Part shown: piece by piece, positions 1 through 64,000 of the stretch | How positions within the stretch are numbered: position 1 is the stretch's first letter | Layout: each line of letters opens with the position of its first letter | NCBI GenBank assembly: GCA_048939765.1 | Contig: JBHLPF010000007.1 | Location: 28,511 to 92,510, forward strand | Origin: Promethearchaeota archaeon | Lineage (GTDB): Archaea > Asgardarchaeota > Thorarchaeia > Thorarchaeales > Thorarchaeaceae | Reading direction: 5' to 3' | Length of the DNA: 64,000 nt | Translations under genes and position numbers: made by a program | Notes under the pieces: model-generated | Database searches by the model: none | Seen by the model: only the letters and a program-made list of their open reading frames with translations | What the model was told of the DNA's origin: nothing

Positions 1-1593
1 CACAGGTGCCGCAAGATTCACGTTTGTTAGTGCAATTACACCTGGAATCCGGAGTGTTTCAGTGGACTCAAGAAAGGCTGCAAAAAGGGCCAGCACTGAC
101 ACTGCTGATGCACCAATGGCAAATCCCTTTGTGATCGCCTTTGTGGTGTTGCCACTGGCATCCAGTTTATCACATACTACAATTGCCTCTTCGGGTGCTT
201 GAGCCTGTTCGATGACACCTCGTGCGTTATCCACAATGGGCCCATATGCATCCGAGCTCATGATCATTCCATTGGTTGACAGTAGGCCAACGGCTGCTAT
301 CGCGACACAGTAGATTCCATTCTCCCACGTCTGTGGACCTAGGGTTGATGCCCCTGATCCAAGAAGAAATGAAGCCACCATGGCTACACCAATACCAACC
401 ACAGATGGGACCGCACTCAGCAGACCGTATGAGTAGCCTGACAGGATTAGATTCGCAGAACTCTTGTCTGCAGACTCGACCATTTTTTGCACGGGCGTGA
501 ATCCTCCAAAACCTCGGTCGCTGGTGAACACATCACTTGTAAAGCCGATGAATACACCAGCAAAGAGACCGACGATTGCTGCCAGTGCTATTGCGAGGTC
601 GAGCTGTAGAAACAGTACCATGGACACCGTGAAGATAGCAAATAGAATCGTCGTGATATAGGTCCCTCGATTCAATGCGGGTCCTGGATCTTGGTCTGGC
701 TTCGCTCTGACCAAGAAGACACCGATTACTGAGGCGATAGTCCCAAGAGCAGCAATCATGAGAGGTAGGAGCCCAAACAGCTGGACGCCATCCAAGTGCA
801 AGTCAATGCCAGCACCAAGGATTGAGGCCGCGAGGATAGCTGCCACATTGCTGTCATACAGGTCTGCTCCGGTTCCAGCTACGTCGCCAACATTGTCACC
901 GACCGCATCAGCAACAGCAGCGGGATTTCTAGGGTCATCTTCAGGAATGTGATGTTCAATCTTGCCAACAAGATCAGCCGAAAGGTCAGCAGTCTTTGTA
1001 TATATGCCGCCGCCAGCTTTGGCAAACAAGGCTACTGTGCTAGCTCCAAATGAGAAACCCGTAATAATCTCCCAGAGGGCAACTGCAGGCTCCACACCAA
1101 TTGCCTCAAAGACCTCCGCAGGAATGACAGTATTCCAAAGGAAATAGAGAGTCCCTAGTCCGACTAGCGCTATCCCGGCGATCATCAGCCCCATTACTGA
1201 GCCAGCTCGGAATGCCACTTTGAAGGCAGGAACAAGTCCCCCTGTTTCCGCAGCCGCGGCTGTTCGACGGTTTGCTTTGGTAGCCACGACTATTCCAACA
1301 TATCCCGCAGCCATGCTAGCCCCTGAGCCGAGGATATAAGAAATGGCGATTTGAATGCCGAAGTCTCGAAATAGAATTGCGATGAGTATCGCAAGAATCA
1401 GAGTAAAGATTGTGAGTATCTTGTATTGAACCTTGATGAAAGAGTATGCGCCTTCTTCAACTAGTGCACTGACTTCGCGCATTTTTTCGCTGCCTTGGTC
1501 TTCTTTCTTGACCTGATAGTAGATGATGAAGGCGACAAGTATTGCTAGCACACCCGATGCAATACTTGTTCCTAGGAAAAGTGGGGCCGCCAT
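1..1593 (-). CDS. hppA: Membrane-bound H+-translocating pyrophosphatase, K+-independent type (3' part runs off the window start)
   Basis: Not in the ORF track because it is truncated. Manual translation from ATG at 1593 gives MAAPLFLGTSIASG..., GGGIYTKTADLSADLVGKIEHHIPEDDPRNPAAVADAVGDNVGDVAG and LDASGNTTKAITKGF, the canonical mPPase motifs. Confidence 0.95.
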   Translation of the reverse strand, partial: MAAPLFLGTSIASGVLAILVAFIIYYQVKKEDQGSEKMREVSALVEEGAYSFIKVQYKILTIFTLILAILIAILFRDFGIQIAISYILGSGASMAAGYVGIVVATKANRRTAAAAETGGLVPAFKVAFRAGSVMGLMIAGIALVGLGTLYFLWNTVIPAEVFEAIGVEPAVALWEIITGFSFGASTVALFAKAGGGIYTKTADLSADLVGKIEHHIPEDDPRNPAAVADAVGDNVGDVAGTGADLYDSNVAAILAASILGAGIDLHLDGVQLFGLLPLMIAALGTIASVIGVFLVRAKPDQDPGPALNRGTYITTILFAIFTVSMVLFLQLDLAIALAAIVGLFAGVFIGFTSDVFTSDRGFGGFTPVQKMVESADKSSANLILSGYSYGLLSAVPSVVGIGVAMVASFLLGSGASTLGPQTWENGIYCVAIAAVGLLSTNGMIMSSDAYGPIVDNARGVIEQAQAPEEAIVVCDKLDASGNTTKAITKGFAIGASAVSVLALFAAFLESTETLRIPGVIALTNVNLAAPV

Positions 1594-1670
1594 TTTGTAT
1601 GCTCCATGTTTTTCGGGAGATGCCCTGTATATAGACTCTCCTCTAGTCGCAGCACAAATAGATTCAAAGA

Positions 1671-2159
1671 CTAGAGTTTTCGAAGCTGGTGGTTCTCGAT
1701 AACTGGATCAAGCTCCAAAACTTCAACCTTCAGCATCTTGTCACCTTGACGTATCTGCTTGACAACATCAAAGCCCTCGACTGTCTGACCAAACACTGTG
1801 TGCTTTCCATTAAGGTGTTTGCAGTTGTTCCCATTCAGAACTATAAAGAATTGGGACCCACCCGTGTCACGTCCTGCATGTGCCATTGAAAAGGCTCCAT
1901 CACTGTGTTTCTGCCTGTGTCCACTTGTTTCACAGGGGATTCTGTATCCTGGACCGCCTGAACCAGTTCCTGTTGGGTCACCGCCCTGAATCACGAAGTC
2001 AGGTACTACACGATGAAACATGAGACCGTCATAATAGCCGCTTTGAGCTAGTGTGACGAAGTTTTTGACGGTGTTGATAGCATCATCTGACCAAAACTCT
2101 GCGACTATGTCACCCTTGTTTGTCTGAATCTTAATTCTAGTTGCCAAAGATATCACCAT
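1671..2159 (-). CDS. Cyclophilin-type peptidyl-prolyl cis-trans isomerase
   Basis: YYDGLMFHRVVPDFVIQGGDP, SMAHAGRDTGGSQFF, HTVFG motifs. Confidence 0.95.
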   Translation of the reverse strand: MVISLATRIKIQTNKGDIVAEFWSDDAINTVKNFVTLAQSGYYDGLMFHRVVPDFVIQGGDPTGTGSGGPGYRIPCETSGHRQKHSDGAFSMAHAGRDTGGSQFFIVLNGNNCKHLNGKHTVFGQTVEGFDVVKQIRQGDKMLKVEVLELDPVIENHQLRKL

Positions 2160-2285
2160 GACAATTGCTAACCAGCCGTTTTGCCAGTTGTTTTTTCACA
2201 GTATGACTCCTTCTTAGAGGTTGCGAAGCGGTCATAGGTATTATGCTCATCATTCTTAAGCACACCAAACGACTCCCTCGCGGTC

Positions 2286-3491
2286 ATGATAATAGAGAAA
2301 GAGTACAAAGAAGGCAGAATCACCTTCGTCAGTGCAGATGTGGACTATTATAGTGAGAATAAGAAGCAGCCAACTGCTGACATGCCAGTCTTCATGAATC
2401 CACGTATGCGCCTTAATCGTGACTTCTCTGTTCTCTTTCTCGCCGCGTATCTAGATGGAAATCCAATAGAACTGATGTGTGAACCACTTGCGGGATGCGG
2501 TGTCAGAACGCTCCGTTATCTGAAAGAGTGCCAAGGGACATTTGATGCATTGATGTTTGATGCGAATCCAAATGCCATTGAAACTATCAACAAGAACATA
2601 CAGCTTCTAGGACTCTCTGAGAGGGCTATGGCAAAGCTAGGAGATGCCAAGGTCCTTCTACTGACTGAATCGAGGGAGAGGAGATTTGACTACGTGGATG
2701 TTGATCCATTTGGAACGCCTGCTCCGTACATGAGTGCGGCAATTCAATCAATGGGTCCCAAGGGAGGGCTTCTTGCCCTCACGGCTACCGATATGGCATC
2801 ACTCTATGGTGTCTATCCTAGAGTGGCTCTCAGGAAATACGGTGGTCTCTCGACTAGGACTCCATTCTCACACGAGCTTGCTGTGAGACTCTTGATTGGA
2901 CATTCTTTCAATGTCGCAGGAGCCAACGACTACTCGGTCACGCCACTTGCGGTGCTAAGTACGGATCATTATATCAGAATCTGGCTCCGAATCAGAGCTG
3001 ACAGAAACGGAGCGAATCGCAATGTAGATGACATGGGGCTAGTCATGTATTGTCCGGAGTGCATGCATTCTGAAATGATTCCATTGAGGTCTAAACAGGA
3101 GTACTGGAAAATTGAGCATCAGAAGGATGATTGTTCTGGAAGGCTTGTCACTGCCGGTCCTCTCTGGATTGGCAGTCTCTACGATACAGACATCTTGGAC
3201 GCTGCGGAACGGATTGTTCCAGAAATGGAAGATGTGTTTGAGAAACGTGTCACAAAGATGCTACGGATGATGATTGATGAGTGTGTACTGGATACTAATC
3301 CGTTTATTGACATCCACGCACTCTGTGACCTACATAACCTGGTCCCTCCGAAGCTTGCAGAAATCATCTCCGCCCTTAGAGAGGCTGGAAATCTTGCGGA
3401 ACGGACCCATTTCAGACCAACGGCGATACGAACTAACGCCGCAGTAAGAGAAGTGGCTGAGATTGTAGCCGCACTTTCAGGAGAGAAGTAG
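2286..3491 (+). CDS. trm1: tRNA (guanine26-N2,N2)-dimethyltransferase
   Basis: VFMNPRMRLNRD, LAGCGVR, DVDPFGTP, LTATD motifs; C-terminal RTHF. Confidence 0.93.
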   Translation: MIIEKEYKEGRITFVSADVDYYSENKKQPTADMPVFMNPRMRLNRDFSVLFLAAYLDGNPIELMCEPLAGCGVRTLRYLKECQGTFDALMFDANPNAIETINKNIQLLGLSERAMAKLGDAKVLLLTESRERRFDYVDVDPFGTPAPYMSAAIQSMGPKGGLLALTATDMASLYGVYPRVALRKYGGLSTRTPFSHELAVRLLIGHSFNVAGANDYSVTPLAVLSTDHYIRIWLRIRADRNGANRNVDDMGLVMYCPECMHSEMIPLRSKQEYWKIEHQKDDCSGRLVTAGPLWIGSLYDTDILDAAERIVPEMEDVFEKRVTKMLRMMIDECVLDTNPFIDIHALCDLHNLVPPKLAEIISALREAGNLAERTHFRPTAIRTNAAVREVAEIVAALSGEK

Positions 3492-3493
3492 AC

Positions 3494-4114
3494 ATGCCTA
3501 GACCAAAGAAATCCCGGACGAAAGAACACTACTACAAGTCGGCCAAGGCCCATGGATACAGGGCTAGGAGTGCATACAAGCTTAGACAGATTGCACAAAA
3601 ACACAAGCTGCTTGATGATGTCGATACCGTAGTCGAACTCTGTAGTAGTCCGGGCGGATGGACTCAGGTGCTTCGAGAGATGGACAGTGGTCTAGAAATT
3701 GTGGCTGTTGATCTCAATCCAATGGCTCCAATTAAAGGAGTGACATTCATTCAAGGGGACATCTTGGAACCCAAGACACTGGACCAAATCAGGGCTGCAA
3801 CCCGTGGGACCATTGATCTGGTCATATCCGACTGTGCGCCAAATGTGTCTGGAAACTGGGACTTGGACGTCTTCAGACAGCTCTCATTAGCTGAACGTGC
3901 TCTAGACATTGGAATGAAGCTATTGGATTCCAAAGGAAAGGTACTCACGAAGGTCTTCCAAGGCAGTGGATTCCAAGAGTTCCTTCAGACGACTAGGAAG
4001 AAGTACCGTTCTGTCAAACTGGTAAAACCAGCAGCATCACGCCAGAGCAGTGCCGAGATCTATCTACTTGCGTTAGGACCAATTGGAAAGCCAGAAAATG
4101 AAATCGGGCACTAG
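3494..4114 (+). CDS. rlmE: 23S rRNA Um2552 2'-O-methyltransferase (RlmE/FtsJ)
   Basis: GYRARSAYKL, SPGGW, SDCAPNVSG, KVFQG, KPAASRQSSAEIY (K-D-K-E tetrad). Confidence 0.95.
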   Translation: MPRPKKSRTKEHYYKSAKAHGYRARSAYKLRQIAQKHKLLDDVDTVVELCSSPGGWTQVLREMDSGLEIVAVDLNPMAPIKGVTFIQGDILEPKTLDQIRAATRGTIDLVISDCAPNVSGNWDLDVFRQLSLAERALDIGMKLLDSKGKVLTKVFQGSGFQEFLQTTRKKYRSVKLVKPAASRQSSAEIYLLALGPIGKPENEIGH

Positions 4115-4464
4115 TTCGCCTGTGTACTGATCATCCAATCTTCAATTTCCCTGCAGCTAACAGGCGAGTCAGGCTGTCTAACACCACATCTGCTAATCTT
4201 CAGACAATGAAAACAGGGACACCCATTCATATCGGACAGACTACCATGGTCAGCCTCATCGCTGAAGTCCGCTCTCAGCATATACTTCTCTTCCTTTTGT
4301 TCTAGTTTCTGCACTTTGATTAGCCCCTTTGTCACAAGTTGCTCGATTTTATCGGTCAATTTGGCTGGTTTCATACCAAGGCTAGACGCTAGTTCATTGA
4401 CGAGAAGACCCCTCTCCCCTGCCGCATTCAGAGCGTCCAGAATTGGGTCCATTTCATCGTTCAT
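4111..4464 (-). CDS. tfeB: Transcription factor E beta subunit (RPC34/RPC39-like winged helix + Fe-S domain)
   Basis: N-terminal wHTH plus C-terminal PCFHC-x5-C-x10-C-x5-W cluster motif. Confidence 0.8.
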   Translation of the reverse strand: MNDEMDPILDALNAAGERGLLVNELASSLGMKPAKLTDKIEQLVTKGLIKVQKLEQKEEKYMLRADFSDEADHGSLSDMNGCPCFHCLKISRCGVRQPDSPVSCREIEDWMISTQAN

Positions 4465-4574
4465 TGAGATGACCTTTGGCTAACACATGGCAACACACGA
4501 CATTCAGCACGGATTGATATTTAGATTTCGGAAGAGGCTCCACATTTTCGACAATTGATGTACAGAAGTGTACA

Positions 4575-4817
4575 TTATTTTGAACGTTTATAGAGATATA
4601 GAATCTGACCCACAAGCTTCTCTGCACTTTTCTTGTCCAAGGGTCGAACAGCCACATATGGGGTCTTCACAGGTCCAAACACATCAACAATAGCTCCAAT
4701 CTTCTCGGCATTTTTGTTCACAACGACTGATTTGTCGCCCATAGCAGGTGTCTTGTCTGTTTTGAGGATTAGAAACCCCCGTTTGGAAACATGTAACACT
4801 TTTCCGAGTCGTTTCAT
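4575..4817 (-). CDS. gar1: H/ACA RNP subunit Gar1
   Basis: MKRLGKVLH...IGAIVDVFGPVKTPYVAV; start refined to ATG 4817. Confidence 0.9.
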   Translation of the reverse strand: MKRLGKVLHVSKRGFLILKTDKTPAMGDKSVVVNKNAEKIGAIVDVFGPVKTPYVAVRPLDKKSAEKLVGQILYLYKRSK

Positions 4818-4843
4818 CAGAATCCACCGAGTTCCCAACAGAA

Positions 4844-5206
4844 CTATCGCTTCTTGCCTTTTCGTTTCTTCTTGCTCTTTTTCTTTTCCGCATCTTTCTT
4901 CGCGGATTCACGCTGTGCAACTATGCGTCTAACGCCCTTAGCCAACATTAGCAGTAGCCGCTTCTTCTTGTGTCCTTCAGGATTCTCTACGACCAGATAG
5001 CCGCTCGCACTGCTCCAATTCCGAGGATATCGCTTGTCTGGTTCCAACTCATACTCAAACCCTGCAGATTCTGCAGCCTTCTGAAGGATTTCAACTGTGA
5101 CTTCAGGCGCACCAAGATTCTTTGACACCCTCCGTCCTTGTGCTCTACTTAAGTTGGAATCCAAGTATGCGGGCCAAACAATAACCATTCCATCGCGTTT
5201 TCTCAT
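4844..5206 (-). CDS. srp19: Signal recognition particle 19 kDa protein
   Basis: [29 protein letters not shown]; start refined to ATG 5206. Confidence 0.92.
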
Positions 5207-5342
5207 TACTGCGAGATTCTCCTTGGTTCCGTGGACAGGCGCCCCCAGGACCAGTGTTCTTTTTATCTTTCCCATTCCGCGACGGACAAAGACCTTCATA
5301 AGAACGAATAGTCTCCTCAAGAATCAAGGAGCTGTTCTGATA

Positions 5343-5819
5343 TTGGCAAGGAAGAGCAAGGACGTCTACTTCTGCGAGATTGCAGACTTGGTATCATCGA
5401 GAAGCACTTGTCTAAGAAACCAAGTAGGAGCTGTAATCGTAAAGGAAGCACAGATTCTCAGTACGGGATACAACGGTGCGCCAAAGGGACTGAAGCATTG
5501 TGAAGAGGTAGGTTGTATGCGCGAGGAGCTTGGTGTCAAACCTGGTGAACGACACGAGCTCTGTCGTGGTCTTCATGCTGAGCAGAACGCCGTCATTCAG
5601 GCTGCCTATCATGGTGTAAGTGTGAATGGTGCTATGATATTCTGCACAACAAGACCCTGTAGTATTTGCACCAAGATCCTAATCAATGCAGGAATCAAGG
5701 AGATAGTGTACATCGAACACTATGAGGACAAGCTTGCAGCCCAGCTTATAGATGAGGCAGGGCTCAAGCTGAGACAAGTCGAGATTCCTAGAAAATATGG
5801 AAGGAACTCTTCCAAGTAG
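5343..5819 (+). CDS. dCMP deaminase (ComEB/cytidine deaminase family)
   Basis: [33 protein letters not shown]; start refined to TTG 5343. Confidence 0.9.
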
Positions 5820-5912
5820 GTGTAGGCGCCAACTTGGGAAAGGCACCGGTTCTCTGGAAAGCTTAAAGTACGACATCAGTTGCTCATCGGCCAATAGCTG
5901 GAGAGGCGCCTG

Positions 5913-6827
5913 ATGCGAAGTTTGCACAATCTGATCAGCATACATGACCTCGACCGGACCACGATAGACAAGATTCTCAAGACTGCTGAGGAGATGGAAT
6001 CTGTTGCCGTCGAAAGGTCAAACGAATTGAGTGGCAAGATTATGGCGACTCTCTTCTTTGAACCATCGACTAGGACTCGGCTTTCATTTGAGAGTGCAAT
6101 GATCAGGTTAGGCGGACGTGTTCTTGGATTTGCAGATGTGATCTCATCATCAGCTGGAGGTAAGGGGGAAACTCTTGCAGATACAATCCGTACAGTCGAA
6201 AGATATGCAGACATCATTGTGATACGACACCCCTTGGATGGCTCGGCAAGAGTCGCTGCAGAGTTTTCAAGCGTCCCTATAATCAATGCTGGCAGTGGTT
6301 CTGAAGAACATCCAACACAAGCACTCCTCGATCTCTATTCCATTAAGAAGATAAAAGGTACAATAGACGGCCTCTCAATCTCGCTCTGTGGAGATTTGAG
6401 GTACGGCAGAACTGTTCATTCTCTCGGGATGGCCCTCTCATACTACGATGTCAATGTCAAGCTGGCTGCCCCGCCCACATTGAGAATGAAGCCAGCAATC
6501 GTTGAGGAAATGAAGAAATCAGGCATCAAGGTCACTGAAGTCGAATCTGTTGAGGATGCAATTAGCGACGTGGATGTTGTTTACATGACTCGTATCCAGA
6601 AGGAACGCTTTCCTGATGTGAACGAGTATGACGAAGTTAGAGGCAAGTTCCGAATCACAGCTGATGATCTAAAGCTGATGCGTGAGGATGCTATCATCCT
6701 TCACCCCCTTCCTCGTGTTGATGAACTCTCTTCAGAGATTGACAATACACCACATGCGAAGTATTTCGATCAAGTATATAGTGGCGTGGTGACGAGGATG
6801 GCCATCTTGAAGATGATACTTGGCTAA
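5913..6827 (+). CDS. pyrB: Aspartate carbamoyltransferase catalytic subunit
   Basis: FFEPSTRTRLSF, HPTQALLD, RIQKERF, HPLPR. Confidence 0.97.
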   Translation: MRSLHNLISIHDLDRTTIDKILKTAEEMESVAVERSNELSGKIMATLFFEPSTRTRLSFESAMIRLGGRVLGFADVISSSAGGKGETLADTIRTVERYADIIVIRHPLDGSARVAAEFSSVPIINAGSGSEEHPTQALLDLYSIKKIKGTIDGLSISLCGDLRYGRTVHSLGMALSYYDVNVKLAAPPTLRMKPAIVEEMKKSGIKVTEVESVEDAISDVDVVYMTRIQKERFPDVNEYDEVRGKFRITADDLKLMREDAIILHPLPRVDELSSEIDNTPHAKYFDQVYSGVVTRMAILKMILG

Positions 6828-7564
6828 TCTGGACCTATGCTGCGGAGTTCTCGAACAAGCGTGTCAAGTGAACTAATCTTGCTGACTGCTAGAGGAATTC
6901 TCATCTGTTCTGAGAGCTCAAGCGCAAGTCTATCAACTTCATCTACGCCATGTAGGATGACTAGAGTTGGTTTGAATTCTTGGGATTTTATTGCAATCAT
7001 CGGAGCGCGTCCAGTATTTGCTTTTGTGAATATCAGACATCGTTCAGTTGTAGCGCCGAAGAGCTTCAAGAACCCTTCACTGCTAAGCTCTTTCACAGCC
7101 CGTTCGACATCAACCAAAGTGTATCCGTAGATCTCTTTGTCCAAGAGATTCGCTCCAGTCTTGACACTACACTTTAATCTCTTGCAGAAGTCGTCCATAG
7201 TCATAGGGGACATGAAATCGCTCATGGCCAAGACTATGTTCAGATCAACAAGACTCACATCCATGAGACGAACAAATGCGGCAATCACCTGACCACCATT
7301 CCGCTCGTCAAGTGATATCAGTGCCATCACAAAACGCCTTATAGTTGATGTACCTGGTGATTTCCTCCGTCCTGACTCATAGTCACTGATAACACTCGGA
7401 CTAATGCCAATGAAGTCAGCAAGCTCGATTTGAGGGAGTCGAAAGCGTTCTCTCCAGACACGCATGGTCTTCCCTGGGTAATCAGACAATGCTATCTCGC
7501 CGGCAATACGTCGTGCAAGTCTCTCCCTGACAGACGACTGCATTGACATAGCTGAGCCTCTCAT
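6824..7564 (-). CDS. Archaeal XRE-type HTH transcriptional regulator (COG1709-like)
   Basis: IAGEIALS..PGKTMRVWRERF..ISPSVISDYESGRRKSPG; TGRAPMIAIK. Confidence 0.85.
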   Translation of the reverse strand: MRGSAMSMQSSVRERLARRIAGEIALSDYPGKTMRVWRERFRLPQIELADFIGISPSVISDYESGRRKSPGTSTIRRFVMALISLDERNGGQVIAAFVRLMDVSLVDLNIVLAMSDFMSPMTMDDFCKRLKCSVKTGANLLDKEIYGYTLVDVERAVKELSSEGFLKLFGATTERCLIFTKANTGRAPMIAIKSQEFKPTLVILHGVDEVDRLALELSEQMRIPLAVSKISSLDTLVRELRSIGPD

Positions 7565-7649
7565 AGTTCAGTGATAAGGATTTCGACTATTGCCGAAGTC
7601 ACTCTTGAGATGCCAATCTAGGAGAAGACCGAATCAGGCCTTCCAGAGA

Positions 7650-7758
7650 TGGTGGGCCGGAGGAGATTCGAACTCCTGATCCCCTGGAGACCTGCTTGCA
7701 GACCTGATGGTCACCAAGTCCCAAACCAGGAATCATAGCCAAGCTAGACCACCGACCC
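7650..7758 (-). tRNA. tRNA-Pro(UGG) with 31-nt canonical 37/38 intron (7689-7719)
   Basis: GGGTCGG acceptor, CCTGG-TT-TGG-G anticodon arm, GTTCGAATC T-loop, encoded CCA; BHB with central TTTG/CAGG helix. Confidence 0.93.
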
Positions 7759-7819
7759 TGTTGGTAGACGGAGTGTCCTTACTTACGGTTATAAGAATAG
7801 CGGAGCCTATCTTTGAAAT

Positions 7820-9508
7820 CTACAACTCTAGGATGATTCCCTGAAGCGGTTCTAATCGAATGATGTCATCTTCAATTGGATTTGAGTCCCTCAGTACGGA
7901 GAATAGTACTTTGGGCTGCGTATGCGGTTTCTCAACTGAGATGCTCTTCTTAGACATATTCAACCAGACTTGCACTGACTGTTTGTCGAATTCTCGCTCA
8001 AAGGCGAGAACATTCCTTCGATTGGTTCGCAATTCAATCAGATTCAGTGAGCCTGAATGAAGTGCTGGCGTGTTTCTGCGAAGATGTAACAAGTCCCTAT
8101 AGAAATGAAGCAACGAATCACTATCTGACTCTTCAATCTCTACATTGATTTCTTCAAAACCCGGTGCTATCGATAACCATGGGTCAGAGTCGTCTGGACA
8201 GAAGCCTGCATTTGGTGAGGCGTTCCATTGCATTGGGGTTCTGCATTCATCTCGGTTGAGAGTGATTCTTCCACTTCTTGTCAAAAGATTGACCAGAATC
8301 TGAGGAATCCCACTGAATTTCTTGGCGATGGGATCCTGTCCTCTCTTGAGTGGGATTTTGTAGCTCGGCATCCCAATCTCTTCACCATAGTAGATGAAAG
8401 GAACGCCTCGTACGGTCAGTTGTATCATGACGTTGAGCTTTGCAAGTGCAAAATCATTACCAAGTTTGCTGATTCTACGTGCCTGGTCATGATTGGAGAA
8501 TACCCATGTTGGCATGTATGGTTCTGGGAGGAATCGCTCATATTCTTCAATCAAGTGTCGAAGAGCTTCTGCATATGGTTTGACATTGAGTGATTGGAAC
8601 TGGAAAGTCAGGTGAAGGCCATCTGTTTTAGCATCCACAATCTCACCGGAATATCTCTTCAAGACTTCAAGAGAAGATGTAATCTCTCCAACTAGGAATC
8701 GCTCGGGGTTGGAATATTCATCCATGATGCGCCTCAATTCCTTCACGAAGGCATAGTTCTCAGGGTGGTTGATTGTATGGATGTTGTTCTGGAACATGCC
8801 CCTTGCGTCTTCATCAGAGGGGAAGAGAGAGAACGCAAATGGATTGTCCCTGAGCTGCTCATCCTCGTAGATTGTATTGATGATATCGAGGCGAAATCCA
8901 TCCACTCCCTTGTCTAACCAGAATCGCATCGTATCATTCATCTCTCTCTTGATGTCAGGATTACGATAATTGAGGTCTGGTTGAAAGGGTAAGAACTGCG
9001 CCCAATACCATTGCTCGGTCAGTTCATCATAATGCCATCCTGAACCTCCTACCATAGATTTCCAGTTATTCGGAGGCTTCTTGCCGTCTGGCATTTTGCC
9101 ATCACGCCATATATACCAGTCACGCTTTGGATTCTCTCGGCTTGAGCGCGATTCTAGGAACCATGGGTGCTGGTCACTTGTATGATTGAGGACCATATCA
9201 AATACGACATGCATAGCCCGATTGTGGATCTCCTGGATGAGCATGTTACAGTCCGCCATTGTGCCATACTCTGGTGCGATATCTCGGTAGTCGCTCACAT
9301 CATACCCGTGGTCTGCTTGAGGACTCGTAAAGAAAGGCGAAAACCAAATGGTTTCAATTCCCAGATCCTGCAAATAGTCCAACTTTGAGATTATCCCAGG
9401 GATGTCGCCAACCCCATTACCTGTACTGTCTTTGAAACTACGTGGATAGACCTGATACACAGTAGTCTTCTTCCACCATGGGATGAGTTTGGGATTCTTC
9501 CCTCGCAC
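7820..9508 (-). CDS. GH13 alpha-glucosidase / oligo-1,6-glucosidase
   Basis: YQVYPRSFKDS, DMVLNHTSDQH, GFRLD, GE, NHD, RDECRTPMQW. Confidence 0.93.
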   Translation of the reverse strand: MRGKNPKLIPWWKKTTVYQVYPRSFKDSTGNGVGDIPGIISKLDYLQDLGIETIWFSPFFTSPQADHGYDVSDYRDIAPEYGTMADCNMLIQEIHNRAMHVVFDMVLNHTSDQHPWFLESRSSRENPKRDWYIWRDGKMPDGKKPPNNWKSMVGGSGWHYDELTEQWYWAQFLPFQPDLNYRNPDIKREMNDTMRFWLDKGVDGFRLDIINTIYEDEQLRDNPFAFSLFPSDEDARGMFQNNIHTINHPENYAFVKELRRIMDEYSNPERFLVGEITSSLEVLKRYSGEIVDAKTDGLHLTFQFQSLNVKPYAEALRHLIEEYERFLPEPYMPTWVFSNHDQARRISKLGNDFALAKLNVMIQLTVRGVPFIYYGEEIGMPSYKIPLKRGQDPIAKKFSGIPQILVNLLTRSGRITLNRDECRTPMQWNASPNAGFCPDDSDPWLSIAPGFEEINVEIEESDSDSLLHFYRDLLHLRRNTPALHSGSLNLIELRTNRRNVLAFEREFDKQSVQVWLNMSKKSISVEKPHTQPKVLFSVLRDSNPIEDDIIRLEPLQGIILEL

Positions 9509-9666
9509 TCGGGATTCCTCGTGTGTGTCAGACTATAACCCCCTCTTTTCTGTTCTTACTTCAGCCACATTGAAGTCTTGATGAAGTCCGACATTTGGAC
9601 GGGAATTTTACGTTTCAGTAATGAATAAGGTCATAAATAACTCCGCGGTAATCGATAGCGAGTAAG

Positions 9667-9912
9667 ATGAGTCTACTTGGTCCTGACGATTTCGACCTAG
9701 ATAGAAAAGGTCGCAAGAAGAAACTTGCAAAGGACCTTGCGCCTTCAATTGCGAAGGAGGTTGAAAGGTGGCTGGACAGGGAGGACGATCCTGAGGCTTT
9801 TAGGAGAGTATCAGAGTTGGTGGGTCCAGAAGAGGCCACCCGTCTGTTTGCTAGACGGCGAAAACAGACTAGAAAATCGAAACCCAAAGACCCTCTGCTC
9901 GAAGACCAATGA
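9667..9912 (+). CDS. Small charged hypothetical protein
   Basis: ATG start after AT-rich promoter-like region; lies directly upstream of the DUF202-like gene. Confidence 0.55.
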   Translation: MSLLGPDDFDLDRKGRKKKLAKDLAPSIAKEVERWLDREDDPEAFRRVSELVGPEEATRLFARRRKQTRKSKPKDPLLEDQ

Positions 9913-9922
9913 AGGGACCGCT

Positions 9923-10288
9923 TTGACAACAAATAGGCATGAGCTTGATGAAGAAACACAGCAAAGCAACTTGAGAACAGCCTTAGCATTCATTCGCACG
10001 ATAGACGCGGAGAAGAGAACCCACTTAGCTGAATTGCGAACGGGAATCGGTATATTGACAATACCAATGTCGCTATTGACAATTCTGATTGCCACATCAA
10101 ACTACTACTCGATCAACGAATTTCTGCCTGTCATAGCGGGGCTTGTTGTAGGTATAGTCATACTCCTCTTTATTGGGGGCTATCTTGTGGTCATCGCCCT
10201 AAGAGATATCAGAGGAGACGACCGCCTCCGGGCATCGTGCGATGACCTCTCGTACCTGGTGGCAGAGTTCAATAACGATGACGATTAG
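9923..10288 (+). CDS. DUF202 (YidH)-like small membrane protein
   Basis: AEKRTHLAELRTGIGIL followed by two hydrophobic helices; start refined to TTG 9923. Confidence 0.65.
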   Translation: MTTNRHELDEETQQSNLRTALAFIRTIDAEKRTHLAELRTGIGILTIPMSLLTILIATSNYYSINEFLPVIAGLVVGIVILLFIGGYLVVIALRDIRGDDRLRASCDDLSYLVAEFNNDDD

Positions 10289-10294
10289 AAGAAG

Positions 10295-10372
10295 TGGAGC
10301 CCCAGGAGGGATTTGAACCCTCGGCCTCCTCCTTACCAAGGAGGCGATCTAACCAGTCTGAGCTACTGAGGC
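10295..10372 (-). tRNA. tRNA-Thr(GGU), intron-less
   Basis: GCCTCAG acceptor, CCTCC-TT-GGT-AA-GGAGG, GTTCAAATC, encoded CCA. Confidence 0.95.
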
Positions 10373-10484
10373 ATCCGTTATGACAGGGCTCACAGAGCGA
10401 TGTCATTTCGCAGTCCGCACTGAGATTGGACATAAAGCTTTCGACGTGGAGCAGGGAGAACAAATAGGTGTTTCAGAGGAATCT

Positions 10485-11381
10485 CTATTTGAACAGCTCA
10501 TGAAGGTGAATCTGATGCTCTCCCAGTTTTCCACCATAATTGCCTGCAGTCATCTTTGTGATGCCAGGATATTTGCAGACCTCTTCGATAGCGACCTTAG
10601 TGGCTTTGGCAACTGCTTCTTTAGTCAGGCCGTTGATCACTATCTCCTGCGCGAACTCACTGCCCTTTGGCATCATGGTATCAGGTACTAATGCACGCAA
10701 CGTTGGACAGAATTTCTCGTTTGTCGACGCAAAAAGAACCTTGTATCGCGATGATGGTTTGGATCCTGAGCCTACCAGCCCTCCAGGGAATGGCGTGTAG
10801 GCACCCTCAACCTTCTCTATAGCCTTGACTGCAGCTTTACCACTGTCCATGCCGCTCTTTACATCTTTGCAGGTGTAGATAATATTGCCGCCAGCAACTC
10901 CCTTCACACGGCCGAAGAGATTCTGCATGACACAGGTCCCGCTCATCCTTGGAATCAGCCATAGAACTCTTCCATCGATTGGACCCTTCTTGGTCTGATA
11001 GCCATCTCCAAACAATGATACCTTCTTCCCTATCTCATAGAGGTCCTTGGGATTAGGGGTGTCATCAAAGGCGCTCGCTGTTGGGCTTGTGAGAACGCAC
11101 TGACCTAGTCTGGCTAGCAATTGCGGCTCGAGTTTCTTCTTCGAACCAACTGCAAATATCACTCTGACGCCGGGTCGACCGTCTGGAGTTTCATCGGGTC
11201 CAAGCAAGTACTCAATTCCTGCCTCTGCGGGAGCCATAATCACTGAAGTGCCAAACCCTGTTGCCTCCAAGGCAGTCGTATAGGCCCACTCTTGATCATA
11301 GGCAGTAATGATGGTCCTGTTCATATGCATACTGAATGCTTCTGCAAATGTGTCCTCGATTGGTACACCGTTGATCTCCAT
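10485..11381 (-). CDS. ftr: Formylmethanofuran:tetrahydromethanopterin formyltransferase
   Basis: MEINGVPIEDTFAEAF, ETPDGRPG, GQCVLTSPT, GVAGGN, AGNYGGKLG; start refined to ATG 11381. Confidence 0.96.
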   Translation of the reverse strand: MEINGVPIEDTFAEAFSMHMNRTIITAYDQEWAYTTALEATGFGTSVIMAPAEAGIEYLLGPDETPDGRPGVRVIFAVGSKKKLEPQLLARLGQCVLTSPTASAFDDTPNPKDLYEIGKKVSLFGDGYQTKKGPIDGRVLWLIPRMSGTCVMQNLFGRVKGVAGGNIIYTCKDVKSGMDSGKAAVKAIEKVEGAYTPFPGGLVGSGSKPSSRYKVLFASTNEKFCPTLRALVPDTMMPKGSEFAQEIVINGLTKEAVAKATKVAIEEVCKYPGITKMTAGNYGGKLGEHQIHLHELFK

Positions 11382-11518
11382 CTCGCGCACCACTGTATTT
11401 GGTGTGAGTACGGGCAACACTTGTGCTATTTCTTTCTTACCTATTTAGGCAAGTCGGCCGTTCAGAGGTTTTAAGAGGAGGAAAGGATTCGAACATCGTC
11501 ATTAGGATGGTCTGACTC

Positions 11519-12373
11519 ATGACTGTGCATCTGAAGTTGACCAAGGAACCGGACATCCCTCTAGAAGCTGACACCATAACTCCGACCCATTTTGCAGGGA
11601 AGAGCGCTGCAGAGATAGGAAAGCTTCCAGTTCTTCAGGGAAATCAGACCTTTGAACTTGCGACCTTCTTTGATATCTCTGGAGATGCAGGTGCCACTGC
11701 CGACGAGACTGAGATTGTTGTGAGTGGCAATTTGAAAGATGTCAAGATGATAGGCAAGGGTATGAATGGGGGAAGAATCACCGTGGAAGGAGATGTTGGC
11801 ATGTATCTAGGTGCTGAGATGATAGCAGGCAGAATACACGTCAAGGGCTCCGTGGGCTCATGGGCCGCTGCAGAGATGGAGGGTGGAAACATCCAGATAG
11901 AAGGAGATGCTGGTGATTACCTCTGTGCCGGCTATCGTGGTAGTCCAGATGGGATGAAAGGAGGCAGGGTCTATGTCGCAGGTAATGTGGGACGCGAGAT
12001 GGGCGCCCATATGAGAAAGGGCTTCATCGCAGTGAAAGGCGATGTAGACACACTTGCAGGAGTCAGAATGAAAGGGGGAACAATCATAGTTGTAGGGAAT
12101 ATCGCAGACCGTCTTGGTGTTGAGGCCACGAAGGGTATGATATTCTGCCTAGGAAAGGTGGATTCGCTACTGCCCACCTACAAGTTCAGTGGCAGTTCTG
12201 AGAGAGAGTTCACGAACTACTACTTGAAATACCTGAAGTCGCGCAGACCAGACTTCATCAGTGAAGACCTGGACCTTGCTGAAAAATGGGCGAAGTTCAT
12301 GGGCGACTTTGCAGAGGGCGATCCGAAACAGGAGATCTATCTGCGTGAAACAGCAAATCAACACTTACTCTGA
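11519..12373 (+). CDS. fwdC: Formylmethanofuran dehydrogenase subunit C
   Basis: GXGXG beta-helix repeats (G..M.GG.I.V.G), GYRGSPDGMKGG. Confidence 0.93.
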   Translation: MTVHLKLTKEPDIPLEADTITPTHFAGKSAAEIGKLPVLQGNQTFELATFFDISGDAGATADETEIVVSGNLKDVKMIGKGMNGGRITVEGDVGMYLGAEMIAGRIHVKGSVGSWAAAEMEGGNIQIEGDAGDYLCAGYRGSPDGMKGGRVYVAGNVGREMGAHMRKGFIAVKGDVDTLAGVRMKGGTIIVVGNIADRLGVEATKGMIFCLGKVDSLLPTYKFSGSSEREFTNYYLKYLKSRRPDFISEDLDLAEKWAKFMGDFAEGDPKQEIYLRETANQHLL

Positions 12374-12385
12374 GGAGAGAGGAGT

Positions 12386-13357
12386 ATGAAAGATCCAAGC
12401 GTTAACGAGAAGGCACTAGAGATTGTCAAGGAGATGATGGATAGAAAGGACGAACTCAATTGTACTGTGACTGAGCAGGGTAATGGAGCTACCCTGATTG
12501 ACGCGGGTATTGATGTGTCCGGGGGAATTGAGGCTGGAAGACTCGTCGGGGAAATCTGTCTCGGAGGCCTTGGAACCGTTAGGATTGCCCACCAGCACGT
12601 TGGCGACATGACATTTCCTGCAGTGGTGGTCAGTACCGATCATCCTAGGATTGCGACCATGGGATCCCAATTTGCAGGATGGGCTGTTGATGTCAAAGGT
12701 GACGAGGGGAAGTATTTCGCAATGGGTTCAGGTCCAGCCAGAGCGCTTGCGGTAGTCGAGAAGAAGCTCTACAAGGAGCTTGACTACAAGGACGAGGCCA
12801 AGGTCGGTGTGATTGTGATTGAAACACGAACTCCACCTCCTGAGTTTGCAACCAATTTCATTGCTGAGAAATGTGGAATCTCATCATCAGACCTCTATTG
12901 TGTAATGACACCGACCGCTTGTGTTGCTGGTTCGGTGCAGATTTCAGCCAGGGTTGTAGAAGTGGGCGTACACAAGCTGCACGAGTTGAAGTTCGACCCA
13001 GCCAAGATTCGAGCCGGACATGGTGTTGCACCTATAGGGCCAGTAGCCAAGAACGACAATAAGGCGATGGGGGTCACAAATGACTGCATTCTATATGCTG
13101 GGCGTACGTTCTACTTCATCAGGCCAGATGAGGAGGATGCCCTTGCAGACCTGATAGAGAAGGCACCGTCTTCAGCATCTGAACAATACGGTCAGCCCTT
13201 CTTCAAGCTGTTCAAGAGTTTCGAGTTTGACTTCTATAAGGTCGATCCGCTTCTCTTCAGCCCTGCAGAAATCACCCTTAATGACATTGTCAAGGGCAAG
13301 ACCTACAAAGCAGGGTACGTGAATGCAGAGGTTCTGAAACAATCATTTGGAATGTAG
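12386..13357 (+). CDS. mch: Methenyltetrahydromethanopterin cyclohydrolase
   Basis: SVNEKA, IDAGIDVSGG, GSQFAGW, GSGPARAL, TNDCILY, DFYKVDPLLFSPA. Confidence 0.96.
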   Translation: MKDPSVNEKALEIVKEMMDRKDELNCTVTEQGNGATLIDAGIDVSGGIEAGRLVGEICLGGLGTVRIAHQHVGDMTFPAVVVSTDHPRIATMGSQFAGWAVDVKGDEGKYFAMGSGPARALAVVEKKLYKELDYKDEAKVGVIVIETRTPPPEFATNFIAEKCGISSSDLYCVMTPTACVAGSVQISARVVEVGVHKLHELKFDPAKIRAGHGVAPIGPVAKNDNKAMGVTNDCILYAGRTFYFIRPDEEDALADLIEKAPSSASEQYGQPFFKLFKSFEFDFYKVDPLLFSPAEITLNDIVKGKTYKAGYVNAEVLKQSFGM

Positions 13358-13429
13358 TACCGGGTACACATTTCACATGCAGCAGCAAACAGATAGTAGG
13401 GAGCAGATTTGATGCAAGAATGAACGAGT

Positions 13430-14194
13430 ATGCCAGCTGAGAGAATTCTGGGTGCCTTAATAATCAACGTCCGCATGGAAGTTTGTCCATATCAAGGAGT
13501 TCCGATAACTTTGCAGACTATTCTGGATCCAACAGTAATCTCTAGTCTAACGACTGCTTTCCTATCTTTCTGCTTATCCACTTACCTCTATTTTCTGTGG
13601 AGAAGACAAGAGAATAGGCTCTATACTGACCTTCCATTGATGTTCAGTATAATCTTCATCAGCTCAGCAGTAAGCCAAGTGCTTCAGGCCTTGCCTTTGC
13701 TGGGCGTAATCGGAGATTCTGTTGAGATGTTTCGTATACGTGCCTTTGTAGTATTGGTGATGGTGATACCTATGGTGGTCGTGCTGCTGAGCATTCTGGC
13801 CCCTAGGTGGAGAAGGCATCACAACAAGATCACCGCAGCATCTGCTATGTATTGGATTGCTGCTACATTTCTTGGCACAAGCCGAGAGCAAATCATGACG
13901 CTCGTAATTCCCTTTTTGTTGGTACTTATGGTAGGCTGGCTTGTTATGTTCACCATAACTTGGAAAACTGGTCGATTGAAAGAAGTTCGAAGCGACCTCA
14001 TGGTGTTTGCAACCATTCTTTCCCTCATTAGTCAGGGTGGAAAAGTCGCTATGATGGCCATGGGGATAGGCTTTGTCGCAGACATGATTACGGCGATAAG
14101 TGTCATTACCTATACAGTTGCTATGGTGAACCCATGGTACAAACGGCAACAACCTTCTGCTGATTCTATTGAAGTAGCAACAGCAATGTACTAG
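13430..14194 (+). CDS. Hypothetical integral membrane protein, about 7 TM helices
   Basis: Seven hydrophobic segments counted by eye; real start may be TTG 13511. Confidence 0.7.
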   Translation: MPAERILGALIINVRMEVCPYQGVPITLQTILDPTVISSLTTAFLSFCLSTYLYFLWRRQENRLYTDLPLMFSIIFISSAVSQVLQALPLLGVIGDSVEMFRIRAFVVLVMVIPMVVVLLSILAPRWRRHHNKITAASAMYWIAATFLGTSREQIMTLVIPFLLVLMVGWLVMFTITWKTGRLKEVRSDLMVFATILSLISQGGKVAMMAMGIGFVADMITAISVITYTVAMVNPWYKRQQPSADSIEVATAMY

Positions 14195-14267
14195 CATTCA
14201 GTGCTGCTGTGGAGGTTCCTCCAGATTTCGAGGAATCTCTTTCCCATTTTTCGGTCTTTAAATTCCA

Positions 14268-15251
14268 ATGATAGGACACTCAACTGGTAGCGATACAACA
14301 CTAGAGGTATCTCAAATGACAATTACTGAAATTGCTCAGGAGACACAAGGCAAGGAACAGACTTCTGAGCACCCTCTCTCAAAGATCGGGCTTTTGCCCC
14401 TTGCTGGGCTGCTTTTCCTTGTAGCGGTAGTCTGGCGAATCGTAGACATCTTTGTCCTCGGCTTGGGGGACACCTGGATAAACATCATGCCCTCCAAGCT
14501 GTTCCCATTGCTAATTACTGCTGGAGTGTTTTGGAAATACAGAAGGACAGAGTTCAGTTCTGTTCTAGGTCTGGCAAAGGGACCCTATTTCAGAACCCAA
14601 ATTGTGCTGGGAATTGGCATCTTTGCGGCATGGCACCTCATGTTGAATGTGTTTCCCAAGATCATCTATGGGGTAATGGATCCGACCTACAATGTTTCCT
14701 TCGTGATTCTCAATGTGGATATTCTATGGTACTTGTTCCTCTTCTTCCTCACAAATGGATTCCTAGAAGAGGTCCTTTTCAGAGGCCTTCTGCAGAACTC
14801 TTTCAGAGGGAAGACATCGACCTTTGGTGCAATTTCTCTTTCCGGACTGCTGTTTGGCGTATGGCATGTGACTTGGCCAATAGTGAATGGACTCGACAGC
14901 GGGTTCTCTGTTGGACAGGCGATCTCGCTTGTGGTATTCTCTACGATTTTCGCATTATTCTATGGCTATTACTATGAGAACTTCTCGAGTCGTCGCACTC
15001 TAGTTGGGACCATAACAGCACACACATTCATGAATTTCATCAACGAAAACTTCAAGGTAGGTTCAGACCCGCTTGTACAGGGTCCGGACTATTTCTACGG
15101 GTCACCGATTCTACTGGGTCTGACAATAGGTATGTTCCTGCTCACTTTCATTGTGCTAACATTCGCGGCATACAAGTACCGCATCGAGGACGTACAGAAG
15201 CACTGGCATCGGATCACAGACTGGTGGACTGGACTGAGAGCAAATGAATAA
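14268..15251 (+). CDS. CPBP (Abi/CAAX protease II) intramembrane metalloprotease
   Basis: EEVLFRG, FGVWH, AHTFMN motifs. Confidence 0.9.
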   Translation: MIGHSTGSDTTLEVSQMTITEIAQETQGKEQTSEHPLSKIGLLPLAGLLFLVAVVWRIVDIFVLGLGDTWINIMPSKLFPLLITAGVFWKYRRTEFSSVLGLAKGPYFRTQIVLGIGIFAAWHLMLNVFPKIIYGVMDPTYNVSFVILNVDILWYLFLFFLTNGFLEEVLFRGLLQNSFRGKTSTFGAISLSGLLFGVWHVTWPIVNGLDSGFSVGQAISLVVFSTIFALFYGYYYENFSSRRTLVGTITAHTFMNFINENFKVGSDPLVQGPDYFYGSPILLGLTIGMFLLTFIVLTFAAYKYRIEDVQKHWHRITDWWTGLRANE

Positions 15252-15311
15252 GATTTGATGACCGTTTCCGTGTCCTTTATCTGTTGAAGGAAATCTGAAG
15301 CCCCGATTGGA

Positions 15312-15590
15312 ATGAGAGTCGAGATACGATTTCGAGGTCCTCTTGCATCCAAGAGGGGCATGCTTGTCTTTAATGTAGAGATAGAAGAAGGGGCCAGTCT
15401 CGAAAGGACTCTCAAGAGCCTCTTAAGCTCGGAAGAAGCAGTGGAAAGGGTCTGGGTAGATACCGAAAAAATGGACCGTGAAGCACTGATTCTAAGAAAC
15501 GAGGCTGATGTAGGCCTTATGGGCGGTCTTGCCACTGTGCTAGAAGATGGCGACAAGATTGTGATATTACCACTGGTACACGGGGGTTAA
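15312..15590 (+). CDS. Urm1/SAMP-like ubiquitin-fold sulfur carrier
   Basis: Beta-grasp pattern ending LEDGDKIVILPLVHGG. Confidence 0.88.
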   Translation: MRVEIRFRGPLASKRGMLVFNVEIEEGASLERTLKSLLSSEEAVERVWVDTEKMDREALILRNEADVGLMGGLATVLEDGDKIVILPLVHGG

Positions 15591-16114
15591 ACAAATCCCG
15601 CTCCAGCCCTGATCGCTTCGATATCAAGTCGTTGTGCTTTTGATTCTATGTGATCCTTCAGTGAGTTTTCAAGAGCCTTGACAGGAAAGATTTCGGATTT
15701 TTTCACTAGAGCACCTAGCATGACCATATTTGAAACAAGACGCAACCCCATATTGTCAGCCGTCTTCATGGCGGGAATGCTGACTATCTCAAAGTCATCT
15801 CCGGCCTCTTTGGGATTGACTAGGTCCGGATCTATCAGCAGGACTCCTCCTTTCTTGGCTCCTGAGAGGTACAGCTCAAAGGCCTTCTGTGACATCAGAA
15901 CACTGTAGTCTGCCTGGCGAACCTTTGGATAGCGTATTTGCTCATCACTGATGATTACTTCGCTCTTTGCTGCTGTTCCCCTAGCCTCTGAGCCATAGCT
16001 CTGCGTCTGAACGGATTCAAGACCAGCATGAACGACCGCAGCATGCCCCAGAATGACTCCAGCAAGCACAACACCCATACCACCAGTGCCAGCAATACGG
16101 AACTCTTTCCTCAC
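15587..16114 (-). CDS. korC: 2-oxoacid:ferredoxin oxidoreductase gamma subunit
   Basis: AGTGGMGVVLAG, QSYGSEARG, NMVMLG. Confidence 0.9.
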   Translation of the reverse strand: MRKEFRIAGTGGMGVVLAGVILGHAAVVHAGLESVQTQSYGSEARGTAAKSEVIISDEQIRYPKVRQADYSVLMSQKAFELYLSGAKKGGVLLIDPDLVNPKEAGDDFEIVSIPAMKTADNMGLRLVSNMVMLGALVKKSEIFPVKALENSLKDHIESKAQRLDIEAIRAGAGFV

Positions 16115-16125
16115 CGCATCTCATC

Positions 16126-16959
16126 TCACTGACTGGTAATCTGCCTCAGAGACTCTAGAAAGGATGGTTCAGTTCGGTCGGCAAATACACCAAGATCTAT
16201 TGTGTTGTGTTTGGGGGTGCGATACTCTATTGGGTCATCCTTCTTCCGAACTGGCAATTCTTTCATCCATTTCAGCATCTCGACAGGCCCACCAGCCTTC
16301 GTCCTCCGACCATACGCAGTAGGACATTGGCTAAGCATTTCTACAAATGTGAAACCCTTCCGTTCTAGGGCTGTTTTCATTGCTCTTGCTGCCTGAAACG
16401 GATGAGCAGTGGTCCATCTTGCAACGTAGTTGGCTCCCGCCGCAGCTACCAATCGAGCAATGTCGAACGGGCGCTCTGGGTTACCATATGGTGTTGTACT
16501 TGTTCGGTCACCAGTGAAAGTTGTAGGTCCAACCTGCCCACCAGTCATTCCATATATCCAATTGTTTGAGCAAATGACGGTCAGGTCCATGTTGCGACGA
16601 GCAGCATGAATAAGATGGTTCCCGCCAATTGCAGCCAGGTCGCCGTCACCGCTTATCACAACGACCTCTTGCTCAGGTATCGCCAGCTTCAGACCAGTTG
16701 CAAATGCGATAGCACGGCCATGAGTTGTATGCAGAGTGTCCGCGCGGAAATGCGGAGAAACAATCCAAGCGCCACAACCAATGCCTGAAACAAAGGCGAA
16801 CTTGCTAAGGTCTTCATGGCCTAGGTCCTTGACTGCCTTAAGGAACGCTGAGCCTGTTTCCATATTCCCGCATCCAGGGCAGAATGGGTCAGGCAGGCAC
16901 TCTTCACGTAGGAATTGTCGGGCGAAGTGCTTATTGGTGACGGTCAAGTTTCTCACCAA
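16126..16959 (-). CDS. korB: 2-oxoacid:ferredoxin oxidoreductase beta (TPP-binding) subunit
   Basis: FCPGCG, SGIGC, HTTHGRA, GDGD..IGGNH, YGMTGGQ. Confidence 0.92.
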   Translation of the reverse strand: MVRNLTVTNKHFARQFLREECLPDPFCPGCGNMETGSAFLKAVKDLGHEDLSKFAFVSGIGCGAWIVSPHFRADTLHTTHGRAIAFATGLKLAIPEQEVVVISGDGDLAAIGGNHLIHAARRNMDLTVICSNNWIYGMTGGQVGPTTFTGDRTSTTPYGNPERPFDIARLVAAAGANYVARWTTAHPFQAARAMKTALERKGFTFVEMLSQCPTAYGRRTKAGGPVEMLKWMKELPVRKKDDPIEYRTPKHNTIDLGVFADRTEPSFLESLRQITSQ

Positions 16960-17092
16960 GTCGGATGTCGGAGTCAGAGACTAATAACACATTCTCTAGG
17001 GAAGCACTTTGTATTCTGTCAAAGCATCACGCTTAAAACGACATGGCAAGACGCCTTGTTTCGCAGAGATTACACTCTAAGGTGATATTAGA

Positions 17093-17521
17093 ATGTCAGA
17101 TGTCGCAGCAATGCGTGCCTTTAACCGCGAGCTGGCCTCGGTTATCGGTGCGACAGTAGAAGTTGTCATCAATACTGGTGACACATATATCGGTACTCTG
17201 AGAGGCATTGATCAGAATACTCTGAGTATAGTTCTTTCAGATGTTGAGTCAAAGAAGGGTCCAATTCCCAGAATATTCCTCTATGGCACCAGCATTGTTT
17301 CATTCTCAGTTGCAGAGAGAGAGGTCAGTCTTGAGGGCCTTGTGAAGGAGCTTGAGAAAGCATTCCCACCCGGTGGTGTGCAGTACTTCGCTGAGCAACC
17401 ATTGATCCTCGTCATGAACAAGATCAGGATTACCCCTGAAGGCGTCGATGGAACGGGTCCACTCTATGAGCGTGTGGCACAGATTGCTGATGAATGGTTC
17501 AAGGAACATGGACTAGACTAG
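17093..17521 (+). CDS. Sm-like RNA-binding protein with C-terminal extension (SmAP3 type)
   Basis: Sm1/Sm2 pattern (Y.GTLRGID..TLSIVL; IFLYG) plus about 65-aa C-terminal domain. Confidence 0.8.
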   Translation: MSDVAAMRAFNRELASVIGATVEVVINTGDTYIGTLRGIDQNTLSIVLSDVESKKGPIPRIFLYGTSIVSFSVAEREVSLEGLVKELEKAFPPGGVQYFAEQPLILVMNKIRITPEGVDGTGPLYERVAQIADEWFKEHGLD

Positions 17522-17618
17522 TTTACAATATGTGAATACATGACATGCTGAAGAGCTTATCAGTCCATACTAGTCCAAACTAGGTTCTCTGCTGCGACTC
17601 TGGACTATTCACATTCCT

Positions 17619-18887
17619 TCATAGGATTCTTCGTAGACCAAGTTCTTTCAGGTCCTTTTGAGTTTCCTCAGGCGGCTTGCGCTGCATCAGTTTCCTTTCA
17701 AGAGGCTTTAGTCGATCCTCCCATGAAGGGCGTCCTGTGATGGGTGGCACCTTTCCGAAGTCTCGTGCTTTCTGGGAAGCTGATTTTGTAGCAGTGGCGC
17801 TCACATGCGATGCCAGTATACCGAGTTCTGAAAGACGCGCTTTTCCAAGCAACTTTGATGCAGTGGATTCCTCCTTTGACCGTGGTAGTAACTGTGGGCT
17901 TTTTACGCCAGTAAGAATCAACATGACTCGTAGTACTCCACTCAGGCGGGGGTCGACTCGTGCCCCCCAGATTACATTCGCATCCGTGCTCATCTTCTCT
18001 GATACTAGCTCTCCAACCTTGTTTGCCTCAGCCAGGGACATATCTGGACCGCCAGTAATATGTATCAGAGCCCCAGTCGCTCCAGTCCACTCTACTTCGA
18101 GAAGGGGACTATTCAGAGAGTTTCGTATCGCCTCATTCGCTCTGTCTGACCCAGTGGCTTCTCCAAGGCCAACAAGTGCTACGCCACCGTTACAGATTAT
18201 TGAACGGACGTCTGCATAGTCGAGATTGATTAGACTGGGCATTGTGATGGTCTCGGTGATTCCTTTCACCATATTTGCAAGGACCTCGTCAGCGACTCCA
18301 AATGCTTCCTCAAGCGGCAGGTCAGGCACTAGCTCCATGAGTTTCTGATTGTCAATCACCACCGCTGTGTCAACATTCTCTTGGAGACGCGCAAGACCAG
18401 CTGTTGCTTTATCAATGCGGGTCCGTTCCAAGCTGAATGGCATTGTGATGACCCCGACAACAATGGCATCATTCTTCTTGGCAATCTCAGCAATTACAGG
18501 TGCACTTCCGGTTCCTGTGCCACCACCCATCCCTGCAGCAATGAACACAAGGTCCGCATCACGTAGAAGCTCAGTAAGCTGATGTGTAGATTCCTCGGCA
18601 GCAGCCTGACCCACGTGGGGATATCCTCCGGCACCAAGACCACGTGTGATTCGCTCACCTATCAAGAGCTTTCGATGAGCTGTGGTCACAGCAAGGTGCT
18701 GGCGGTCTGTGTTGATGGCAACGCACTCGGCGCCTTGGACTCCGATCGTCATCAGCCGCTTCACTGTATTATTTCCTGCACCACCACAACCAACCACTAC
18801 AATCCGTGCCTGACCCATGTCACGTTGAGGAAAACCGCTCCTTTCAACGCGACTGTGTTCTCTAGCTGAATCGATCAGTGATTTCAT
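17619..18887 (-). CDS. ftsZ: Cell division protein FtsZ (FtsZ2-like, long C-terminal tail)
   Basis: [18 protein letters not shown]7 loop LINLDYADV; downstream of an RHH gene. Confidence 0.96.
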
Positions 18888-19069
18888 TGCCCTACGACCT
18901 CGCCAGCGCTAACACTACTCTTCATGCTGCGCTCCCAAAGCTCACGCTTGAGTAGATCCCTAATTGCGATTCTTATGGCTTCAGAGCGATTGGGATAGAG
19001 CCCACGATTCACCAATCGTTGAATGTCTTCGATTATCCTCTCGGGGAGGTGCACAGCGATGAGACGCAT
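18884..19069 (-). CDS. cdrS: Ribbon-helix-helix (CopG) regulator, CdrS-like
   Basis: GLYPNRSEAIRIAIRDLL; overlaps the ftsZ start as in the conserved archaeal cdrS-ftsZ2 locus. Confidence 0.85.
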   Translation of the reverse strand: MRLIAVHLPERIIEDIQRLVNRGLYPNRSEAIRIAIRDLLKRELWERSMKSSVSAGEVVGQ

Positions 19070-19196
19070 TACTAGACCTCTATAAAGAGAGTCTAATCTC
19101 GAGATATGAATGTGGATATTACTCTGGTGTTAGATTCCCGGAGCGTTGGAGGACTAAAAAGAAAGGTTGGAGAAGAGGTCTAGCCTCCTCTCAGTT

Positions 19197-19916
19197 CTAC
19201 TTCTTGCGGCCTGTACGTCTGGCTGCAATGTTTCCCACCTTGCGGCCAGGAGGAGCATGTCTGCTCACGGTCGTGGGCCTACCAGGGGACTGATGCGAAC
19301 CACCACCGTGTGGGTGGCTAGCTGCATTCATGGCAGCACCACGCGTCACCGGCCACTTACGAGCTTTGCCTCGAACATGATGCCAGACAGCACCAGCCTT
19401 GAGGAACGGTCTCTCTGTCCTTCCCCCGCCGGCCACTATTCCAATGGTTGCTCTGCATCTTGGACTAAACGCCTTCTGCTTGCCGCTCGGCAGGCGTACC
19501 ATAGCCTTAGACTTGTCAATCGATACGATTGTTGCAGTCAGTCCAGAGGAACGGACATATTTGCCACCGTCTCCAGGATTGCCCTCGATATTGTAGACGG
19601 GTGTGCCTTCTGGAATGTGTTGAAGCATCATAGTGTTGCCGTTTTGCAATGCTGCATCCTCGCCACACTCAACAATCTGACCTACCTGAACACCCTCAGG
19701 AGCTATCATATAGTGAACCCTAGATTCTCCCTCATACTTGACTTGTGCCAAAGGAGCACCCCGACCAGCCTCATGTTGTAGGTCTATGACTTTACCGACG
19801 TAGGTCTTCTCTGGCGCCCACTTGGGGTGCCTAGCTGGTGCAATCTTCTTATGACTTGGACTCCTCCACTGAGTTGTGCCTCTTCCCTTTCGTTGCACGA
19901 GTACCCGTTTACCCAT
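19197..19916 (-). CDS. rpl2: 50S ribosomal protein uL2
   Basis: MGKRVLVQRKGRG, HPHGGG, PPGRKVGNIAARRTG. Confidence 0.98.
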   Translation of the reverse strand: MGKRVLVQRKGRGTTQWRSPSHKKIAPARHPKWAPEKTYVGKVIDLQHEAGRGAPLAQVKYEGESRVHYMIAPEGVQVGQIVECGEDAALQNGNTMMLQHIPEGTPVYNIEGNPGDGGKYVRSSGLTATIVSIDKSKAMVRLPSGKQKAFSPRCRATIGIVAGGGRTERPFLKAGAVWHHVRGKARKWPVTRGAAMNAASHPHGGGSHQSPGRPTTVSRHAPPGRKVGNIAARRTGRKK

Positions 19917-19928
19917 ATCATAACCTCC

Positions 19929-20189
19929 TTAGAATATCCCGAGGTTAGTTGCAACCTCTGCGGCACTGTATTCAGGTGCCAGACGCACGAATGCCTTCTT
20001 CTTTCCATCAGGCAGTATCAACGTGTTGACGCTATCCACTACCACATCGTAGAGGGATTCCACAGCCCATCGAATGGTAGTCTTGTTGGCTCTCCGGTCA
20101 ACATAGAAGGTGAGCTTGTTATGACTGTCAACAGCCTCTAGGCTTGCTTCTGTGACCACTGGTCGAATAATGACTTGATTCGGATCCAT
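19929..20189 (-). CDS. rpl23: 50S ribosomal protein uL23
   Basis: NKLTFYVD, VNTLI..GKKKAFVRL. Confidence 0.97.
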   Translation of the reverse strand: MDPNQVIIRPVVTEASLEAVDSHNKLTFYVDRRANKTTIRWAVESLYDVVVDSVNTLILPDGKKKAFVRLAPEYSAAEVATNLGIF

Positions 20190-20200
20190 CTCATCTCACC

Positions 20201-20989
20201 TCACAGAAACAGCGACTCCTTCTCAAGCCGCTCTATGGCGGATGTTGTCCATAGCACAAGCCGGCCTGGATGTGTCCCTGGTGCCAACAGGTCTGCGTTC
20301 AGTCCATGAACTTCAGCGATGTCTACACCTGGGAGATTCCGGGCAGCCTTGACGATTCCTTTGTCCTGTCCTACTACAATCAAGAAGGACTTCGGGGTCT
20401 TCATCTTTCTGCCGCGCATCTTCCCCTTGCCAGCCCTGACACCACGACCATTGATGGCCCGCATCAGATCGTCTTCAAGCCCTAGTGCTGTGACTACATC
20501 ACGGACCTCCTTGGTAGTCTGCAATGCTTCGAGCTTCTCACTGACTATTAGGGGCACTGAGGGCACTGAGCCAGTCTTGTGGCCTCTCTGTTCCACAATC
20601 TTCTTGCTGGCTGTGGCTGCAATAGCAGAACGAATGGCAAGACGGTTCTCCTTCTTATTGATCCTCTCGATGATGATTTTCCGGGCCTCGGGTGGATGGG
20701 CAACTCTGCCTCCAACGGTCCCAGGAGCGAAACCTGCCTTATTTGCAGCTGCAGTTCCACTGCCTTTTATACGAGGCATCCTTGATCTTCCGTGACCTGT
20801 CTGCCAGCTCTCCGCTGTATTTCGTTTTCCAGCAAACTCATCCACACCATGAGGTTGACGCCTCTTTGACTGGACCGCAAGCACAGCTCGCTTGATGATG
20901 TCGGGGCGATAGGCAGTTTCGAACTGAACAGGTAGCTTGATCGAAGGACCAGCCTTTCCTTTCAACGAATATGTCTTTACGCTAGCCAT
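20201..20989 (-). CDS. rpl4: 50S ribosomal protein uL4
   Basis: RPDIIKRAV, AESW.TGHG, RAGKGKMRGR, LAPGTHPGRL. Confidence 0.98.
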   Translation of the reverse strand: MASVKTYSLKGKAGPSIKLPVQFETAYRPDIIKRAVLAVQSKRRQPHGVDEFAGKRNTAESWQTGHGRSRMPRIKGSGTAAANKAGFAPGTVGGRVAHPPEARKIIIERINKKENRLAIRSAIAATASKKIVEQRGHKTGSVPSVPLIVSEKLEALQTTKEVRDVVTALGLEDDLMRAINGRGVRAGKGKMRGRKMKTPKSFLIVVGQDKGIVKAARNLPGVDIAEVHGLNADLLAPGTHPGRLVLWTTSAIERLEKESLFL

Positions 20990-21006
20990 TTCCTTTCAAC
21001 CTCCAA

Positions 21007-22014
21007 TCATTGCTTGGATGTAGTACTGATGTAGTTCACCTGAGTCACTTGACCAAGATGCGACCTCTTGGGCCGAATTGCTATTCTGAGTCGGACTGGT
21101 CTCTTGACAGGACCTGGAACTGAGCCCCAGAGGATGACGTAGTCACCTCGTATCACGCCATAGTTTACAAAACCGCCTGAAGGGGTGATTTCCTCACCAC
21201 GCTCGCCCATCTTCAGTACTTCATTGTTGAAACTGGTACGTGTATGAAATCCAGTCTGTCCAGGACGTGGAACACTGTAACGAATATTCGTAGGAGACCA
21301 TGGACCTATACAACCAACACCACGCTTGGTCTTACGCGATTTGTGCTGAAGAATCCTGATTCCCCAACGACGCACTGGACCTTGGAACCCATGTCCCTTT
21401 GTAACAGCGATTGTGTCAACCAGAGTACCTTCTCGAAGGATGTCAGCGACACGTACATCATTGCCCAACACGCCCTTTGCATACTCAAATGCTTCCTGAA
21501 CGGTGGAAGCCCCCACCTTGTATTCTGAGATATCGGGTTTCTTCTTTGATACTCCAGCAAGCCGTGGTTGGGTATGAACTAGTACGCGAATCTCATCAAA
21601 TGTATCAAGCTGTGATTCGAACTCCTTCATCTTTGCCTTATGTTTGTACTTCTTTGGCAAGGGCATTGCTTTTCGCAGATTCTCAGAGAGATTCTCTGCC
21701 AAGACTTCCGCAATAAGTTTCCGACCATACGCTGTAGCTTTGTATCCACGGATAGAGAAAGGCCTGATTGGAGGAGTGTCGACAATCGTGATAGGGATGA
21801 CTCTCTCCTGCCCCTTAAACGGACTGTTCGGATTTTGGACTGTCATCACTGCATGAGACATTCCGGCTTTGAATCCAACGAAACCAAGCAGCCTTGCATC
21901 GGAACCATCATGCTCTGGCCAGTTCTTAATTCTGGGCAAGAATTTTGATGCCCTTCCTCGAGGAAGATAAGCGAGACTTCCTCTTCTAGGCGCATGTTTC
22001 TTTCTATGTGCCAT
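21007..22014 (-). CDS. rpl3: 50S ribosomal protein uL3
   Basis: PRRGSLAYLPR, GFKAGM, GHGFQGPVRRWG, GSVPGP. Confidence 0.98.
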   Translation of the reverse strand: MAHRKKHAPRRGSLAYLPRGRASKFLPRIKNWPEHDGSDARLLGFVGFKAGMSHAVMTVQNPNSPFKGQERVIPITIVDTPPIRPFSIRGYKATAYGRKLIAEVLAENLSENLRKAMPLPKKYKHKAKMKEFESQLDTFDEIRVLVHTQPRLAGVSKKKPDISEYKVGASTVQEAFEYAKGVLGNDVRVADILREGTLVDTIAVTKGHGFQGPVRRWGIRILQHKSRKTKRGVGCIGPWSPTNIRYSVPRPGQTGFHTRTSFNNEVLKMGERGEEITPSGGFVNYGVIRGDYVILWGSVPGPVKRPVRLRIAIRPKRSHLGQVTQVNYISTTSKQ

Positions 22015-22158
22015 TATGTGTTCACCTGTAGTTTTGCAGCCCAGTCATCTCAATTGCGAATTGTTCAGTAGTAGTATGGTCTAACAACTGAGCTATTCGT
22101 ACTACCGGCCGCGCCATCTGGTGGTCCGCTTTTTAAGTTTCCCCTCTGACTCAAATCC

Positions 22159-24525
22159 TCAAAACCGCGTCTGCTCAGTCCTGGATATAATCTCGTCTTG
22201 GAGGGGCTTGCCAAGATTGACGAAATAGTCACTATAGCCTGCGACTCTCACGATGAGGTCACGATATTTCTCTGGATTCTGCTGAGCCTCAAGTAGTGTG
22301 TCCCTCTTGATCACATTGAACTGTATATGGTGACCTCCTAGCTTGAAGTAAGCCCTAACTAGATGGGCCAGATTAGACCTGCCTTCTTCATCAGCTACGA
22401 TGTCAGGCATAAGCTTCTGATTCAGGAGAGTTCCGCCTGTTCGTGAATGATCAATCTTTGCGACTGATTTGATCACCGCTGTTGGTCCGTTGGTATCAGC
22501 ACCGTGAGAGGGTGAAACACCATCAGAGAGTGGCCGGCCAGATTTGCGCCCATTGGGAGTGGCTCCAGTGACCTGCCCGAAGTAGATATGAACAGTCGTC
22601 GGGAGAAGGTTTACACGATATTCTCCGCCTCTAGTGTTAGGCCGACCATCTAGCATATCGAAATACCCATTGAAGATTGACTGCGCAATGCTGTCAGCAT
22701 AGTCATCATCGTTGCCATATGCAGGGCTTTTGTTAACAAGCATCTGACGGATGGTTTCATGGCCCTCGAAGTTGTCGTTCATTGCCTTAAGCAGGTCTGT
22801 CATTGGTAGCGCTTTCTTGTCATAGACATGATATTTCATGGCTGAGAGAGAGTCGGTCAATGTGCCCATCCCCACTCCTTGAATGTAGGTGGAGTTGTAT
22901 CTTGAGCCTCCATCGTGATAGTCCCTGGCCTGTGCTATGCAGTCGTCCATCAGAAGTGACATGAATGGGGATGGCATATATTGCGCATACAGTCGTTCGA
23001 TGATGTTGTTGCCTTTGATCTTTAGGTCTACAAAGTACCTCAACTGCTTCTTGAATGCTTCAAACATCTCATCATAAGAACCAAAAGCCTCAGGATTTCC
23101 GGTCTCGAGTCCCACCAATGTTCCGGATGCGGGGTCGATTCCATTATTCAGTGTGATCTCTAAAATCTTTGGCCAATTCAAGTATCCTGTGAGGATGACG
23201 CTCTCTTTTCCGAATGCGCCTATCGTGACGCATCCACTAGGCCCACCCATTCGTGCGTCTTCAACAGATTTGCCCATCCGCAGGAATTCTTTGATTATGA
23301 CGTCGGTGTTGAACATGGAAGGCTGACCAAGTCCTGTGCTCACCACATCAACAGCTCTCAGTAGAAATTCCTCAGGATTCTCCTTACTGATTTGGATGCA
23401 CACGCTTGGCATGATAAGCTGCATCTCTTCACAGACCTCAAGCAAGAGATATGAAAGGTCATTCACAGCGTCGTTGCCATCTATCGTAAGACCGCCTGTG
23501 TTGATGAGAGTGAAGTCTTGGTAGGTGCCACTCTGTTCCTCTGTGATTTCCACTTTAGGTGGTGCAGGCTGATTGTGAAATTTAACCCAGAAACACTGCA
23601 GTAGTTCTTTCGCAAAATCCCTGGTCATAAGTCCATTATCAAGATCGTTCTTGTAGAAAGGAAATAGGTTGATGTCAAGCCGCCCGGGATTGAATGAATC
23701 CCACACATTCAGCTCGATGATTACGCCAAGATGCACAAACCAGTATGCCTGTAACGCCTCCCAGAAGTTTCGAGGCGCATTCGCAGGAACATGGCTACAT
23801 ACTTCTGCTATCTTCTCGAGCTCTTTCTTTCTCTCAGGAATGCTCTCTGATTCTGCTAGCTCCTTGGCTTTGTCAGCATGACGTTGTGCGAACTCGATTA
23901 TGGCTTCTGCGACGATACGAATTGCCGTGAGCTCTTGTTCCTTGGCATAGGCTTCTTTGTCATTGTAGAAGTCAATCTTGTCCAATTGCTCATCGATGTC
24001 CTGAATGAAGTCATTGACCCCCCTTTGGTATATCTTGTCATCGAGGATTGCATGACCAGGGGCGCGTTGTTCCATGAACTCTGTGTAGACGCCCGCTTCG
24101 AATGCCTTCATCCACTCCTCGGACATTGCTGCAAACACGCGTTCGCGCATAGTACGCCCGCGCCAGAATGGGATAACGTCCTCGCGGTAGACCTCCTTTG
24201 CGTCATCACTGACTATGAAGCGAGATCTGACACGGTTATTGCAGATCTCCAAGTCGGATATAGTATGACAACAGAGCTCTGGATACGTTGGAGTCGCTCT
24301 TGGACTTGGACCGCGCTCTCCAACAATGAGCTCGTCTTCGCCTATGTAGATTTCTTTGTTGAGAAGGATATATCGAAAGGCCTTGGCCCGTGCCATAGGA
24401 TAAGAGAGGTTGTCAGTGCCACCACTCTGATAGAAATCAGTGACTAACTCGGCCCTTTCTGTAGAGATATATGGGCTTGTCCTGATACTCTGTTCTCTCA
24501 GGCGCCCAACTCTCTCTGTGGTCAT
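22159..24525 (-). CDS. Glycyl radical enzyme, trans-4-hydroxy-L-proline dehydratase (HypD/PFL2)-like, with atypical Cys loop (SGCVT)
   Basis: C-terminal RVAGYS glycyl motif; EQRAPGH, LNVWD, SGTYQDF, LLPTTVH match HypD-type loops. Confidence 0.88.
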   Translation of the reverse strand: MTTERVGRLREQSIRTSPYISTERAELVTDFYQSGGTDNLSYPMARAKAFRYILLNKEIYIGEDELIVGERGPSPRATPTYPELCCHTISDLEICNNRVRSRFIVSDDAKEVYREDVIPFWRGRTMRERVFAAMSEEWMKAFEAGVYTEFMEQRAPGHAILDDKIYQRGVNDFIQDIDEQLDKIDFYNDKEAYAKEQELTAIRIVAEAIIEFAQRHADKAKELAESESIPERKKELEKIAEVCSHVPANAPRNFWEALQAYWFVHLGVIIELNVWDSFNPGRLDINLFPFYKNDLDNGLMTRDFAKELLQCFWVKFHNQPAPPKVEITEEQSGTYQDFTLINTGGLTIDGNDAVNDLSYLLLEVCEEMQLIMPSVCIQISKENPEEFLLRAVDVVSTGLGQPSMFNTDVIIKEFLRMGKSVEDARMGGPSGCVTIGAFGKESVILTGYLNWPKILEITLNNGIDPASGTLVGLETGNPEAFGSYDEMFEAFKKQLRYFVDLKIKGNNIIERLYAQYMPSPFMSLLMDDCIAQARDYHDGGSRYNSTYIQGVGMGTLTDSLSAMKYHVYDKKALPMTDLLKAMNDNFEGHETIRQMLVNKSPAYGNDDDYADSIAQSIFNGYFDMLDGRPNTRGGEYRVNLLPTTVHIYFGQVTGATPNGRKSGRPLSDGVSPSHGADTNGPTAVIKSVAKIDHSRTGGTLLNQKLMPDIVADEEGRSNLAHLVRAYFKLGGHHIQFNVIKRDTLLEAQQNPEKYRDLIVRVAGYSDYFVNLGKPLQDEIISRTEQTRF

Positions 24526-24601
24526 GCATTATCACCTCTTCGATCTATTGGACTGGCTTGTTCCAATAATCTTGTTTCTATAAAAACCACGGGTATGGAC
24601 A

Positions 24602-25459
24602 CTAGTCATGAAAACCAGGAAGGGCTACAATAGTTCCCACTGATTTGTTAATCAGTGCAAGACTCGCTATGATTGCCTCCTCCAAACGCACCGTTTCAGT
24701 ACCTTGTCCCAAGATAGTGTTCACCCAGAAGTCGGAGTTCTTTTTGATTGCATCCTTTTCATTCGAAAGGAGTTCGGCGACACCGTGCATCGGACCGCCA
24801 AAGACTGCAAGGATTGATCTAGTGTTTGCCACGGTGGATGCAATCTCGTTCTCAAGTCGATCGTAAGACGGTGCGTTTCTCGAGAAGATGATTCGAGTCA
24901 TATGAGCCGAGTTGCTCAGTCTATCTGTAAGACTAGTGATTCTCTCTACCTCGAACCCCCAGTATCTCTCAATTTCAGACCGATTGATGGGCTCAATGCG
25001 TATTCTGGGCGTGGTTTCGATGATGCGAAGGAGTGTGGGCGACCTTTCACTCAGTGCTTCAGAGTGGTCAATAAGCTCACCAATACCTATGTCCACTTTG
25101 CCGAAACGAACTTGGACTCCCCACCTAGTCATTCCTATTGACAATTCTGAGGGTTCTGAGTCTAGCGGGTGACTGCGAGTTCTCAGCGGAGGCAGAAGAC
25201 CTGCGAACTTCAAGGAAGGTGTCTTGGGGAAAATACGTCTACGAAGATATTGAGGAGTATCCATGAACTCGAGTAGCCTCACCAATAGGTCGGAGTCTCT
25301 CTTTGCCTTTGAACGCAGGTTTCCGGTTTCATATACAATCACGCGTTCCACACGAAAGACCGCCATCGCTCTGGCAAGGATGCCAGATTTCACCGTCTTC
25401 TGACGCAAGTCAGAACAGTCTACCAGCGATGTGTCAGGAATTGCGACTTGAAGACCCAA
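24602..25459 (-). CDS. SPOUT RNA methyltransferase (COG2106 / SPOUT1-like)
   Basis: VAIPD, ARAMAVFRV, TPQYLRR, GLLPPL, FGGP, QGTETVRLEEA. Confidence 0.9.
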   Translation of the reverse strand: MGLQVAIPDTSLVDCSDLRQKTVKSGILARAMAVFRVERVIVYETGNLRSKAKRDSDLLVRLLEFMDTPQYLRRRIFPKTPSLKFAGLLPPLRTRSHPLDSEPSELSIGMTRWGVQVRFGKVDIGIGELIDHSEALSERSPTLLRIIETTPRIRIEPINRSEIERYWGFEVERITSLTDRLSNSAHMTRIIFSRNAPSYDRLENEIASTVANTRSILAVFGGPMHGVAELLSNEKDAIKKNSDFWVNTILGQGTETVRLEEAIIASLALINKSVGTIVALPGFHD

Positions 25460-25471
25460 TACTGCATCCCT

Positions 25472-25909
25472 CTAGAGGTCCAATGTGAATCTGAGCGTGG
25501 TACGATCCGCTCCCTGTTCAATACTCATATCTGCATATGTCATGGCCTTCACTTCTGTCCGTGTATCTTGACGCTCAAGATCGATATCCTCACCCCATAT
25601 TCGACCATTTAGAGCAAAGCCCTCAGTATCTCTGGAAATCTTTTGAACCTGGAACTTGGAATAGAACTGAGAGTTGATGTCGATGAGTGCTATGAGATGA
25701 CCAATCCATTCCACCAGAAGCTCCTCAATATCAATCCCGTGCACCGTTACATCAATGGATTCGACAGGCTGAACTGTCGATGTATCCAATATCACCTCTA
25801 ATGCTCCAAGTGCCGCCTCCTCAAATGCCTCTTCCAGAGTTGGAGCCCAGCACTCTACTGTGATGTCAGCTGTGTGATCATGATACTTGAAACCGCGCTC
25901 GCCTGTCAT
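25472..25909 (-). CDS. Archease
   Basis: DHTAD, EVKAMTY, C-terminal LDL. Confidence 0.93.
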   Translation of the reverse strand: MTGERGFKYHDHTADITVECWAPTLEEAFEEAALGALEVILDTSTVQPVESIDVTVHGIDIEELLVEWIGHLIALIDINSQFYSKFQVQKISRDTEGFALNGRIWGEDIDLERQDTRTEVKAMTYADMSIEQGADRTTLRFTLDL

Positions 25910-25971
25910 TCTTCTCCAGCGCTCACCTCTACAAGAAGCTTAAAAGGCGTTTCCAACGGTTGCAATGCTGA

Positions 25972-26087
25972 GCCGAGGTAGCCAAGCCCGGATTACGGCG
26001 CTGGTCTTGAAAACCAGTTTCTTCGGAAGCATGAGTTCAAGCAATTCCACAAAATGTGGATTGGAACAAATCTCATCCTCGGCGCCA
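25972..26087 (+). tRNA. tRNA-Ser(UGA) with 29-nt non-canonical T-loop intron (26041-26069, position 58/59)
   Basis: GCCGAGG/CCTCGGC acceptor, G discriminator + CCA, CTGGT-CT-TGA-AA-ACCAG, variable arm; removing the insert restores GTTCAAATC. Confidence 0.9.
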
Positions 26088-26174
26088 TTTCTTCTATGTC
26101 TGTTTAGGTTAATCTCTATGAGGGCTTATTTCAAAATTCACAAAGTCTTTCCTTTATTTTAGATTGATATATGC

Positions 26175-26744
26175 TTAGCATTCAGATGTTTTGTGTAAAA
26201 AGAACTTCTTTTCAGCTTTATAGGGAGGATAAGAGAATAATTCGATATGGGCTATCTGTACTATGAAAGGATTCGTAATCTGTAAATCAAGGTAATCTTG
26301 GGAAATCTCCACTGCCTTAGCTATTTCCTGAGTTGGGAGGTCTAATAGAAGGGTCACATGTGGACTCCACATACTATCTGGTTTTCGATCCAAATCTACT
26401 CCTTGGTCTTCTAATGTTTCCAAGCAGAGTTTTCGTAATGATTGAAGATTGCTTGAATATTGTGGATTAAGATAGAAAACATGGCTGGCAGGAAACGTAG
26501 TCAGACCGGTAAATTCCAGTGAAAAGGAGTTAGAATTAGAAATTGCAGATTCCAATGCATCATAGTATTCTTGTTTTCTTAATTCTTCATGTTCAAGTAA
26601 TGTAATGTGGGGTGGCACTCGCACATATGTTTGACCATGCAAATCTGGAGAATCATTCAGGATTTTCTGTAATTCTTTCAACTTGTTAGTTGATGCTTCA
26701 TCAAAACAAGCAATTATCCCAGTCCAAAAATCCATGGTCCTCAA
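26175..26744 (-). CDS. 2H phosphoesterase / 2'-5' RNA ligase family protein
   Basis: Two HxT motifs (PPHITL, SPHVTL) about 85 aa apart. Confidence 0.85.
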   Translation of the reverse strand: MRTMDFWTGIIACFDEASTNKLKELQKILNDSPDLHGQTYVRVPPHITLLEHEELRKQEYYDALESAISNSNSFSLEFTGLTTFPASHVFYLNPQYSSNLQSLRKLCLETLEDQGVDLDRKPDSMWSPHVTLLLDLPTQEIAKAVEISQDYLDLQITNPFIVQIAHIELFSYPPYKAEKKFFLHKTSEC

Positions 26745-26825
26745 CTTAGATAATCCAATTCAGTTCAAAGAACCTTAAGGGGTGCCTTAAGGTTTCCGAG
26801 AATGAAGGACCAGTAGTATAAGGCA

Positions 26826-26851
26826 TTCAAATCTCACCCTCGGCGCCATTT
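26826..26851 (+). repeat. att-like copy 1 of the tRNA-Ser 3' end (TTCAAATCTCACCCTCGGCGCCATTT)
   Basis: Matches the spliced tRNA 3' end plus TTT, one mismatch. Confidence 0.85.
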
Positions 26852-26902
26852 AACTCTCGAAAGCTTGATTTTGCAGAGATGCAGAGAATAGTCGGTGTTT
26901 GG

Positions 26903-27892
26903 ATGGTTGAGTGTTTTGTCACAGGGGGCACCGGATTCATTGGGAGCCACATTGTCCGTCTACTGACTGAAAGAGGCGATCACGTTAATGTGTTAGTACG
27001 CAAGACGTCGAACATGGAATTGATTGAGAATCTACCGGTTTCTAAAGCTGTGGGAGATATCACGGATATTGATAGCATGGCGAGCGGAATATCGGATCAC
27101 ACAGAATGGTTCTTCCATAATGCGGCCCGGATGTCAGAATGGGGCGGGAAGGCTAGAAACTGGCCTGTCAATGTTGAAGGGACTCGCAACGCCTTAGAGG
27201 TGGCCCGAAGAAAGGACGTTCCACAATTCATCTATACCTCATCGACCGCCCTCTATGGGTTTCCTGGAAAGCCGATGACAGAGGACTCTCCGAGAAGGCC
27301 ATACGAGTCGTACCAGCAGTCAAAGCTTGCAGCAGAGGAATTGGTATGGAAGTATTCACAGGACTACGGAATCAGGGCTACGGCAGTTAGACCACCAACG
27401 GTAGTGGGCCATGGCGATATGTACCTAGGTCCGATACTTATCGAGGCAGTGAGATCTGGAACATATGTGCACTTGGATGGTGGGAAGAATCGTCAGAGCA
27501 TTGTGCATGGCGAAGATGTTGCACGGTGCCTAATCTTGGCTGCAGAGAACTTTGGAAAAGCCCATGGAAATGCATACAATGTCACATCCTTCATTGTTGA
27601 GATGCGGGTCTTCATAGAGGCTCTGGCTGACGAACTTGGAGTACCAAAGGACTTCCGGAGTATGCCCTACAAAGCTGCACTTGCTGTCGGAAAGGTCACA
27701 TCAGGTTTGTTTCGAGCCTTTCACCGTAAGGAAAGCCCCTTCCTGACAGCTTTTCGCGTGAAGTACATGGGCAGCGACTATGTAGTTGATGACTCAAAGG
27801 TGCGCCAAGAGTTGGGGTATAAACCACGGTGGAACCTAGAAACCACAGTTAGAGACATGGTTGAGTGGGGAGGAGAATTCAAGCCTCGATAG
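26903..27892 (+). CDS. NAD-dependent epimerase/dehydratase (extended SDR, 3-beta-HSD-like)
   Basis: TGGTGFIG, NVEGT, YxxSK; start refined to ATG 26903. Confidence 0.9.
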   Translation: MVECFVTGGTGFIGSHIVRLLTERGDHVNVLVRKTSNMELIENLPVSKAVGDITDIDSMASGISDHTEWFFHNAARMSEWGGKARNWPVNVEGTRNALEVARRKDVPQFIYTSSTALYGFPGKPMTEDSPRRPYESYQQSKLAAEELVWKYSQDYGIRATAVRPPTVVGHGDMYLGPILIEAVRSGTYVHLDGGKNRQSIVHGEDVARCLILAAENFGKAHGNAYNVTSFIVEMRVFIEALADELGVPKDFRSMPYKAALAVGKVTSGLFRAFHRKESPFLTAFRVKYMGSDYVVDDSKVRQELGYKPRWNLETTVRDMVEWGGEFKPR

Positions 27893-27952
27893 AAACCAAG
27901 GCGCTTTTGCAGAGTCTTGTGAGTGTTAGGCTATTGCTTTCCTAGATTCCTC

Positions 27953-27970
27953 TCTCACCCTCGGTGCCAT
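27953..27970 (+). repeat. att-like copy 2 of the tRNA-Ser 3' end (TCTCACCCTCGGTGCCAT)
   Basis: 17/18 identical to copy 1. Confidence 0.7.
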
Positions 27971-28070
27971 CTCTTCATAAAATAAGACTCCCAAGGTGCT
28001 ATGTGTAGCTGAATACGACTCATTGCGTTGAACAAAGAGCTATATAATCAATTCATCCATTGGAAGAATA

Positions 28071-28442
28071 TTGCGTGGTGGTATTGCTATGAATAGGTTT
28101 CAGCGGACGAAGGCCGTACCTGAGCACATAGGATATGCCGTGGTACCAAAGCCGCTCCTGAAACGCTTCATCTTTTTGAGGTCGATGCGTTGTGCAGTTT
28201 GCGTTGCGCTAGCATTCTTGCTGCTTCTGCCTCTTACAATATTACCCGGACTAGTGGTTTTGGTGCTTCCCGCGGAGATTACCCTGGTTGGAAGAATTCA
28301 GGATGAAGCAGAACTTGTTCTTTGGGTGCGGAGTAATATGATCACTCAGGCAGGCACTTGGGAAGATGCTGAGTTAGAAAGCGAAATGGTTCGTCTAAGG
28401 ACCCATGACAGACCTCGTGCTGTACAAGACTACTCACGGTAG
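28071..28442 (+). CDS. Hypothetical small membrane protein
   Basis: Hydrophobic central segment; upstream TATATAA box at 28041-28047. Confidence 0.55.
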   Translation: MRGGIAMNRFQRTKAVPEHIGYAVVPKPLLKRFIFLRSMRCAVCVALAFLLLLPLTILPGLVVLVLPAEITLVGRIQDEAELVLWVRSNMITQAGTWEDAELESEMVRLRTHDRPRAVQDYSR

Positions 28443-28511
28443 ATAACACAGTAGTTTCCTATGGCTTGGGAATCTCGCCTAGTCTGAGTAAGGTAGCAGC
28501 AATCCTTGTCA

Positions 28512-29129
28512 TTAATTGGTCAAAAATACCATTATGGCCAAGACAAAGTAGTAGACCTGATAGGAACTGACCATAAACCTCTCGATCAGACCGAAATAGC
28601 TACTTGTGGCTGTAAATGACGAGATAATGACAAGAATCAGTGAAACTATTGCCGTAATCAGCGAAAATGTCGCAAAAGCACTCCATTCGAATACCGATTC
28701 TAATCGGAACCACATTGCCACCATTCCTGCAGTCGCCAATATTCCTGAGATTGCAATCAGGGTGAGGTGCAGCTTTCCACGGACAGTAACAATCTCACCA
28801 CCAGCATCAAGAGGGAAGAATAGAGCGACAAGCACTCCAAGGAGCCCACTGATTATGAATAAGATAGGCCCAATTATTGAGCCTACTCCATTATTCACTC
28901 CCCAATGAAGACCAAGGTAGAAGACGAAAAGAAGGGTGCTAGATGTAATGATGAACTTGTCAAACAGCTTCTTGTTAGGAGCATCAACTGCCATGAGTGA
29001 GCTGACATCATCTCGAACGTGACTGTAATCAGGCTGGATAATTCCTCCAATGATCCACATTAGAGTATAGATGATTGGACTCAGCATTCCGCAGATTGCT
29101 AGAATCTGAAATAGATTCATGACTATCAT
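28512..29129 (-). CDS. DUF998 family membrane protein
   Basis: PDYSHVRDDVSSL, FPLD, H, GLIER pattern with multiple TM helices. Confidence 0.8.
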   Translation of the reverse strand: MIVMNLFQILAICGMLSPIIYTLMWIIGGIIQPDYSHVRDDVSSLMAVDAPNKKLFDKFIITSSTLLFVFYLGLHWGVNNGVGSIIGPILFIISGLLGVLVALFFPLDAGGEIVTVRGKLHLTLIAISGILATAGMVAMWFRLESVFEWSAFATFSLITAIVSLILVIISSFTATSSYFGLIERFMVSSYQVYYFVLAIMVFLTN

Positions 29130-29144
29130 TCAACCCGTGCCACA

Positions 29145-30416
29145 TTAGGCGTTTAGATTCTCAATAACAGTGGCAACGCCCTGTCCGCCACCAACACAGG
29201 CATTGGCAACTCCATATTTCGCGTTATTCTCTTTGAGAATTCTTGCCAGAGTGCCGGTCAACCTGATCATGGTTGAACCTAGAGGATGTCCAATCGCAGT
29301 GGAACCACCCATTACATTCACCTTCTCCTCCGGAATGTTCAGTTTATCCATGCAGTTGAGTGCAACAATGCAGAAAGCCTCATTGATTTCCCAGTAGTCA
29401 ATGTCCTCGACGCTTAATCCTGCATGCTTGAGGGCCTTTTTGGTGGCAGGTACAGGTCCACGACCCATCACAGTTGGATCGACTCCAGCCCATCCCATGG
29501 AAACAATCCTTGCCATTGGCTCCGCACCTCGCTTTTCAGCCTCCTTTGCCTCCATTATGACCGCGGCAGTAGCACCTGCATTGAGAGGCGAGGCATTGCC
29601 CGGTGTAATCACTCCCTCTTCAGTCCCTTCTCGCTTGATATAGCCCTCTTTTCCACCATTCTTCTCAAGGAAGAAGGGGATTGATACTCTTGGGAGAGTT
29701 GAAACCTTCTCAAGTGTTGAGGGTCGTGCACTCAGATCCCTGTCCACCAACATGGGTTCGTCAACATTGCCAGGTGTATGTCCCTCAATAGGGATAATCT
29801 CCCCCTTGAACCATCCACTCTCCTGATTCTTGACTGTTAGATTGTGACTTCTCACACCGAATTTGTCCATGTCCTCCTTGGTAAAGGTGGGAACCTCTTC
29901 CTCGTACAGCTTCTGGGCTGTCTGTAACATGTTGAACACTGTCGCGGGGTCCAGGCCGGGTCGGTAGAACTCTGAAGCCTCGTCAGCAAAAGACAGGTTA
30001 GGTTCGACTCCCTTCCCCCTCACTCGGGTCATATGCTCAAATCCCGTTGATAGCACGGTTTTGCTGTACCCGGTCATAATCTCCATGATACCAATATGCA
30101 TTCCAGAGCCTGCAGACCCACACTGACGGTCGACAAAGATAGATGGAACATCATGTGGAAATCCTGACAGGAAGGCTGGAATCTTGCCCCCATAGGTCCA
30201 GTTCTCAAGGACTCCGGCGGCCACACCAATGGTGATCTCATCGATGTCCTTCTTCTCAATTCCTTTGTTCGCCAATGAACCATCAAAGAATTTCATCAGC
30301 AACCGTGATAGGAGCTCATCTCCCCTAATCTCACCAAAGGCGTCAGTTTCTGGCTTATTGGGACGCGATCGTGAGAATGGGGTACGCACATAATCGACCA
30401 GCCAAACTTCTTTCAT
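29145..30416 (-). CDS. Acetyl-CoA C-acyltransferase (thiolase)
   Basis: VRTPF, DRQCGS, NEAF, GHPLG, CVGGGQG; start refined to ATG 30416. Confidence 0.93.
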   Translation of the reverse strand: MKEVWLVDYVRTPFSRSRPNKPETDAFGEIRGDELLSRLLMKFFDGSLANKGIEKKDIDEITIGVAAGVLENWTYGGKIPAFLSGFPHDVPSIFVDRQCGSAGSGMHIGIMEIMTGYSKTVLSTGFEHMTRVRGKGVEPNLSFADEASEFYRPGLDPATVFNMLQTAQKLYEEEVPTFTKEDMDKFGVRSHNLTVKNQESGWFKGEIIPIEGHTPGNVDEPMLVDRDLSARPSTLEKVSTLPRVSIPFFLEKNGGKEGYIKREGTEEGVITPGNASPLNAGATAAVIMEAKEAEKRGAEPMARIVSMGWAGVDPTVMGRGPVPATKKALKHAGLSVEDIDYWEINEAFCIVALNCMDKLNIPEEKVNVMGGSTAIGHPLGSTMIRLTGTLARILKENNAKYGVANACVGGGQGVATVIENLNA

Positions 30417-30506
30417 GGCTTCCCCAGAAGGACTTCTGAGTTTTAACTCTTCTTTCGAATGGAGCATGAAAGAGGATTTATCTCACAGGACGCCCTCCAA
30501 CAGCTC

Positions 30507-31295
30507 ATGCCCAGGGTCCTGATACATGACATTGAAACCTACTATGAAATAGCCGGCGAGGGAGAAGCAATCGTGTTTGTTCACGGCGCAGCTGGTTCTC
30601 ACGACAACTGGCGCCCTCAGGTTAAGCACCTGTCCGACCGCTTCGAAGTCGTGACATACGATATAAGGGGACACGGGAAGTCAAGTGGGTCTGACAGGAA
30701 ATATAGCTGTGAGCTCTTCGCAGATGATCTGAATGGGCTGATAACCGCACTCGAGTTAGAAAGACCCGTTGTCTGTGGGCTCTCTCTTGGAGGGATGATA
30801 GCCCAGCAGTACGCTGTAAGGCATCAGTCCGGTCTTGCGGGACTTGTACTGGCGGACACTGCAGTGGCCTCAGCTCTGACCCTCTCAGACAAGCTTCAGA
30901 AATGGATGTTCCCAGTGAGCCTGGTCAAATGGTATATTCGCAGAAAGACTCCAGAAGACTATGCGAGATGGTCATTCAAGTATTTCGACATGAAGGATGA
31001 TGTGAGAGAGTATCTGATTCAGGAACAACTTCGAATGGATCAGACAGAGTTTCTCAAACTGATGGATGCCATCTATGGGTTTAAGCTGCTTGACCTTGCC
31101 AGCATCAAAGTGCCAACGCTTGTGGTACTGGGTGAGAATGAACGAAAGGCAGTCTTTCCGCATGCAGACAAGATGATAGAGCTGATTGAGGGCTCAAGGA
31201 AGGTCGTTATTCCGGATGCTGGACATGCCTCCAATCTAGAGAATCCCACCGAGTTCAATCGAGTGCTTGACGAGTTCTTGGAACACGTGTTCTAA
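30507..31295 (+). CDS. Alpha/beta hydrolase
   Basis: FVHG, DIRGHG, GLSLGG nucleophile elbow, AGH; start refined to ATG 30507. Confidence 0.9.
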   Translation: MPRVLIHDIETYYEIAGEGEAIVFVHGAAGSHDNWRPQVKHLSDRFEVVTYDIRGHGKSSGSDRKYSCELFADDLNGLITALELERPVVCGLSLGGMIAQQYAVRHQSGLAGLVLADTAVASALTLSDKLQKWMFPVSLVKWYIRRKTPEDYARWSFKYFDMKDDVREYLIQEQLRMDQTEFLKLMDAIYGFKLLDLASIKVPTLVVLGENERKAVFPHADKMIELIEGSRKVVIPDAGHASNLENPTEFNRVLDEFLEHVF

Positions 31296-32890
31296 ATCTT
31301 CTTCTCGAGATAGGGTCCTGTATCGTTGAAATCAAGGGCGCGATAATATTCCTTGACTCCAATTCCGCTGTTCACAATCAGCCTGTTGACTTGGAAATCC
31401 TCGAGTGTGATTCGCTCTGCCTCTTTGAGCATGCGGTCTCCAAGACCCAAATGCTGCCACGCATCCGGGTTCCTCTCACCAATCTCTACAACAGGACCAT
31501 ACACTCTGAGCTCTCTAATAATGGCGCAGGGGCTATGATTAATCTCGGGGCGGTGAGCCTGGTCACTGGGCATGCGGAGTCTGAGGAATCCAAAGATGAT
31601 ATCTTGACTTTGCTTCTCGAAGGAAAGAAAGATTTCTAGGCCATCTGCAGCCTCATAGTCACGACGCACCAGCTCAATACCTTCAAAACTCACCTTTTGT
31701 CCGGTCCGCATCTGAAAGTGACCAATCTCTCTGTATCGAATCGTTGGGTTTCTCAGACCTTTCTCACTCATTCGATGATGCACCAGCTCTCGTAGGTTTC
31801 CTTTGCTGAAACCAGCCTCTATCTGATGGAGTGGGATGTCCCTCTGCATCCTCTGGATACGAACATACTCGGGCATTTTGCTGACTGCATTAGAGACGAG
31901 TTCCACGACTTGATCATCAGAATAGGGACTGTATATTCCCTGTTCCCACCACTCGAACAGCTTTGTATTCTTCACCACAAGCGTAGGATAGATCTTCAGC
32001 ATATCTGGTTGAAACCTAGAATCAGTGAATAATGCTTCAAAGTCTTCAAGGTCAGAGTCTGAAGTATTTCCAGGTAGACCAGGCATCATATGATAGCACA
32101 CTTTCAGTCCGCTATCCCTGAGCATCTTTGTCGCTTGGATGGTCTGTTCAAGCAGATGACCTCTCTGTACCCGTTCTAGGACCTCATCCGAGAGCGTCTG
32201 AACACCGATTTCCACACGGGTAGCACCCATTTCCAGCATGCTATCGATGCTTTCAGGAATCACCCAATCCGGTCGAGTTTCGAATGTGAGACCTACGTTG
32301 CGGACCTTAGCTGTTTCGTTCGTCTTCTGTGACTCATTCAAACTCCCTCCGACTGTCCTATTCATTGCATCGAAACAGCCCTTGACAAAAGACTCCCTGT
32401 AGTCAGGCTCCTTCGAACACCAGTCGCCACCCATGACTATTAGTTCCACCTTTTGGACCGAATGACCGATCGTATCCAACTGATTTAGCCTGCTCTCTAC
32501 CTGCCTGAATGAATCAAAGTCATTTTGCAGCCCTCTCATTGTGGCAGGTTCATGACCTGTATAGCTCTGGGGAACTCCTGCATCAGGCCCACCAGGACAA
32601 TATGCGCACGCACCATGAGGACACTTATGAGGTTCTGTCATGACAGCAACAACAGCGACTCCGGAAACTGTACGAACAGGTCGTTTCTGCATCAGAGGCT
32701 GAAGTATTTCTAGCTCTTCAGGAATTGCCGCTTGCAACACGTCTGCGTTTGATGGGACTCGGGACGCCTTATGCAGTCCACAGATCCTGCTCTTGATTTG
32801 ATTTATCTCACGCCGATCAAGAGCCGTTTCTGAGCTAAGAAGGGATTCGATAATCTCTCTATACAGTGCATAGTAATCTGGGAGAGGCAT
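31292..32890 (-). CDS. elp3: tRNA uridine(34) acetyltransferase Elp3 (radical SAM + GNAT)
   Basis: PVRTVSGV, CPHGACAYCPGG, ETRPD, RELRVYG, QHLGLG. Confidence 0.96.
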   Translation of the reverse strand: MPLPDYYALYREIIESLLSSETALDRREINQIKSRICGLHKASRVPSNADVLQAAIPEELEILQPLMQKRPVRTVSGVAVVAVMTEPHKCPHGACAYCPGGPDAGVPQSYTGHEPATMRGLQNDFDSFRQVESRLNQLDTIGHSVQKVELIVMGGDWCSKEPDYRESFVKGCFDAMNRTVGGSLNESQKTNETAKVRNVGLTFETRPDWVIPESIDSMLEMGATRVEIGVQTLSDEVLERVQRGHLLEQTIQATKMLRDSGLKVCYHMMPGLPGNTSDSDLEDFEALFTDSRFQPDMLKIYPTLVVKNTKLFEWWEQGIYSPYSDDQVVELVSNAVSKMPEYVRIQRMQRDIPLHQIEAGFSKGNLRELVHHRMSEKGLRNPTIRYREIGHFQMRTGQKVSFEGIELVRRDYEAADGLEIFLSFEKQSQDIIFGFLRLRMPSDQAHRPEINHSPCAIIRELRVYGPVVEIGERNPDAWQHLGLGDRMLKEAERITLEDFQVNRLIVNSGIGVKEYYRALDFNDTGPYLEKKI

Positions 32891-33021
32891 TCTAAGAGGC
32901 TAGACTCCAGCGTCCGGTTAAAGGATGCGGTCTGCCAAAACTCGTTGCAGAAACCCTTCCACAAGGTAATCCTTAAAACAACAACAAGTTTTCCAGATAT
33001 ACAACCGGAGAGGTAAACAGA

Positions 33022-33189
33022 ATGCCTGGTTCACATGGTTCATTGACAAAGGCTGGAAAGGTCCGAGAGTCAACTCCAAAGGTCCATGGGCGTGAACGTC
33101 ACACACCTATTCCTCGAGTCCGCAATAAGAGGAACTTCACGAAGCGATTTGTTAAAGGGAAGTTGGTCGGACAGGCCAAGACTAGGTAG
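33022..33189 (+). CDS. rps30e: 30S ribosomal protein eS30 (below the ORF-track cutoff)
   Basis: Manual translation: [55 protein letters not shown]. Confidence 0.95.
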
Positions 33190-33191
33190 AT

Positions 33192-34016
33192 TCAGCACTG
33201 TTTCTTCAGGCCCATCGAATCTCGATGGTATTTTCCAAACTCAGTGATGTTTGAGAGTTGGTCACCATCAAAGACTGGTCCTTCAAGGCATACGAGATCA
33301 CCTGTCGGATCAAGGGCACAAGTCCCACAGATTCCGCATCCACACTTCATGAAACGCTCTAGTGAGGCTTGAAAGGAAATTCGGTGTGTTTTGGCAATCT
33401 CATATAACCCCAGCATCATTAGTTCAGGGCCACACGTGTAGATTGTATCCGGAGTCACGGTAGCTAGAATCTCTTTGGCGGCTTGGGGTGCGAGCCCCTT
33501 GTAGCCCATTGAACCGTCATCGGTGGACGTTTCGAGTCGAAGATTCGCGGCCCTGAGAGTATCAAACTCTTCCAGATAGACTAGCTCTCCTTGTGTACGG
33601 GCGGCAATAAGCAGTGTCACCTGTACATCCTTGCTCAGTAGCTCATATGTCAATGGTCTTAGTGGAGCCATCCCAATCCCACCACCAACAACAAGTGCAT
33701 TCTTTGCATCTGTACTGAAACAAGTGCCAAATGGTCCTCGAATCCCAATCATCTGTCCAGCTTTTTGTGAAGCCAAGGCGTTAGTGGCTTCACCGATAGG
33801 TGCCACCGTCACTCCTACATCGGGAGGATCCCAGTGCGACACACTCATTGGAATCTCATCAACACCTGGGACCCAGACCATCATGAATTGGCCTGAACGG
33901 AATTGGGTGCCACTAATTGGATAGCGAAAATTGATTGTCCGAGTGGTATCGCTCTCCTCTATCACTTCAGTGACTCTGACAGATGTTGGCTGGCCCATTA
34001 GTCTATCAAGATCCAA
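33192..34016 (-). CDS. pyrK: Dihydroorotate dehydrogenase electron transfer subunit
   Basis: GQFMMVW, RGPFG, GGGIGMAP, CGP, MKCGCGICGTC..VC.EGPVF. Confidence 0.94.
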   Translation of the reverse strand: MDLDRLMGQPTSVRVTEVIEESDTTRTINFRYPISGTQFRSGQFMMVWVPGVDEIPMSVSHWDPPDVGVTVAPIGEATNALASQKAGQMIGIRGPFGTCFSTDAKNALVVGGGIGMAPLRPLTYELLSKDVQVTLLIAARTQGELVYLEEFDTLRAANLRLETSTDDGSMGYKGLAPQAAKEILATVTPDTIYTCGPELMMLGLYEIAKTHRISFQASLERFMKCGCGICGTCALDPTGDLVCLEGPVFDGDQLSNITEFGKYHRDSMGLKKQC

Positions 34017-34021
34017 GAGAC

Positions 34022-34888
34022 CTACCTCCCAGCTAGACCCACTATTTCTGACACCTCTGAGAATCCCTCGTCCCGGAGGTAATTCTGAATACCCTCCTTG
34101 ATGTGTCTAAACACATCAATTCCATCTATCATTGCCGTTCCAATTTGAATCGCGCTGGCACCGGCAAGATGCATCTCCACAGCATCCTGCCATGTGGTCA
34201 CACCGCCCACACCTATGATGGGAATTGAGAGCGCATTGTGAAGATCGTATACACACCTTACAGCAATTGGAAATATGGGAGGACCGGATAGACCACCGAC
34301 TCTGTTGCCCAGAACAGGACGCTTTTGATGAATGTCAATCTTCATTGCTCGAACAGTGTTGATTGCCACGATGGCATCGACCTCGGCCCGTTCTGCCGCC
34401 ATTCCCACTGCGACAAAATCAGATGCATTGGGAGTGATTTTTGCGAATATCGGGCAATCGACTACTTCCTTTGCAGCCTTCACAAATTGGTATGTGAGAT
34501 CGGGATCATGAGCAATCTGTGCAATCTCGGCATGAGGGCAGGACAGATTCAGCTCAATCGCCTCTGGCTTCATCTCTGCACCTTTGGATGCCACATCAGC
34601 CAACTCTTGCGGCGAGTTCCCAAAGATGCTGAGGACAACTGGGACGCCACTCTCCTTGAGTTCCGCCATCTCGTCTACAAAAGAGCCAATGCCAGGATTC
34701 GTAAGACCCACTGCATTGATCAATCCTCCATGAGAAGTAGCAAGGATTGGTCCAGGATGGCCTTTCCTAGGCACATGACCAATTGATTTTGTCACAACAG
34801 CATCTGCTCCCGACTCATGAACGCGACGTAGAGTAGAACTGGTGACTCCCAGAATTCCTGAAGCAAGCCAATATCCTTGTATCTTCAA
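34022..34888 (-). CDS. pyrD: Dihydroorotate dehydrogenase family 1B catalytic subunit
   Basis: ASG, NAVGLTNPG, ELNLSCPH, INT, GGLSG, GVGGV. Confidence 0.95.
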   Translation of the reverse strand: MKIQGYWLASGILGVTSSTLRRVHESGADAVVTKSIGHVPRKGHPGPILATSHGGLINAVGLTNPGIGSFVDEMAELKESGVPVVLSIFGNSPQELADVASKGAEMKPEAIELNLSCPHAEIAQIAHDPDLTYQFVKAAKEVVDCPIFAKITPNASDFVAVGMAAERAEVDAIVAINTVRAMKIDIHQKRPVLGNRVGGLSGPPIFPIAVRCVYDLHNALSIPIIGVGGVTTWQDAVEMHLAGASAIQIGTAMIDGIDVFRHIKEGIQNYLRDEGFSEVSEIVGLAGR

Positions 34889-35011
34889 GAGAGCACCTGG
34901 GAGGCAGTTTGGTGACTAACTCGTAATAAGGTAGATGGCAGCTGACAAACATCGTCTAACACTAAACTTATCCGACTCATAAGCAGTGAATCAAGCTCGG
35001 GGTAGAACAGA

Positions 35012-36259
35012 TTGGAAGCTCATCTAGTCCTCAACAGCTTTGGCCTCTTCTTGCTTGACGAAAGAGGGAGGGTCATCTCAGAACAGATCGTGTACCCCGA
35101 TGTGGAAAAGATGTCTTCCGAGCTCGCAATCCTTGGAGAAGGACAGCCCACAGAAATCCTAGAGCACATGGCAAAGGGATTTGCGAATCTTGGCGTCGAT
35201 ACAGTTGTCGTTGAGAATAGGATGATGAGTCGGGCATTGTCTGGTTTGACGCAGGTTCCCGTAAGTGTAAACGAAACATCAGCTGTGTTCAAGACCTTCC
35301 GAGATGCTCAAGACTCATACCTATTGAAATCCGATTTTGTGACAGGAAAGGAAGATATTGCTTCATTTAGACGAGAGGTGGCTGTTCATATCGCTCGCGC
35401 AACAATCACCGCTGCTAGTGAAGAGAAGGACCTTCTTGTGAAACATGCAATAGATGCAATCAGTGAGGTTGACAGATCCATCAACATTCTAGCGATGAGG
35501 CTGAGAGAATGGTATTCGCTTCATCATCCTTCATTGAACGAATTCGTAGAAGACCATGAAGTGTTTGCAAATGTAGTGAGCATATGTAGAGGCCGCTCAG
35601 GCATCGATTCTGAATGCCTATCAGAAGCAGGATGCTCCAGCCAACAGATTGAGAGTATCATGAAGGCAGTGCCCAAAGACCTAGGAGCGTCTTTCGAAAC
35701 GGATGATTTGTCTATCGTGCAAAGCTTCGCAAATACCATTCAAACCCTCTATGCGAAGAGACGGGAGATTGAGGAGTATGTTGGTCAGATGATGGATTCC
35801 GTTGCGCCCAACATAACTACTCTCGTTGGTCCGATGGTAGGGGCTCGCCTAATCAGCCTCGCGGGATCGTTGAAGGACCTGGCACAGAAACCATCCAGCA
35901 CAGTCCAGATTTACGGGGCGGAAAAGGCATTGTTCAGGAGTCTGAAGACTGGAACAGACCCACCGAAGCATGGAATCATCTATCAAGTCCCGGAAATTCA
36001 TAGTGCCCCCTATTGGCAAAGAGGAAAAATCGCTAGAGCGCTGGCAGGAAAGATAGCCATTGCCGCACGTATCGATGCTTATTCCAAGAGAAACATAGGA
36101 GCAGACCTCAAGAAGAAATTCCTGGAGAGAGTTAGCGAGATTCAGAGGCAGAATGCAGAGGAACCACCGCCAAAACCTGCAAAGAAGGCCACCAAGAAGC
36201 CAGCAAAGCGGGGGAGAGGCCGTACTAGGAATAAGAGAAAACGAGGTGCGAAGAAATGA
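35012..36259 (+). CDS. nop5: C/D RNP subunit Nop5 (Nop56/58)
   Basis: RLREWY, APN, STVQIYGAEKALF, PKHGIIY, RGKIARALA. Confidence 0.96.
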   Translation: MEAHLVLNSFGLFLLDERGRVISEQIVYPDVEKMSSELAILGEGQPTEILEHMAKGFANLGVDTVVVENRMMSRALSGLTQVPVSVNETSAVFKTFRDAQDSYLLKSDFVTGKEDIASFRREVAVHIARATITAASEEKDLLVKHAIDAISEVDRSINILAMRLREWYSLHHPSLNEFVEDHEVFANVVSICRGRSGIDSECLSEAGCSSQQIESIMKAVPKDLGASFETDDLSIVQSFANTIQTLYAKRREIEEYVGQMMDSVAPNITTLVGPMVGARLISLAGSLKDLAQKPSSTVQIYGAEKALFRSLKTGTDPPKHGIIYQVPEIHSAPYWQRGKIARALAGKIAIAARIDAYSKRNIGADLKKKFLERVSEIQRQNAEEPPPKPAKKATKKPAKRGRGRTRNKRKRGAKK

Positions 36260-36957
36260 CGGAAATAAAGAGGCACAGGTTCCCAGGCGTCTTCCAAATC
36301 GTTGACAAATCCAAGTCATCTCTTGCCACACAGAGCATTGTCGCCGGACAGAGCGTCTATGGCGAAAAGGTCCTGACCATTGAGGGAGAAGGCGACTTCC
36401 GTTTATGGAATCCTCGAAGGTCTAAGCTGGCCGCAGCAATCCAAAAGGGCGTCACGGAGATGCCAATCCAACCAGGGTCCAGAGTCCTGTATCTTGGTGC
36501 TGCATCAGGGACCACCGTGAGTCACTGTTCAGACATTGTGGGCGATCAAGGAATCGTGTATGCTGTGGAGTTCTCAACACGTGCCGCTCGAGGACTCCTC
36601 CAACTTGCTGAATCGCGTAATAACATCGTACCAATCATTGAGGATGCAAGACACCCAATGAAGTATGCCCCTTTGATAGCTGGTCCTATCAACGTAGTCT
36701 ATCAAGACATTGCACAGCCGAATCAGGCCGGTATTCTCGGCAATAACATCAGGGTCTTTTGCGGATTCGGTGCATGGGGGTTGATTGCTCTCAAAGCAAG
36801 AAGCATAGACTCGACCGCACCAATTGATGAGATCTATAGCAGCGAGATATCTGTATTGGACTCCCAAGGTCTTGAGGTGATTGAGAATGTGAACCTAGAA
36901 CCCTTGGAGAAAGACCACAGGTTCTTGGTCTGCCGTGTCACGGAGGGGCAAACGTGA
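36256..36957 (+). CDS. flpA: Fibrillarin-like rRNA/tRNA 2'-O-methyltransferase
   Basis: WNPRRSKLAA, VLYLGAASGTTVSH, DIAQPNQ. Confidence 0.97.
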   Translation: MTEIKRHRFPGVFQIVDKSKSSLATQSIVAGQSVYGEKVLTIEGEGDFRLWNPRRSKLAAAIQKGVTEMPIQPGSRVLYLGAASGTTVSHCSDIVGDQGIVYAVEFSTRAARGLLQLAESRNNIVPIIEDARHPMKYAPLIAGPINVVYQDIAQPNQAGILGNNIRVFCGFGAWGLIALKARSIDSTAPIDEIYSSEISVLDSQGLEVIENVNLEPLEKDHRFLVCRVTEGQT

Positions 36958-37412
36958 CTCCATCTATAGACAAGATTGTTCAGCATGAGATTGATTCCAT
37001 AAATGACCACATGCCTGCCAATAGATTCACTCTGAGCGAATTGGCCAAAACAGAAGACCCGCACTATATGACCAGAAATGGGGAGAAGTCCATCCTCAAG
37101 ATGGATGAGATAACTGAGCTCTTGAAGCTGGTACCCTCAAAATTCCACGATGAAATCAGACTTCCGTTAGTGATTCTACGACGAATGGATTATGGTGCTG
37201 GGATCTACACTATCGCAGGAGGCAAAGCAGAACTCTTCATGGTCCATCACATGCTAGGATATGTTGACCTAGAATGGAAGGATTTTCAGAAATGGAAACC
37301 CATTGAAAGACTAATGCGACCCCAAGTGCAGGCAATAAGACGAAAATTGCCATCTACATCATGCATTGGCTTTGTTACCTCTACGGAGAATGACGAGGGA
37401 GGACCTCGGTAG
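36954..37412 (+). CDS. DUF61 (UPF0216) family protein
   Basis: INDHMP..TLSEL, IRLPLVI pattern; usual neighbour of flpA. Confidence 0.7.
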   Translation: MTPSIDKIVQHEIDSINDHMPANRFTLSELAKTEDPHYMTRNGEKSILKMDEITELLKLVPSKFHDEIRLPLVILRRMDYGAGIYTIAGGKAELFMVHHMLGYVDLEWKDFQKWKPIERLMRPQVQAIRRKLPSTSCIGFVTSTENDEGGPR

Positions 37413-37480
37413 TCTATCATTTTTCACAATCAGCAATGGCTAAAAACCCTAAAAGGCAGATGAGACCTTAGGTCCAAGTA

Positions 37481-38440
37481 ATGACGAGAGCCCGAACCCA
37501 GCTAATGCAGGAAGTCACATCACATCTAGTGAAGGCTGGGTTCGATATATCATCGCCTTGTGATGTCAGACCAAGCTGTTTTGACATGGTTGCCCGCAGG
37601 GGTGACAAGATCATTTTGATCAAGACCCTCGCTAATATTGATGCATTCAAGAAGGACGATGCCATTGTATTGCAGCTCGTAGCTCAGTTCTTCGATGCCA
37701 TTCCACTAATTGTGGGCAAGACCACCCGAAGAGGGGCTCTTGACGATGGCATAATTTACAAGAGATATGGCGTTCCAACCATTGCGCCTCATAGTTTTGA
37801 AAGGATGATTGTTGAAGAAGAACAGCCTCGGCAGTTTATCCAGCGCGGAGGGCGATTCGTATCCATAGATGGTGAGAAACTGAAGGAAGTCAGGCTCTCG
37901 CTCAACATGACTCAAGAGGAACTGGCTGATTGCATTCAGGTTTCTGCTAGGGCGGTCCTGGCCTATGAGAAGAATGAGATGGCAGTCAGCGTTGAGGCAG
38001 CAGAGAAACTTGAGAGGGAACTGAAAACCGACCTGATTATTCCTGTGGATCTGCTAGGCTCCGTGATAGTCCCTCATGAACAGCCTCAGACTGCTGCATC
38101 GATAGAAAACCTTGACCTAGTCCAACGAGTGAAGGACTTCTTCGAGAAACTGGAAATGAGCGTGTTGTGGACTGATAGAGCTCCATTCCATGTGATCGCA
38201 AAAGAGGAGGGGCCGCCTCTGATGACTGGCGTTGGCTCAATCAAGAGCAAGACTCTGAAAAAGCGAGTGGAGATTCTCAAGAGTGTATCTGAGGTCACAG
38301 AATCAGATGCGGTGATCATTGTGGAGGAGGGCAAAACCGAACAGGCCGTTTCAGATTTGCCCGTTATCAGGCAGTTAGAACTTGAAGATATCGACGAGCC
38401 TCATGAGCTGAAGAAGATAATCAACGAAAGGTCTGAATGA
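37481..38440 (+). CDS. Archaeal HTH (XRE) transcriptional regulator, COG1395-like
   Basis: SCFDMVARR..IKTLANID, RGGRFVSIDGEKLKEVR, central HTH. Confidence 0.85.
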   Translation: MTRARTQLMQEVTSHLVKAGFDISSPCDVRPSCFDMVARRGDKIILIKTLANIDAFKKDDAIVLQLVAQFFDAIPLIVGKTTRRGALDDGIIYKRYGVPTIAPHSFERMIVEEEQPRQFIQRGGRFVSIDGEKLKEVRLSLNMTQEELADCIQVSARAVLAYEKNEMAVSVEAAEKLERELKTDLIIPVDLLGSVIVPHEQPQTAASIENLDLVQRVKDFFEKLEMSVLWTDRAPFHVIAKEEGPPLMTGVGSIKSKTLKKRVEILKSVSEVTESDAVIIVEEGKTEQAVSDLPVIRQLELEDIDEPHELKKIINERSE

Positions 38441-38443
38441 CCG

Positions 38444-39133
38444 CTAGATGTCTAGTGACTGTTGCGTTGTTTCTGCATCTTCCTGAAGTCTTCTGACAGA
38501 TTCCCAACTCTTTCTTACGATTGACGGGAGTTCGTCTCCATCTTCAATGAGTTTGCGGATGAAGTCTACAGAATTGGGATCTGAGGGATAGCCAGAGCCA
38601 AAGTTTCCATATTCTTGATGTAGACTGGCAACAATGCGCTCTCGTTCTTCTTTGGCAATAATCGATGCAGCAGACACGATTGGAAACTTTGAGTCCGCCT
38701 TATGTTCAGATATAATCTTGCAGCCAAGAAGTGTTAACCCACTCCGGTCTCCAATGACATCCCCGAATCTGTCTGCTTTGACGTCTGCTGCATCAAGATA
38801 AGCAGTCTTTGGGCTCAGTTTTGAGAGGACCGAAACAAACTGCTGAACCTCAATCTCGTTGAGAGAAACGCCCCTGCCTCTAAGACCGTCTATCTCAGCC
38901 GCTGATATGACTCTTATCTCGGTCTTATCGACAATCCCAGCAATCAGTTCAGCCAAGGTGGCCCTCCGTTTTGGAGAGAGCGTCTTGGAGTCTCTCACTC
39001 CACTGGCTGCAAGCCTAGGTAATTCAGTTTCGTGAACTAAGACCCCAGCAACAACCAGGGGCCCTATCATTGGCCCTCGGCCTGCCTCGTCAATCCCTGC
39101 CACTCCTCTCAAGACGCTCCCCTTTTTGTTCAT
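38444..39133 (-). CDS. rnhB: Ribonuclease HII
   Basis: GIDEAGRGP, DSK, EHKAD, SAASIIAK, GSGYPSDP; start refined to ATG 39133 because the longer ORF overlaps tRNA-Trp. Confidence 0.96.
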   Translation of the reverse strand: MNKKGSVLRGVAGIDEAGRGPMIGPLVVAGVLVHETELPRLAASGVRDSKTLSPKRRATLAELIAGIVDKTEIRVISAAEIDGLRGRGVSLNEIEVQQFVSVLSKLSPKTAYLDAADVKADRFGDVIGDRSGLTLLGCKIISEHKADSKFPIVSAASIIAKEERERIVASLHQEYGNFGSGYPSDPNSVDFIRKLIEDGDELPSIVRKSWESVRRLQEDAETTQQSLDI

Positions 39134-39193
39134 GCTCTGGGACCAATCCATCTTGCTTATTGTACACTCAGCAGCACGGTGCAGAACTGAAAG

Positions 39194-39331
39194 TGGTGGG
39201 GCGAGTGGGATTTGAACCCACGATCGACGAGTGTCTTCTACGACGACGGTCAGCGTTTTGACCCTGCTATTCAGACGCGAAATGCATCTAGATCTGGAGC
39301 CCGTCGCCATGCCGGACTAGGCCACCGCCCC
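39194..39331 (-). tRNA. tRNA-Trp(CCA) with 61-nt 37/38 intron (39233-39293)
   Basis: GGGGCGG acceptor, ACGGG-CT-CCA-G anticodon arm resuming at A-CTCGT, GTTCAAATC, encoded CCA. Confidence 0.92.
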
Positions 39332-39611
39332 GAATCAAGGCGCAGGATGCTGGAACGAGTTAATAACCTTTCGTCAATCAGGCTCCATTAGACCTTCTCA
39401 TTCACCACAATTGCTGACAATGCAACCGCTTTTCAGGTGTCTTGTGATTGATGGACCTATTGAACTAGTCAAGTTCTGCAACTAACTTCTCAAATGCAGA
39501 GAACACATTCACCAAGAATGGTTTCATACCATGTGTCACAGAATGTTAGAAATACTCTCTGTAACTGCCTGATGTTGAATGGGAAATCTGGATGGCACGG
39601 AAGGTATTCTA

Positions 39612-40460
39612 TTGATCCTGGGTAGTATCTTGCTTAAGGTTGCCCCGAAAATCAAGAAAGCGTGGGCTAGAATTTGGCCAATCGATGGTGAGAAGGAGAT
39701 ACTATCAAAACTGACTCCGTGGATTATTGAGCGAAAGCCCAAACTCAGAAAGGGGGCTGTGCTACGGCGGAATCTCAACAGTAGCAGATGGTATGCATAC
39801 GAGTGTACTGAAGACCTATTTGTCGTCCTCATCACAGACGGCAAAGAGTCAGACGAGATGATTATAGATAGAGTGCGGAGGGCGGGTCGAGCAGTAAGGA
39901 GTGAATTGGAAAACCAGTCAGTCACAAAGGTGTTCAAGAAATACACCGAGATTGTGACACCATTCTTAGAGTCCAAGCTCGTGGTCGCTCTAGTAGGGAC
40001 TAGGGGAGTAGGAAAGACGACTACCATGCACTTGCTGCTTGGACACAGACCTCCTGAGGTCTATATTCCCACAATGGGTATGAACACGACGAGCCTTGAG
40101 GGAATGGACATCTCAAACTGTACTGTTGATCTCTGGGACCTCGGAGGCGACGACGAGGTCAACAAAGTCTGGGAATCATGTCTAGTCAATGTTGATGTCA
40201 TACTGTTGTTGACAGACTCAACTCTGAAGAATGTCTTGGAGTCCCAGAAGCTGGCGTCTGAAATCATGAGCTGTGCAGAAACAGCTTCTCTGACAGTGAT
40301 AGCCAATAAACAGGACCTGCCTAATGCCTTGGCGCCATCAGTGGTCGAGAAGGTCTTCAACATGGAGGCGCATCCACTGGTGGCTACAGACCTGACTGAA
40401 CATGAAGAGGCTGAGAGAATTCTGAAACACAGCCTTGCCAGCCATATTGGATTCACATAA
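39612..40460 (+). CDS. Arf-like small GTPase with N-terminal longin-like domain (Asgard ESP type)
   Basis: G1 GTRGVGKTT, G2 PT, G3 WDLGG, G4 ANKQD; start either ATG 39579 or TTG 39612. Confidence 0.82.
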   Translation: MILGSILLKVAPKIKKAWARIWPIDGEKEILSKLTPWIIERKPKLRKGAVLRRNLNSSRWYAYECTEDLFVVLITDGKESDEMIIDRVRRAGRAVRSELENQSVTKVFKKYTEIVTPFLESKLVVALVGTRGVGKTTTMHLLLGHRPPEVYIPTMGMNTTSLEGMDISNCTVDLWDLGGDDEVNKVWESCLVNVDVILLLTDSTLKNVLESQKLASEIMSCAETASLTVIANKQDLPNALAPSVVEKVFNMEAHPLVATDLTEHEEAERILKHSLASHIGFT

Positions 40461-40562
40461 CAGTGAGAAGCGTGGAAAAGAAAATGTGGCAGCTTGTGGA
40501 CCTGTAGAGGAACCATGCTAGAGGACAATGTTTAAAACCCAAAACACCAGACCACGGAACTT

Positions 40563-40682
40563 GATGGCGGCCATAGGCGCCGGGGACCATCCGATCCCGT
40601 TCCGATCTCGGAAATTAAGCCCGGTGTCGTTGCAGGAGATGTGCGCTGCGCGAGCGCGTGACAGGCCTGCAAGCTGCCACAT
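40563..40682 (+). rRNA. rrf: 5S rRNA (stand-alone)
   Basis: TGGCGGCCATAG...CCGATCCCGTTCCGATCTCGGAAATTAAGCC...GCTGCCA terminal helix; ends approximate. Confidence 0.92.
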
Positions 40683-40783
40683 TCTCCTTATTCCAACCAT
40701 ATCGCGGAGAGAACAACCCACGCAATCATATGCCCAATAGGTAATGGTTAAAGGAGAACTCGAGTTTTTCGAGATGAAACAAA

Positions 40784-41905
40784 ATGCAGTTACCAGGTCT
40801 AGAAGGCGATTATACAGGGCTCATCAATATTGTATTCCTCGTGTTCATCATCATGATGAGTCTTTATGGAGCTAGAATACAGATGTGGCAGTGGCTCAAG
40901 CAAATAGAGGCTAGCCTTGCTGAGCTTGAACAAATGAAGAAAGAGTCGATGCAGAAAGCAATTGAAACGTTCAACAAGTTCGGTAGAAACGAGGATGAGG
41001 TCGAGAAGGAACTTGCTCGTTGGCTAGACTACTTCACGATAATGCCTGTGGATTTAGACCCGGCTGGGATACTGAAACGGTTGGACCATCTCCTGGATGA
41101 ACGTCGAGACCGGTTTCAAGAGTTCGTATCAGAGCTTGCACCAGAAGGTGGCACAGCTGAGCATCAGTCATTGGAGAATACCCTTGAGGTGACTCAGGTT
41201 CTAGACCTGATCTTCCGTATCGTCCGACACTTCTACCTGATTGGGAAGAAGACTGGGAGTCAAATAATGATCATGCAGATTCACATGCAACTCCCGGACA
41301 TCATGCGGCTGGCAAAGGCATACTTCGATGCCCTTGATGCGTTTGCGGATGGTAAGCCTATCGGAGATGGCATTGGACCGTTGGTAGTCACTCGGTTCGC
41401 TCGCGAATATGGCGGAACTCCTGACAGATATGTTCACGAAATCAGCAAAGAGGTTGGATATTATCCTATTGAGGTCGAAGGACGCACAGTCTATGCTATA
41501 AGGGCTACTGGCCCTGGTGGCACAGTAGGAAAACCAGGCTTCGCCGTCAAGAAGATAGTCGACGACAATAAGGGAAAGATCGCCAGAATCATCACAATCG
41601 ATGCCGCTCTAAAACTCGAGGGGGAGGACCTTGGACGTGTTTCAGAGGGAACTGGCGCTGCAATAGGCGATCCCGGCCCTGAAAAGTATGCCATGGAGCA
41701 GACTGCAACAGAGAATGACATCGGCATCGAGGCCATTGTTATTAAAGAGGATGAGGCTGCAGCCGTCGGTGTGTTGGACAAGAAGATTCTTGACTCTGTG
41801 CCTGAGGTCATAGAGAGGATTAAGACGTCGATTCTAAAGAGAACAAAGCCCGGTGACAAGATCATCCTAGCGGGAATTGGAAACACTATTGGAATTGGAC
41901 TCTGA
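40784..41905 (+). CDS. DUF1512 family protein
   Basis: PVDLDPAGI, PIGDGIGPLV, GPGGTVGKPG, IDAALKLEGE, GIGNTIGIG. Confidence 0.85.
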   Translation: MQLPGLEGDYTGLINIVFLVFIIMMSLYGARIQMWQWLKQIEASLAELEQMKKESMQKAIETFNKFGRNEDEVEKELARWLDYFTIMPVDLDPAGILKRLDHLLDERRDRFQEFVSELAPEGGTAEHQSLENTLEVTQVLDLIFRIVRHFYLIGKKTGSQIMIMQIHMQLPDIMRLAKAYFDALDAFADGKPIGDGIGPLVVTRFAREYGGTPDRYVHEISKEVGYYPIEVEGRTVYAIRATGPGGTVGKPGFAVKKIVDDNKGKIARIITIDAALKLEGEDLGRVSEGTGAAIGDPGPEKYAMEQTATENDIGIEAIVIKEDEAAAVGVLDKKILDSVPEVIERIKTSILKRTKPGDKIILAGIGNTIGIGL

Positions 41906-41917
41906 GGTGACTGAGAT

Positions 41918-42271
41918 ATGGGATTAGTCAGCAAAATACTGGGAATCGGCATTGCCGCATCTGGAATAGTAATCCTGTTCTTTGGGTCTTCAGACCCTGT
42001 CTGGTCCTTTGGTTACTACATACTTGGCCTCATACTGATGTCTGTAGGACTGACATTGGTCACTTCAAGAAGCGCGGCTGGAGAGAAGAAACCACCGCCA
42101 CCAACTGTGACAGACATAAGATGTGATAATCTGGAGTGTACATTCAAGGAGATTAGAGACTTCCAGAAGGGTGACTATATTCTAAAGCCCATGGAGACTC
42201 AATGCCCGAAATGTCAAAGTACCATGACAATTCAAGGAGTGTATATTGTCAGAGAGCAGGAGCCAGAATAG
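41918..42271 (+). CDS. Two-TM protein with C-terminal zinc ribbon
   Basis: CDNLEC...RDFQKGDY...CPKC. Confidence 0.7.
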   Translation: MGLVSKILGIGIAASGIVILFFGSSDPVWSFGYYILGLILMSVGLTLVTSRSAAGEKKPPPPTVTDIRCDNLECTFKEIRDFQKGDYILKPMETQCPKCQSTMTIQGVYIVREQEPE

Positions 42272-42377
42272 TAGGAACGTCCTCAGTCCTCGGCACAGCA
42301 GCCTGACTCACCTCATCCAGCACACGGGCTGCTCTTTTCCCCACCTTCACATAGTCAGGGTGAGGACCAATCGCCAT
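42249..42377 (-). pseudogene. Truncated 5' remnant of a second methionine aminopeptidase paralogue
   Basis: MAIGPHPDYVKVGKRAARVLDEVSQAAVP aligns to the N-terminus of the adjacent Map (PHPDFVKAGQIAARVLKEMSPQVKP); stops after 42 aa. Confidence 0.7.
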
Positions 42378-42441
42378 GGCAGATCACGAATTTGCTTGAC
42401 GTGTCGGTTCTTAAGACGCTTCATACGCGCTTTTAGAAAAG

Positions 42442-43341
42442 TCAGTCACGCAGAGTCGTAACTATGGCTCCCTTTTCTCCAACAAATAGGCTGTGCTCAA
42501 ACTGGGACACCATACCGTCTTTGCCCTCGATGAGCACAGGATAACTTCTGATTGCGCCTGCTCTGAGAAGGGTGTGGAGTGCTGCAGTCACATCGACATG
42601 AGAGTTGCTGAGCCATCTCGATGCCCAAGGAAGAGGACCGAATCTTTTGCGTGCTGCATTACGAACTTGACTTGTCAGTCGATCCAGTTTCTTCTTGTTG
42701 GTCAGCACATTCGCAAAGATATAGGATTCTGGTGACGATTTCACTGTCCCATTGCCGTCCGTTGCGAATGGCTCTACCGCAAAGGTTTCACCCAGATTCA
42801 TCTTAGCACCTCTGCGTGTTCCAACATTCGGAACATTCGTTCCTGCGTGGAGATTCCACTGCTTGAGCTGATGACCTGAGAGCTGATGAATGGGACGCAG
42901 ACCGTGCTTCTTGATAGTTCGTTCGATTGCAGCACCAACCTCTCCCACACGGACTCCTGGTTGAATCACCTCTATAGCGGCGTCCAGTGCAGAACTTGCC
43001 GCCGCAATGAAGTTCTCATAGGATCCATCCAGATCAATAGTGACCGCTGTATCCACTAGGTGACCGTTGACATGAGCGCCAATATCTAGTTTGACCAAGC
43101 CCTTCTTTGGAAACGTCTTACTATCATTATGGGGACTAGTGTAGTGTGCGGCTTCCTCATTTAGTGAAACATTGCACGGAAAGGCTAGTCCTCCACCGTA
43201 CTCGAGTATTTTCTTCTCTACAAGGGTGCAGATTCTCAAGACCTTGACTCCGGGCTTGACCTGGGGGCTCATTTCCTTTAGGACTCTTGCTGCGATCTGG
43301 CCGGCCTTTACGAAATCAGGATGAGGAGAGGTCATTGTCAC
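42442..43341 (-). CDS. map: Type II methionine aminopeptidase
   Basis: AFPCNVS.NEEAAHY, KLDIGAHVNG..DTA, GH, AVEPF, QFEH. Confidence 0.96.
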   Translation of the reverse strand: MTMTSPHPDFVKAGQIAARVLKEMSPQVKPGVKVLRICTLVEKKILEYGGGLAFPCNVSLNEEAAHYTSPHNDSKTFPKKGLVKLDIGAHVNGHLVDTAVTIDLDGSYENFIAAASSALDAAIEVIQPGVRVGEVGAAIERTIKKHGLRPIHQLSGHQLKQWNLHAGTNVPNVGTRRGAKMNLGETFAVEPFATDGNGTVKSSPESYIFANVLTNKKKLDRLTSQVRNAARKRFGPLPWASRWLSNSHVDVTAALHTLLRAGAIRSYPVLIEGKDGMVSQFEHSLFVGEKGAIVTTLRD

Positions 43342-43495
43342 TTACGAGAGCTGTAGAATCTAATCTTAAGGAGTTCTATTCATGAGCTTCATCATAGTAG
43401 GTAACAATGAAGGACACACGGAGAGCAGAAGTGACTAATTTAAGATGCACCTTGCTAACATAGGATGCAGAGAACTGTCATTAGGAGAGAAAAAT

Positions 43496-44170
43496 ATGAA
43501 AGTCACATATCTTGGGCATGCATCCTTTAAGATTGAATGCGAAGAGAGAGTGGTCTTCATAGATCCGTGGTTGAACGGGCCAACATCACCATTGAGAGTA
43601 GACGATGTAGAGAGAGCAGACATTGTCATGGTCACGCATGACCATGGAGATCATGGTTATACAGAAGCTATTGAGATCTGCAAGAAGACCGGGGCATACT
43701 TTGTTGCAATCAACGAGCTTGCACTGCAGGCACAACGTGCAGGGGTTGAAAACGTGCACACCCTCAACATTGGTGGTAGCGTAGATATCGGTGACGTCAG
43801 AGTCACTCTGGTTCATGCGTTTCATTCATGCGGGATAGGTGCTCCAACGGGATTCATTGTCAAGCTTCCATGTGGTATAGTCTATCACCCTGGTGACACA
43901 GGTGTCTTTTCCGATATGGCTCTATGGCACAGACTCTACAAACCGGATGTGTATTTTCCACCCATAGGAAACTACTACACACAAGATGTGGCACAGGCAG
44001 TACTTTCGGTAGAGCTTGTAAAGCCAAAGGTTGTTATTCCCATTCACTATGACACATTTCCAGTCATAAGTGCAGATCCTGAGGAGTTCAGACGCCAGGT
44101 CAATGAAACTATGAAGGATGTAAGAGTAGAGAATCTGAAACCTGGGGAAACCATAGAGCTAAGCTTCTGA
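43496..44170 (+). CDS. Metallo-beta-lactamase-fold hydrolase (UPF0173)
   Basis: YLGHAS, IDPW, THDHGDH, YHPGDT, PIHYDTF; start refined to ATG 43496. Confidence 0.92.
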   Translation: MKVTYLGHASFKIECEERVVFIDPWLNGPTSPLRVDDVERADIVMVTHDHGDHGYTEAIEICKKTGAYFVAINELALQAQRAGVENVHTLNIGGSVDIGDVRVTLVHAFHSCGIGAPTGFIVKLPCGIVYHPGDTGVFSDMALWHRLYKPDVYFPPIGNYYTQDVAQAVLSVELVKPKVVIPIHYDTFPVISADPEEFRRQVNETMKDVRVENLKPGETIELSF

Positions 44171-44785
44171 ATAACCAGATTCTTACATAATCAAGGAGAG
44201 GCAGGTATAGCCCACATCTCTTGACCTAGAACTAGAGCGGCAATCAGAACCACCACGAGGAGTATGATTGCCAGTTCCCGTTTTCCTAGTTTCCAGACCA
44301 ACTCGTCACGCACCGACCATAAGATGGTGGTCGACACCTGTATCCCATACCACTAACTCCCAGCATCACAGCATCAGAAATGCATCTGGCTCCACCGAGT
44401 TGTCTCGTGCTGGGCATATCGGCATCGACCGGCCTGCCAATGTACGAAGTCTGGGTGACCCATAGTTCATCTGAAACTGCGTTTCATCATATGAGTCCGT
44501 TATGACTCGTCCAAACGGTTTTCGACAGGCATTGCCCAGGCTGTCACCCATCCCTTGCGCAACACCTCATAGGCGAAGCCTCTGTGTGCCCTCGTGAATG
44601 GGTTATTTCTCCTGAACGTATAGCATTCGGAATCAATGGTTATTAGGATTGTCAATTGGCGCGATTTTCAGGCATATATGGAGAAACAGGTCAACTTGGT
44701 GGTGCTAACGACAGCTTCAAATACGCATCAGTTCAGACCAACCATGTAAGGAGCCACACCCTGAAGGAATCGGGTGTGCTTTACG

Positions 44786-45062
44786 ATCATCATATCATCA
44801 TATCACAAGCCACGGCTTGACCTCCTGAAGAGAGGCGCCGTCGCGCGCGTCATAAGACGTTTATCAATCACAAAATCATCAGAATCATCCAATCATCATT
44901 GCACAAGAAGGGCACGACACAAAGCCGACTCGGTGGGTCTATTCCTAGTTGAACATGAAGAGGTTGAAGATAGGTACCTGTACCATGATGATGCGCGAAA
45001 GGAGTGCATCTCAGTATGAGGGGCAAAAGCGCGAGGCAGTATGACATAGGAGATATCATCAT
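44786..45062. repeat. Cluster of ATCATC motifs in the long non-coding region upstream of dnaG
   Basis: ATCATC at 44786, 44794, 44875, 44884, 44892, 45055; inverted ATGATGAT at 44985. Confidence 0.7.
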
Positions 45063-46330
45063 TGGGAACAGATTTCGATTCAAGTACTGCAAAATATGTC
45101 ATAAGAGCAAAGATTGACATCGATGGGGTAGTAGACAAGCCAGATGTTGTGGGAGCAGTATTCGGACAGACGGAAGGCCTTCTAGGCGAGGATCTAGATC
45201 TGCGGGAACTACAACGAACAGGAAGAATTGGTAGAATCCAGATTGCCATCAAGTCGCAAGGCGGACACAGTCGCGGTGAGATTGTCATTCCAGTTTCTCT
45301 CAACAAGACAGCAACCGCTATACTTGCAGCGTCACTGGAAACCGTGGATCGAGTAGGACCCTGCACGGCTAAGGTGACCCTAGAGAAGGTGGAAGACATC
45401 CGAGGCGCAAAGCGGCGGAAGGTTGTCAGCAGAGCGATTAGCATTCTGAAGGGATGGGAGGAGGAAATTGCACCTGGAGCTACCGAAATTACAACTGCAG
45501 TGACAAAGGGAAGAAAGGGAGGTGTGGCCAAATTTGGACCTGACAATCTCCCGGCTGGTCCAGAACTAGCCAAGAGCAAAGAGATAATCATTGTCGAGGG
45601 AAGAGCCGATATTCTCAATCTCATGAAATATAGGATTAACAACACAGTTGCCGTGGAAGGAACTCATATTCCAAAGAGCATCGCAGATCTGACAAGGAAA
45701 CGTGGTAAGAAGGTCATAGCATTCCTTGATGGTGACAGAGGAGGGGACCTGATTCTTCGAGAACTGATGCAAGTCGCCAGGATTGACTATATTGCACGTG
45801 CTCCGGAGGGAAAAGAGGTGGAAGAACTCTCTCGGTCAGAGGTTGAGAAAGCTCTTCAGACACGGATTCCAGCCGATCAGGCGCTGGCATTGGTGAGTGC
45901 CAAAAAGCCTTCAGAGAGGAAAAAGCCACCAGTCAAGAAGCCGAAAAGAGAACCAAGGACCAGAAGAGAAGACCGTCGACCCAGCGAAGAGTATGAAAGA
46001 CCGAGGCGAGAAAGGGCTCCACGTAGACCTGTGATTGAAGTGGATGATGTATATCTGGACAAGATAGACGAGATTAAGGAAACCTTCAAGGCTGTGGTCT
46101 TCAATGCCGAGAAGAATATTGTTGCCGAATGCAGTGTTGCGGACCTTGCAAAGACCCTTGAGAGCATAGACGATGCTGATGCCATTGTGTTCGATGGTGT
46201 AGTGACCCAGCGTCTTGCGGATTCGGCTTCTTCAAAGAAGATCAAGCTTCTTATTGGAGCTGCTGTTGCAGACCTTGATAAGCGCCCACGCGGTCTTCAG
46301 ATAGCCACATTTGATGACCTGAAGGAATAG
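45062..46330 (+). CDS. dnaG: Archaeal DnaG (TOPRIM, exosome-associated)
   Basis: GVVDKPDVVGAVFGQTEGLLG, VEGRAD, DGDRGG, FDGVVTQRL. Confidence 0.96.
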   Translation: MGTDFDSSTAKYVIRAKIDIDGVVDKPDVVGAVFGQTEGLLGEDLDLRELQRTGRIGRIQIAIKSQGGHSRGEIVIPVSLNKTATAILAASLETVDRVGPCTAKVTLEKVEDIRGAKRRKVVSRAISILKGWEEEIAPGATEITTAVTKGRKGGVAKFGPDNLPAGPELAKSKEIIIVEGRADILNLMKYRINNTVAVEGTHIPKSIADLTRKRGKKVIAFLDGDRGGDLILRELMQVARIDYIARAPEGKEVEELSRSEVEKALQTRIPADQALALVSAKKPSERKKPPVKKPKREPRTRREDRRPSEEYERPRRERAPRRPVIEVDDVYLDKIDEIKETFKAVVFNAEKNIVAECSVADLAKTLESIDDADAIVFDGVVTQRLADSASSKKIKLLIGAAVADLDKRPRGLQIATFDDLKE

Positions 46331-46377
46331 TAATACTCACTGTTATCATTTCCGTCTAGAACGGTATCAGGAGAGAC

Positions 46378-47835
46378 TTGAGGCTCAACGAAGACAAGGT
46401 CATACTTGAGGATATCGAATCGACTGAGGAAGTTTCAACGCCGAGCGACCCCTTTGAGAGAATCATAGGTCAAGAACGAGCTGTGGTACTCGTGCGTTCT
46501 GCAGTGAAACAACGGAGACATGTGTTGCTCTGTGGTGTGCCTGGCGTCGGAAAATCGATGCTCGCAAATGCTGCAGCCTCGCTCCTGCCTCAGCCTGAGG
46601 AACAAATATCACTGCGACACAACCAGTCTCGCCCCAATCGCCCTGAGGTTGTTATTGAGCCTATTGACAAGACTCAGGATGAAAGAGTTCCACCTACTGT
46701 GTTAGACTCAATCTACATCAGACCAGATAATGTGCCTTTTGAAGTAGCGGTAAAGATGGGGTATCGATGCTCAAGATGCGGAAGCCTTTCCCTGCCCAGT
46801 CAGAGCATGTGTATGGAGTGCGATGCGATAAAACGGTGTGACTGGACTGTAGGAGAAACAGACAGTACATCTTTCTCAGGACTCTTTCGCACTTTGGAGT
46901 TGATGGGGAATCCTGCGTTAACAACAGTTGTGCGGCATGAGGTAATCAAAGGAGTTTCGGTGGTTGCTACATATGAAAGGGATCAAGGCGACACCATTAG
47001 GGTTCTATATGTGCACGATTCAACTAATCCCCAGACCTCTCAAGGAGAGTTCCCAAATCATGTATTGGTTTCACATGCCTCCAAGCGTTTCGTGAGGGCT
47101 AGTGGAGCTAGTCCTGTGGAGCTGCTTGGTGATGTTGAACATGATCCATATGGAAGCGCGGAATCATTGGGAACGGCGCCATATCTCAGAGTGATTCCCG
47201 GTGCAATTCACGAGGCGCATGAGGGAATTCTATACTTGGATGAGATTGCTGCCTTAGGTCAGTATCAAAAGCATTTGCTCACGGCGATGCAAGATGGCAC
47301 TTTTCCAATTGCTGGGCGAAATCCTCACAGCTCTGGGGCTGCCGTCCGCGTTGACAATGTGCCCTGCAGGTTTGTCTTGTTTGGAGCCTGCAATGTAGAA
47401 GACCTGCAGAAGATATTGACACCTCTAAGATCGCGAATAAGAGGTTATGGCTACGAGATTATGCTTGACTCCTGGATGGAAAAGACGCCCGAAACTACGA
47501 GAGATATCGTGAGATTCATTTCTCAGACCGTGAGAGAGGATGGAAGAATTCCTCACCTAGACAGAGAAGCGATTTTCTCAGTATTGAAGGCAGCTGAATC
47601 CAAGGCACAAGAGCTGGATGGAGTGAGTGGCGCTTTGACGCTAAGACTTCGCGAGCTTGGGGGGCTGATTCGGGTGGCGGGAGACCTGGCAGTCCAAGAA
47701 TCCGCAGAATACGTGAAGCCGTTGCATATCGATAGAGCTGAATCATTGACAAAGGGCTTGGATTCGTATAATCCTTGTGGGGCTGGTCAGAAGGACAATG
47801 TTCCTCAAGGTAACTACGGAGACTATTTCTTCTGA
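46378..47835 (+). CDS. LonB-like AAA+ ATPase lacking the protease domain, with a Zn-ribbon insert
   Basis: IGQERAV, GVPGVGKS, GAIHEAHEGILYLDE, LRSRIRGYGYE, LRELGGLIR; no Ser-Lys protease domain. Confidence 0.85.
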   Translation: MRLNEDKVILEDIESTEEVSTPSDPFERIIGQERAVVLVRSAVKQRRHVLLCGVPGVGKSMLANAAASLLPQPEEQISLRHNQSRPNRPEVVIEPIDKTQDERVPPTVLDSIYIRPDNVPFEVAVKMGYRCSRCGSLSLPSQSMCMECDAIKRCDWTVGETDSTSFSGLFRTLELMGNPALTTVVRHEVIKGVSVVATYERDQGDTIRVLYVHDSTNPQTSQGEFPNHVLVSHASKRFVRASGASPVELLGDVEHDPYGSAESLGTAPYLRVIPGAIHEAHEGILYLDEIAALGQYQKHLLTAMQDGTFPIAGRNPHSSGAAVRVDNVPCRFVLFGACNVEDLQKILTPLRSRIRGYGYEIMLDSWMEKTPETTRDIVRFISQTVREDGRIPHLDREAIFSVLKAAESKAQELDGVSGALTLRLRELGGLIRVAGDLAVQESAEYVKPLHIDRAESLTKGLDSYNPCGAGQKDNVPQGNYGDYFF

Positions 47836-47862
47836 AACAGATGTTCCTTTGATGGTGTCACC

Positions 47863-48954
47863 TTGAAGGTATTGAAGCGCAATCTGAAAGAGGGAAAAAT
47901 CGTCCTCAAGATAGAGACCCTCGACGATCTCTGGCATTTGTATAATCTAGTCGGTCCTGGCGATACCGTTGTTTCCAGAACGACTCGAAGGGTCAAAGTC
48001 GGGGATGATGACGCCAGAAAACAGGATAGTGTGCGCAAGCCTATGACACTGGTTTTGAAGATTGAGGATGTCATGTTTCATGCGTTCTCCAATCGCGTGA
48101 GATTAAAGGGCATCATTCTGGAAGGGCCCGGAGATCTCGTAAACATAGGATCGCACCACACGTTCAATGTGGAAGAAGGAAGCACCCTGACGATAATCAA
48201 GGAGCACTGGCCCCGCTTCATGCTGGAACGAATCAAGGAAGCAGAGAAGAGAGGCGAGAGTCCGGTAGCTTTGCTGGTGACAATAGAGGACGGAGTTGCT
48301 GAGCTATTCCTTGTTGCAGATTTTGGAATTAGAGAGGCTGTTCGCGTGCGAACAAGCATATCTAGAAAGCGTGGAGACCAAAAGGCGTACGATGCCACTA
48401 TGCGGGATTTCTTTTCAAATGTAGGACTTGCTATCCGTTCCCAATTGGAGCAGAATAAGATAGCAATCATCATAATTGCAGGACCAGGATTTGTGAAAGA
48501 CCACTTTAGTGAGTTCCTTCGTGGATTGAAGATAAAGGACCTACCACCGGTATCTGTTGAGAGCTTGAACTCGATAGGATTTCCAGGTGCAAAGGAGATT
48601 CTTTTCAGAGGAGTGATTTCAAAAGCTATAGAGGGTTTGAAACTCGAGATTGAAACACAGCTAATTGAGGGAGTTATAGAGCATATTGCAAAGGGTGATG
48701 GCCTTGGAGCCTATGGTGATAAAGAGGTGAAGACTGCAGTCGAGTATGGGGCAGTAGAACATCTCCTGATAACAGACAAGAGGCTAAGAGAAGGCGACCA
48801 TGACCAGCGACAGTGGATGGACAATCTAATTCGAAATACCGAGAAGACACGCGGTCAATTCCATATCGTGTCCACAGACCATCCAGCGGGTGACCAGCTC
48901 CAGAATCTTGGAGGTGTTGCTGCCATTTTGAGATTCAAGATTGACCAATCATAG
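47863..48954 (+). CDS. pelA: Pelota/Dom34 ribosome rescue factor
   Basis: ETLDDLWHL, GSHHT, AGPGFVK, YGAVE, LGGVAAILRF. Confidence 0.96.
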   Translation: MKVLKRNLKEGKIVLKIETLDDLWHLYNLVGPGDTVVSRTTRRVKVGDDDARKQDSVRKPMTLVLKIEDVMFHAFSNRVRLKGIILEGPGDLVNIGSHHTFNVEEGSTLTIIKEHWPRFMLERIKEAEKRGESPVALLVTIEDGVAELFLVADFGIREAVRVRTSISRKRGDQKAYDATMRDFFSNVGLAIRSQLEQNKIAIIIIAGPGFVKDHFSEFLRGLKIKDLPPVSVESLNSIGFPGAKEILFRGVISKAIEGLKLEIETQLIEGVIEHIAKGDGLGAYGDKEVKTAVEYGAVEHLLITDKRLREGDHDQRQWMDNLIRNTEKTRGQFHIVSTDHPAGDQLQNLGGVAAILRFKIDQS

Positions 48955-50064
48955 AGGGTCGAAAAGCGTCTGAAGTCTGTCCCATGATGGATACTCATAT
49001 GCAATACCTATCTCTAGAGCATCGCCATTCTTCACAGATGACCTGAGATCTTCGACAATCTCTGCAAGTATCCAACCAGCTATCTCGATTCTCTTCCTAG
49101 GCAAATCGATATTCAACTGATCTGATGGAACATCGAATTGTGATTCGAGGACGTTTCTGATTTCACTCAGGATTTCAGAGCCTAGTTCTTCTCCGTGAGG
49201 TGCTCTAATCACGCCAAGTATCAAGAGAGGCTCATCGTCTGCACGTTCTTCAAAATCCCTTGCAGTTCTCTCAAGACGGCGTTCCAGACGATTACGCATC
49301 TGTACAGCATCTTTGAAGTGGGCAGAACAGTAGTGGACTGAGATCGTTTCTAGCTCTTCTGCAGACCATTTGATTAACTCATCAGCAACCTCCGCACTCC
49401 CAGCAATGGATGCTGAGCCCATATCTCTTAGTCTTAGGCCAAGGGAGCTGAGTGATTCGAAGTTGGTTTCACTGCTCTCCAGTTCGTTGATATTTAGGAA
49501 TGAAACTCCAATTGCTTCAGCTCTCTTGGCAGTCTTCTTCAGTGATTCAATCTCGCCAGGGATAGCTGGAACCTCAATCCCTACATCCATTCCAAGACTC
49601 ACAGCTGTTTCGATGGCAGGCCAATTGTCGGTCATTGGATGGAATCTAATCTCGTCTAGGCCGGCTTCGTGTAGGTCCTTGATCTGCTGTTTATCGGCAT
49701 CTGATTGGGAGGTATAGAGATGGATATGGAAATCATTACCCTGAGAGTCCTTCAGGAGTGATATATACCCGAGCGTTCTTTGTATTCGACAGAGTGGGTC
49801 GCCTCCGCTAAAGCCTGCGCCTTCAGCACCTATAGCCTCCAATTCCTCAAGGACGTCATTGTCGTTATGTACCGGCATTTCATCGGCGAATACAACATCA
49901 TTTCCCGCTTTGTCTTGAGATAATGGACAGTAGAAACAGGCACTATCGCATAAGCCAGTGACAAATAGGACCATCTTGGAGCCTACAGCGCACATTTTGC
50001 AGCCAGCTGGCATCTGTCCAACAAGCAGTGATTCTCCCGTGGTCTTGTGAATTAAACGCATCAA
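48949..50064 (-). CDS. Radical SAM protein (COG2108-like)
   Basis: VLFVTGLCDSACFYCP, GGDP, HIHLYT, LDEIRFHP, NINELE. Confidence 0.88.
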   Translation of the reverse strand: MMRLIHKTTGESLLVGQMPAGCKMCAVGSKMVLFVTGLCDSACFYCPLSQDKAGNDVVFADEMPVHNDNDVLEELEAIGAEGAGFSGGDPLCRIQRTLGYISLLKDSQGNDFHIHLYTSQSDADKQQIKDLHEAGLDEIRFHPMTDNWPAIETAVSLGMDVGIEVPAIPGEIESLKKTAKRAEAIGVSFLNINELESSETNFESLSSLGLRLRDMGSASIAGSAEVADELIKWSAEELETISVHYCSAHFKDAVQMRNRLERRLERTARDFEERADDEPLLILGVIRAPHGEELGSEILSEIRNVLESQFDVPSDQLNIDLPRKRIEIAGWILAEIVEDLRSSVKNGDALEIGIAYEYPSWDRLQTLFDPL

Positions 50065-50074
50065 CGTGGCACCT

Positions 50075-50776
50075 CTACTGCCCTCTTCGCCCTATTGTTC
50101 GTCTTATAGCTGGATCACTGTCCTTTAGACTCTTAGCTATGGTTTCAAAGCTCTCTTCCTCTGAGAGTGGCCTAGTGAGGTACACTCCAGTTCTCCCCAC
50201 ATTATCACGTCTCGTTAGCACACGTACACGCTCCTGAGCAATTGCGATACTCACTCCAATCCTCTTGGCAACTTCATGCTCATAGCCAATGACCCCGCGT
50301 TCCATATGACCAGTTTTCGTAGGTTCTATCAGAACCAGTCGTTTGTCGACACCTGGCACACGAACTTCTTCGTGAATCTGGTCGATATTCACCTGTCCGC
50401 CCCACTGATAGAACTCCTCTTCTCTAGGCATGAGCTTGAAGAGTGGGAAAGTCACGACCAATTCGTTGCTTAGATGAATATGAGCCTTCATCACTGTTGA
50501 GGGGGTTGCCTGTACAATTTCTCTATGAACTCCTCTTCCAATAGTCACTTCGACCTTGTAACTTGATACAGGATAAGGCAGAATGACATCAATGTCCGAA
50601 GATATGTGAATGTCTCCGCGTGCAATAGACCCGTAGGCGAACGGCCTCATGCCTGCATCATCAAGCTTCTGCATAACCTCCAATGCCTTCTCACGTAATG
50701 ACCCTAGCAGACGCCAGTGATTGTCATCGTAGACAACCTCTCGAGTTTCATGCAGGATTTCGGGTCGTTTTGTCAT
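50075..50776 (-). CDS. Minimal nucleotidyltransferase (COG2413-like)
   Basis: YGSIARGD..SDID, RVPGVDKRL, RRDNVGRTG. Confidence 0.88.
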   Translation of the reverse strand: MTKRPEILHETREVVYDDNHWRLLGSLREKALEVMQKLDDAGMRPFAYGSIARGDIHISSDIDVILPYPVSSYKVEVTIGRGVHREIVQATPSTVMKAHIHLSNELVVTFPLFKLMPREEEFYQWGGQVNIDQIHEEVRVPGVDKRLVLIEPTKTGHMERGVIGYEHEVAKRIGVSIAIAQERVRVLTRRDNVGRTGVYLTRPLSEEESFETIAKSLKDSDPAIRRTIGRRGQ

Positions 50777-50777
50777 T

Positions 50778-51707
50778 TCACTCAGCTCTTAGAGCAGCAA
50801 GCATTGAGCAAACTTTGCAGATTCTTGATGAACTTGGATCACCACATATATCGCATCTTTGGAAATTCGACATGTCAGCACTCTGTTCAAATGCCTCAGC
50901 TATTGATTCGGATGACCGTAGAATCGCTAGAAGCGTACCTGGACGCTTGTGCTCCATACGATTCAAGAATCCACGAATATCGTTTCGATAGGCCTCGACA
51001 GCATATGGACAGGGTACATCATGATATGGAAGTAAGTGATGGTGAGTGTAAGCAACAATGTCTCTTTCGGAGAGCTCTTTGATGGGCTTAACGCGAGGAA
51101 CGAGGCCACCTATTGGACTTGCTCTGGACCTGTTGGTACGAGCCATTCGACGGCTGTCACCTCGCATCATGTTCATAATGATAGTCTGCGCTTCGTCATC
51201 CAGATTGTGTCCAGTAACGACAACGTCAGCCGCCAGTTCTTTCGCTGCTGTGTTTATAGCTCGCCTTCTTAGAACACCGCAGTATGAACATGCACCCACT
51301 AAGTCATCATCACGACTGCTGACAATCTCATCCAATGACTGGCCAAAAATGCTTGAAAAGTCCCGTACTTCGAGTTTCAGGCTCAGATTGGATGTCAATT
51401 CCTTAGCAGATCTCAGTGCTTTGTCACGATATCCTCGTATTCCTTCGTCAATGGTAATGGGCACTAGCTCAACGCTCGGAAAATCTTGTTCGATTCGGAA
51501 CAACACATCCAATAGAGCTGCACTGTCCTTCCCCCCTGAAACCGCGACAGCTATTCGATCATCTTCACGTAGCATTTTCTCTCTGTTTATGGTGCGTCGT
51601 ACTCTTTGCAGTGTGGTAGATGTCAGACAAGCTTTGCACAGCCGCTCGGCGGTGTACCTTCTCAGATATACTGCGGGATTTCCACACTTCGAGCACTCGA
51701 TAGACAT
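50778..51707 (-). CDS. tRNA 2-thiolation PP-loop ATPase (NcsA/TtuA/Ncs6, TIGR00269 type)
   Basis: Terminal Zn fingers, SGGKDS, CSYCGVLRR, TGHNLDDEAQ; start refined to ATG 51707. Confidence 0.92.
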   Translation of the reverse strand: MSIECSKCGNPAVYLRRYTAERLCKACLTSTTLQRVRRTINREKMLREDDRIAVAVSGGKDSAALLDVLFRIEQDFPSVELVPITIDEGIRGYRDKALRSAKELTSNLSLKLEVRDFSSIFGQSLDEIVSSRDDDLVGACSYCGVLRRRAINTAAKELAADVVVTGHNLDDEAQTIIMNMMRGDSRRMARTNRSRASPIGGLVPRVKPIKELSERDIVAYTHHHLLPYHDVPCPYAVEAYRNDIRGFLNRMEHKRPGTLLAILRSSESIAEAFEQSADMSNFQRCDICGDPSSSRICKVCSMLAALRAE

Positions 51708-51869
51708 GGGTGGTACTCCTAGCAGACTGTGACCGGAATCGCAGTTAAAGACTCTCCTAACCCATTTCTTCGTTTCATTGTGAGTGAACCACAACAGCAA
51801 GAAACCACTCTGTATCATTAATATGCAACTCTCGGTTTCTGGAATTGAGAGTAGTATAGCAAGGATAGG

Positions 51870-52364
51870 ATGCCAATGAATGGTGACAAGGCTGATGATA
51901 AGGCCAAGACCATCTGGACCCCTCTCCGCATAGCTGTTTCGATATCAATATGGTCCCTTGTGACACCATTTCGCGTCCAAATCACACAGACTTCTAGGTC
52001 TGTGATTCTGCTTATATATGCTGGAGCATGGGGGTATGGTAGAGTAACTCCGTGGACGGACCTGCCCCTAACCATTGACGCTATCTATACATATGCAATG
52101 TTTCCGTATTTTTCAATTGGACTAGCCATCGCCTATTTAGTCTGGAGATGGGCTCAAAAAGGAGATCTGACTAAGATGCAATACATTGAAAGAGTCCTTC
52201 TTCTTCAATTGGCACACGTGATATTCGTACTGATTCTCTTTCCCTGTCCATATTCATCTGGTTCGGTCATTACTTGTTTACCTACACCGACAGCTGGGCT
52301 ATTCGCGTTGCCTTTTGTGACCAAGGTAGTGAGAGAGATATCATCGCCATGGCAGGACAATTGA
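51870..52364 (+). CDS. Hypothetical membrane protein
   Basis: Several hydrophobic segments; fills the gap between flanking genes. Confidence 0.6.
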   Translation: MPMNGDKADDKAKTIWTPLRIAVSISIWSLVTPFRVQITQTSRSVILLIYAGAWGYGRVTPWTDLPLTIDAIYTYAMFPYFSIGLAIAYLVWRWAQKGDLTKMQYIERVLLLQLAHVIFVLILFPCPYSSGSVITCLPTPTAGLFALPFVTKVVREISSPWQDN

Positions 52365-52468
52365 ATGTGAGGCAACTGCAACATCTAGAGGCAGACTGCT
52401 ATAGTGCCATCTATTGTTCTTCTCAACTAGTAGTGTTCTGTGTGGGCTGGTTTTTGACGGGATGGAAT

Positions 52469-52894
52469 TCAGATTTTGGGTCGTTCAGGCCTCTTGATGG
52501 TCCTTTCCTCTGGCTCTTCCACCACATGTAGTTTGGTGGCTTGAATAGCAGCCTTTGAAACCCTGAAGTTTGCTGCGTGAGCTATGTCATCAACTGTCCT
52601 ATGCCATTCTGCGGGCGAAAGCGCACTGTGTATCTCTTTGAGGGCTTCACCCAACCGCTCAACTCGAGCAAGGCACTCCACTCTGTCATTTGATAGCCGT
52701 TTCTCATCAAAAAAGAGCAAAGCATGGCCCTTTAGGGCTTCCCAGTCGATATCAGAATTAGATTGAAGAAGCAGCTTCAGTCTTGCGAGGGGTTCAGTCC
52801 AAGAACCTGGAAGAAACATTGTGAGATAGTCAGTAAGTGCCTTACGGGCCTTCTCACGAGCATCCTGTATTGTACCTATCTGTGCAGTGATCAT
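52469..52894 (-). CDS. Hypothetical alpha-helical protein
   Basis: Clean ORF with protein-like composition. Confidence 0.65.
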   Translation of the reverse strand: MITAQIGTIQDAREKARKALTDYLTMFLPGSWTEPLARLKLLLQSNSDIDWEALKGHALLFFDEKRLSNDRVECLARVERLGEALKEIHSALSPAEWHRTVDDIAHAANFRVSKAAIQATKLHVVEEPEERTIKRPERPKI

Positions 52895-52963
52895 TTTGCA
52901 TCGGTGAATTGTCCAAATGGTCCCTTTTTAGGTCAGATAATTGGATGCTGTGGTTGGATTGAC

Positions 52964-54142
52964 CTAGAATATTGCCTTCCCTAAGACTAGACTGAGGATG
53001 ATGCTGCCGAGGAGAATTGTGATAGAGAGTATTCGTGCTGGCCACATCACATACTTGATCTTCTGCTGATCTTCGGTGACAAGGCTCAATGCATTGCTCA
53101 GTAACTTGTCCCCATCAAATGCCGGTATTGGAAGAAGATTGAGCAATCCTATGGAAATTAGAATGATCCATAGCCAGGAAAGGATCTGCTGTGCATGAAA
53201 CACAGTGAGAGGGGTGAATATCACATCCCAGCCCGGTTTTGGTTCCCAATTGTCTGCGCCAAATACCCCGATATAACCAAGTGATGCATTTGACGGATTC
53301 TCAGCTAGAATAATGGTAGGTGAGGACCCATCTTTGAGGTGTAGAGTGAGTAAGGAGCCTGATGTCGTGTTAGCCATGAATAGCCCTACATCGAGCCATG
53401 TGTTGATCTCTGTGTCATTGAGACCCACGATGACATCACCAATCTGTAGAGCCGCAGCCCCTGGTGACCCTGCCTGCGTTTCATAGATGTATGCTCCGTT
53501 TGGTGGATTATAGGCAATCGACGCTATCGGATTGAAGTTGGCTATCAGTATGAGGACTATGAGTCCGGTGATTAGGTTGGCAAAGGACCCTGCGGCGAGC
53601 ATTCTCATCCTTGACTTTGGTCCGGCCTTTTGCTCAAACGTTTCTTCATCAGGCTCAACGAATCCTCCAAATATCACATAGAAGAAGAGAAGGCCTGAGC
53701 TCTTTATCGGGATATCCTCACGAGATGATGCCAGCCCGTGTGCAAACTCGTGGGTGATGAGTGTCACGGCAAGACCAATCAGCATGTAGACTAGAGGAAG
53801 ACCAGTGATTGTCACTCCAGGAATGATTGGCACAACCCCGCCAGCCTGAGCGGGCTGAGTGAAGAATTTGATGAAATTATCAGCAAAGATGTAGAAACCG
53901 AAAATCATTCCTCCGAACCCCACAGCCACTCCGACATTCCAGAAGGCTCGTGGTGACTTCTTTCCCCACTTTGTGAGGAAGGCGTTCAATCGTTCTGTCT
54001 TAATGAGGAGGAAGAATGGTGTGCTAGCCTCAATGCCCCTTTCGTTGAGCTTCTCAAAGCCAATATACTGAGCGAGGATGAAGACCAGAATCCAGATGAA
54101 TGCTGCAATTGCTAGAAAGGTGAGGGGGTCCATGCTGTTCAA
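52964..54142 (-). CDS. Site-2 protease (M50) with PDZ domain
   Basis: HEFAH, GGFVEPD, AGSFAN, GSPGAAALQIGD, NLLPIPAFDG. Confidence 0.94.
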   Translation of the reverse strand: MNSMDPLTFLAIAAFIWILVFILAQYIGFEKLNERGIEASTPFFLLIKTERLNAFLTKWGKKSPRAFWNVGVAVGFGGMIFGFYIFADNFIKFFTQPAQAGGVVPIIPGVTITGLPLVYMLIGLAVTLITHEFAHGLASSREDIPIKSSGLLFFYVIFGGFVEPDEETFEQKAGPKSRMRMLAAGSFANLITGLIVLILIANFNPIASIAYNPPNGAYIYETQAGSPGAAALQIGDVIVGLNDTEINTWLDVGLFMANTTSGSLLTLHLKDGSSPTIILAENPSNASLGYIGVFGADNWEPKPGWDVIFTPLTVFHAQQILSWLWIILISIGLLNLLPIPAFDGDKLLSNALSLVTEDQQKIKYVMWPARILSITILLGSIILSLVLGKAIF

Positions 54143-54339
54143 GTCTCGTGGGGTGGTTCTTTGTGTCAGGAAAGGTGGAAGTTATAATGATTGTGTCCTA
54201 GGCCAATTGCAGCAATGCTGGACTCAAGTCGAATTCCACTGGGTTCGACCGCAATCCTCATAAAGTGATGCACTCTGGCTACGCCGCCGGACAGGCCTAG
54301 GACCATCCTGGTATAGTTTCAAGGTAGGCGAACAGTTAG

Positions 54340-54723
54340 TTGCCATTCAAGTTAGTAATCTCCGACCCTGAAGAAGGAAAGGCCATCCAATATGAGCTGG
54401 ATGATGCCAAGACCAACGCATTAGTTGGCAAGAGTGTGGGCGATGTTGTGGAGGGCGATGCGCTCGGTCTCCCAGGATACAAGTTGAAGATAACTGGCGG
54501 GAGTGACGCATCTGGCTTTCCGATACGCCCAGATGTTCATGGTAGTGGGAAAAAGAGAATTCTGATCAAGGGACCTCCCGGTTTCAGGTCCAAGAGGAAG
54601 GGAATGGCAAAGAGAAGGACCGTTCGAGGCAGAGAACTCAACTTGGACATATCTCAGGTCAACATGAGAATCGAGGAGAAAGGGAGTACCCCACTCGAAG
54701 AGCTTGTGATGAAGGCTGCATAA
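54340..54723 (+). CDS. rps6e: 30S ribosomal protein eS6
   Basis: KLVISDP, ITGGSDASGFP, RRTVRG. Confidence 0.97.
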   Translation: MPFKLVISDPEEGKAIQYELDDAKTNALVGKSVGDVVEGDALGLPGYKLKITGGSDASGFPIRPDVHGSGKKRILIKGPPGFRSKRKGMAKRRTVRGRELNLDISQVNMRIEEKGSTPLEELVMKAA

Positions 54724-54813
54724 CAGGTTTTGCTGTGAGCGAACCACAGACTTTAAACCACCTTCGGGTGTTTCAGAGCATATTGGACCAGGACACTTGG
54801 AAGTGACGATTAG

Positions 54814-56046
54814 GTGTACGAAGGACAGTCTGAGATAAGCATTGGCACACTGGGTCATGTCGACCATGGAAAGACGACCCTTGTGGAACACCTCACTGGA
54901 GAGTGGACAGATCGTCATTCAGATGAGGTAAGAAGGGGGATCTCAATCAGGCTTGGGTACGCAGCGACCACTCTCATGAAGTGTACAAATTGCCAAGAAC
55001 CTGAGGCATACACAACATCCCACTTGGCACAGGATGGAAAGTGTCCGAAATGCCAAGGGAAGCTGGAACCCCTCCGTGAGATTTCGTTCGTAGACAGTCC
55101 TGGTCACGAGTCCTTGATGGCAACCTGCCTTAGTGGAGCAAGCCTCATGGATGGCGCAATTCTAGTTATCGCAGCCAATGAGCCCTGTCCAATGCCACAG
55201 ACCTCTGAACACCTCCGTGCTCTGGAGATCGTTGGCGTTGAGAAGATAATCATCGTGCAAAACAAAATAGAACTGGTTTCTAAAGAAGAAGCCATAGACC
55301 ACTACAATCAGATCAAGGCATTTGTCAAGGGCACAACAGCCGAAGACGCACCGATAGTCCCTGTTTCAGCTGTGTTTGGAGCAAACACAGACCTGCTCAT
55401 CCAGAAGATAGAGGAAGTGATTCCGACCCCTAAGAGAGATGCGGAGGCAGTTCCAAAGATGTTCGTGGCAAGATCCTTTGATATCAATAAACCAGGAAGC
55501 CTACCAGACCAGCTACGAGGTGGTGTAGTTGGAGGCTCTATTGTCAGGGGCGTTTTGAAGATAGGGGATGAGATAGAGATAACGCCAGGGTCTCGAGGAG
55601 AAAAAGGATTCTCTCCGATTCGAGCAAAGATAACTAGTCTGCTCTCAGGAAGTGGAAACGAACTAGCTGAGGCTCGTCCGGGAGGCCTGATAGGCGTAGG
55701 AACCGCCCTTGATCCTGCATCTACTCGTGCAGACAGGCTCGTCGGAAATGTTGTTGGCAGAGTAGGTAAGATGCCAAAGGCCATTGACAAGATAATGATC
55801 GAGCCAATTCTGATGGAGAGAGTTGTGGGAATGGAGTCTGAAAGGGACGTAGGGAATCTCAGACACAATGAGCCCCTTATGCTTGTTGTCGGGACTGCAG
55901 CCACCGTAGGGGTAATCACTCGACTTCATGGAAAGGAGATTGAGCTTGAGCTCAAGAGACCCGTGGTTGTGGAGAAAGGACAACGGATTGCCATTGGACG
56001 CAGAGTCGAGAATAAGTGGCGACTAATTGGGTACGCTGAAACTTGA
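54814..56046 (+). CDS. eif2g: Translation initiation factor 2 gamma subunit
   Basis: GHVDHGKT, RGISIRLGY, DSPGH, NKIE, RSFDINKPG, WRLIG. Confidence 0.97.
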   Translation: MYEGQSEISIGTLGHVDHGKTTLVEHLTGEWTDRHSDEVRRGISIRLGYAATTLMKCTNCQEPEAYTTSHLAQDGKCPKCQGKLEPLREISFVDSPGHESLMATCLSGASLMDGAILVIAANEPCPMPQTSEHLRALEIVGVEKIIIVQNKIELVSKEEAIDHYNQIKAFVKGTTAEDAPIVPVSAVFGANTDLLIQKIEEVIPTPKRDAEAVPKMFVARSFDINKPGSLPDQLRGGVVGGSIVRGVLKIGDEIEITPGSRGEKGFSPIRAKITSLLSGSGNELAEARPGGLIGVGTALDPASTRADRLVGNVVGRVGKMPKAIDKIMIEPILMERVVGMESERDVGNLRHNEPLMLVVGTAATVGVITRLHGKEIELELKRPVVVEKGQRIAIGRRVENKWRLIGYAET

Positions 56047-56471
56047 AGGAAAAGCTCGTGAATAAAGTGGCCATTCTTGTCGTGGTTGATACCAACTTCC
56101 TCACCGTGCCCCCTCAGTTTGGGCTAGACGTCTTCTCTGAGGCTGAAACGATTCTGGAGCAACGAGTGGAATTTGTAATTCTTGATTCTGTCTTACAGGA
56201 AATCAACAAACTTGCAAGAACAGCAAAGGGTAGTGATAAGCGTGCGTTTCGCATTGCTTTGAAACTCGCTGACAATTGCAGGAAAGTGGATGTTCAAGAC
56301 ACGCATTCAGAAATGACTGTTGATGACCAGCTCATAGAATATACAGCTCAGACTGGTGGTGTGTTGGCGACAAATGACAAGGACCTGCGGGCTCGTGCGC
56401 GAACGCGGGGGCTTCCTGTTTTGCTTCTCAGGAGCAAGAAGCGGCTTGCTCTCGAAGGAGAAGTGTCGTAG
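56043..56471 (+). CDS. PIN-domain nuclease (Fcf1/Utp24-like)
   Basis: VDTNFL, DD, ATNDKDL; conserved position between eif2g and rpo7. Confidence 0.88.
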   Translation: MKEKLVNKVAILVVVDTNFLTVPPQFGLDVFSEAETILEQRVEFVILDSVLQEINKLARTAKGSDKRAFRIALKLADNCRKVDVQDTHSEMTVDDQLIEYTAQTGGVLATNDKDLRARARTRGLPVLLLRSKKRLALEGEVS

Positions 56472-56568
56472 GTCTATTCACAATCTTTTTATGTTTACCA
56501 AAGTGTTGCACCGCTGAGCCGTCGGGTCCAGACTAATGCATCTAGGCAATAGTCTGATTATTCTATAA

Positions 56569-57183
56569 TTGTCCAGGCCGGTGATTAAGATATACAGCGT
56601 TGTCACAGTAAGAGATGTTGTCCGGATTCCTCCAAAGGAGTTTGGTTCTCAAATAGAAGATGCTGCAATGGTCCATTTGCGTAAACAGCACGAGAATGTC
56701 CTAGACAGAGATGTCGGACTCATGATTGCTGTCATTGGTATCGATGAGATTGGTCAGGGACGACTCATGCCAGGTGACGGTGCTACCTATCATTCAGTCA
56801 CCTACAAGGTTCTCGTGTTCAAACCAATAAGAGGGGAACTTGTAGAAGGAAATGTAGTCGAGCTGATGGACTTTGGGGCATTCATCAGGATGGGGCCCCT
56901 AGATGGTCTCTGCCACGTGAGCCAGATATGTGATGATTTCATTACTCAAGACTCTAAGGGCAGTGCACTGTTGGGCAAGGAAACTGGAAGGACCCTTGCG
57001 GAGGGAGATAGTGTCAGGGCTCGTATCACTTCAATTAGCTTCGAGTCTGGCAACAGATCTGGAAAGCTGGGTCTCACCATGCGACAACCTTTCCTGGGCA
57101 AGATTGGCCCACAGAACTCATGGGTGGAGGATGATGTCAGAAGTGCCCGTGGGGAGAAATCAAAGAAGGACAAGAAGAAGTAA
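56569..57183 (+). CDS. rpo7: RNA polymerase subunit Rpo7 (E')
   Basis: VRIPP, GDGATY, FGAFIRMGPLDGLCHVSQI, GLTMRQPFLGK. Confidence 0.96.
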   Translation: MSRPVIKIYSVVTVRDVVRIPPKEFGSQIEDAAMVHLRKQHENVLDRDVGLMIAVIGIDEIGQGRLMPGDGATYHSVTYKVLVFKPIRGELVEGNVVELMDFGAFIRMGPLDGLCHVSQICDDFITQDSKGSALLGKETGRTLAEGDSVRARITSISFESGNRSGKLGLTMRQPFLGKIGPQNSWVEDDVRSARGEKSKKDKKK

Positions 57184-57196
57184 CTGAGGAGATTCC

Positions 57197-57409
57197 ATGG
57201 CAAAGCAAAGAGCCTGCAGGTCCTGCCATTTTCTGACAAATGAGGACCAGTGCCCCAACTGTAAAAGTACTAGCCTGTCTACTTCATACACTGGAATAGT
57301 GGTGATTCTCCCAGGGCGAAATAAGAACGAAGATCCACGAAATAGCTCTTACATCGCTGAGCGGCTTAACATTGACAGACCTGGCAAATACGCTCTGAAG
57401 GTTCGCTAG
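57197..57409 (+). CDS. spt4: Transcription elongation factor Spt4 (RpoE'')
   Basis: ACRSCH..CPNC..PGKYALKVR. Confidence 0.95.
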   Translation: MAKQRACRSCHFLTNEDQCPNCKSTSLSTSYTGIVVILPGRNKNEDPRNSSYIAERLNIDRPGKYALKVR

Positions 57410-57512
57410 GCCAGTGATTTCAGATTGTCTGCGGTGAAAGCTTTATTAGACAACCCAAGGTCGAATGGCTGACTCACCTCATAAGTCAGTCCAGATGCAA
57501 AGAGTGATACCA

Positions 57513-57812
57513 ATGAAGATTGAGATTCTTCAAGAGAAAGAGAACAAACCTCTCGCTAGGAAGGAGATAGACTTCAGAGTGGAACATATCGGTGGAACCA
57601 CTCCTAGCAGGGCTGATGTGAAGGGCAAGATAGTGGCTCAGTTTGATGCAGATGCAGATTTAGTGGTGATACGCAGCCTCGATACCAAGTTTGGTGCCGG
57701 GATGACTGAGGGGTCAGCAAGGATATACGTTGATCCTGAACAGATGAAGAGGGTCGAGCTTAATCATATCGTGAAGAGACACCGAACCAAGAAGGCAGGA
57801 GAGGAGTCTTAG
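57513..57812 (+). CDS. rps24e: 30S ribosomal protein eS24
   Basis: ENKPLARKE, GTTPSR, TKFG; start refined to ATG 57513. Confidence 0.95.
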   Translation: MKIEILQEKENKPLARKEIDFRVEHIGGTTPSRADVKGKIVAQFDADADLVVIRSLDTKFGAGMTEGSARIYVDPEQMKRVELNHIVKRHRTKKAGEES

Positions 57813-57971
57813 ATGGCGCACAAGATGTACAAGGTAGACTCGAAGACCGGAAAAGTCACGCCTAACAAGAGAACCTGCCCTCGATGTGAGAAGGGCACCT
57901 ACATGGCTGAACATTTCGATCGCTTCGCATGCGGCCGCTGTGGATATACAGAGTTCAAGCGTAAGAAGTAG
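57813..57971 (+). CDS. rps27ae: 30S ribosomal protein eS31 (S27ae) (below the ORF-track cutoff)
   Basis: Manual translation: [52 protein letters not shown]. Confidence 0.95.
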
Positions 57972-58025
57972 CCTTCGAGTTCTTGATTGTTGTTCATTTT
58001 CCTGTGTTTAGTGAGTCCTGTATGG

Positions 58026-58289
58026 TTACTCACCAACGATTGCCATCACCCATCTCACAAACAGAAGGACTCCCATGATTACAGTGAGAAGGATGTCAAC
58101 TCCAAGGACACCTGGTATGAAGACTTCAGCCGACGCGGCAAGAAGGAGTGCGATTGGAAAAGTCACAATGAATGGAAGGGTGGCGATAGTAAGGGATACT
58201 TCTTCACTGGACACCATGGCGTTGACCAGGAGCAAAATCCAGACAGCATAGATTGCAAGCAACAATGAGACCTCTACAAGCATTTGCAT
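58026..58289 (-). CDS. Small three-TM hypothetical membrane protein
   Basis: Almost entirely hydrophobic 87-aa ORF. Confidence 0.7.
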   Translation of the reverse strand: MQMLVEVSLLLAIYAVWILLLVNAMVSSEEVSLTIATLPFIVTFPIALLLAASAEVFIPGVLGVDILLTVIMGVLLFVRWVMAIVGE

Positions 58290-58514
58290 TTGTAACCCTT
58301 CCAGATTCTCTTGGTCAGAATTCTGTGTGCACTACTGGCTATATCTTCCTCGAGTTTCTTGAGAAATTGACGCTTGGGGCTTATTAAGCCCCTATCTGAA
58401 CCCCTGCGTTCAAGGGCGTCATTTTGTTAAGAAATGAACTGTAGAGCAGGTTCAAAATGCAACGAGCTGCTGGATGGATTTCTACCAAGAGAGTCGCATC
58501 TCATTTTGATTGCA

Positions 58515-58652
58515 ATGATACTGCAGCAAAAAGAACCATTCAACAACAGGCCATATTCTCCTGGACCGGAGCCTTTTGGCTTAAGACCCTTCACTTCTCC
58601 TCCAGAAACATGGGGTTTGAAACCATTCACTCCACCACCGGATCTATTTTGA
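58515..58652 (+). CDS. Candidate small peptide made of three 12-aa proline-rich repeats
   Basis: MILQQKEPFNN-RPYSPGPEPFGL-RPFTSPPETWGL-KPFTPPPDLF*; alternative start at 58434; coding strand not fully resolved. Confidence 0.5.
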   Translation: MILQQKEPFNNRPYSPGPEPFGLRPFTSPPETWGLKPFTPPPDLF

Positions 58653-58816
58653 GAGATCAACCTTTCAGTTCAGCCTGAGCCTGTTACATACGCATTCTAT
58701 TCCTGTACAGGTATCAGGTTGAACTGCAACTTGGAAAGAGCCTATGGAGATTCCTCTGAGATGTCCCTTGTTTTAATCGCGTGTATACTTTGGCGAGGGC
58801 AGACAAGTATATGGTG

Positions 58817-58875
58817 TTAACCAAGACCGGTTAATTTATATCCAAATGATGAGTTAACCTGTACAGGTTAACTCA
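58817..58875. promoter_or_regulatory. Two TTAACC-N6-GGTTAA operator sites flanking a TATA box
   Basis: 58817-58834 and the perfect 26-bp palindrome TGAGTTAACCTGTACAGGTTAACTCA (58850-58875); TTTATA at 58835-58840. Confidence 0.75.
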
Positions 58876-58884
58876 CTTAGGAGG

Positions 58885-59373
58885 GTGTGCCTGATGTATA
58901 GTAATTTCAGGTATCCGACAAGACGGCAGATTCAGGTATGGATTCGAAGAAGAAAGAAAGTTGCGCCATCGGAGATAGCAAAAGAGCTCAAAGTATCCAG
59001 ACCTTTTGTGAGCAAGGCACATAGAATCGCTAGGCGTCGTGTATCAAACCTTCTCAAAAACGCTGCGGCAATCAATCGTATCACACTGAGCAATTCAAAT
59101 CCAGACCATGGTTTTGCTTATGGATACTGCCCAGGCACTGGAACCAACTCATACATCACCTTCTCACCGAAATTTGGAGTGCATGTTTGGTTTGATCATG
59201 AAGGAGACTGCAGCACGTGTGATGAACAATCTGAGTGCTGGCGCATCCTCAAAGACCTAGCCGAAGACTGGCAGATTGAGGTCCCTGTGAACATGACTCC
59301 TACTGATGTTGCATCAATGCTCTTCAAGAAAATGATGGGGATATTGAGATGGAGTGGAGAAGAAGGAAGGTAA
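58885..59373 (+). CDS. HTH DNA-binding protein with C-terminal His/Cys-rich domain
   Basis: PSEIAKELKVSRPFVSKA HTH; WFDHEGDCSTCDEQSEC. Confidence 0.8.
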   Translation: MCLMYSNFRYPTRRQIQVWIRRRKKVAPSEIAKELKVSRPFVSKAHRIARRRVSNLLKNAAAINRITLSNSNPDHGFAYGYCPGTGTNSYITFSPKFGVHVWFDHEGDCSTCDEQSECWRILKDLAEDWQIEVPVNMTPTDVASMLFKKMMGILRWSGEEGR

Positions 59374-61334
59374 AGGACTCTGAACCTGAAACCGATGCCT
59401 GCCGCATTCCGAAGAAGCTGCCTGGTAAAGGAAAGGTTTCTTCAGCGGTTAGAGTCGATAAGCCGCCCACATATTACGGACCATCCGAATCGACTGTGAT
59501 TATAGGCATACTCATCGGTATGATGTTCCTTCTCTTGACCCCGATTTGGAATCTGACGTATATTATTCCAGCAAGTGTTTCCATCCATAACACAGGCGAC
59601 ATTCAAGGTCAGCCAGGGTTCGACCTCAAAACTGAGGACTGGGAGGGAAACCAGAACGTCGTCATCCTCAACTCAACACCTTTTCCCGGTTCTCCAGAGT
59701 GGAGTGCCTATGCCTACTATGCAACCAACGTAGTGGGAGAAAAGAAGGACGATGGCTATTATGTTGACTTCCAAGGACCCCCAGGCGTACAACACGTCTC
59801 TTTTGTTCGTAGACTGCATATAGCTATAGATGACTACTCCACATCGAATTTTGAGGCAAAGGTTTCTGTCCTCTCCGGTACGGTGAACGCGACCCTGCGT
59901 GTTGAATTCAGCGAATATCAATGGGGCAGCCTTGTCAGCAAGGAAGACATGGAATCAATCCGGAATGGTGCTGAAACCACTCTCACAGTAAACGCGCCAC
60001 TTCCTCTACTCAGAACGATATCTGAGCAGTGGATTGTGAAGGCAAATGTCTACATCACCTTGGACTCGTTCACAGGTGCCAGAGTTGTCATCAAAGGGTT
60101 CAATGCTAGAGTGACTGGAAATGTGCCGCTTCATCCACTTGTGGTTGACCTGCAGTCGACAGTGAACGAGAGTCTCTACGACACTCCCTTTACTCGTTTC
60201 CTACTCACCCCGCCTTATCTTCTAGTACGCCGCCAAGGCACTCTGGACAACGCAACAATTTGGCCTGAGAGAGCCAACGAAACCCTCTTTGTTGCTGAGG
60301 GAAACTACACCGTAGATGTCGGTTGGGCTTGCGATGGTTATTATCCGGACCCATTCGATGCGCAAAGAATGGAGTTTAGGATTGAATCGAACATGAAGAC
60401 TGTTCTTCAGGCCAGAATGAGAGCTGTTAGACTGGACCTCGTTGGATTCGAACTCATGTCGCTTGAGAGGTTCGAGATCTCGTACGGGTATTGGGAAGAC
60501 GAGCAGTATGATTTCTGGGCCTATTCTGAACCGCCAATAGTCCTGCCTGATTATGTATACATGGCCCCTCTGTCAGGACAGCTTACATTCAATGGAAAAA
60601 CCGTCGATACACTACAGAATGATCCCCTAACAGGTTATTATGGCGGGTCCTTTAATCTGGATGGAGAAATCACAACTGATGGGACCCATGACCTTGAATT
60701 AGTCAGCATATTCCCTGTCATCCCAGTTGGAATCACGTTCCTAGGATTAGGCCACTTTCTGACCATGGTCATAATGGGGCTTTTGATGTTTCTCTTGTAT
60801 AGGAAATACCGAGAAGTCAAGACGGTAGAAGATGCAAGATCGCTGGTGGAAAATCCTAGATTCATACCAGTGCTATTGTTTATAGCTGGTGGAATTACAC
60901 CATGGTATATGATCACAGAGCACCTGAGCGAGTCAATTTTGTTCAGTGCTACGATGTACTTCTTTGTGCCCATAAGTGCCATGGTGATAGTTGCGGCAGA
61001 TCTGAGCACAGTGCTAGCTTTTCCATTTGGATGGCGGTTTGTGTTGTTCCTCTCAGGGATACTCTACTGGTATCCTTTGACAAAGATCGTCACATCTATA
61101 ATAGCACCTCAGTCTAAAGATAAGCAACATACCTCGAGACAACTTGGAATGATCACTGCGCTTTGCATTATAACTCTCGTTCCATCCTTATTAGCTGGTA
61201 TCAAACCATCAATAGGAGTCGGGCTCGTCATCTTTGGGCTAGTGGCGTGGATCATTCGGGATATACTTCAAAGGGGAAACGAGGAGAACTCAATACAAGC
61301 GGGGGGGACTGCGGAGGGAGAAGAGGATGAGTAG
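59349..61334 (+). CDS. Large membrane protein: N-terminal TM, about 390-aa beta-rich ectodomain, multi-TM C-terminus
   Basis: Hydropathy judged by eye; several N-x-S/T sequons in the soluble part. Confidence 0.75.
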   Translation: MEWRRRKVKDSEPETDACRIPKKLPGKGKVSSAVRVDKPPTYYGPSESTVIIGILIGMMFLLLTPIWNLTYIIPASVSIHNTGDIQGQPGFDLKTEDWEGNQNVVILNSTPFPGSPEWSAYAYYATNVVGEKKDDGYYVDFQGPPGVQHVSFVRRLHIAIDDYSTSNFEAKVSVLSGTVNATLRVEFSEYQWGSLVSKEDMESIRNGAETTLTVNAPLPLLRTISEQWIVKANVYITLDSFTGARVVIKGFNARVTGNVPLHPLVVDLQSTVNESLYDTPFTRFLLTPPYLLVRRQGTLDNATIWPERANETLFVAEGNYTVDVGWACDGYYPDPFDAQRMEFRIESNMKTVLQARMRAVRLDLVGFELMSLERFEISYGYWEDEQYDFWAYSEPPIVLPDYVYMAPLSGQLTFNGKTVDTLQNDPLTGYYGGSFNLDGEITTDGTHDLELVSIFPVIPVGITFLGLGHFLTMVIMGLLMFLLYRKYREVKTVEDARSLVENPRFIPVLLFIAGGITPWYMITEHLSESILFSATMYFFVPISAMVIVAADLSTVLAFPFGWRFVLFLSGILYWYPLTKIVTSIIAPQSKDKQHTSRQLGMITALCIITLVPSLLAGIKPSIGVGLVIFGLVAWIIRDILQRGNEENSIQAGGTAEGEEDE

Positions 61335-63852
61335 AAAGGCAAAGAGTCTGTTTCTTGTCATCATGTTCATCACTTCCTTCATTCCAAATCTCCTAGCCTT
61401 CCATGTCAGCGCGGCTACGACTCGGAACACGCCTGCCGCACCATTACAGTACGACCAAACAGAAGACTGGGTCGCTGTATGGGACACGCTTGAGAATGAC
61501 ACTGGGTATGCCATTCATGTGGATCCCTTCGATAACATATACGTCGCTGGCTCAACAGCAAGCAATACCGTTGTTGTGAAGTATGATTCCAATGGACTCG
61601 AGCAGTGGAATACAACATGGGGTGGTAATGGTGTTGATACTCCCAGCGGAATATTGGCAGACGACCAAGGTGTGTATGTTGTTGGTTCAACAAGCAGCTT
61701 TGGTGCAGGAGAAAACGATGCGTATCTATTGAGATTGAGTTCTGATGGAGTTCTGGAGTGGAGCCGCTATTGGGGTGGGCCTGACGACGACGAGGGAAGG
61801 GGGATTGCACAGGGTGATGATGACCTTGTCTATATCTGTGGGATGACAGAGAGCGCCTTGTCATCTTCTCGCGACATGTTTGTGGCCTCCTTTGATAGAG
61901 AGGGGACCAAGACTTGGGATGCAACTTGGGGGGACGAGAGCAATGAGGAGGCCTTTGACATTGCAGTAGGCGGGAATGTGACCATCTACCTTGCAGGAAT
62001 GAGGTATGAGGAGAATCAGTCAGAGGCTAATGTAGCGTTTGTTGGCCTAGACTTGTCAGGAGAGGAGGTTTTTAGCAACGAATGGGGTGGGCCCGGCTTC
62101 GATGTTGGCTACGCTATCGATTTCACCCCACAAGGGAAGATTGTCCTAGCTGGTTATTCGGAGTCTAATCCGTTCATGTACCTGATGTATGAAACAAACG
62201 GTACACTATCGCAAACGCGTTTCCACGAAATCTATGATGAAGGCCCAGAGGAATATTGGGCATATGATATTGTAGTTTCCCAATACACCGATGCCCTGTA
62301 CATAGTTGGGACCACAGAGATAGGTAGTTTCATTCTGGGAACAGCCATCCGCTACTATGACTACTATGGCTACTTTATTGACGCGATTCCGTTTGAAGAG
62401 GATTGCCGCGGGGCCGCACTTGATTCTTCTGATAACCTGTACTGTGTAGGAACAAATGGACTAGGATTTTCCACTGACTTCATTGCTATCCAGGCATATG
62501 CTAGTCTTTTTGACAATGTAGAACAACCGCATGATCTCGAATGGGTATGGAGTTACAGTTCTGACGGGGTAATCACACCTCTTGATTATGCCAACTTCGA
62601 TGAGAATCCTGAGAGGGAGATTGCCTGCAGGTTGTATACAATAGAGTCCGAGTGGCTTGAAGTGGTTGGTAGAGGGAATAGGACGTGGGCTTTCGTTCCC
62701 GGAGGAGATGCCACAGACTTGTATGGCTTCCCAGCCAATCTAGATAGTGATGAACAGTCTGAGATGTTGGCATACTACAGTCATCTGGACAAAACCAACG
62801 AGTCCATTGTTGCACTAGACAGTGATGGGTCACTGTTATGGAGTTGGGAGGGCAATATGACGTCTAGTAGGCCGTATGCCTGTGATCTGAATGCCGACTC
62901 GATTGATGAGATAGCAGTTGGCGTTGATGGGGGCATACAGCTTTGGAATGCTAACTCTGTTGGACTGTGGGTGATTGAAGCTGAATCTAGTCAGCTGGCC
63001 AATATCCATTCGTTCGGTGACTACGACCTTGATGGCATAGATGACATGGTGACAAGTTTCACAAATATCACATCGCTTCAGAACAGTTCAGAATGCATTG
63101 TGTTCGATTTCGATGGGAATCGACTGGTCGAGTTCCCATTGCTCTCCATGGAGCTTGGACATGAACCAATCCATGAGGGGGTACCAATTGTTCTCGACAT
63201 AGGTCTGCTCAGTGCAGGCGTTGGGTTCCTGTACGGCACGTCATACAATGGAGAAAACACTTCTCTATTCCTTGTTGGATCATCGGGTCAGGATGTTATT
63301 TGGACCTCTCCCTGGAACCCCGCTAGCAACGGGAGCTGGTTTGAGGCAAACAAGACACAACTAGCGGACATAAATCAGGACGGCATTGATGAGGTGGTTC
63401 TTACCGGGGCTTATGGTGGCATCTGTCTGATGGATACGACAGGGCGCATTTTATGGTTGACCCAGGTTTCAGGCGGTTTCCTGACAAGACCCTTTGGTCC
63501 TCTAGAAGACTCTCTTGTCGACTTTGATGGGAATGGGCTTCCAGAACTCATGATTGGAGGTGGGGAGGTGTCCGCCATTGATCCAGACACCGGACGCCGC
63601 CTCTATCAGTCAGGCCCTTGGTACTTTGAGGGCGCGGATTTCGTTGTCAATCTAGATGATGACAGTAAGTACGAGCTCGTTGGCCACGATGTCTACGTGC
63701 TTGAAGTCTATCACTATTTGGGCATCTGGCAAGAACCCTACTACCCGCCAAACATAGACTTGCTCGTGTTAGTGATTGGGCTGGCCTTTGGCACCGTGTT
63801 TGTCGCCATAGCTGTTTGGTATTGGAAATCGGGAAAATCCGCGGCACAGTGA
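61327..63852 (+). CDS. Cell-surface protein with SBBP and FG-GAP-like beta-propeller repeats and a C-terminal TM anchor
   Basis: Signal peptide; repeats such as NIYVAGST, WNTTWGG, WSRYWGG; seven DxDxDG-like loops; terminal hydrophobic helix. Confidence 0.85.
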   Translation: MSRKAKSLFLVIMFITSFIPNLLAFHVSAATTRNTPAAPLQYDQTEDWVAVWDTLENDTGYAIHVDPFDNIYVAGSTASNTVVVKYDSNGLEQWNTTWGGNGVDTPSGILADDQGVYVVGSTSSFGAGENDAYLLRLSSDGVLEWSRYWGGPDDDEGRGIAQGDDDLVYICGMTESALSSSRDMFVASFDREGTKTWDATWGDESNEEAFDIAVGGNVTIYLAGMRYEENQSEANVAFVGLDLSGEEVFSNEWGGPGFDVGYAIDFTPQGKIVLAGYSESNPFMYLMYETNGTLSQTRFHEIYDEGPEEYWAYDIVVSQYTDALYIVGTTEIGSFILGTAIRYYDYYGYFIDAIPFEEDCRGAALDSSDNLYCVGTNGLGFSTDFIAIQAYASLFDNVEQPHDLEWVWSYSSDGVITPLDYANFDENPEREIACRLYTIESEWLEVVGRGNRTWAFVPGGDATDLYGFPANLDSDEQSEMLAYYSHLDKTNESIVALDSDGSLLWSWEGNMTSSRPYACDLNADSIDEIAVGVDGGIQLWNANSVGLWVIEAESSQLANIHSFGDYDLDGIDDMVTSFTNITSLQNSSECIVFDFDGNRLVEFPLLSMELGHEPIHEGVPIVLDIGLLSAGVGFLYGTSYNGENTSLFLVGSSGQDVIWTSPWNPASNGSWFEANKTQLADINQDGIDEVVLTGAYGGICLMDTTGRILWLTQVSGGFLTRPFGPLEDSLVDFDGNGLPELMIGGGEVSAIDPDTGRRLYQSGPWYFEGADFVVNLDDDSKYELVGHDVYVLEVYHYLGIWQEPYYPPNIDLLVLVIGLAFGTVFVAIAVWYWKSGKSAAQ

Positions 63853-63923
63853 CGTGCATCTCACTTCGCGAGAAGGGATATCGAGTCAATCCTGAGTTCT
63901 ATGAAGAGGATTGCTAGAAGAAA

Positions 63924-64000
63924 TGGTAGCGGGTGGAAGATTTGAACTTCCGATCTCAGGGTTATGAGCCCTGCGGGATTGGCCTTTGAAGCAACCCGGA
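63924..64000 (-). tRNA. Initiator tRNA-Met(CAU), 5' end outside the window, apparent D-loop intron
   Basis: CAGGG-CT-CAT-AA-CCCTG (three G-C pairs), GTTCAAATC, CCCGCT-A-CCA implying an A1-U72 pair. Confidence 0.88.

Follow-up and report, generated by a model that had tools for sequence, protein, structure and literature searches.

Introduction

tRNA-linked additive islands are known in bacteria, and the closest described systems to the locus reported here are the additive islands of Alteromonas (PMC4898812) and the tycheposon-built islands of Prochlorococcus (10.1101/2020.12.28.424599). Both share with our locus a hotspot directly 3' of a tRNA, a partial tRNA repeat downstream of each cassette, the pushing outward of old units by new ones, and cassette sets that vary in close relatives and are common to distant taxa. 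Streptococcal CIMEs and the Dehalococcoides ssrA islands (PMC6323972, PMC3146451) resemble it in being att-flanked, integrase-less and arranged in tandem at one tRNA or tmRNA site; CIMEs derive from ICEs and are moved by the integrase of a related ICE. Integrons, including those of archaea (PMC9668308), stack mostly one-gene cassettes at a fixed platform with the newest nearest to the platform. Archaeal SSV-type gene capture (PMC8371274) also involves tRNA integration sites, tandem integration and trapped DNA, and its elements are multi-gene with split integrase halves at the borders. Gain of tRNA introns through a mobile element has been modelled by Sugahara et al. (2012, PMC3293823) on a 1.8-kb recombinase-bearing element in Caldiarchaeum. 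Finally, free-standing homing endonucleases of the T4 SegB type (PMC13096335) are encoded by nuclease genes with modular helix-turn-helix (HTH) DNA-binding repeats that lie beside phage tRNA genes and spread horizontally; these enzymes promote gene conversion from one phage genome to another, and no role in building repeat-bounded cassette arrays is known for them.

Here we analyzed a 64-kb stretch of DNA, referred to as the window, from a Thorarchaeota (Asgard) genome (G000). The window holds the youngest, tRNA-proximal end of an additive cassette island located between tRNA-Ser(UGA) and Elp3.

Results

The window contains a 116 nt tRNA-Ser(UGA) gene (25972..26087, + strand) with an encoded CCA and an intron in the T-loop. 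Exon 1 lies at about 25972-26040 and exon 2 at about 26070-26087, and the intron between them, also on the + strand, is ~29 nt long (about 26041-26069) with a splice point ambiguous by 1-2 nt. The gene was missed by both ARAGORN and Rfam on the intact sequence, and ARAGORN called tRNA-Ser(tga) only once 27-31 nt were cut from the T-arm. The acceptor stem and intron hairpin folded with a z of -3.7. The gene is genuine despite being missed by ARAGORN and Rfam.

The preliminary description had reported that the 3' end of this tRNA recurs downstream, once closely and once in more degenerate form, and pattern matching confirmed this. The sequence TCTCAYCCTCGGCGCCA occurred three times in the window, always on the + strand, with 0 mismatches at 26071-26087 and 26832-26848 and 1 mismatch at 27953-27969; the chance expectation in the window at up to 3 mismatches is 0.28 matches. 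Copy 1 (26067..26090, +) is the functional, attL-like tRNA 3' end, copy 2 (26826..26851, +; TTCAAATCTCACCCTCGGCGCCAT) comprises the T-loop, without an intron, and the 3' end, and copy 3 (27949..27972, +, core 27953-27969) is an older, decayed tRNA end. Over the 24-mer, identity to copy 1 was 96% for copy 2 and 75% for copy 3. These three were the only close copies across the whole G000 genome. A fourth match of 71% at 30325-30348 fell inside the thiolase coding sequence and was treated as chance. Copy 2 carries the CTCAC T-stem allele found in other members of the genus and was therefore read as a displaced older tRNA end, and the T-stem alleles of copies 1 and 2 are both known as functional alleles among relatives. 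The orthologue of copy 3 in G005 is a perfect 17-mer, and 7 nt of the intron in the T-loop are part of the outermost copy in G072. The intron bases in G072 and the functional status of both T-stem alleles in relatives indicate that the repeat is duplicated at the DNA level. The spacers that adjoin the repeats in the window are 27-87 nt long and contain no open frame.

The two intervals bounded by these repeats each held exactly one ORF of at least 60 aa, neither of which was a recombinase. ORF and Pfam evidence upheld the earlier reading of one gene per interval without an integrase. Cassette 1 (26088-26825) carries a 189 aa LigT-like 2H phosphoesterase (26175..26744, - strand; PF13563, E 4e-17, and PF02834) with both HxT motifs intact (HITL, HVTL). 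Cassette 2 (26852-27948) carries a 337 aa SDR NAD-dependent epimerase/dehydratase (26879..27892, + strand; PF01370, E 1e-39). The proximal cassette, described earlier as the most AT-rich and as having the best repeat, had 36.3% GC with a GC3 of 0.31 as compared to 49% for cassette 2 and 48% for the window, and the repeat identities given above agree with the second part of that description. Farther out are older distal units encoding an unknown 123-aa protein (28071-28442, +) and, by Pfam, a DUF998 protein (28512-29129, -), a thiolase (29145-30467, -) and an alpha/beta hydrolase (30459-31295, +). No repeats survive across these distal units (28071..31295), each of which is present, absent or reordered across relatives, and the hydrolase directly adjoins Elp3 in all but one of the genomes that have it. 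The conserved flanks are archease 5' of the tRNA (25472..25909, -; PF01951, E 6e-38), which adjoins the tRNA in 72 of 86 family genomes, and Elp3 on the distal side (31292..32890, -; PF04055/PF16199/PF23613).

We surveyed the tRNA-Ser loci of 62 related genomes, each lying between archease-tRNA and Elp3. The gap between tRNA and Elp3 was only 20-100 bp, an empty site, in 19 of the 62 loci and 266 bp in one more, and the remaining loci held 0.7-7.6 kb of small units with 0-5 repeats. The variable numbers of repeat-bounded one-gene units anticipated by the preliminary description were found across the 62 genomes, and the order of units varied as well, with thiolase followed by NTR in G060 and NTR followed by thiolase in G078. 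The array of G072 comprised five units with six repeat copies as borders. G002 was precisely without the SDR unit, with two alignment blocks overlapping by 17-18 nt at the repeat, and the SDR unit was present behind the tRNA in G005. The 2H unit was precisely absent from the site in G005 and G015, DUF4760 plus SDR from G015 and G009, and the nitroreductase unit from G007; in all cases of precise absence (G002, G005, G015, G009 and G007) the alignment blocks overlapped by 14-37 nt at the repeat. The same one-gene units turned up in more than one genus, their borders unchanged and their neighbors varied. On a quick Elp3 tree the array state changed at least 8 times, the empty state was scattered over many genera, and a large island was not seen at this site in any of the 62 loci. 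These alignments indicate that small units, usually of one gene, have repeatedly inserted right after the tRNA with a 17-24 nt T-loop-to-CCA copy as the distal border, and that the repeat copies are the exact points of unit gain, loss and reordering. The variable DNA lies immediately 3' of the tRNA between conserved flanks (gap of 20 bp-7.6 kb), and cassette exchange was independent of the core phylogeny as judged by dS and changes in order.

A homologous T-loop intron was present in about 24 of the 62 relatives. As six empty-site genomes also have the intron, the intron and the cassettes are independent, and a reading in which the intron was imported with the cassettes or blocks them was rejected. 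The tRNA of G000 combines the T-loop intron with a T-stem allele of another genus and sits beside an imported cassette. A second 'intron' seen in the tRNA of relatives contains duplicated tRNA segments.

Synonymous divergence (dS) was compared between the cassettes and the flanking genes. For the 2H gene dS to genus g5 was 0.45 as compared to 1.3-1.7 for flanking genes, and for the SDR epimerase a dS of 0.27 was obtained as compared to 0.38-1.02 for the flanks. Between genera, dS was 0.43-0.84 for DUF4760, 0.25 for an HNH gene and 0.75 for one NTR pair, with other NTR pairs at 1.3-2.3; archease and Elp3 were saturated between the genera compared for the proximal cassettes (0.25-0.84). The 2H gene was 84-88% identical in nucleotide sequence to genes of AT-rich Hod-, Prometh- and Hermodarchaeota MAGs. 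Homology of 2H to these foreign genomes extended no more than about 20 nt beyond the coding sequence, and for both 2H and SDR homology to copies elsewhere began about 20 nt before the start codon. At the level of sequence comparison, these data indicate that the tRNA-proximal units are far younger than the flanks, that they are transferred horizontally, both among genera and out of other Asgard lineages, and that the 2H cassette was recently imported. The young dS of the proximal units and the variable repeat-bounded units in relatives support the sequential, polarised capture of minimal one-gene cassettes at the tRNA that had been suggested from the window.

In the G000 genome (a MAG, 88.5% complete) PF00589, serine recombinases and reverse transcriptases (PF00078) all gave nothing above cut-off. 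Tyrosine recombinases were present in 16 of 41 family genomes, and no PF00589 place in the 41 was on a contig stretch holding an array. Examination of 15 of these recombinase loci, including as much as ~8 kb to either side, found no intron-free tRNA T-arm with CCA, a detection that misses tRNA genes with T-loop introns, and neither a nearby tRNA nor a copy of the site was found at 12 short and 15 long loci. There were no integrase fragments inside the cassettes, the units examined encode no recombinase, and the 80-90 nt spacers contained no remnants of mobile-element genes. Among the chromosomal MAG data for the 62 loci, no integrase-bearing element was present at the tRNA-Ser(UGA) site. Scanning IMG/VR revealed no contig carrying the 17-mer site in a tRNA-like context; the ten 17-mer matches had GC-rich contexts and no tRNA-like flank and look like chance. 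A tyrosine integrase accompanying some of the units, as in additive islands, was not found in the 41 incomplete MAGs or G000. With PF00589 and serine recombinase matches absent above cut-off in G000, PF00589 absent at the arrays of the 41 genomes, and detectable tRNAs absent at the 15 integrase loci, the integrase acting in trans that the preliminary description had proposed is not supported as it was put.

The sole mobility-type gene tied to tRNA genes belonged to a family whose proteins combine helix-turn-helix repeats with two predicted HNH nuclease domains; one short member, in G018, has 326 aa. Across 23 sequences the family has an invariant CxxC..H..CxxCH pattern (C141 C144 H156 K158 D159 H163 C186 C189 H190). 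The match to Pfam HNH was below cut-off (E 0.013) and the best PDB profile match was the ZRANB3 HNH domain (E 0.04). When the nuclease domain was modelled alone (pLDDT 94), nearly all of the listed Foldseek matches were HNH nucleases, with weak scores (E 0.03-2), and the whole-protein model gave only helix-turn-helix matches with Foldseek and VIA. At least 20 of 30 loci of this family abut a tRNA gene. The HNH gene was the first unit behind tRNA-Ser(UGA), with the same repeat as border, in G016, G018, G058, G086 and G101, and was also found at the tRNA-Ser(UGA) locus in G087 and at a second archease locus of G068. The only family gene of G000 sits at tRNA-Val and not tRNA-Ser, where an 8.5-kb insertion in tRNA-Val(GAC) on contig C53 carries a 977-aa member and a spare tRNA-Val. 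Most tRNA-adjoining HNH genes were without flanking tRNA-end repeats. The family was present in 25 of 43 array genomes as compared to 1 of 20 empty genomes, with no member detected in the other 18 of the 43; once relatedness was counted only 4 independent pairs were left (p at least 0.5), and co-occurrence with arrays was not established. A role of the family in the arrays is a lead.

Discussion

The locus is a tRNA-linked additive island as known in bacteria; what is new is the Asgard host, the single-gene units, the lack of association of the arrays with an integrase and, probably, a different machinery. Unlike the Alteromonas and tycheposon islands, the units are mostly single genes of 0.4-2.4 kb, no integrase or remnant was seen in about 43 arrays, and the tRNA is intron-bearing, with one displaced copy having intron bases. 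The cassettes resemble CIMEs in having att-like flanks and no integrase or transfer genes, but no autonomous element of the kind that moves CIMEs was found in the 62 loci. The comparison to an integron-like array, drawn in the preliminary description, holds for the logic of stacked, swappable cassettes and fails for the machinery. There is no IntI or attI at this locus, the border is a direct copy of the tRNA end, and 81-nt stretches around copies 2 and 3 showed no attC-type hairpin on either strand (z +0.1 to +1.4 as compared to shuffles). The genes are also in both orientations (2H -, SDR +, and mixed in relatives), each with its own upstream spacer. In contrast to the split integrase halves of SSV-type capture, no PF00589 match and no open frame in the spacers were found here. 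The G000 tRNA, with its intron and allele of another genus beside an imported cassette, recalls the mobile-element model of intron gain, but there is no recombinase at this event.

We put the accretion model alone, whatever its driver, at about 85%. Incoming DNA would bring a tRNA 3' end of its own; the tRNA would be rebuilt from this incoming copy by recombination within the short identity block, and the old tRNA end and earlier units would be pushed outward, which would account for repeats that are more decayed the farther they lie from the tRNA. The responsible enzyme would act in trans. The leading candidate is the tRNA-gene-associated family with HTH repeats and two HNH domains, which may be homing-endonuclease-like and for which we hold the odds to be a little short of even; in this model the nuclease would break the DNA at or close to the tRNA end, and the host would mend the break through the short tRNA-end homology. 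The T5 HNH enzymes are free-standing homing endonucleases in phage tRNA-gene regions, and the archaeal protein, a predicted nuclease with two HNH domains, differs from the phage enzymes. To our knowledge, direct repeats of 17-24 nt have not been traced to an HNH nuclease before. Accretion together with this family as leading driver, taken as one statement, is modestly favored. A bolder version, an integron-equivalent system of gene capture in Thorarchaeota in which tRNA 3' ends are docks, the HTH/two-HNH nuclease opens them, tRNA-end homology stitches in single foreign genes and tRNA introns are imported or created as repair scars, is tentative and on balance doubtful.

The main competitor for the driver, somewhat less likely again, is a conventional tRNA-targeting tyrosine integrase acting in trans from an unsampled virus, plasmid or integrative element, with the cassettes as integrase-less att-flanked units that, in the manner of CIMEs, are inserted, excised or carried by the integrase of the incoming element. 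T-loop-to-3'-end identity blocks are exactly what tyrosine integrases leave, and a repeat that runs, as here, from T-loop to CCA end with a regenerated tRNA is the mark of tDNA integrases. Tandem arrays with the newest unit nearest the tRNA are documented for tycheposons (10.1101/2020.12.28.424599) and Alteromonas additive islands (PMC4898812), such recombinases exist in the 16 family genomes, and the element could be unbinned since the genomes are MAGs. These points are countered by the lack of PF00589 in G000 and in the arrays of the 41 genomes, the absence of an intron-free tRNA T-arm with CCA at the 15 integrase loci, the lack of a tRNA-like context for the site in IMG/VR contigs and the cassettes free of integrase fragments. 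The preliminary description offered as its alternative eroded relics of two larger islands; in this reading, internal deletions would have reduced integrase-bearing islands to the present intervals. Islands at tRNA genes often decay in this way and the distal units here are without repeats, but we consider this improbable, as different genera carry the same one-gene units with unchanged borders and in varying neighbor combinations, the foreign homology of 2H stops within about 20 nt of the coding sequence, the spacers hold no mobile-element remnants and no relative has a large island at the site.

Less probable still are two further explanations. An ancestral long array could have been inherited vertically without mobility, lineages differing only by deletions between direct repeats; deletion between 17-24 nt repeats is easy and several patterns (e.g. 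G002 as compared to G000) read equally well as loss. Against this, unit order varies between genomes, the proximal units are much younger than flanking genes by dS, 2H is foreign in composition with near-identical copies in other Asgard classes, and the empty state occurs over many genera. RNA-mediated capture, in which reverse transcription of a single transcript would start from the tRNA 3' end, or switch template to it, before the cDNA recombines at the tRNA gene, has a model in the tRNA-3'-end-primed cDNA capture of Neurospora retroplasmids and would fit units of about transcript size, the start of 2H and SDR homology about 20 nt before the start codon and repeats ending at CCA. It is equally hard to credit, as no PF00078 reverse transcriptase was found in G000, one distal copy has intron sequence that is absent from mature tRNA, the repeats start within the T-loop of the gene, and a pair of repeats at a different tRNA of G089 covers the complete T-arm, in which the stem shows a compensatory change.

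Intron-bearing tRNA genes of this kind are missed by standard finders, and therefore island finders depending on them overlook such arrays. If the driver is not an integrase, it would be a new recombination system, and the association with tRNA introns would offer an origin for non-canonical introns of archaeal tRNA genes that can be put to the test. Gene flow into the lineage behind eukaryotes is a reason for studying Asgard archaea, and their routes of gene gain are poorly known. The locus shows a concrete, recurrent route by which single genes of other Asgard classes, such as 2H, land at a tRNA and then shuffle between genera.

Cassettes bounded by the tRNA-Ser(UGA) 3' end

Contig C64 of G000, a metagenome-assembled genome of 108 contigs that is 88.5% complete, contains the window. 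The 17-mer TCTCAYCCTCGGCGCCA, for which 0.28 matches (allowing up to 3 mismatches) would be expected by chance, occurred at three sites in the window, all on the plus strand. Copy 1 (26071-26087) and copy 2 (26832-26848) were exact and copy 3 (27953-27969) had one mismatch. Extended to 24 nt, the three copies had likenesses of 100%, 96% and 75%, and no further close copy of the 17-mer was found in the remainder of the 3.37-Mb assembly. Copy 2, TTCAAATCTCACCCTCGGCGCCAT, consists of an uninterrupted T-loop plus the 3' end. Each of the two intervals between copies contained one ORF: a 2H phosphoesterase gene with both HxT motifs present (26175-26744, minus strand) in cassette 1, and an SDR epimerase/dehydratase gene on the plus strand between copies 2 and 3 in cassette 2. 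The GC content of the first unit was 36.3% (GC3 0.31) versus 48-50% in its neighbours. Pattern scan, ORFs and GC content therefore agreed in every detail with the repeat copies, one-gene intervals and AT-rich proximal unit of the preliminary description, to which we add an intron inside the tRNA-Ser(UGA) gene.

Unit-sized differences among related genomes

A DNA search of the window locus in 40 relatives demonstrated that differences between genomes are clean, unit-sized and located at the repeats. In G002, which is about 90% identical here, archease, the tRNA, the 2H unit and copy 2 are followed directly by the sequence that lies after copy 3 in the window. Behind the tRNA of G005 come a DUF4760 gene, then the SDR unit, then a perfect repeat, and in G015 and G009 the tRNA is joined directly to the sequence lying after that perfect repeat. 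A nitroreductase unit is present in G011 and G004 and missing from G007. Alignment blocks overlapped by 14-37 nt at the repeat in every presence/absence pair.

The locus was then surveyed in all family genomes with an identifiable archease gene, giving 62 usable loci. Elp3, the conserved distal flank, lay 20-100 bp past the tRNA in 19 genomes, and such near-empty sites were found in genera g1 (G003 only), g2, g4, g6, g8, g9, g23, g24, g25 and g29; in G022 (g7) the tRNA-Elp3 gap was 266 bp. At the remaining loci a gap of 0.7-7.6 kb was filled with small genes in many combinations, with nitroreductase, DUF998, thiolase, alpha/beta hydrolase, DUF4760, 2H, SDR, DUF6992, an LRR protein, a formamidase-like gene and methyladenine glycosylase as repeated cargo. 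Six repeat copies delimit five units in G072, four with one gene of at least 75 aa and one with no ORF reaching 100 aa. A quick tree built from Elp3 alone required at least 8 changes between the filled and empty states. Relatives with variable numbers of units at this repeat, as the preliminary description had anticipated, were thus found among the 62 loci.

Unit order also varied, with thiolase preceding nitroreductase in G060 and following it in G078 and G091, and the hydrolase directly adjoined Elp3 wherever present, except in G009. The units adjacent to the tRNA were the genome-specific ones and the repeats were best preserved proximally, bearing out the polarity first proposed. Four further genes at 28071-31295, distal to copy 3 in the window, are older units of this island.

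Horizontal movement of units

For each genome pair, the Nei-Gojobori dS of cassette genes was set against that of their neighbours. Between genera, the 2H gene had a dS of 0.45 (G000 versus G020, g1 versus g5) compared with 1.26 for thiolase and 1.71 for DUF998. The HNH gene, whose family is described below, had a dS of 0.25 (G018 versus G086, g3 versus g5) with archease saturated, and both archease and Elp3 were saturated in the pairs giving 0.43-0.84 for DUF4760 (g1 versus g5 or g24) and 0.75 for nitroreductase (G097 versus G072, g5 versus g7). The remaining between-genus nitroreductase pairs were older (dS 1.3-2.3). Within g1, dS was 0.09 for 2H (G000 versus G002; flanks 0.23-0.39) and 0.27 for SDR (G000 versus G005; flanks 0.38-1.02).

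The 2H protein had relatives labelled Hodarchaeota and Promethearchaeota that were 80-85% identical, and a shorter stretch from a Hermodarchaeota metagenome-assembled genome was 74% identical. At the DNA level, identity was 84-88% to genes labelled Hodarchaeota, Promethearchaeota and Hermodarchaeota (L171, L173, L174 and L176), implying recent transfer between Asgard lineages. This homology covered the coding sequence and about 20 nt upstream, nothing more. The foreign 2H genes sat in AT-rich surroundings with neighbours that vary by locus, and no tRNA-Ser repeat was found around them. Judged from these sequences, 2H was captured as a single foreign gene. Pure differential loss, in which the array differences would reflect only the disappearance of units, is argued against by the low cassette dS and by foreign 2H homology restricted to one gene. 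The same two observations, dS and homology confined to the coding sequence, argue against the earlier alternative that the cassettes are eroded relics of two larger islands. Sequential, polarised capture of one gene at a time at the tRNA was the right structural reading, as judged from the 62-locus survey and dS.

Away from the tRNA, the SDR gene is also found in G004 and G005 (contig C88). The G004 ortholog of cassette 2 (L033, G004:C1, about 577.8-579.0 kb) is flanked 3' by TCTCACTCTCTGTGCCA, a degenerate tRNA-end repeat, and this locus is either a relocated cassette or a source locus with a pseudo-site.

An intron in the T-loop and the origin of the tRNA end

A tRNA gene at 25972-26087, ending in copy 1, was not reported by ARAGORN or Rfam, from which it is hidden by a T-loop intron of about 29 nt (26041-26069). 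After deletion of 27-31 nt from the T-loop ARAGORN reported tRNA-Ser(UGA), and the acceptor stem and, separately, the intron hairpin folded well. Homologous T-loop introns were found in about 24 of the 62 relatives, their hairpins carrying compensatory changes. Within g1 G000 is the only carrier, and its whole tRNA is almost identical to those of genus g5, for example G097, so the intron was probably acquired by recombination with foreign DNA. The T-stem allele of copy 1 is ATGAG/CTCAT and that of copy 2 is CTCAC, which pairs with the GTGAG of most other g1 genomes. In G072 the bases just before the most distal repeat copy are GAACACA, with which that genome's T-loop intron ends, and this copy therefore cannot derive from a mature tRNA; the duplication of the tRNA end is made on DNA. 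These features are most simply read as import of the tRNA's 3' portion, including the T-arm and in G000 the intron, with foreign DNA. For Caldiarchaeum, Sugahara et al. proposed that a tRNA 3' part was brought by foreign DNA (PMC3293823).

Many relatives have a second insertion of about 33 nt after the anticodon stem of tRNA-Ser(UGA), giving genes of 118-122 nt, for example at L022 (G005), L025 (G016) and L026 (G003). It contains an old variable arm together with a D-arm-like piece, AGCCAAGCC, and an anticodon-stem-like piece, AACCAG, and looks like a partial internal tRNA duplication, a recombination scar that may now be excised as an intron.

RNA-processing genes surround the intron-bearing tRNA at 24602-26744 (SPOUT RNA methyltransferase, archease, the tRNA and the LigT-like 2H phosphoesterase), with Elp3 farther along. 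Archease is a cofactor of the RtcB ligase. The share of 2H in this clustering is probably coincidental because the gene is a recent import.

Candidate drivers of capture

No tyrosine recombinase, reverse transcriptase or serine recombinase above cut-off was found in G000. PF00589 was detected in 16 of 41 family genomes, at no place within a tRNA-Ser array, and no intron-free tRNA T-arm with CCA was found within up to 8 kb on each side of 15 PF00589 loci. Since 25 of the 41 genomes, many more than 90% complete, had no PF00589 match, a universal Xer-type tyrosine recombinase seems to be absent from the family or too divergent for detection.

The first gene past the tRNA in G016, G018, G058, G086 and G101 belongs to one family (326-385 aa), also found at the tRNA-Ser(UGA) locus of G087 and at a second archease locus of G068. 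Each protein combines a pair of sigma-70-region-4-like helix-turn-helix units with the motif CxxC...IHRKD...CxxCHxxVHW, which is present twice; the first-repeat cysteines and histidines are invariant in 23 members. The Pfam HNH match was weak (E 0.013) and the best PDB profile match was the ZRANB3 HNH domain (E 0.04). Among the matches listed for a confident domain model (pLDDT 94.4), almost all were HNH nucleases (Cap5, Cas5-HNH, SciA, McrA, Gme and Cas9; E 0.03-2), and the N-terminal part was similar to the bipartite DNA-binding domains of Tc3/Mos1 transposases. Of the 86 genomes, 30 carry this patchily distributed, multi-copy family, one of them with as many as 15 matches. Over 30 loci (L109-L138) members were 300-980 aa with two to many helix-turn-helix units of this type and two HNH-like zinc motifs, and at least 20 had a tRNA gene no more than about 250 bp away, in many cases 5-22 nt from the gene end; besides Ser and Val, the tRNAs included Gln, Glu, Asn and Cys (ARAGORN calls, intron-uncertain).

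The only member in G000 is a 977-aa ORF adjoining tRNA-Val(GAC) on the 8.6-kb contig C53 (L177:1-8627). This contig carries a spare tRNA-Val(GAC) (56-162), the 977-aa protein (141-3074, minus strand), which combines helix-turn-helix repeats with two HNH domains, and a 1014-aa HerA-like ATPase (3071-6115, minus strand). In G002, G005 and G015 the two contig ends are joined as the resident tRNA-Val(GAC), and C53 is therefore a mobile insertion splitting that tRNA gene. The element-type tRNA-Val end of C53 also lies beside a family member in G051 (g5).

The preliminary description had proposed an integrase acting in trans. Capture of units without an integrase of their own stood, and the integrase was not supported, as no tyrosine recombinase was found in G000 or in the arrays of the 41 genomes. 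The candidate HNH nuclease is our lead for the driver on the sequence evidence, with a conventional integrase supplied by an unsampled element as the second-ranked candidate. The HNH family was detected in 25 of 43 array genomes versus 1 of 20 empty ones, a raw co-occurrence that only four phylogenetically independent contrasts support. It was undetected in the other 18 array genomes, and flanking tRNA-end repeats were missing at most HNH genes beside tRNAs.

Two further tRNA-linked units were observed. G000 carries at least one other array-type unit, of 1.4 kb, on contig C12 (L178, about 1-1460); it holds two unannotated ORFs (289 and 160 aa) and is bounded by a 23-nt repeat, TTCAAGTCCCGGCGGGGGCGCCA, the T-loop-to-3' end of another tRNA; GCA precedes its distal copy, as it does copy 2 in the window. 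At a different tRNA-Ser of a relative (L067, G056:C1:222000-233500), 27-nt tRNA-end repeats bound a 3.7-kb unit with genes for an octopine-dehydrogenase-like protein and a B12-binding-domain protein and no integrase.

Relation to known systems

The array matches tycheposon-built islands, where older insertions are displaced inward by newer ones. Integrons, which exist in Archaea too (PMC9668308), share its stacking logic, and to that extent the comparison with an integron-like array stands; their defining features are missing, with no attC-like folding found at the cassette boundaries. The split-integrase signature of SSV-type capture (PMC8371274) is also missing. We found no description of arrays of this type in Asgard archaea in the literature searched. 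The array represents a variant of a type already known from bacteria rather than a new category. The locus exemplifies lineage-wide single-gene acquisition at tRNA genes, and its interest lies in the machinery of capture.
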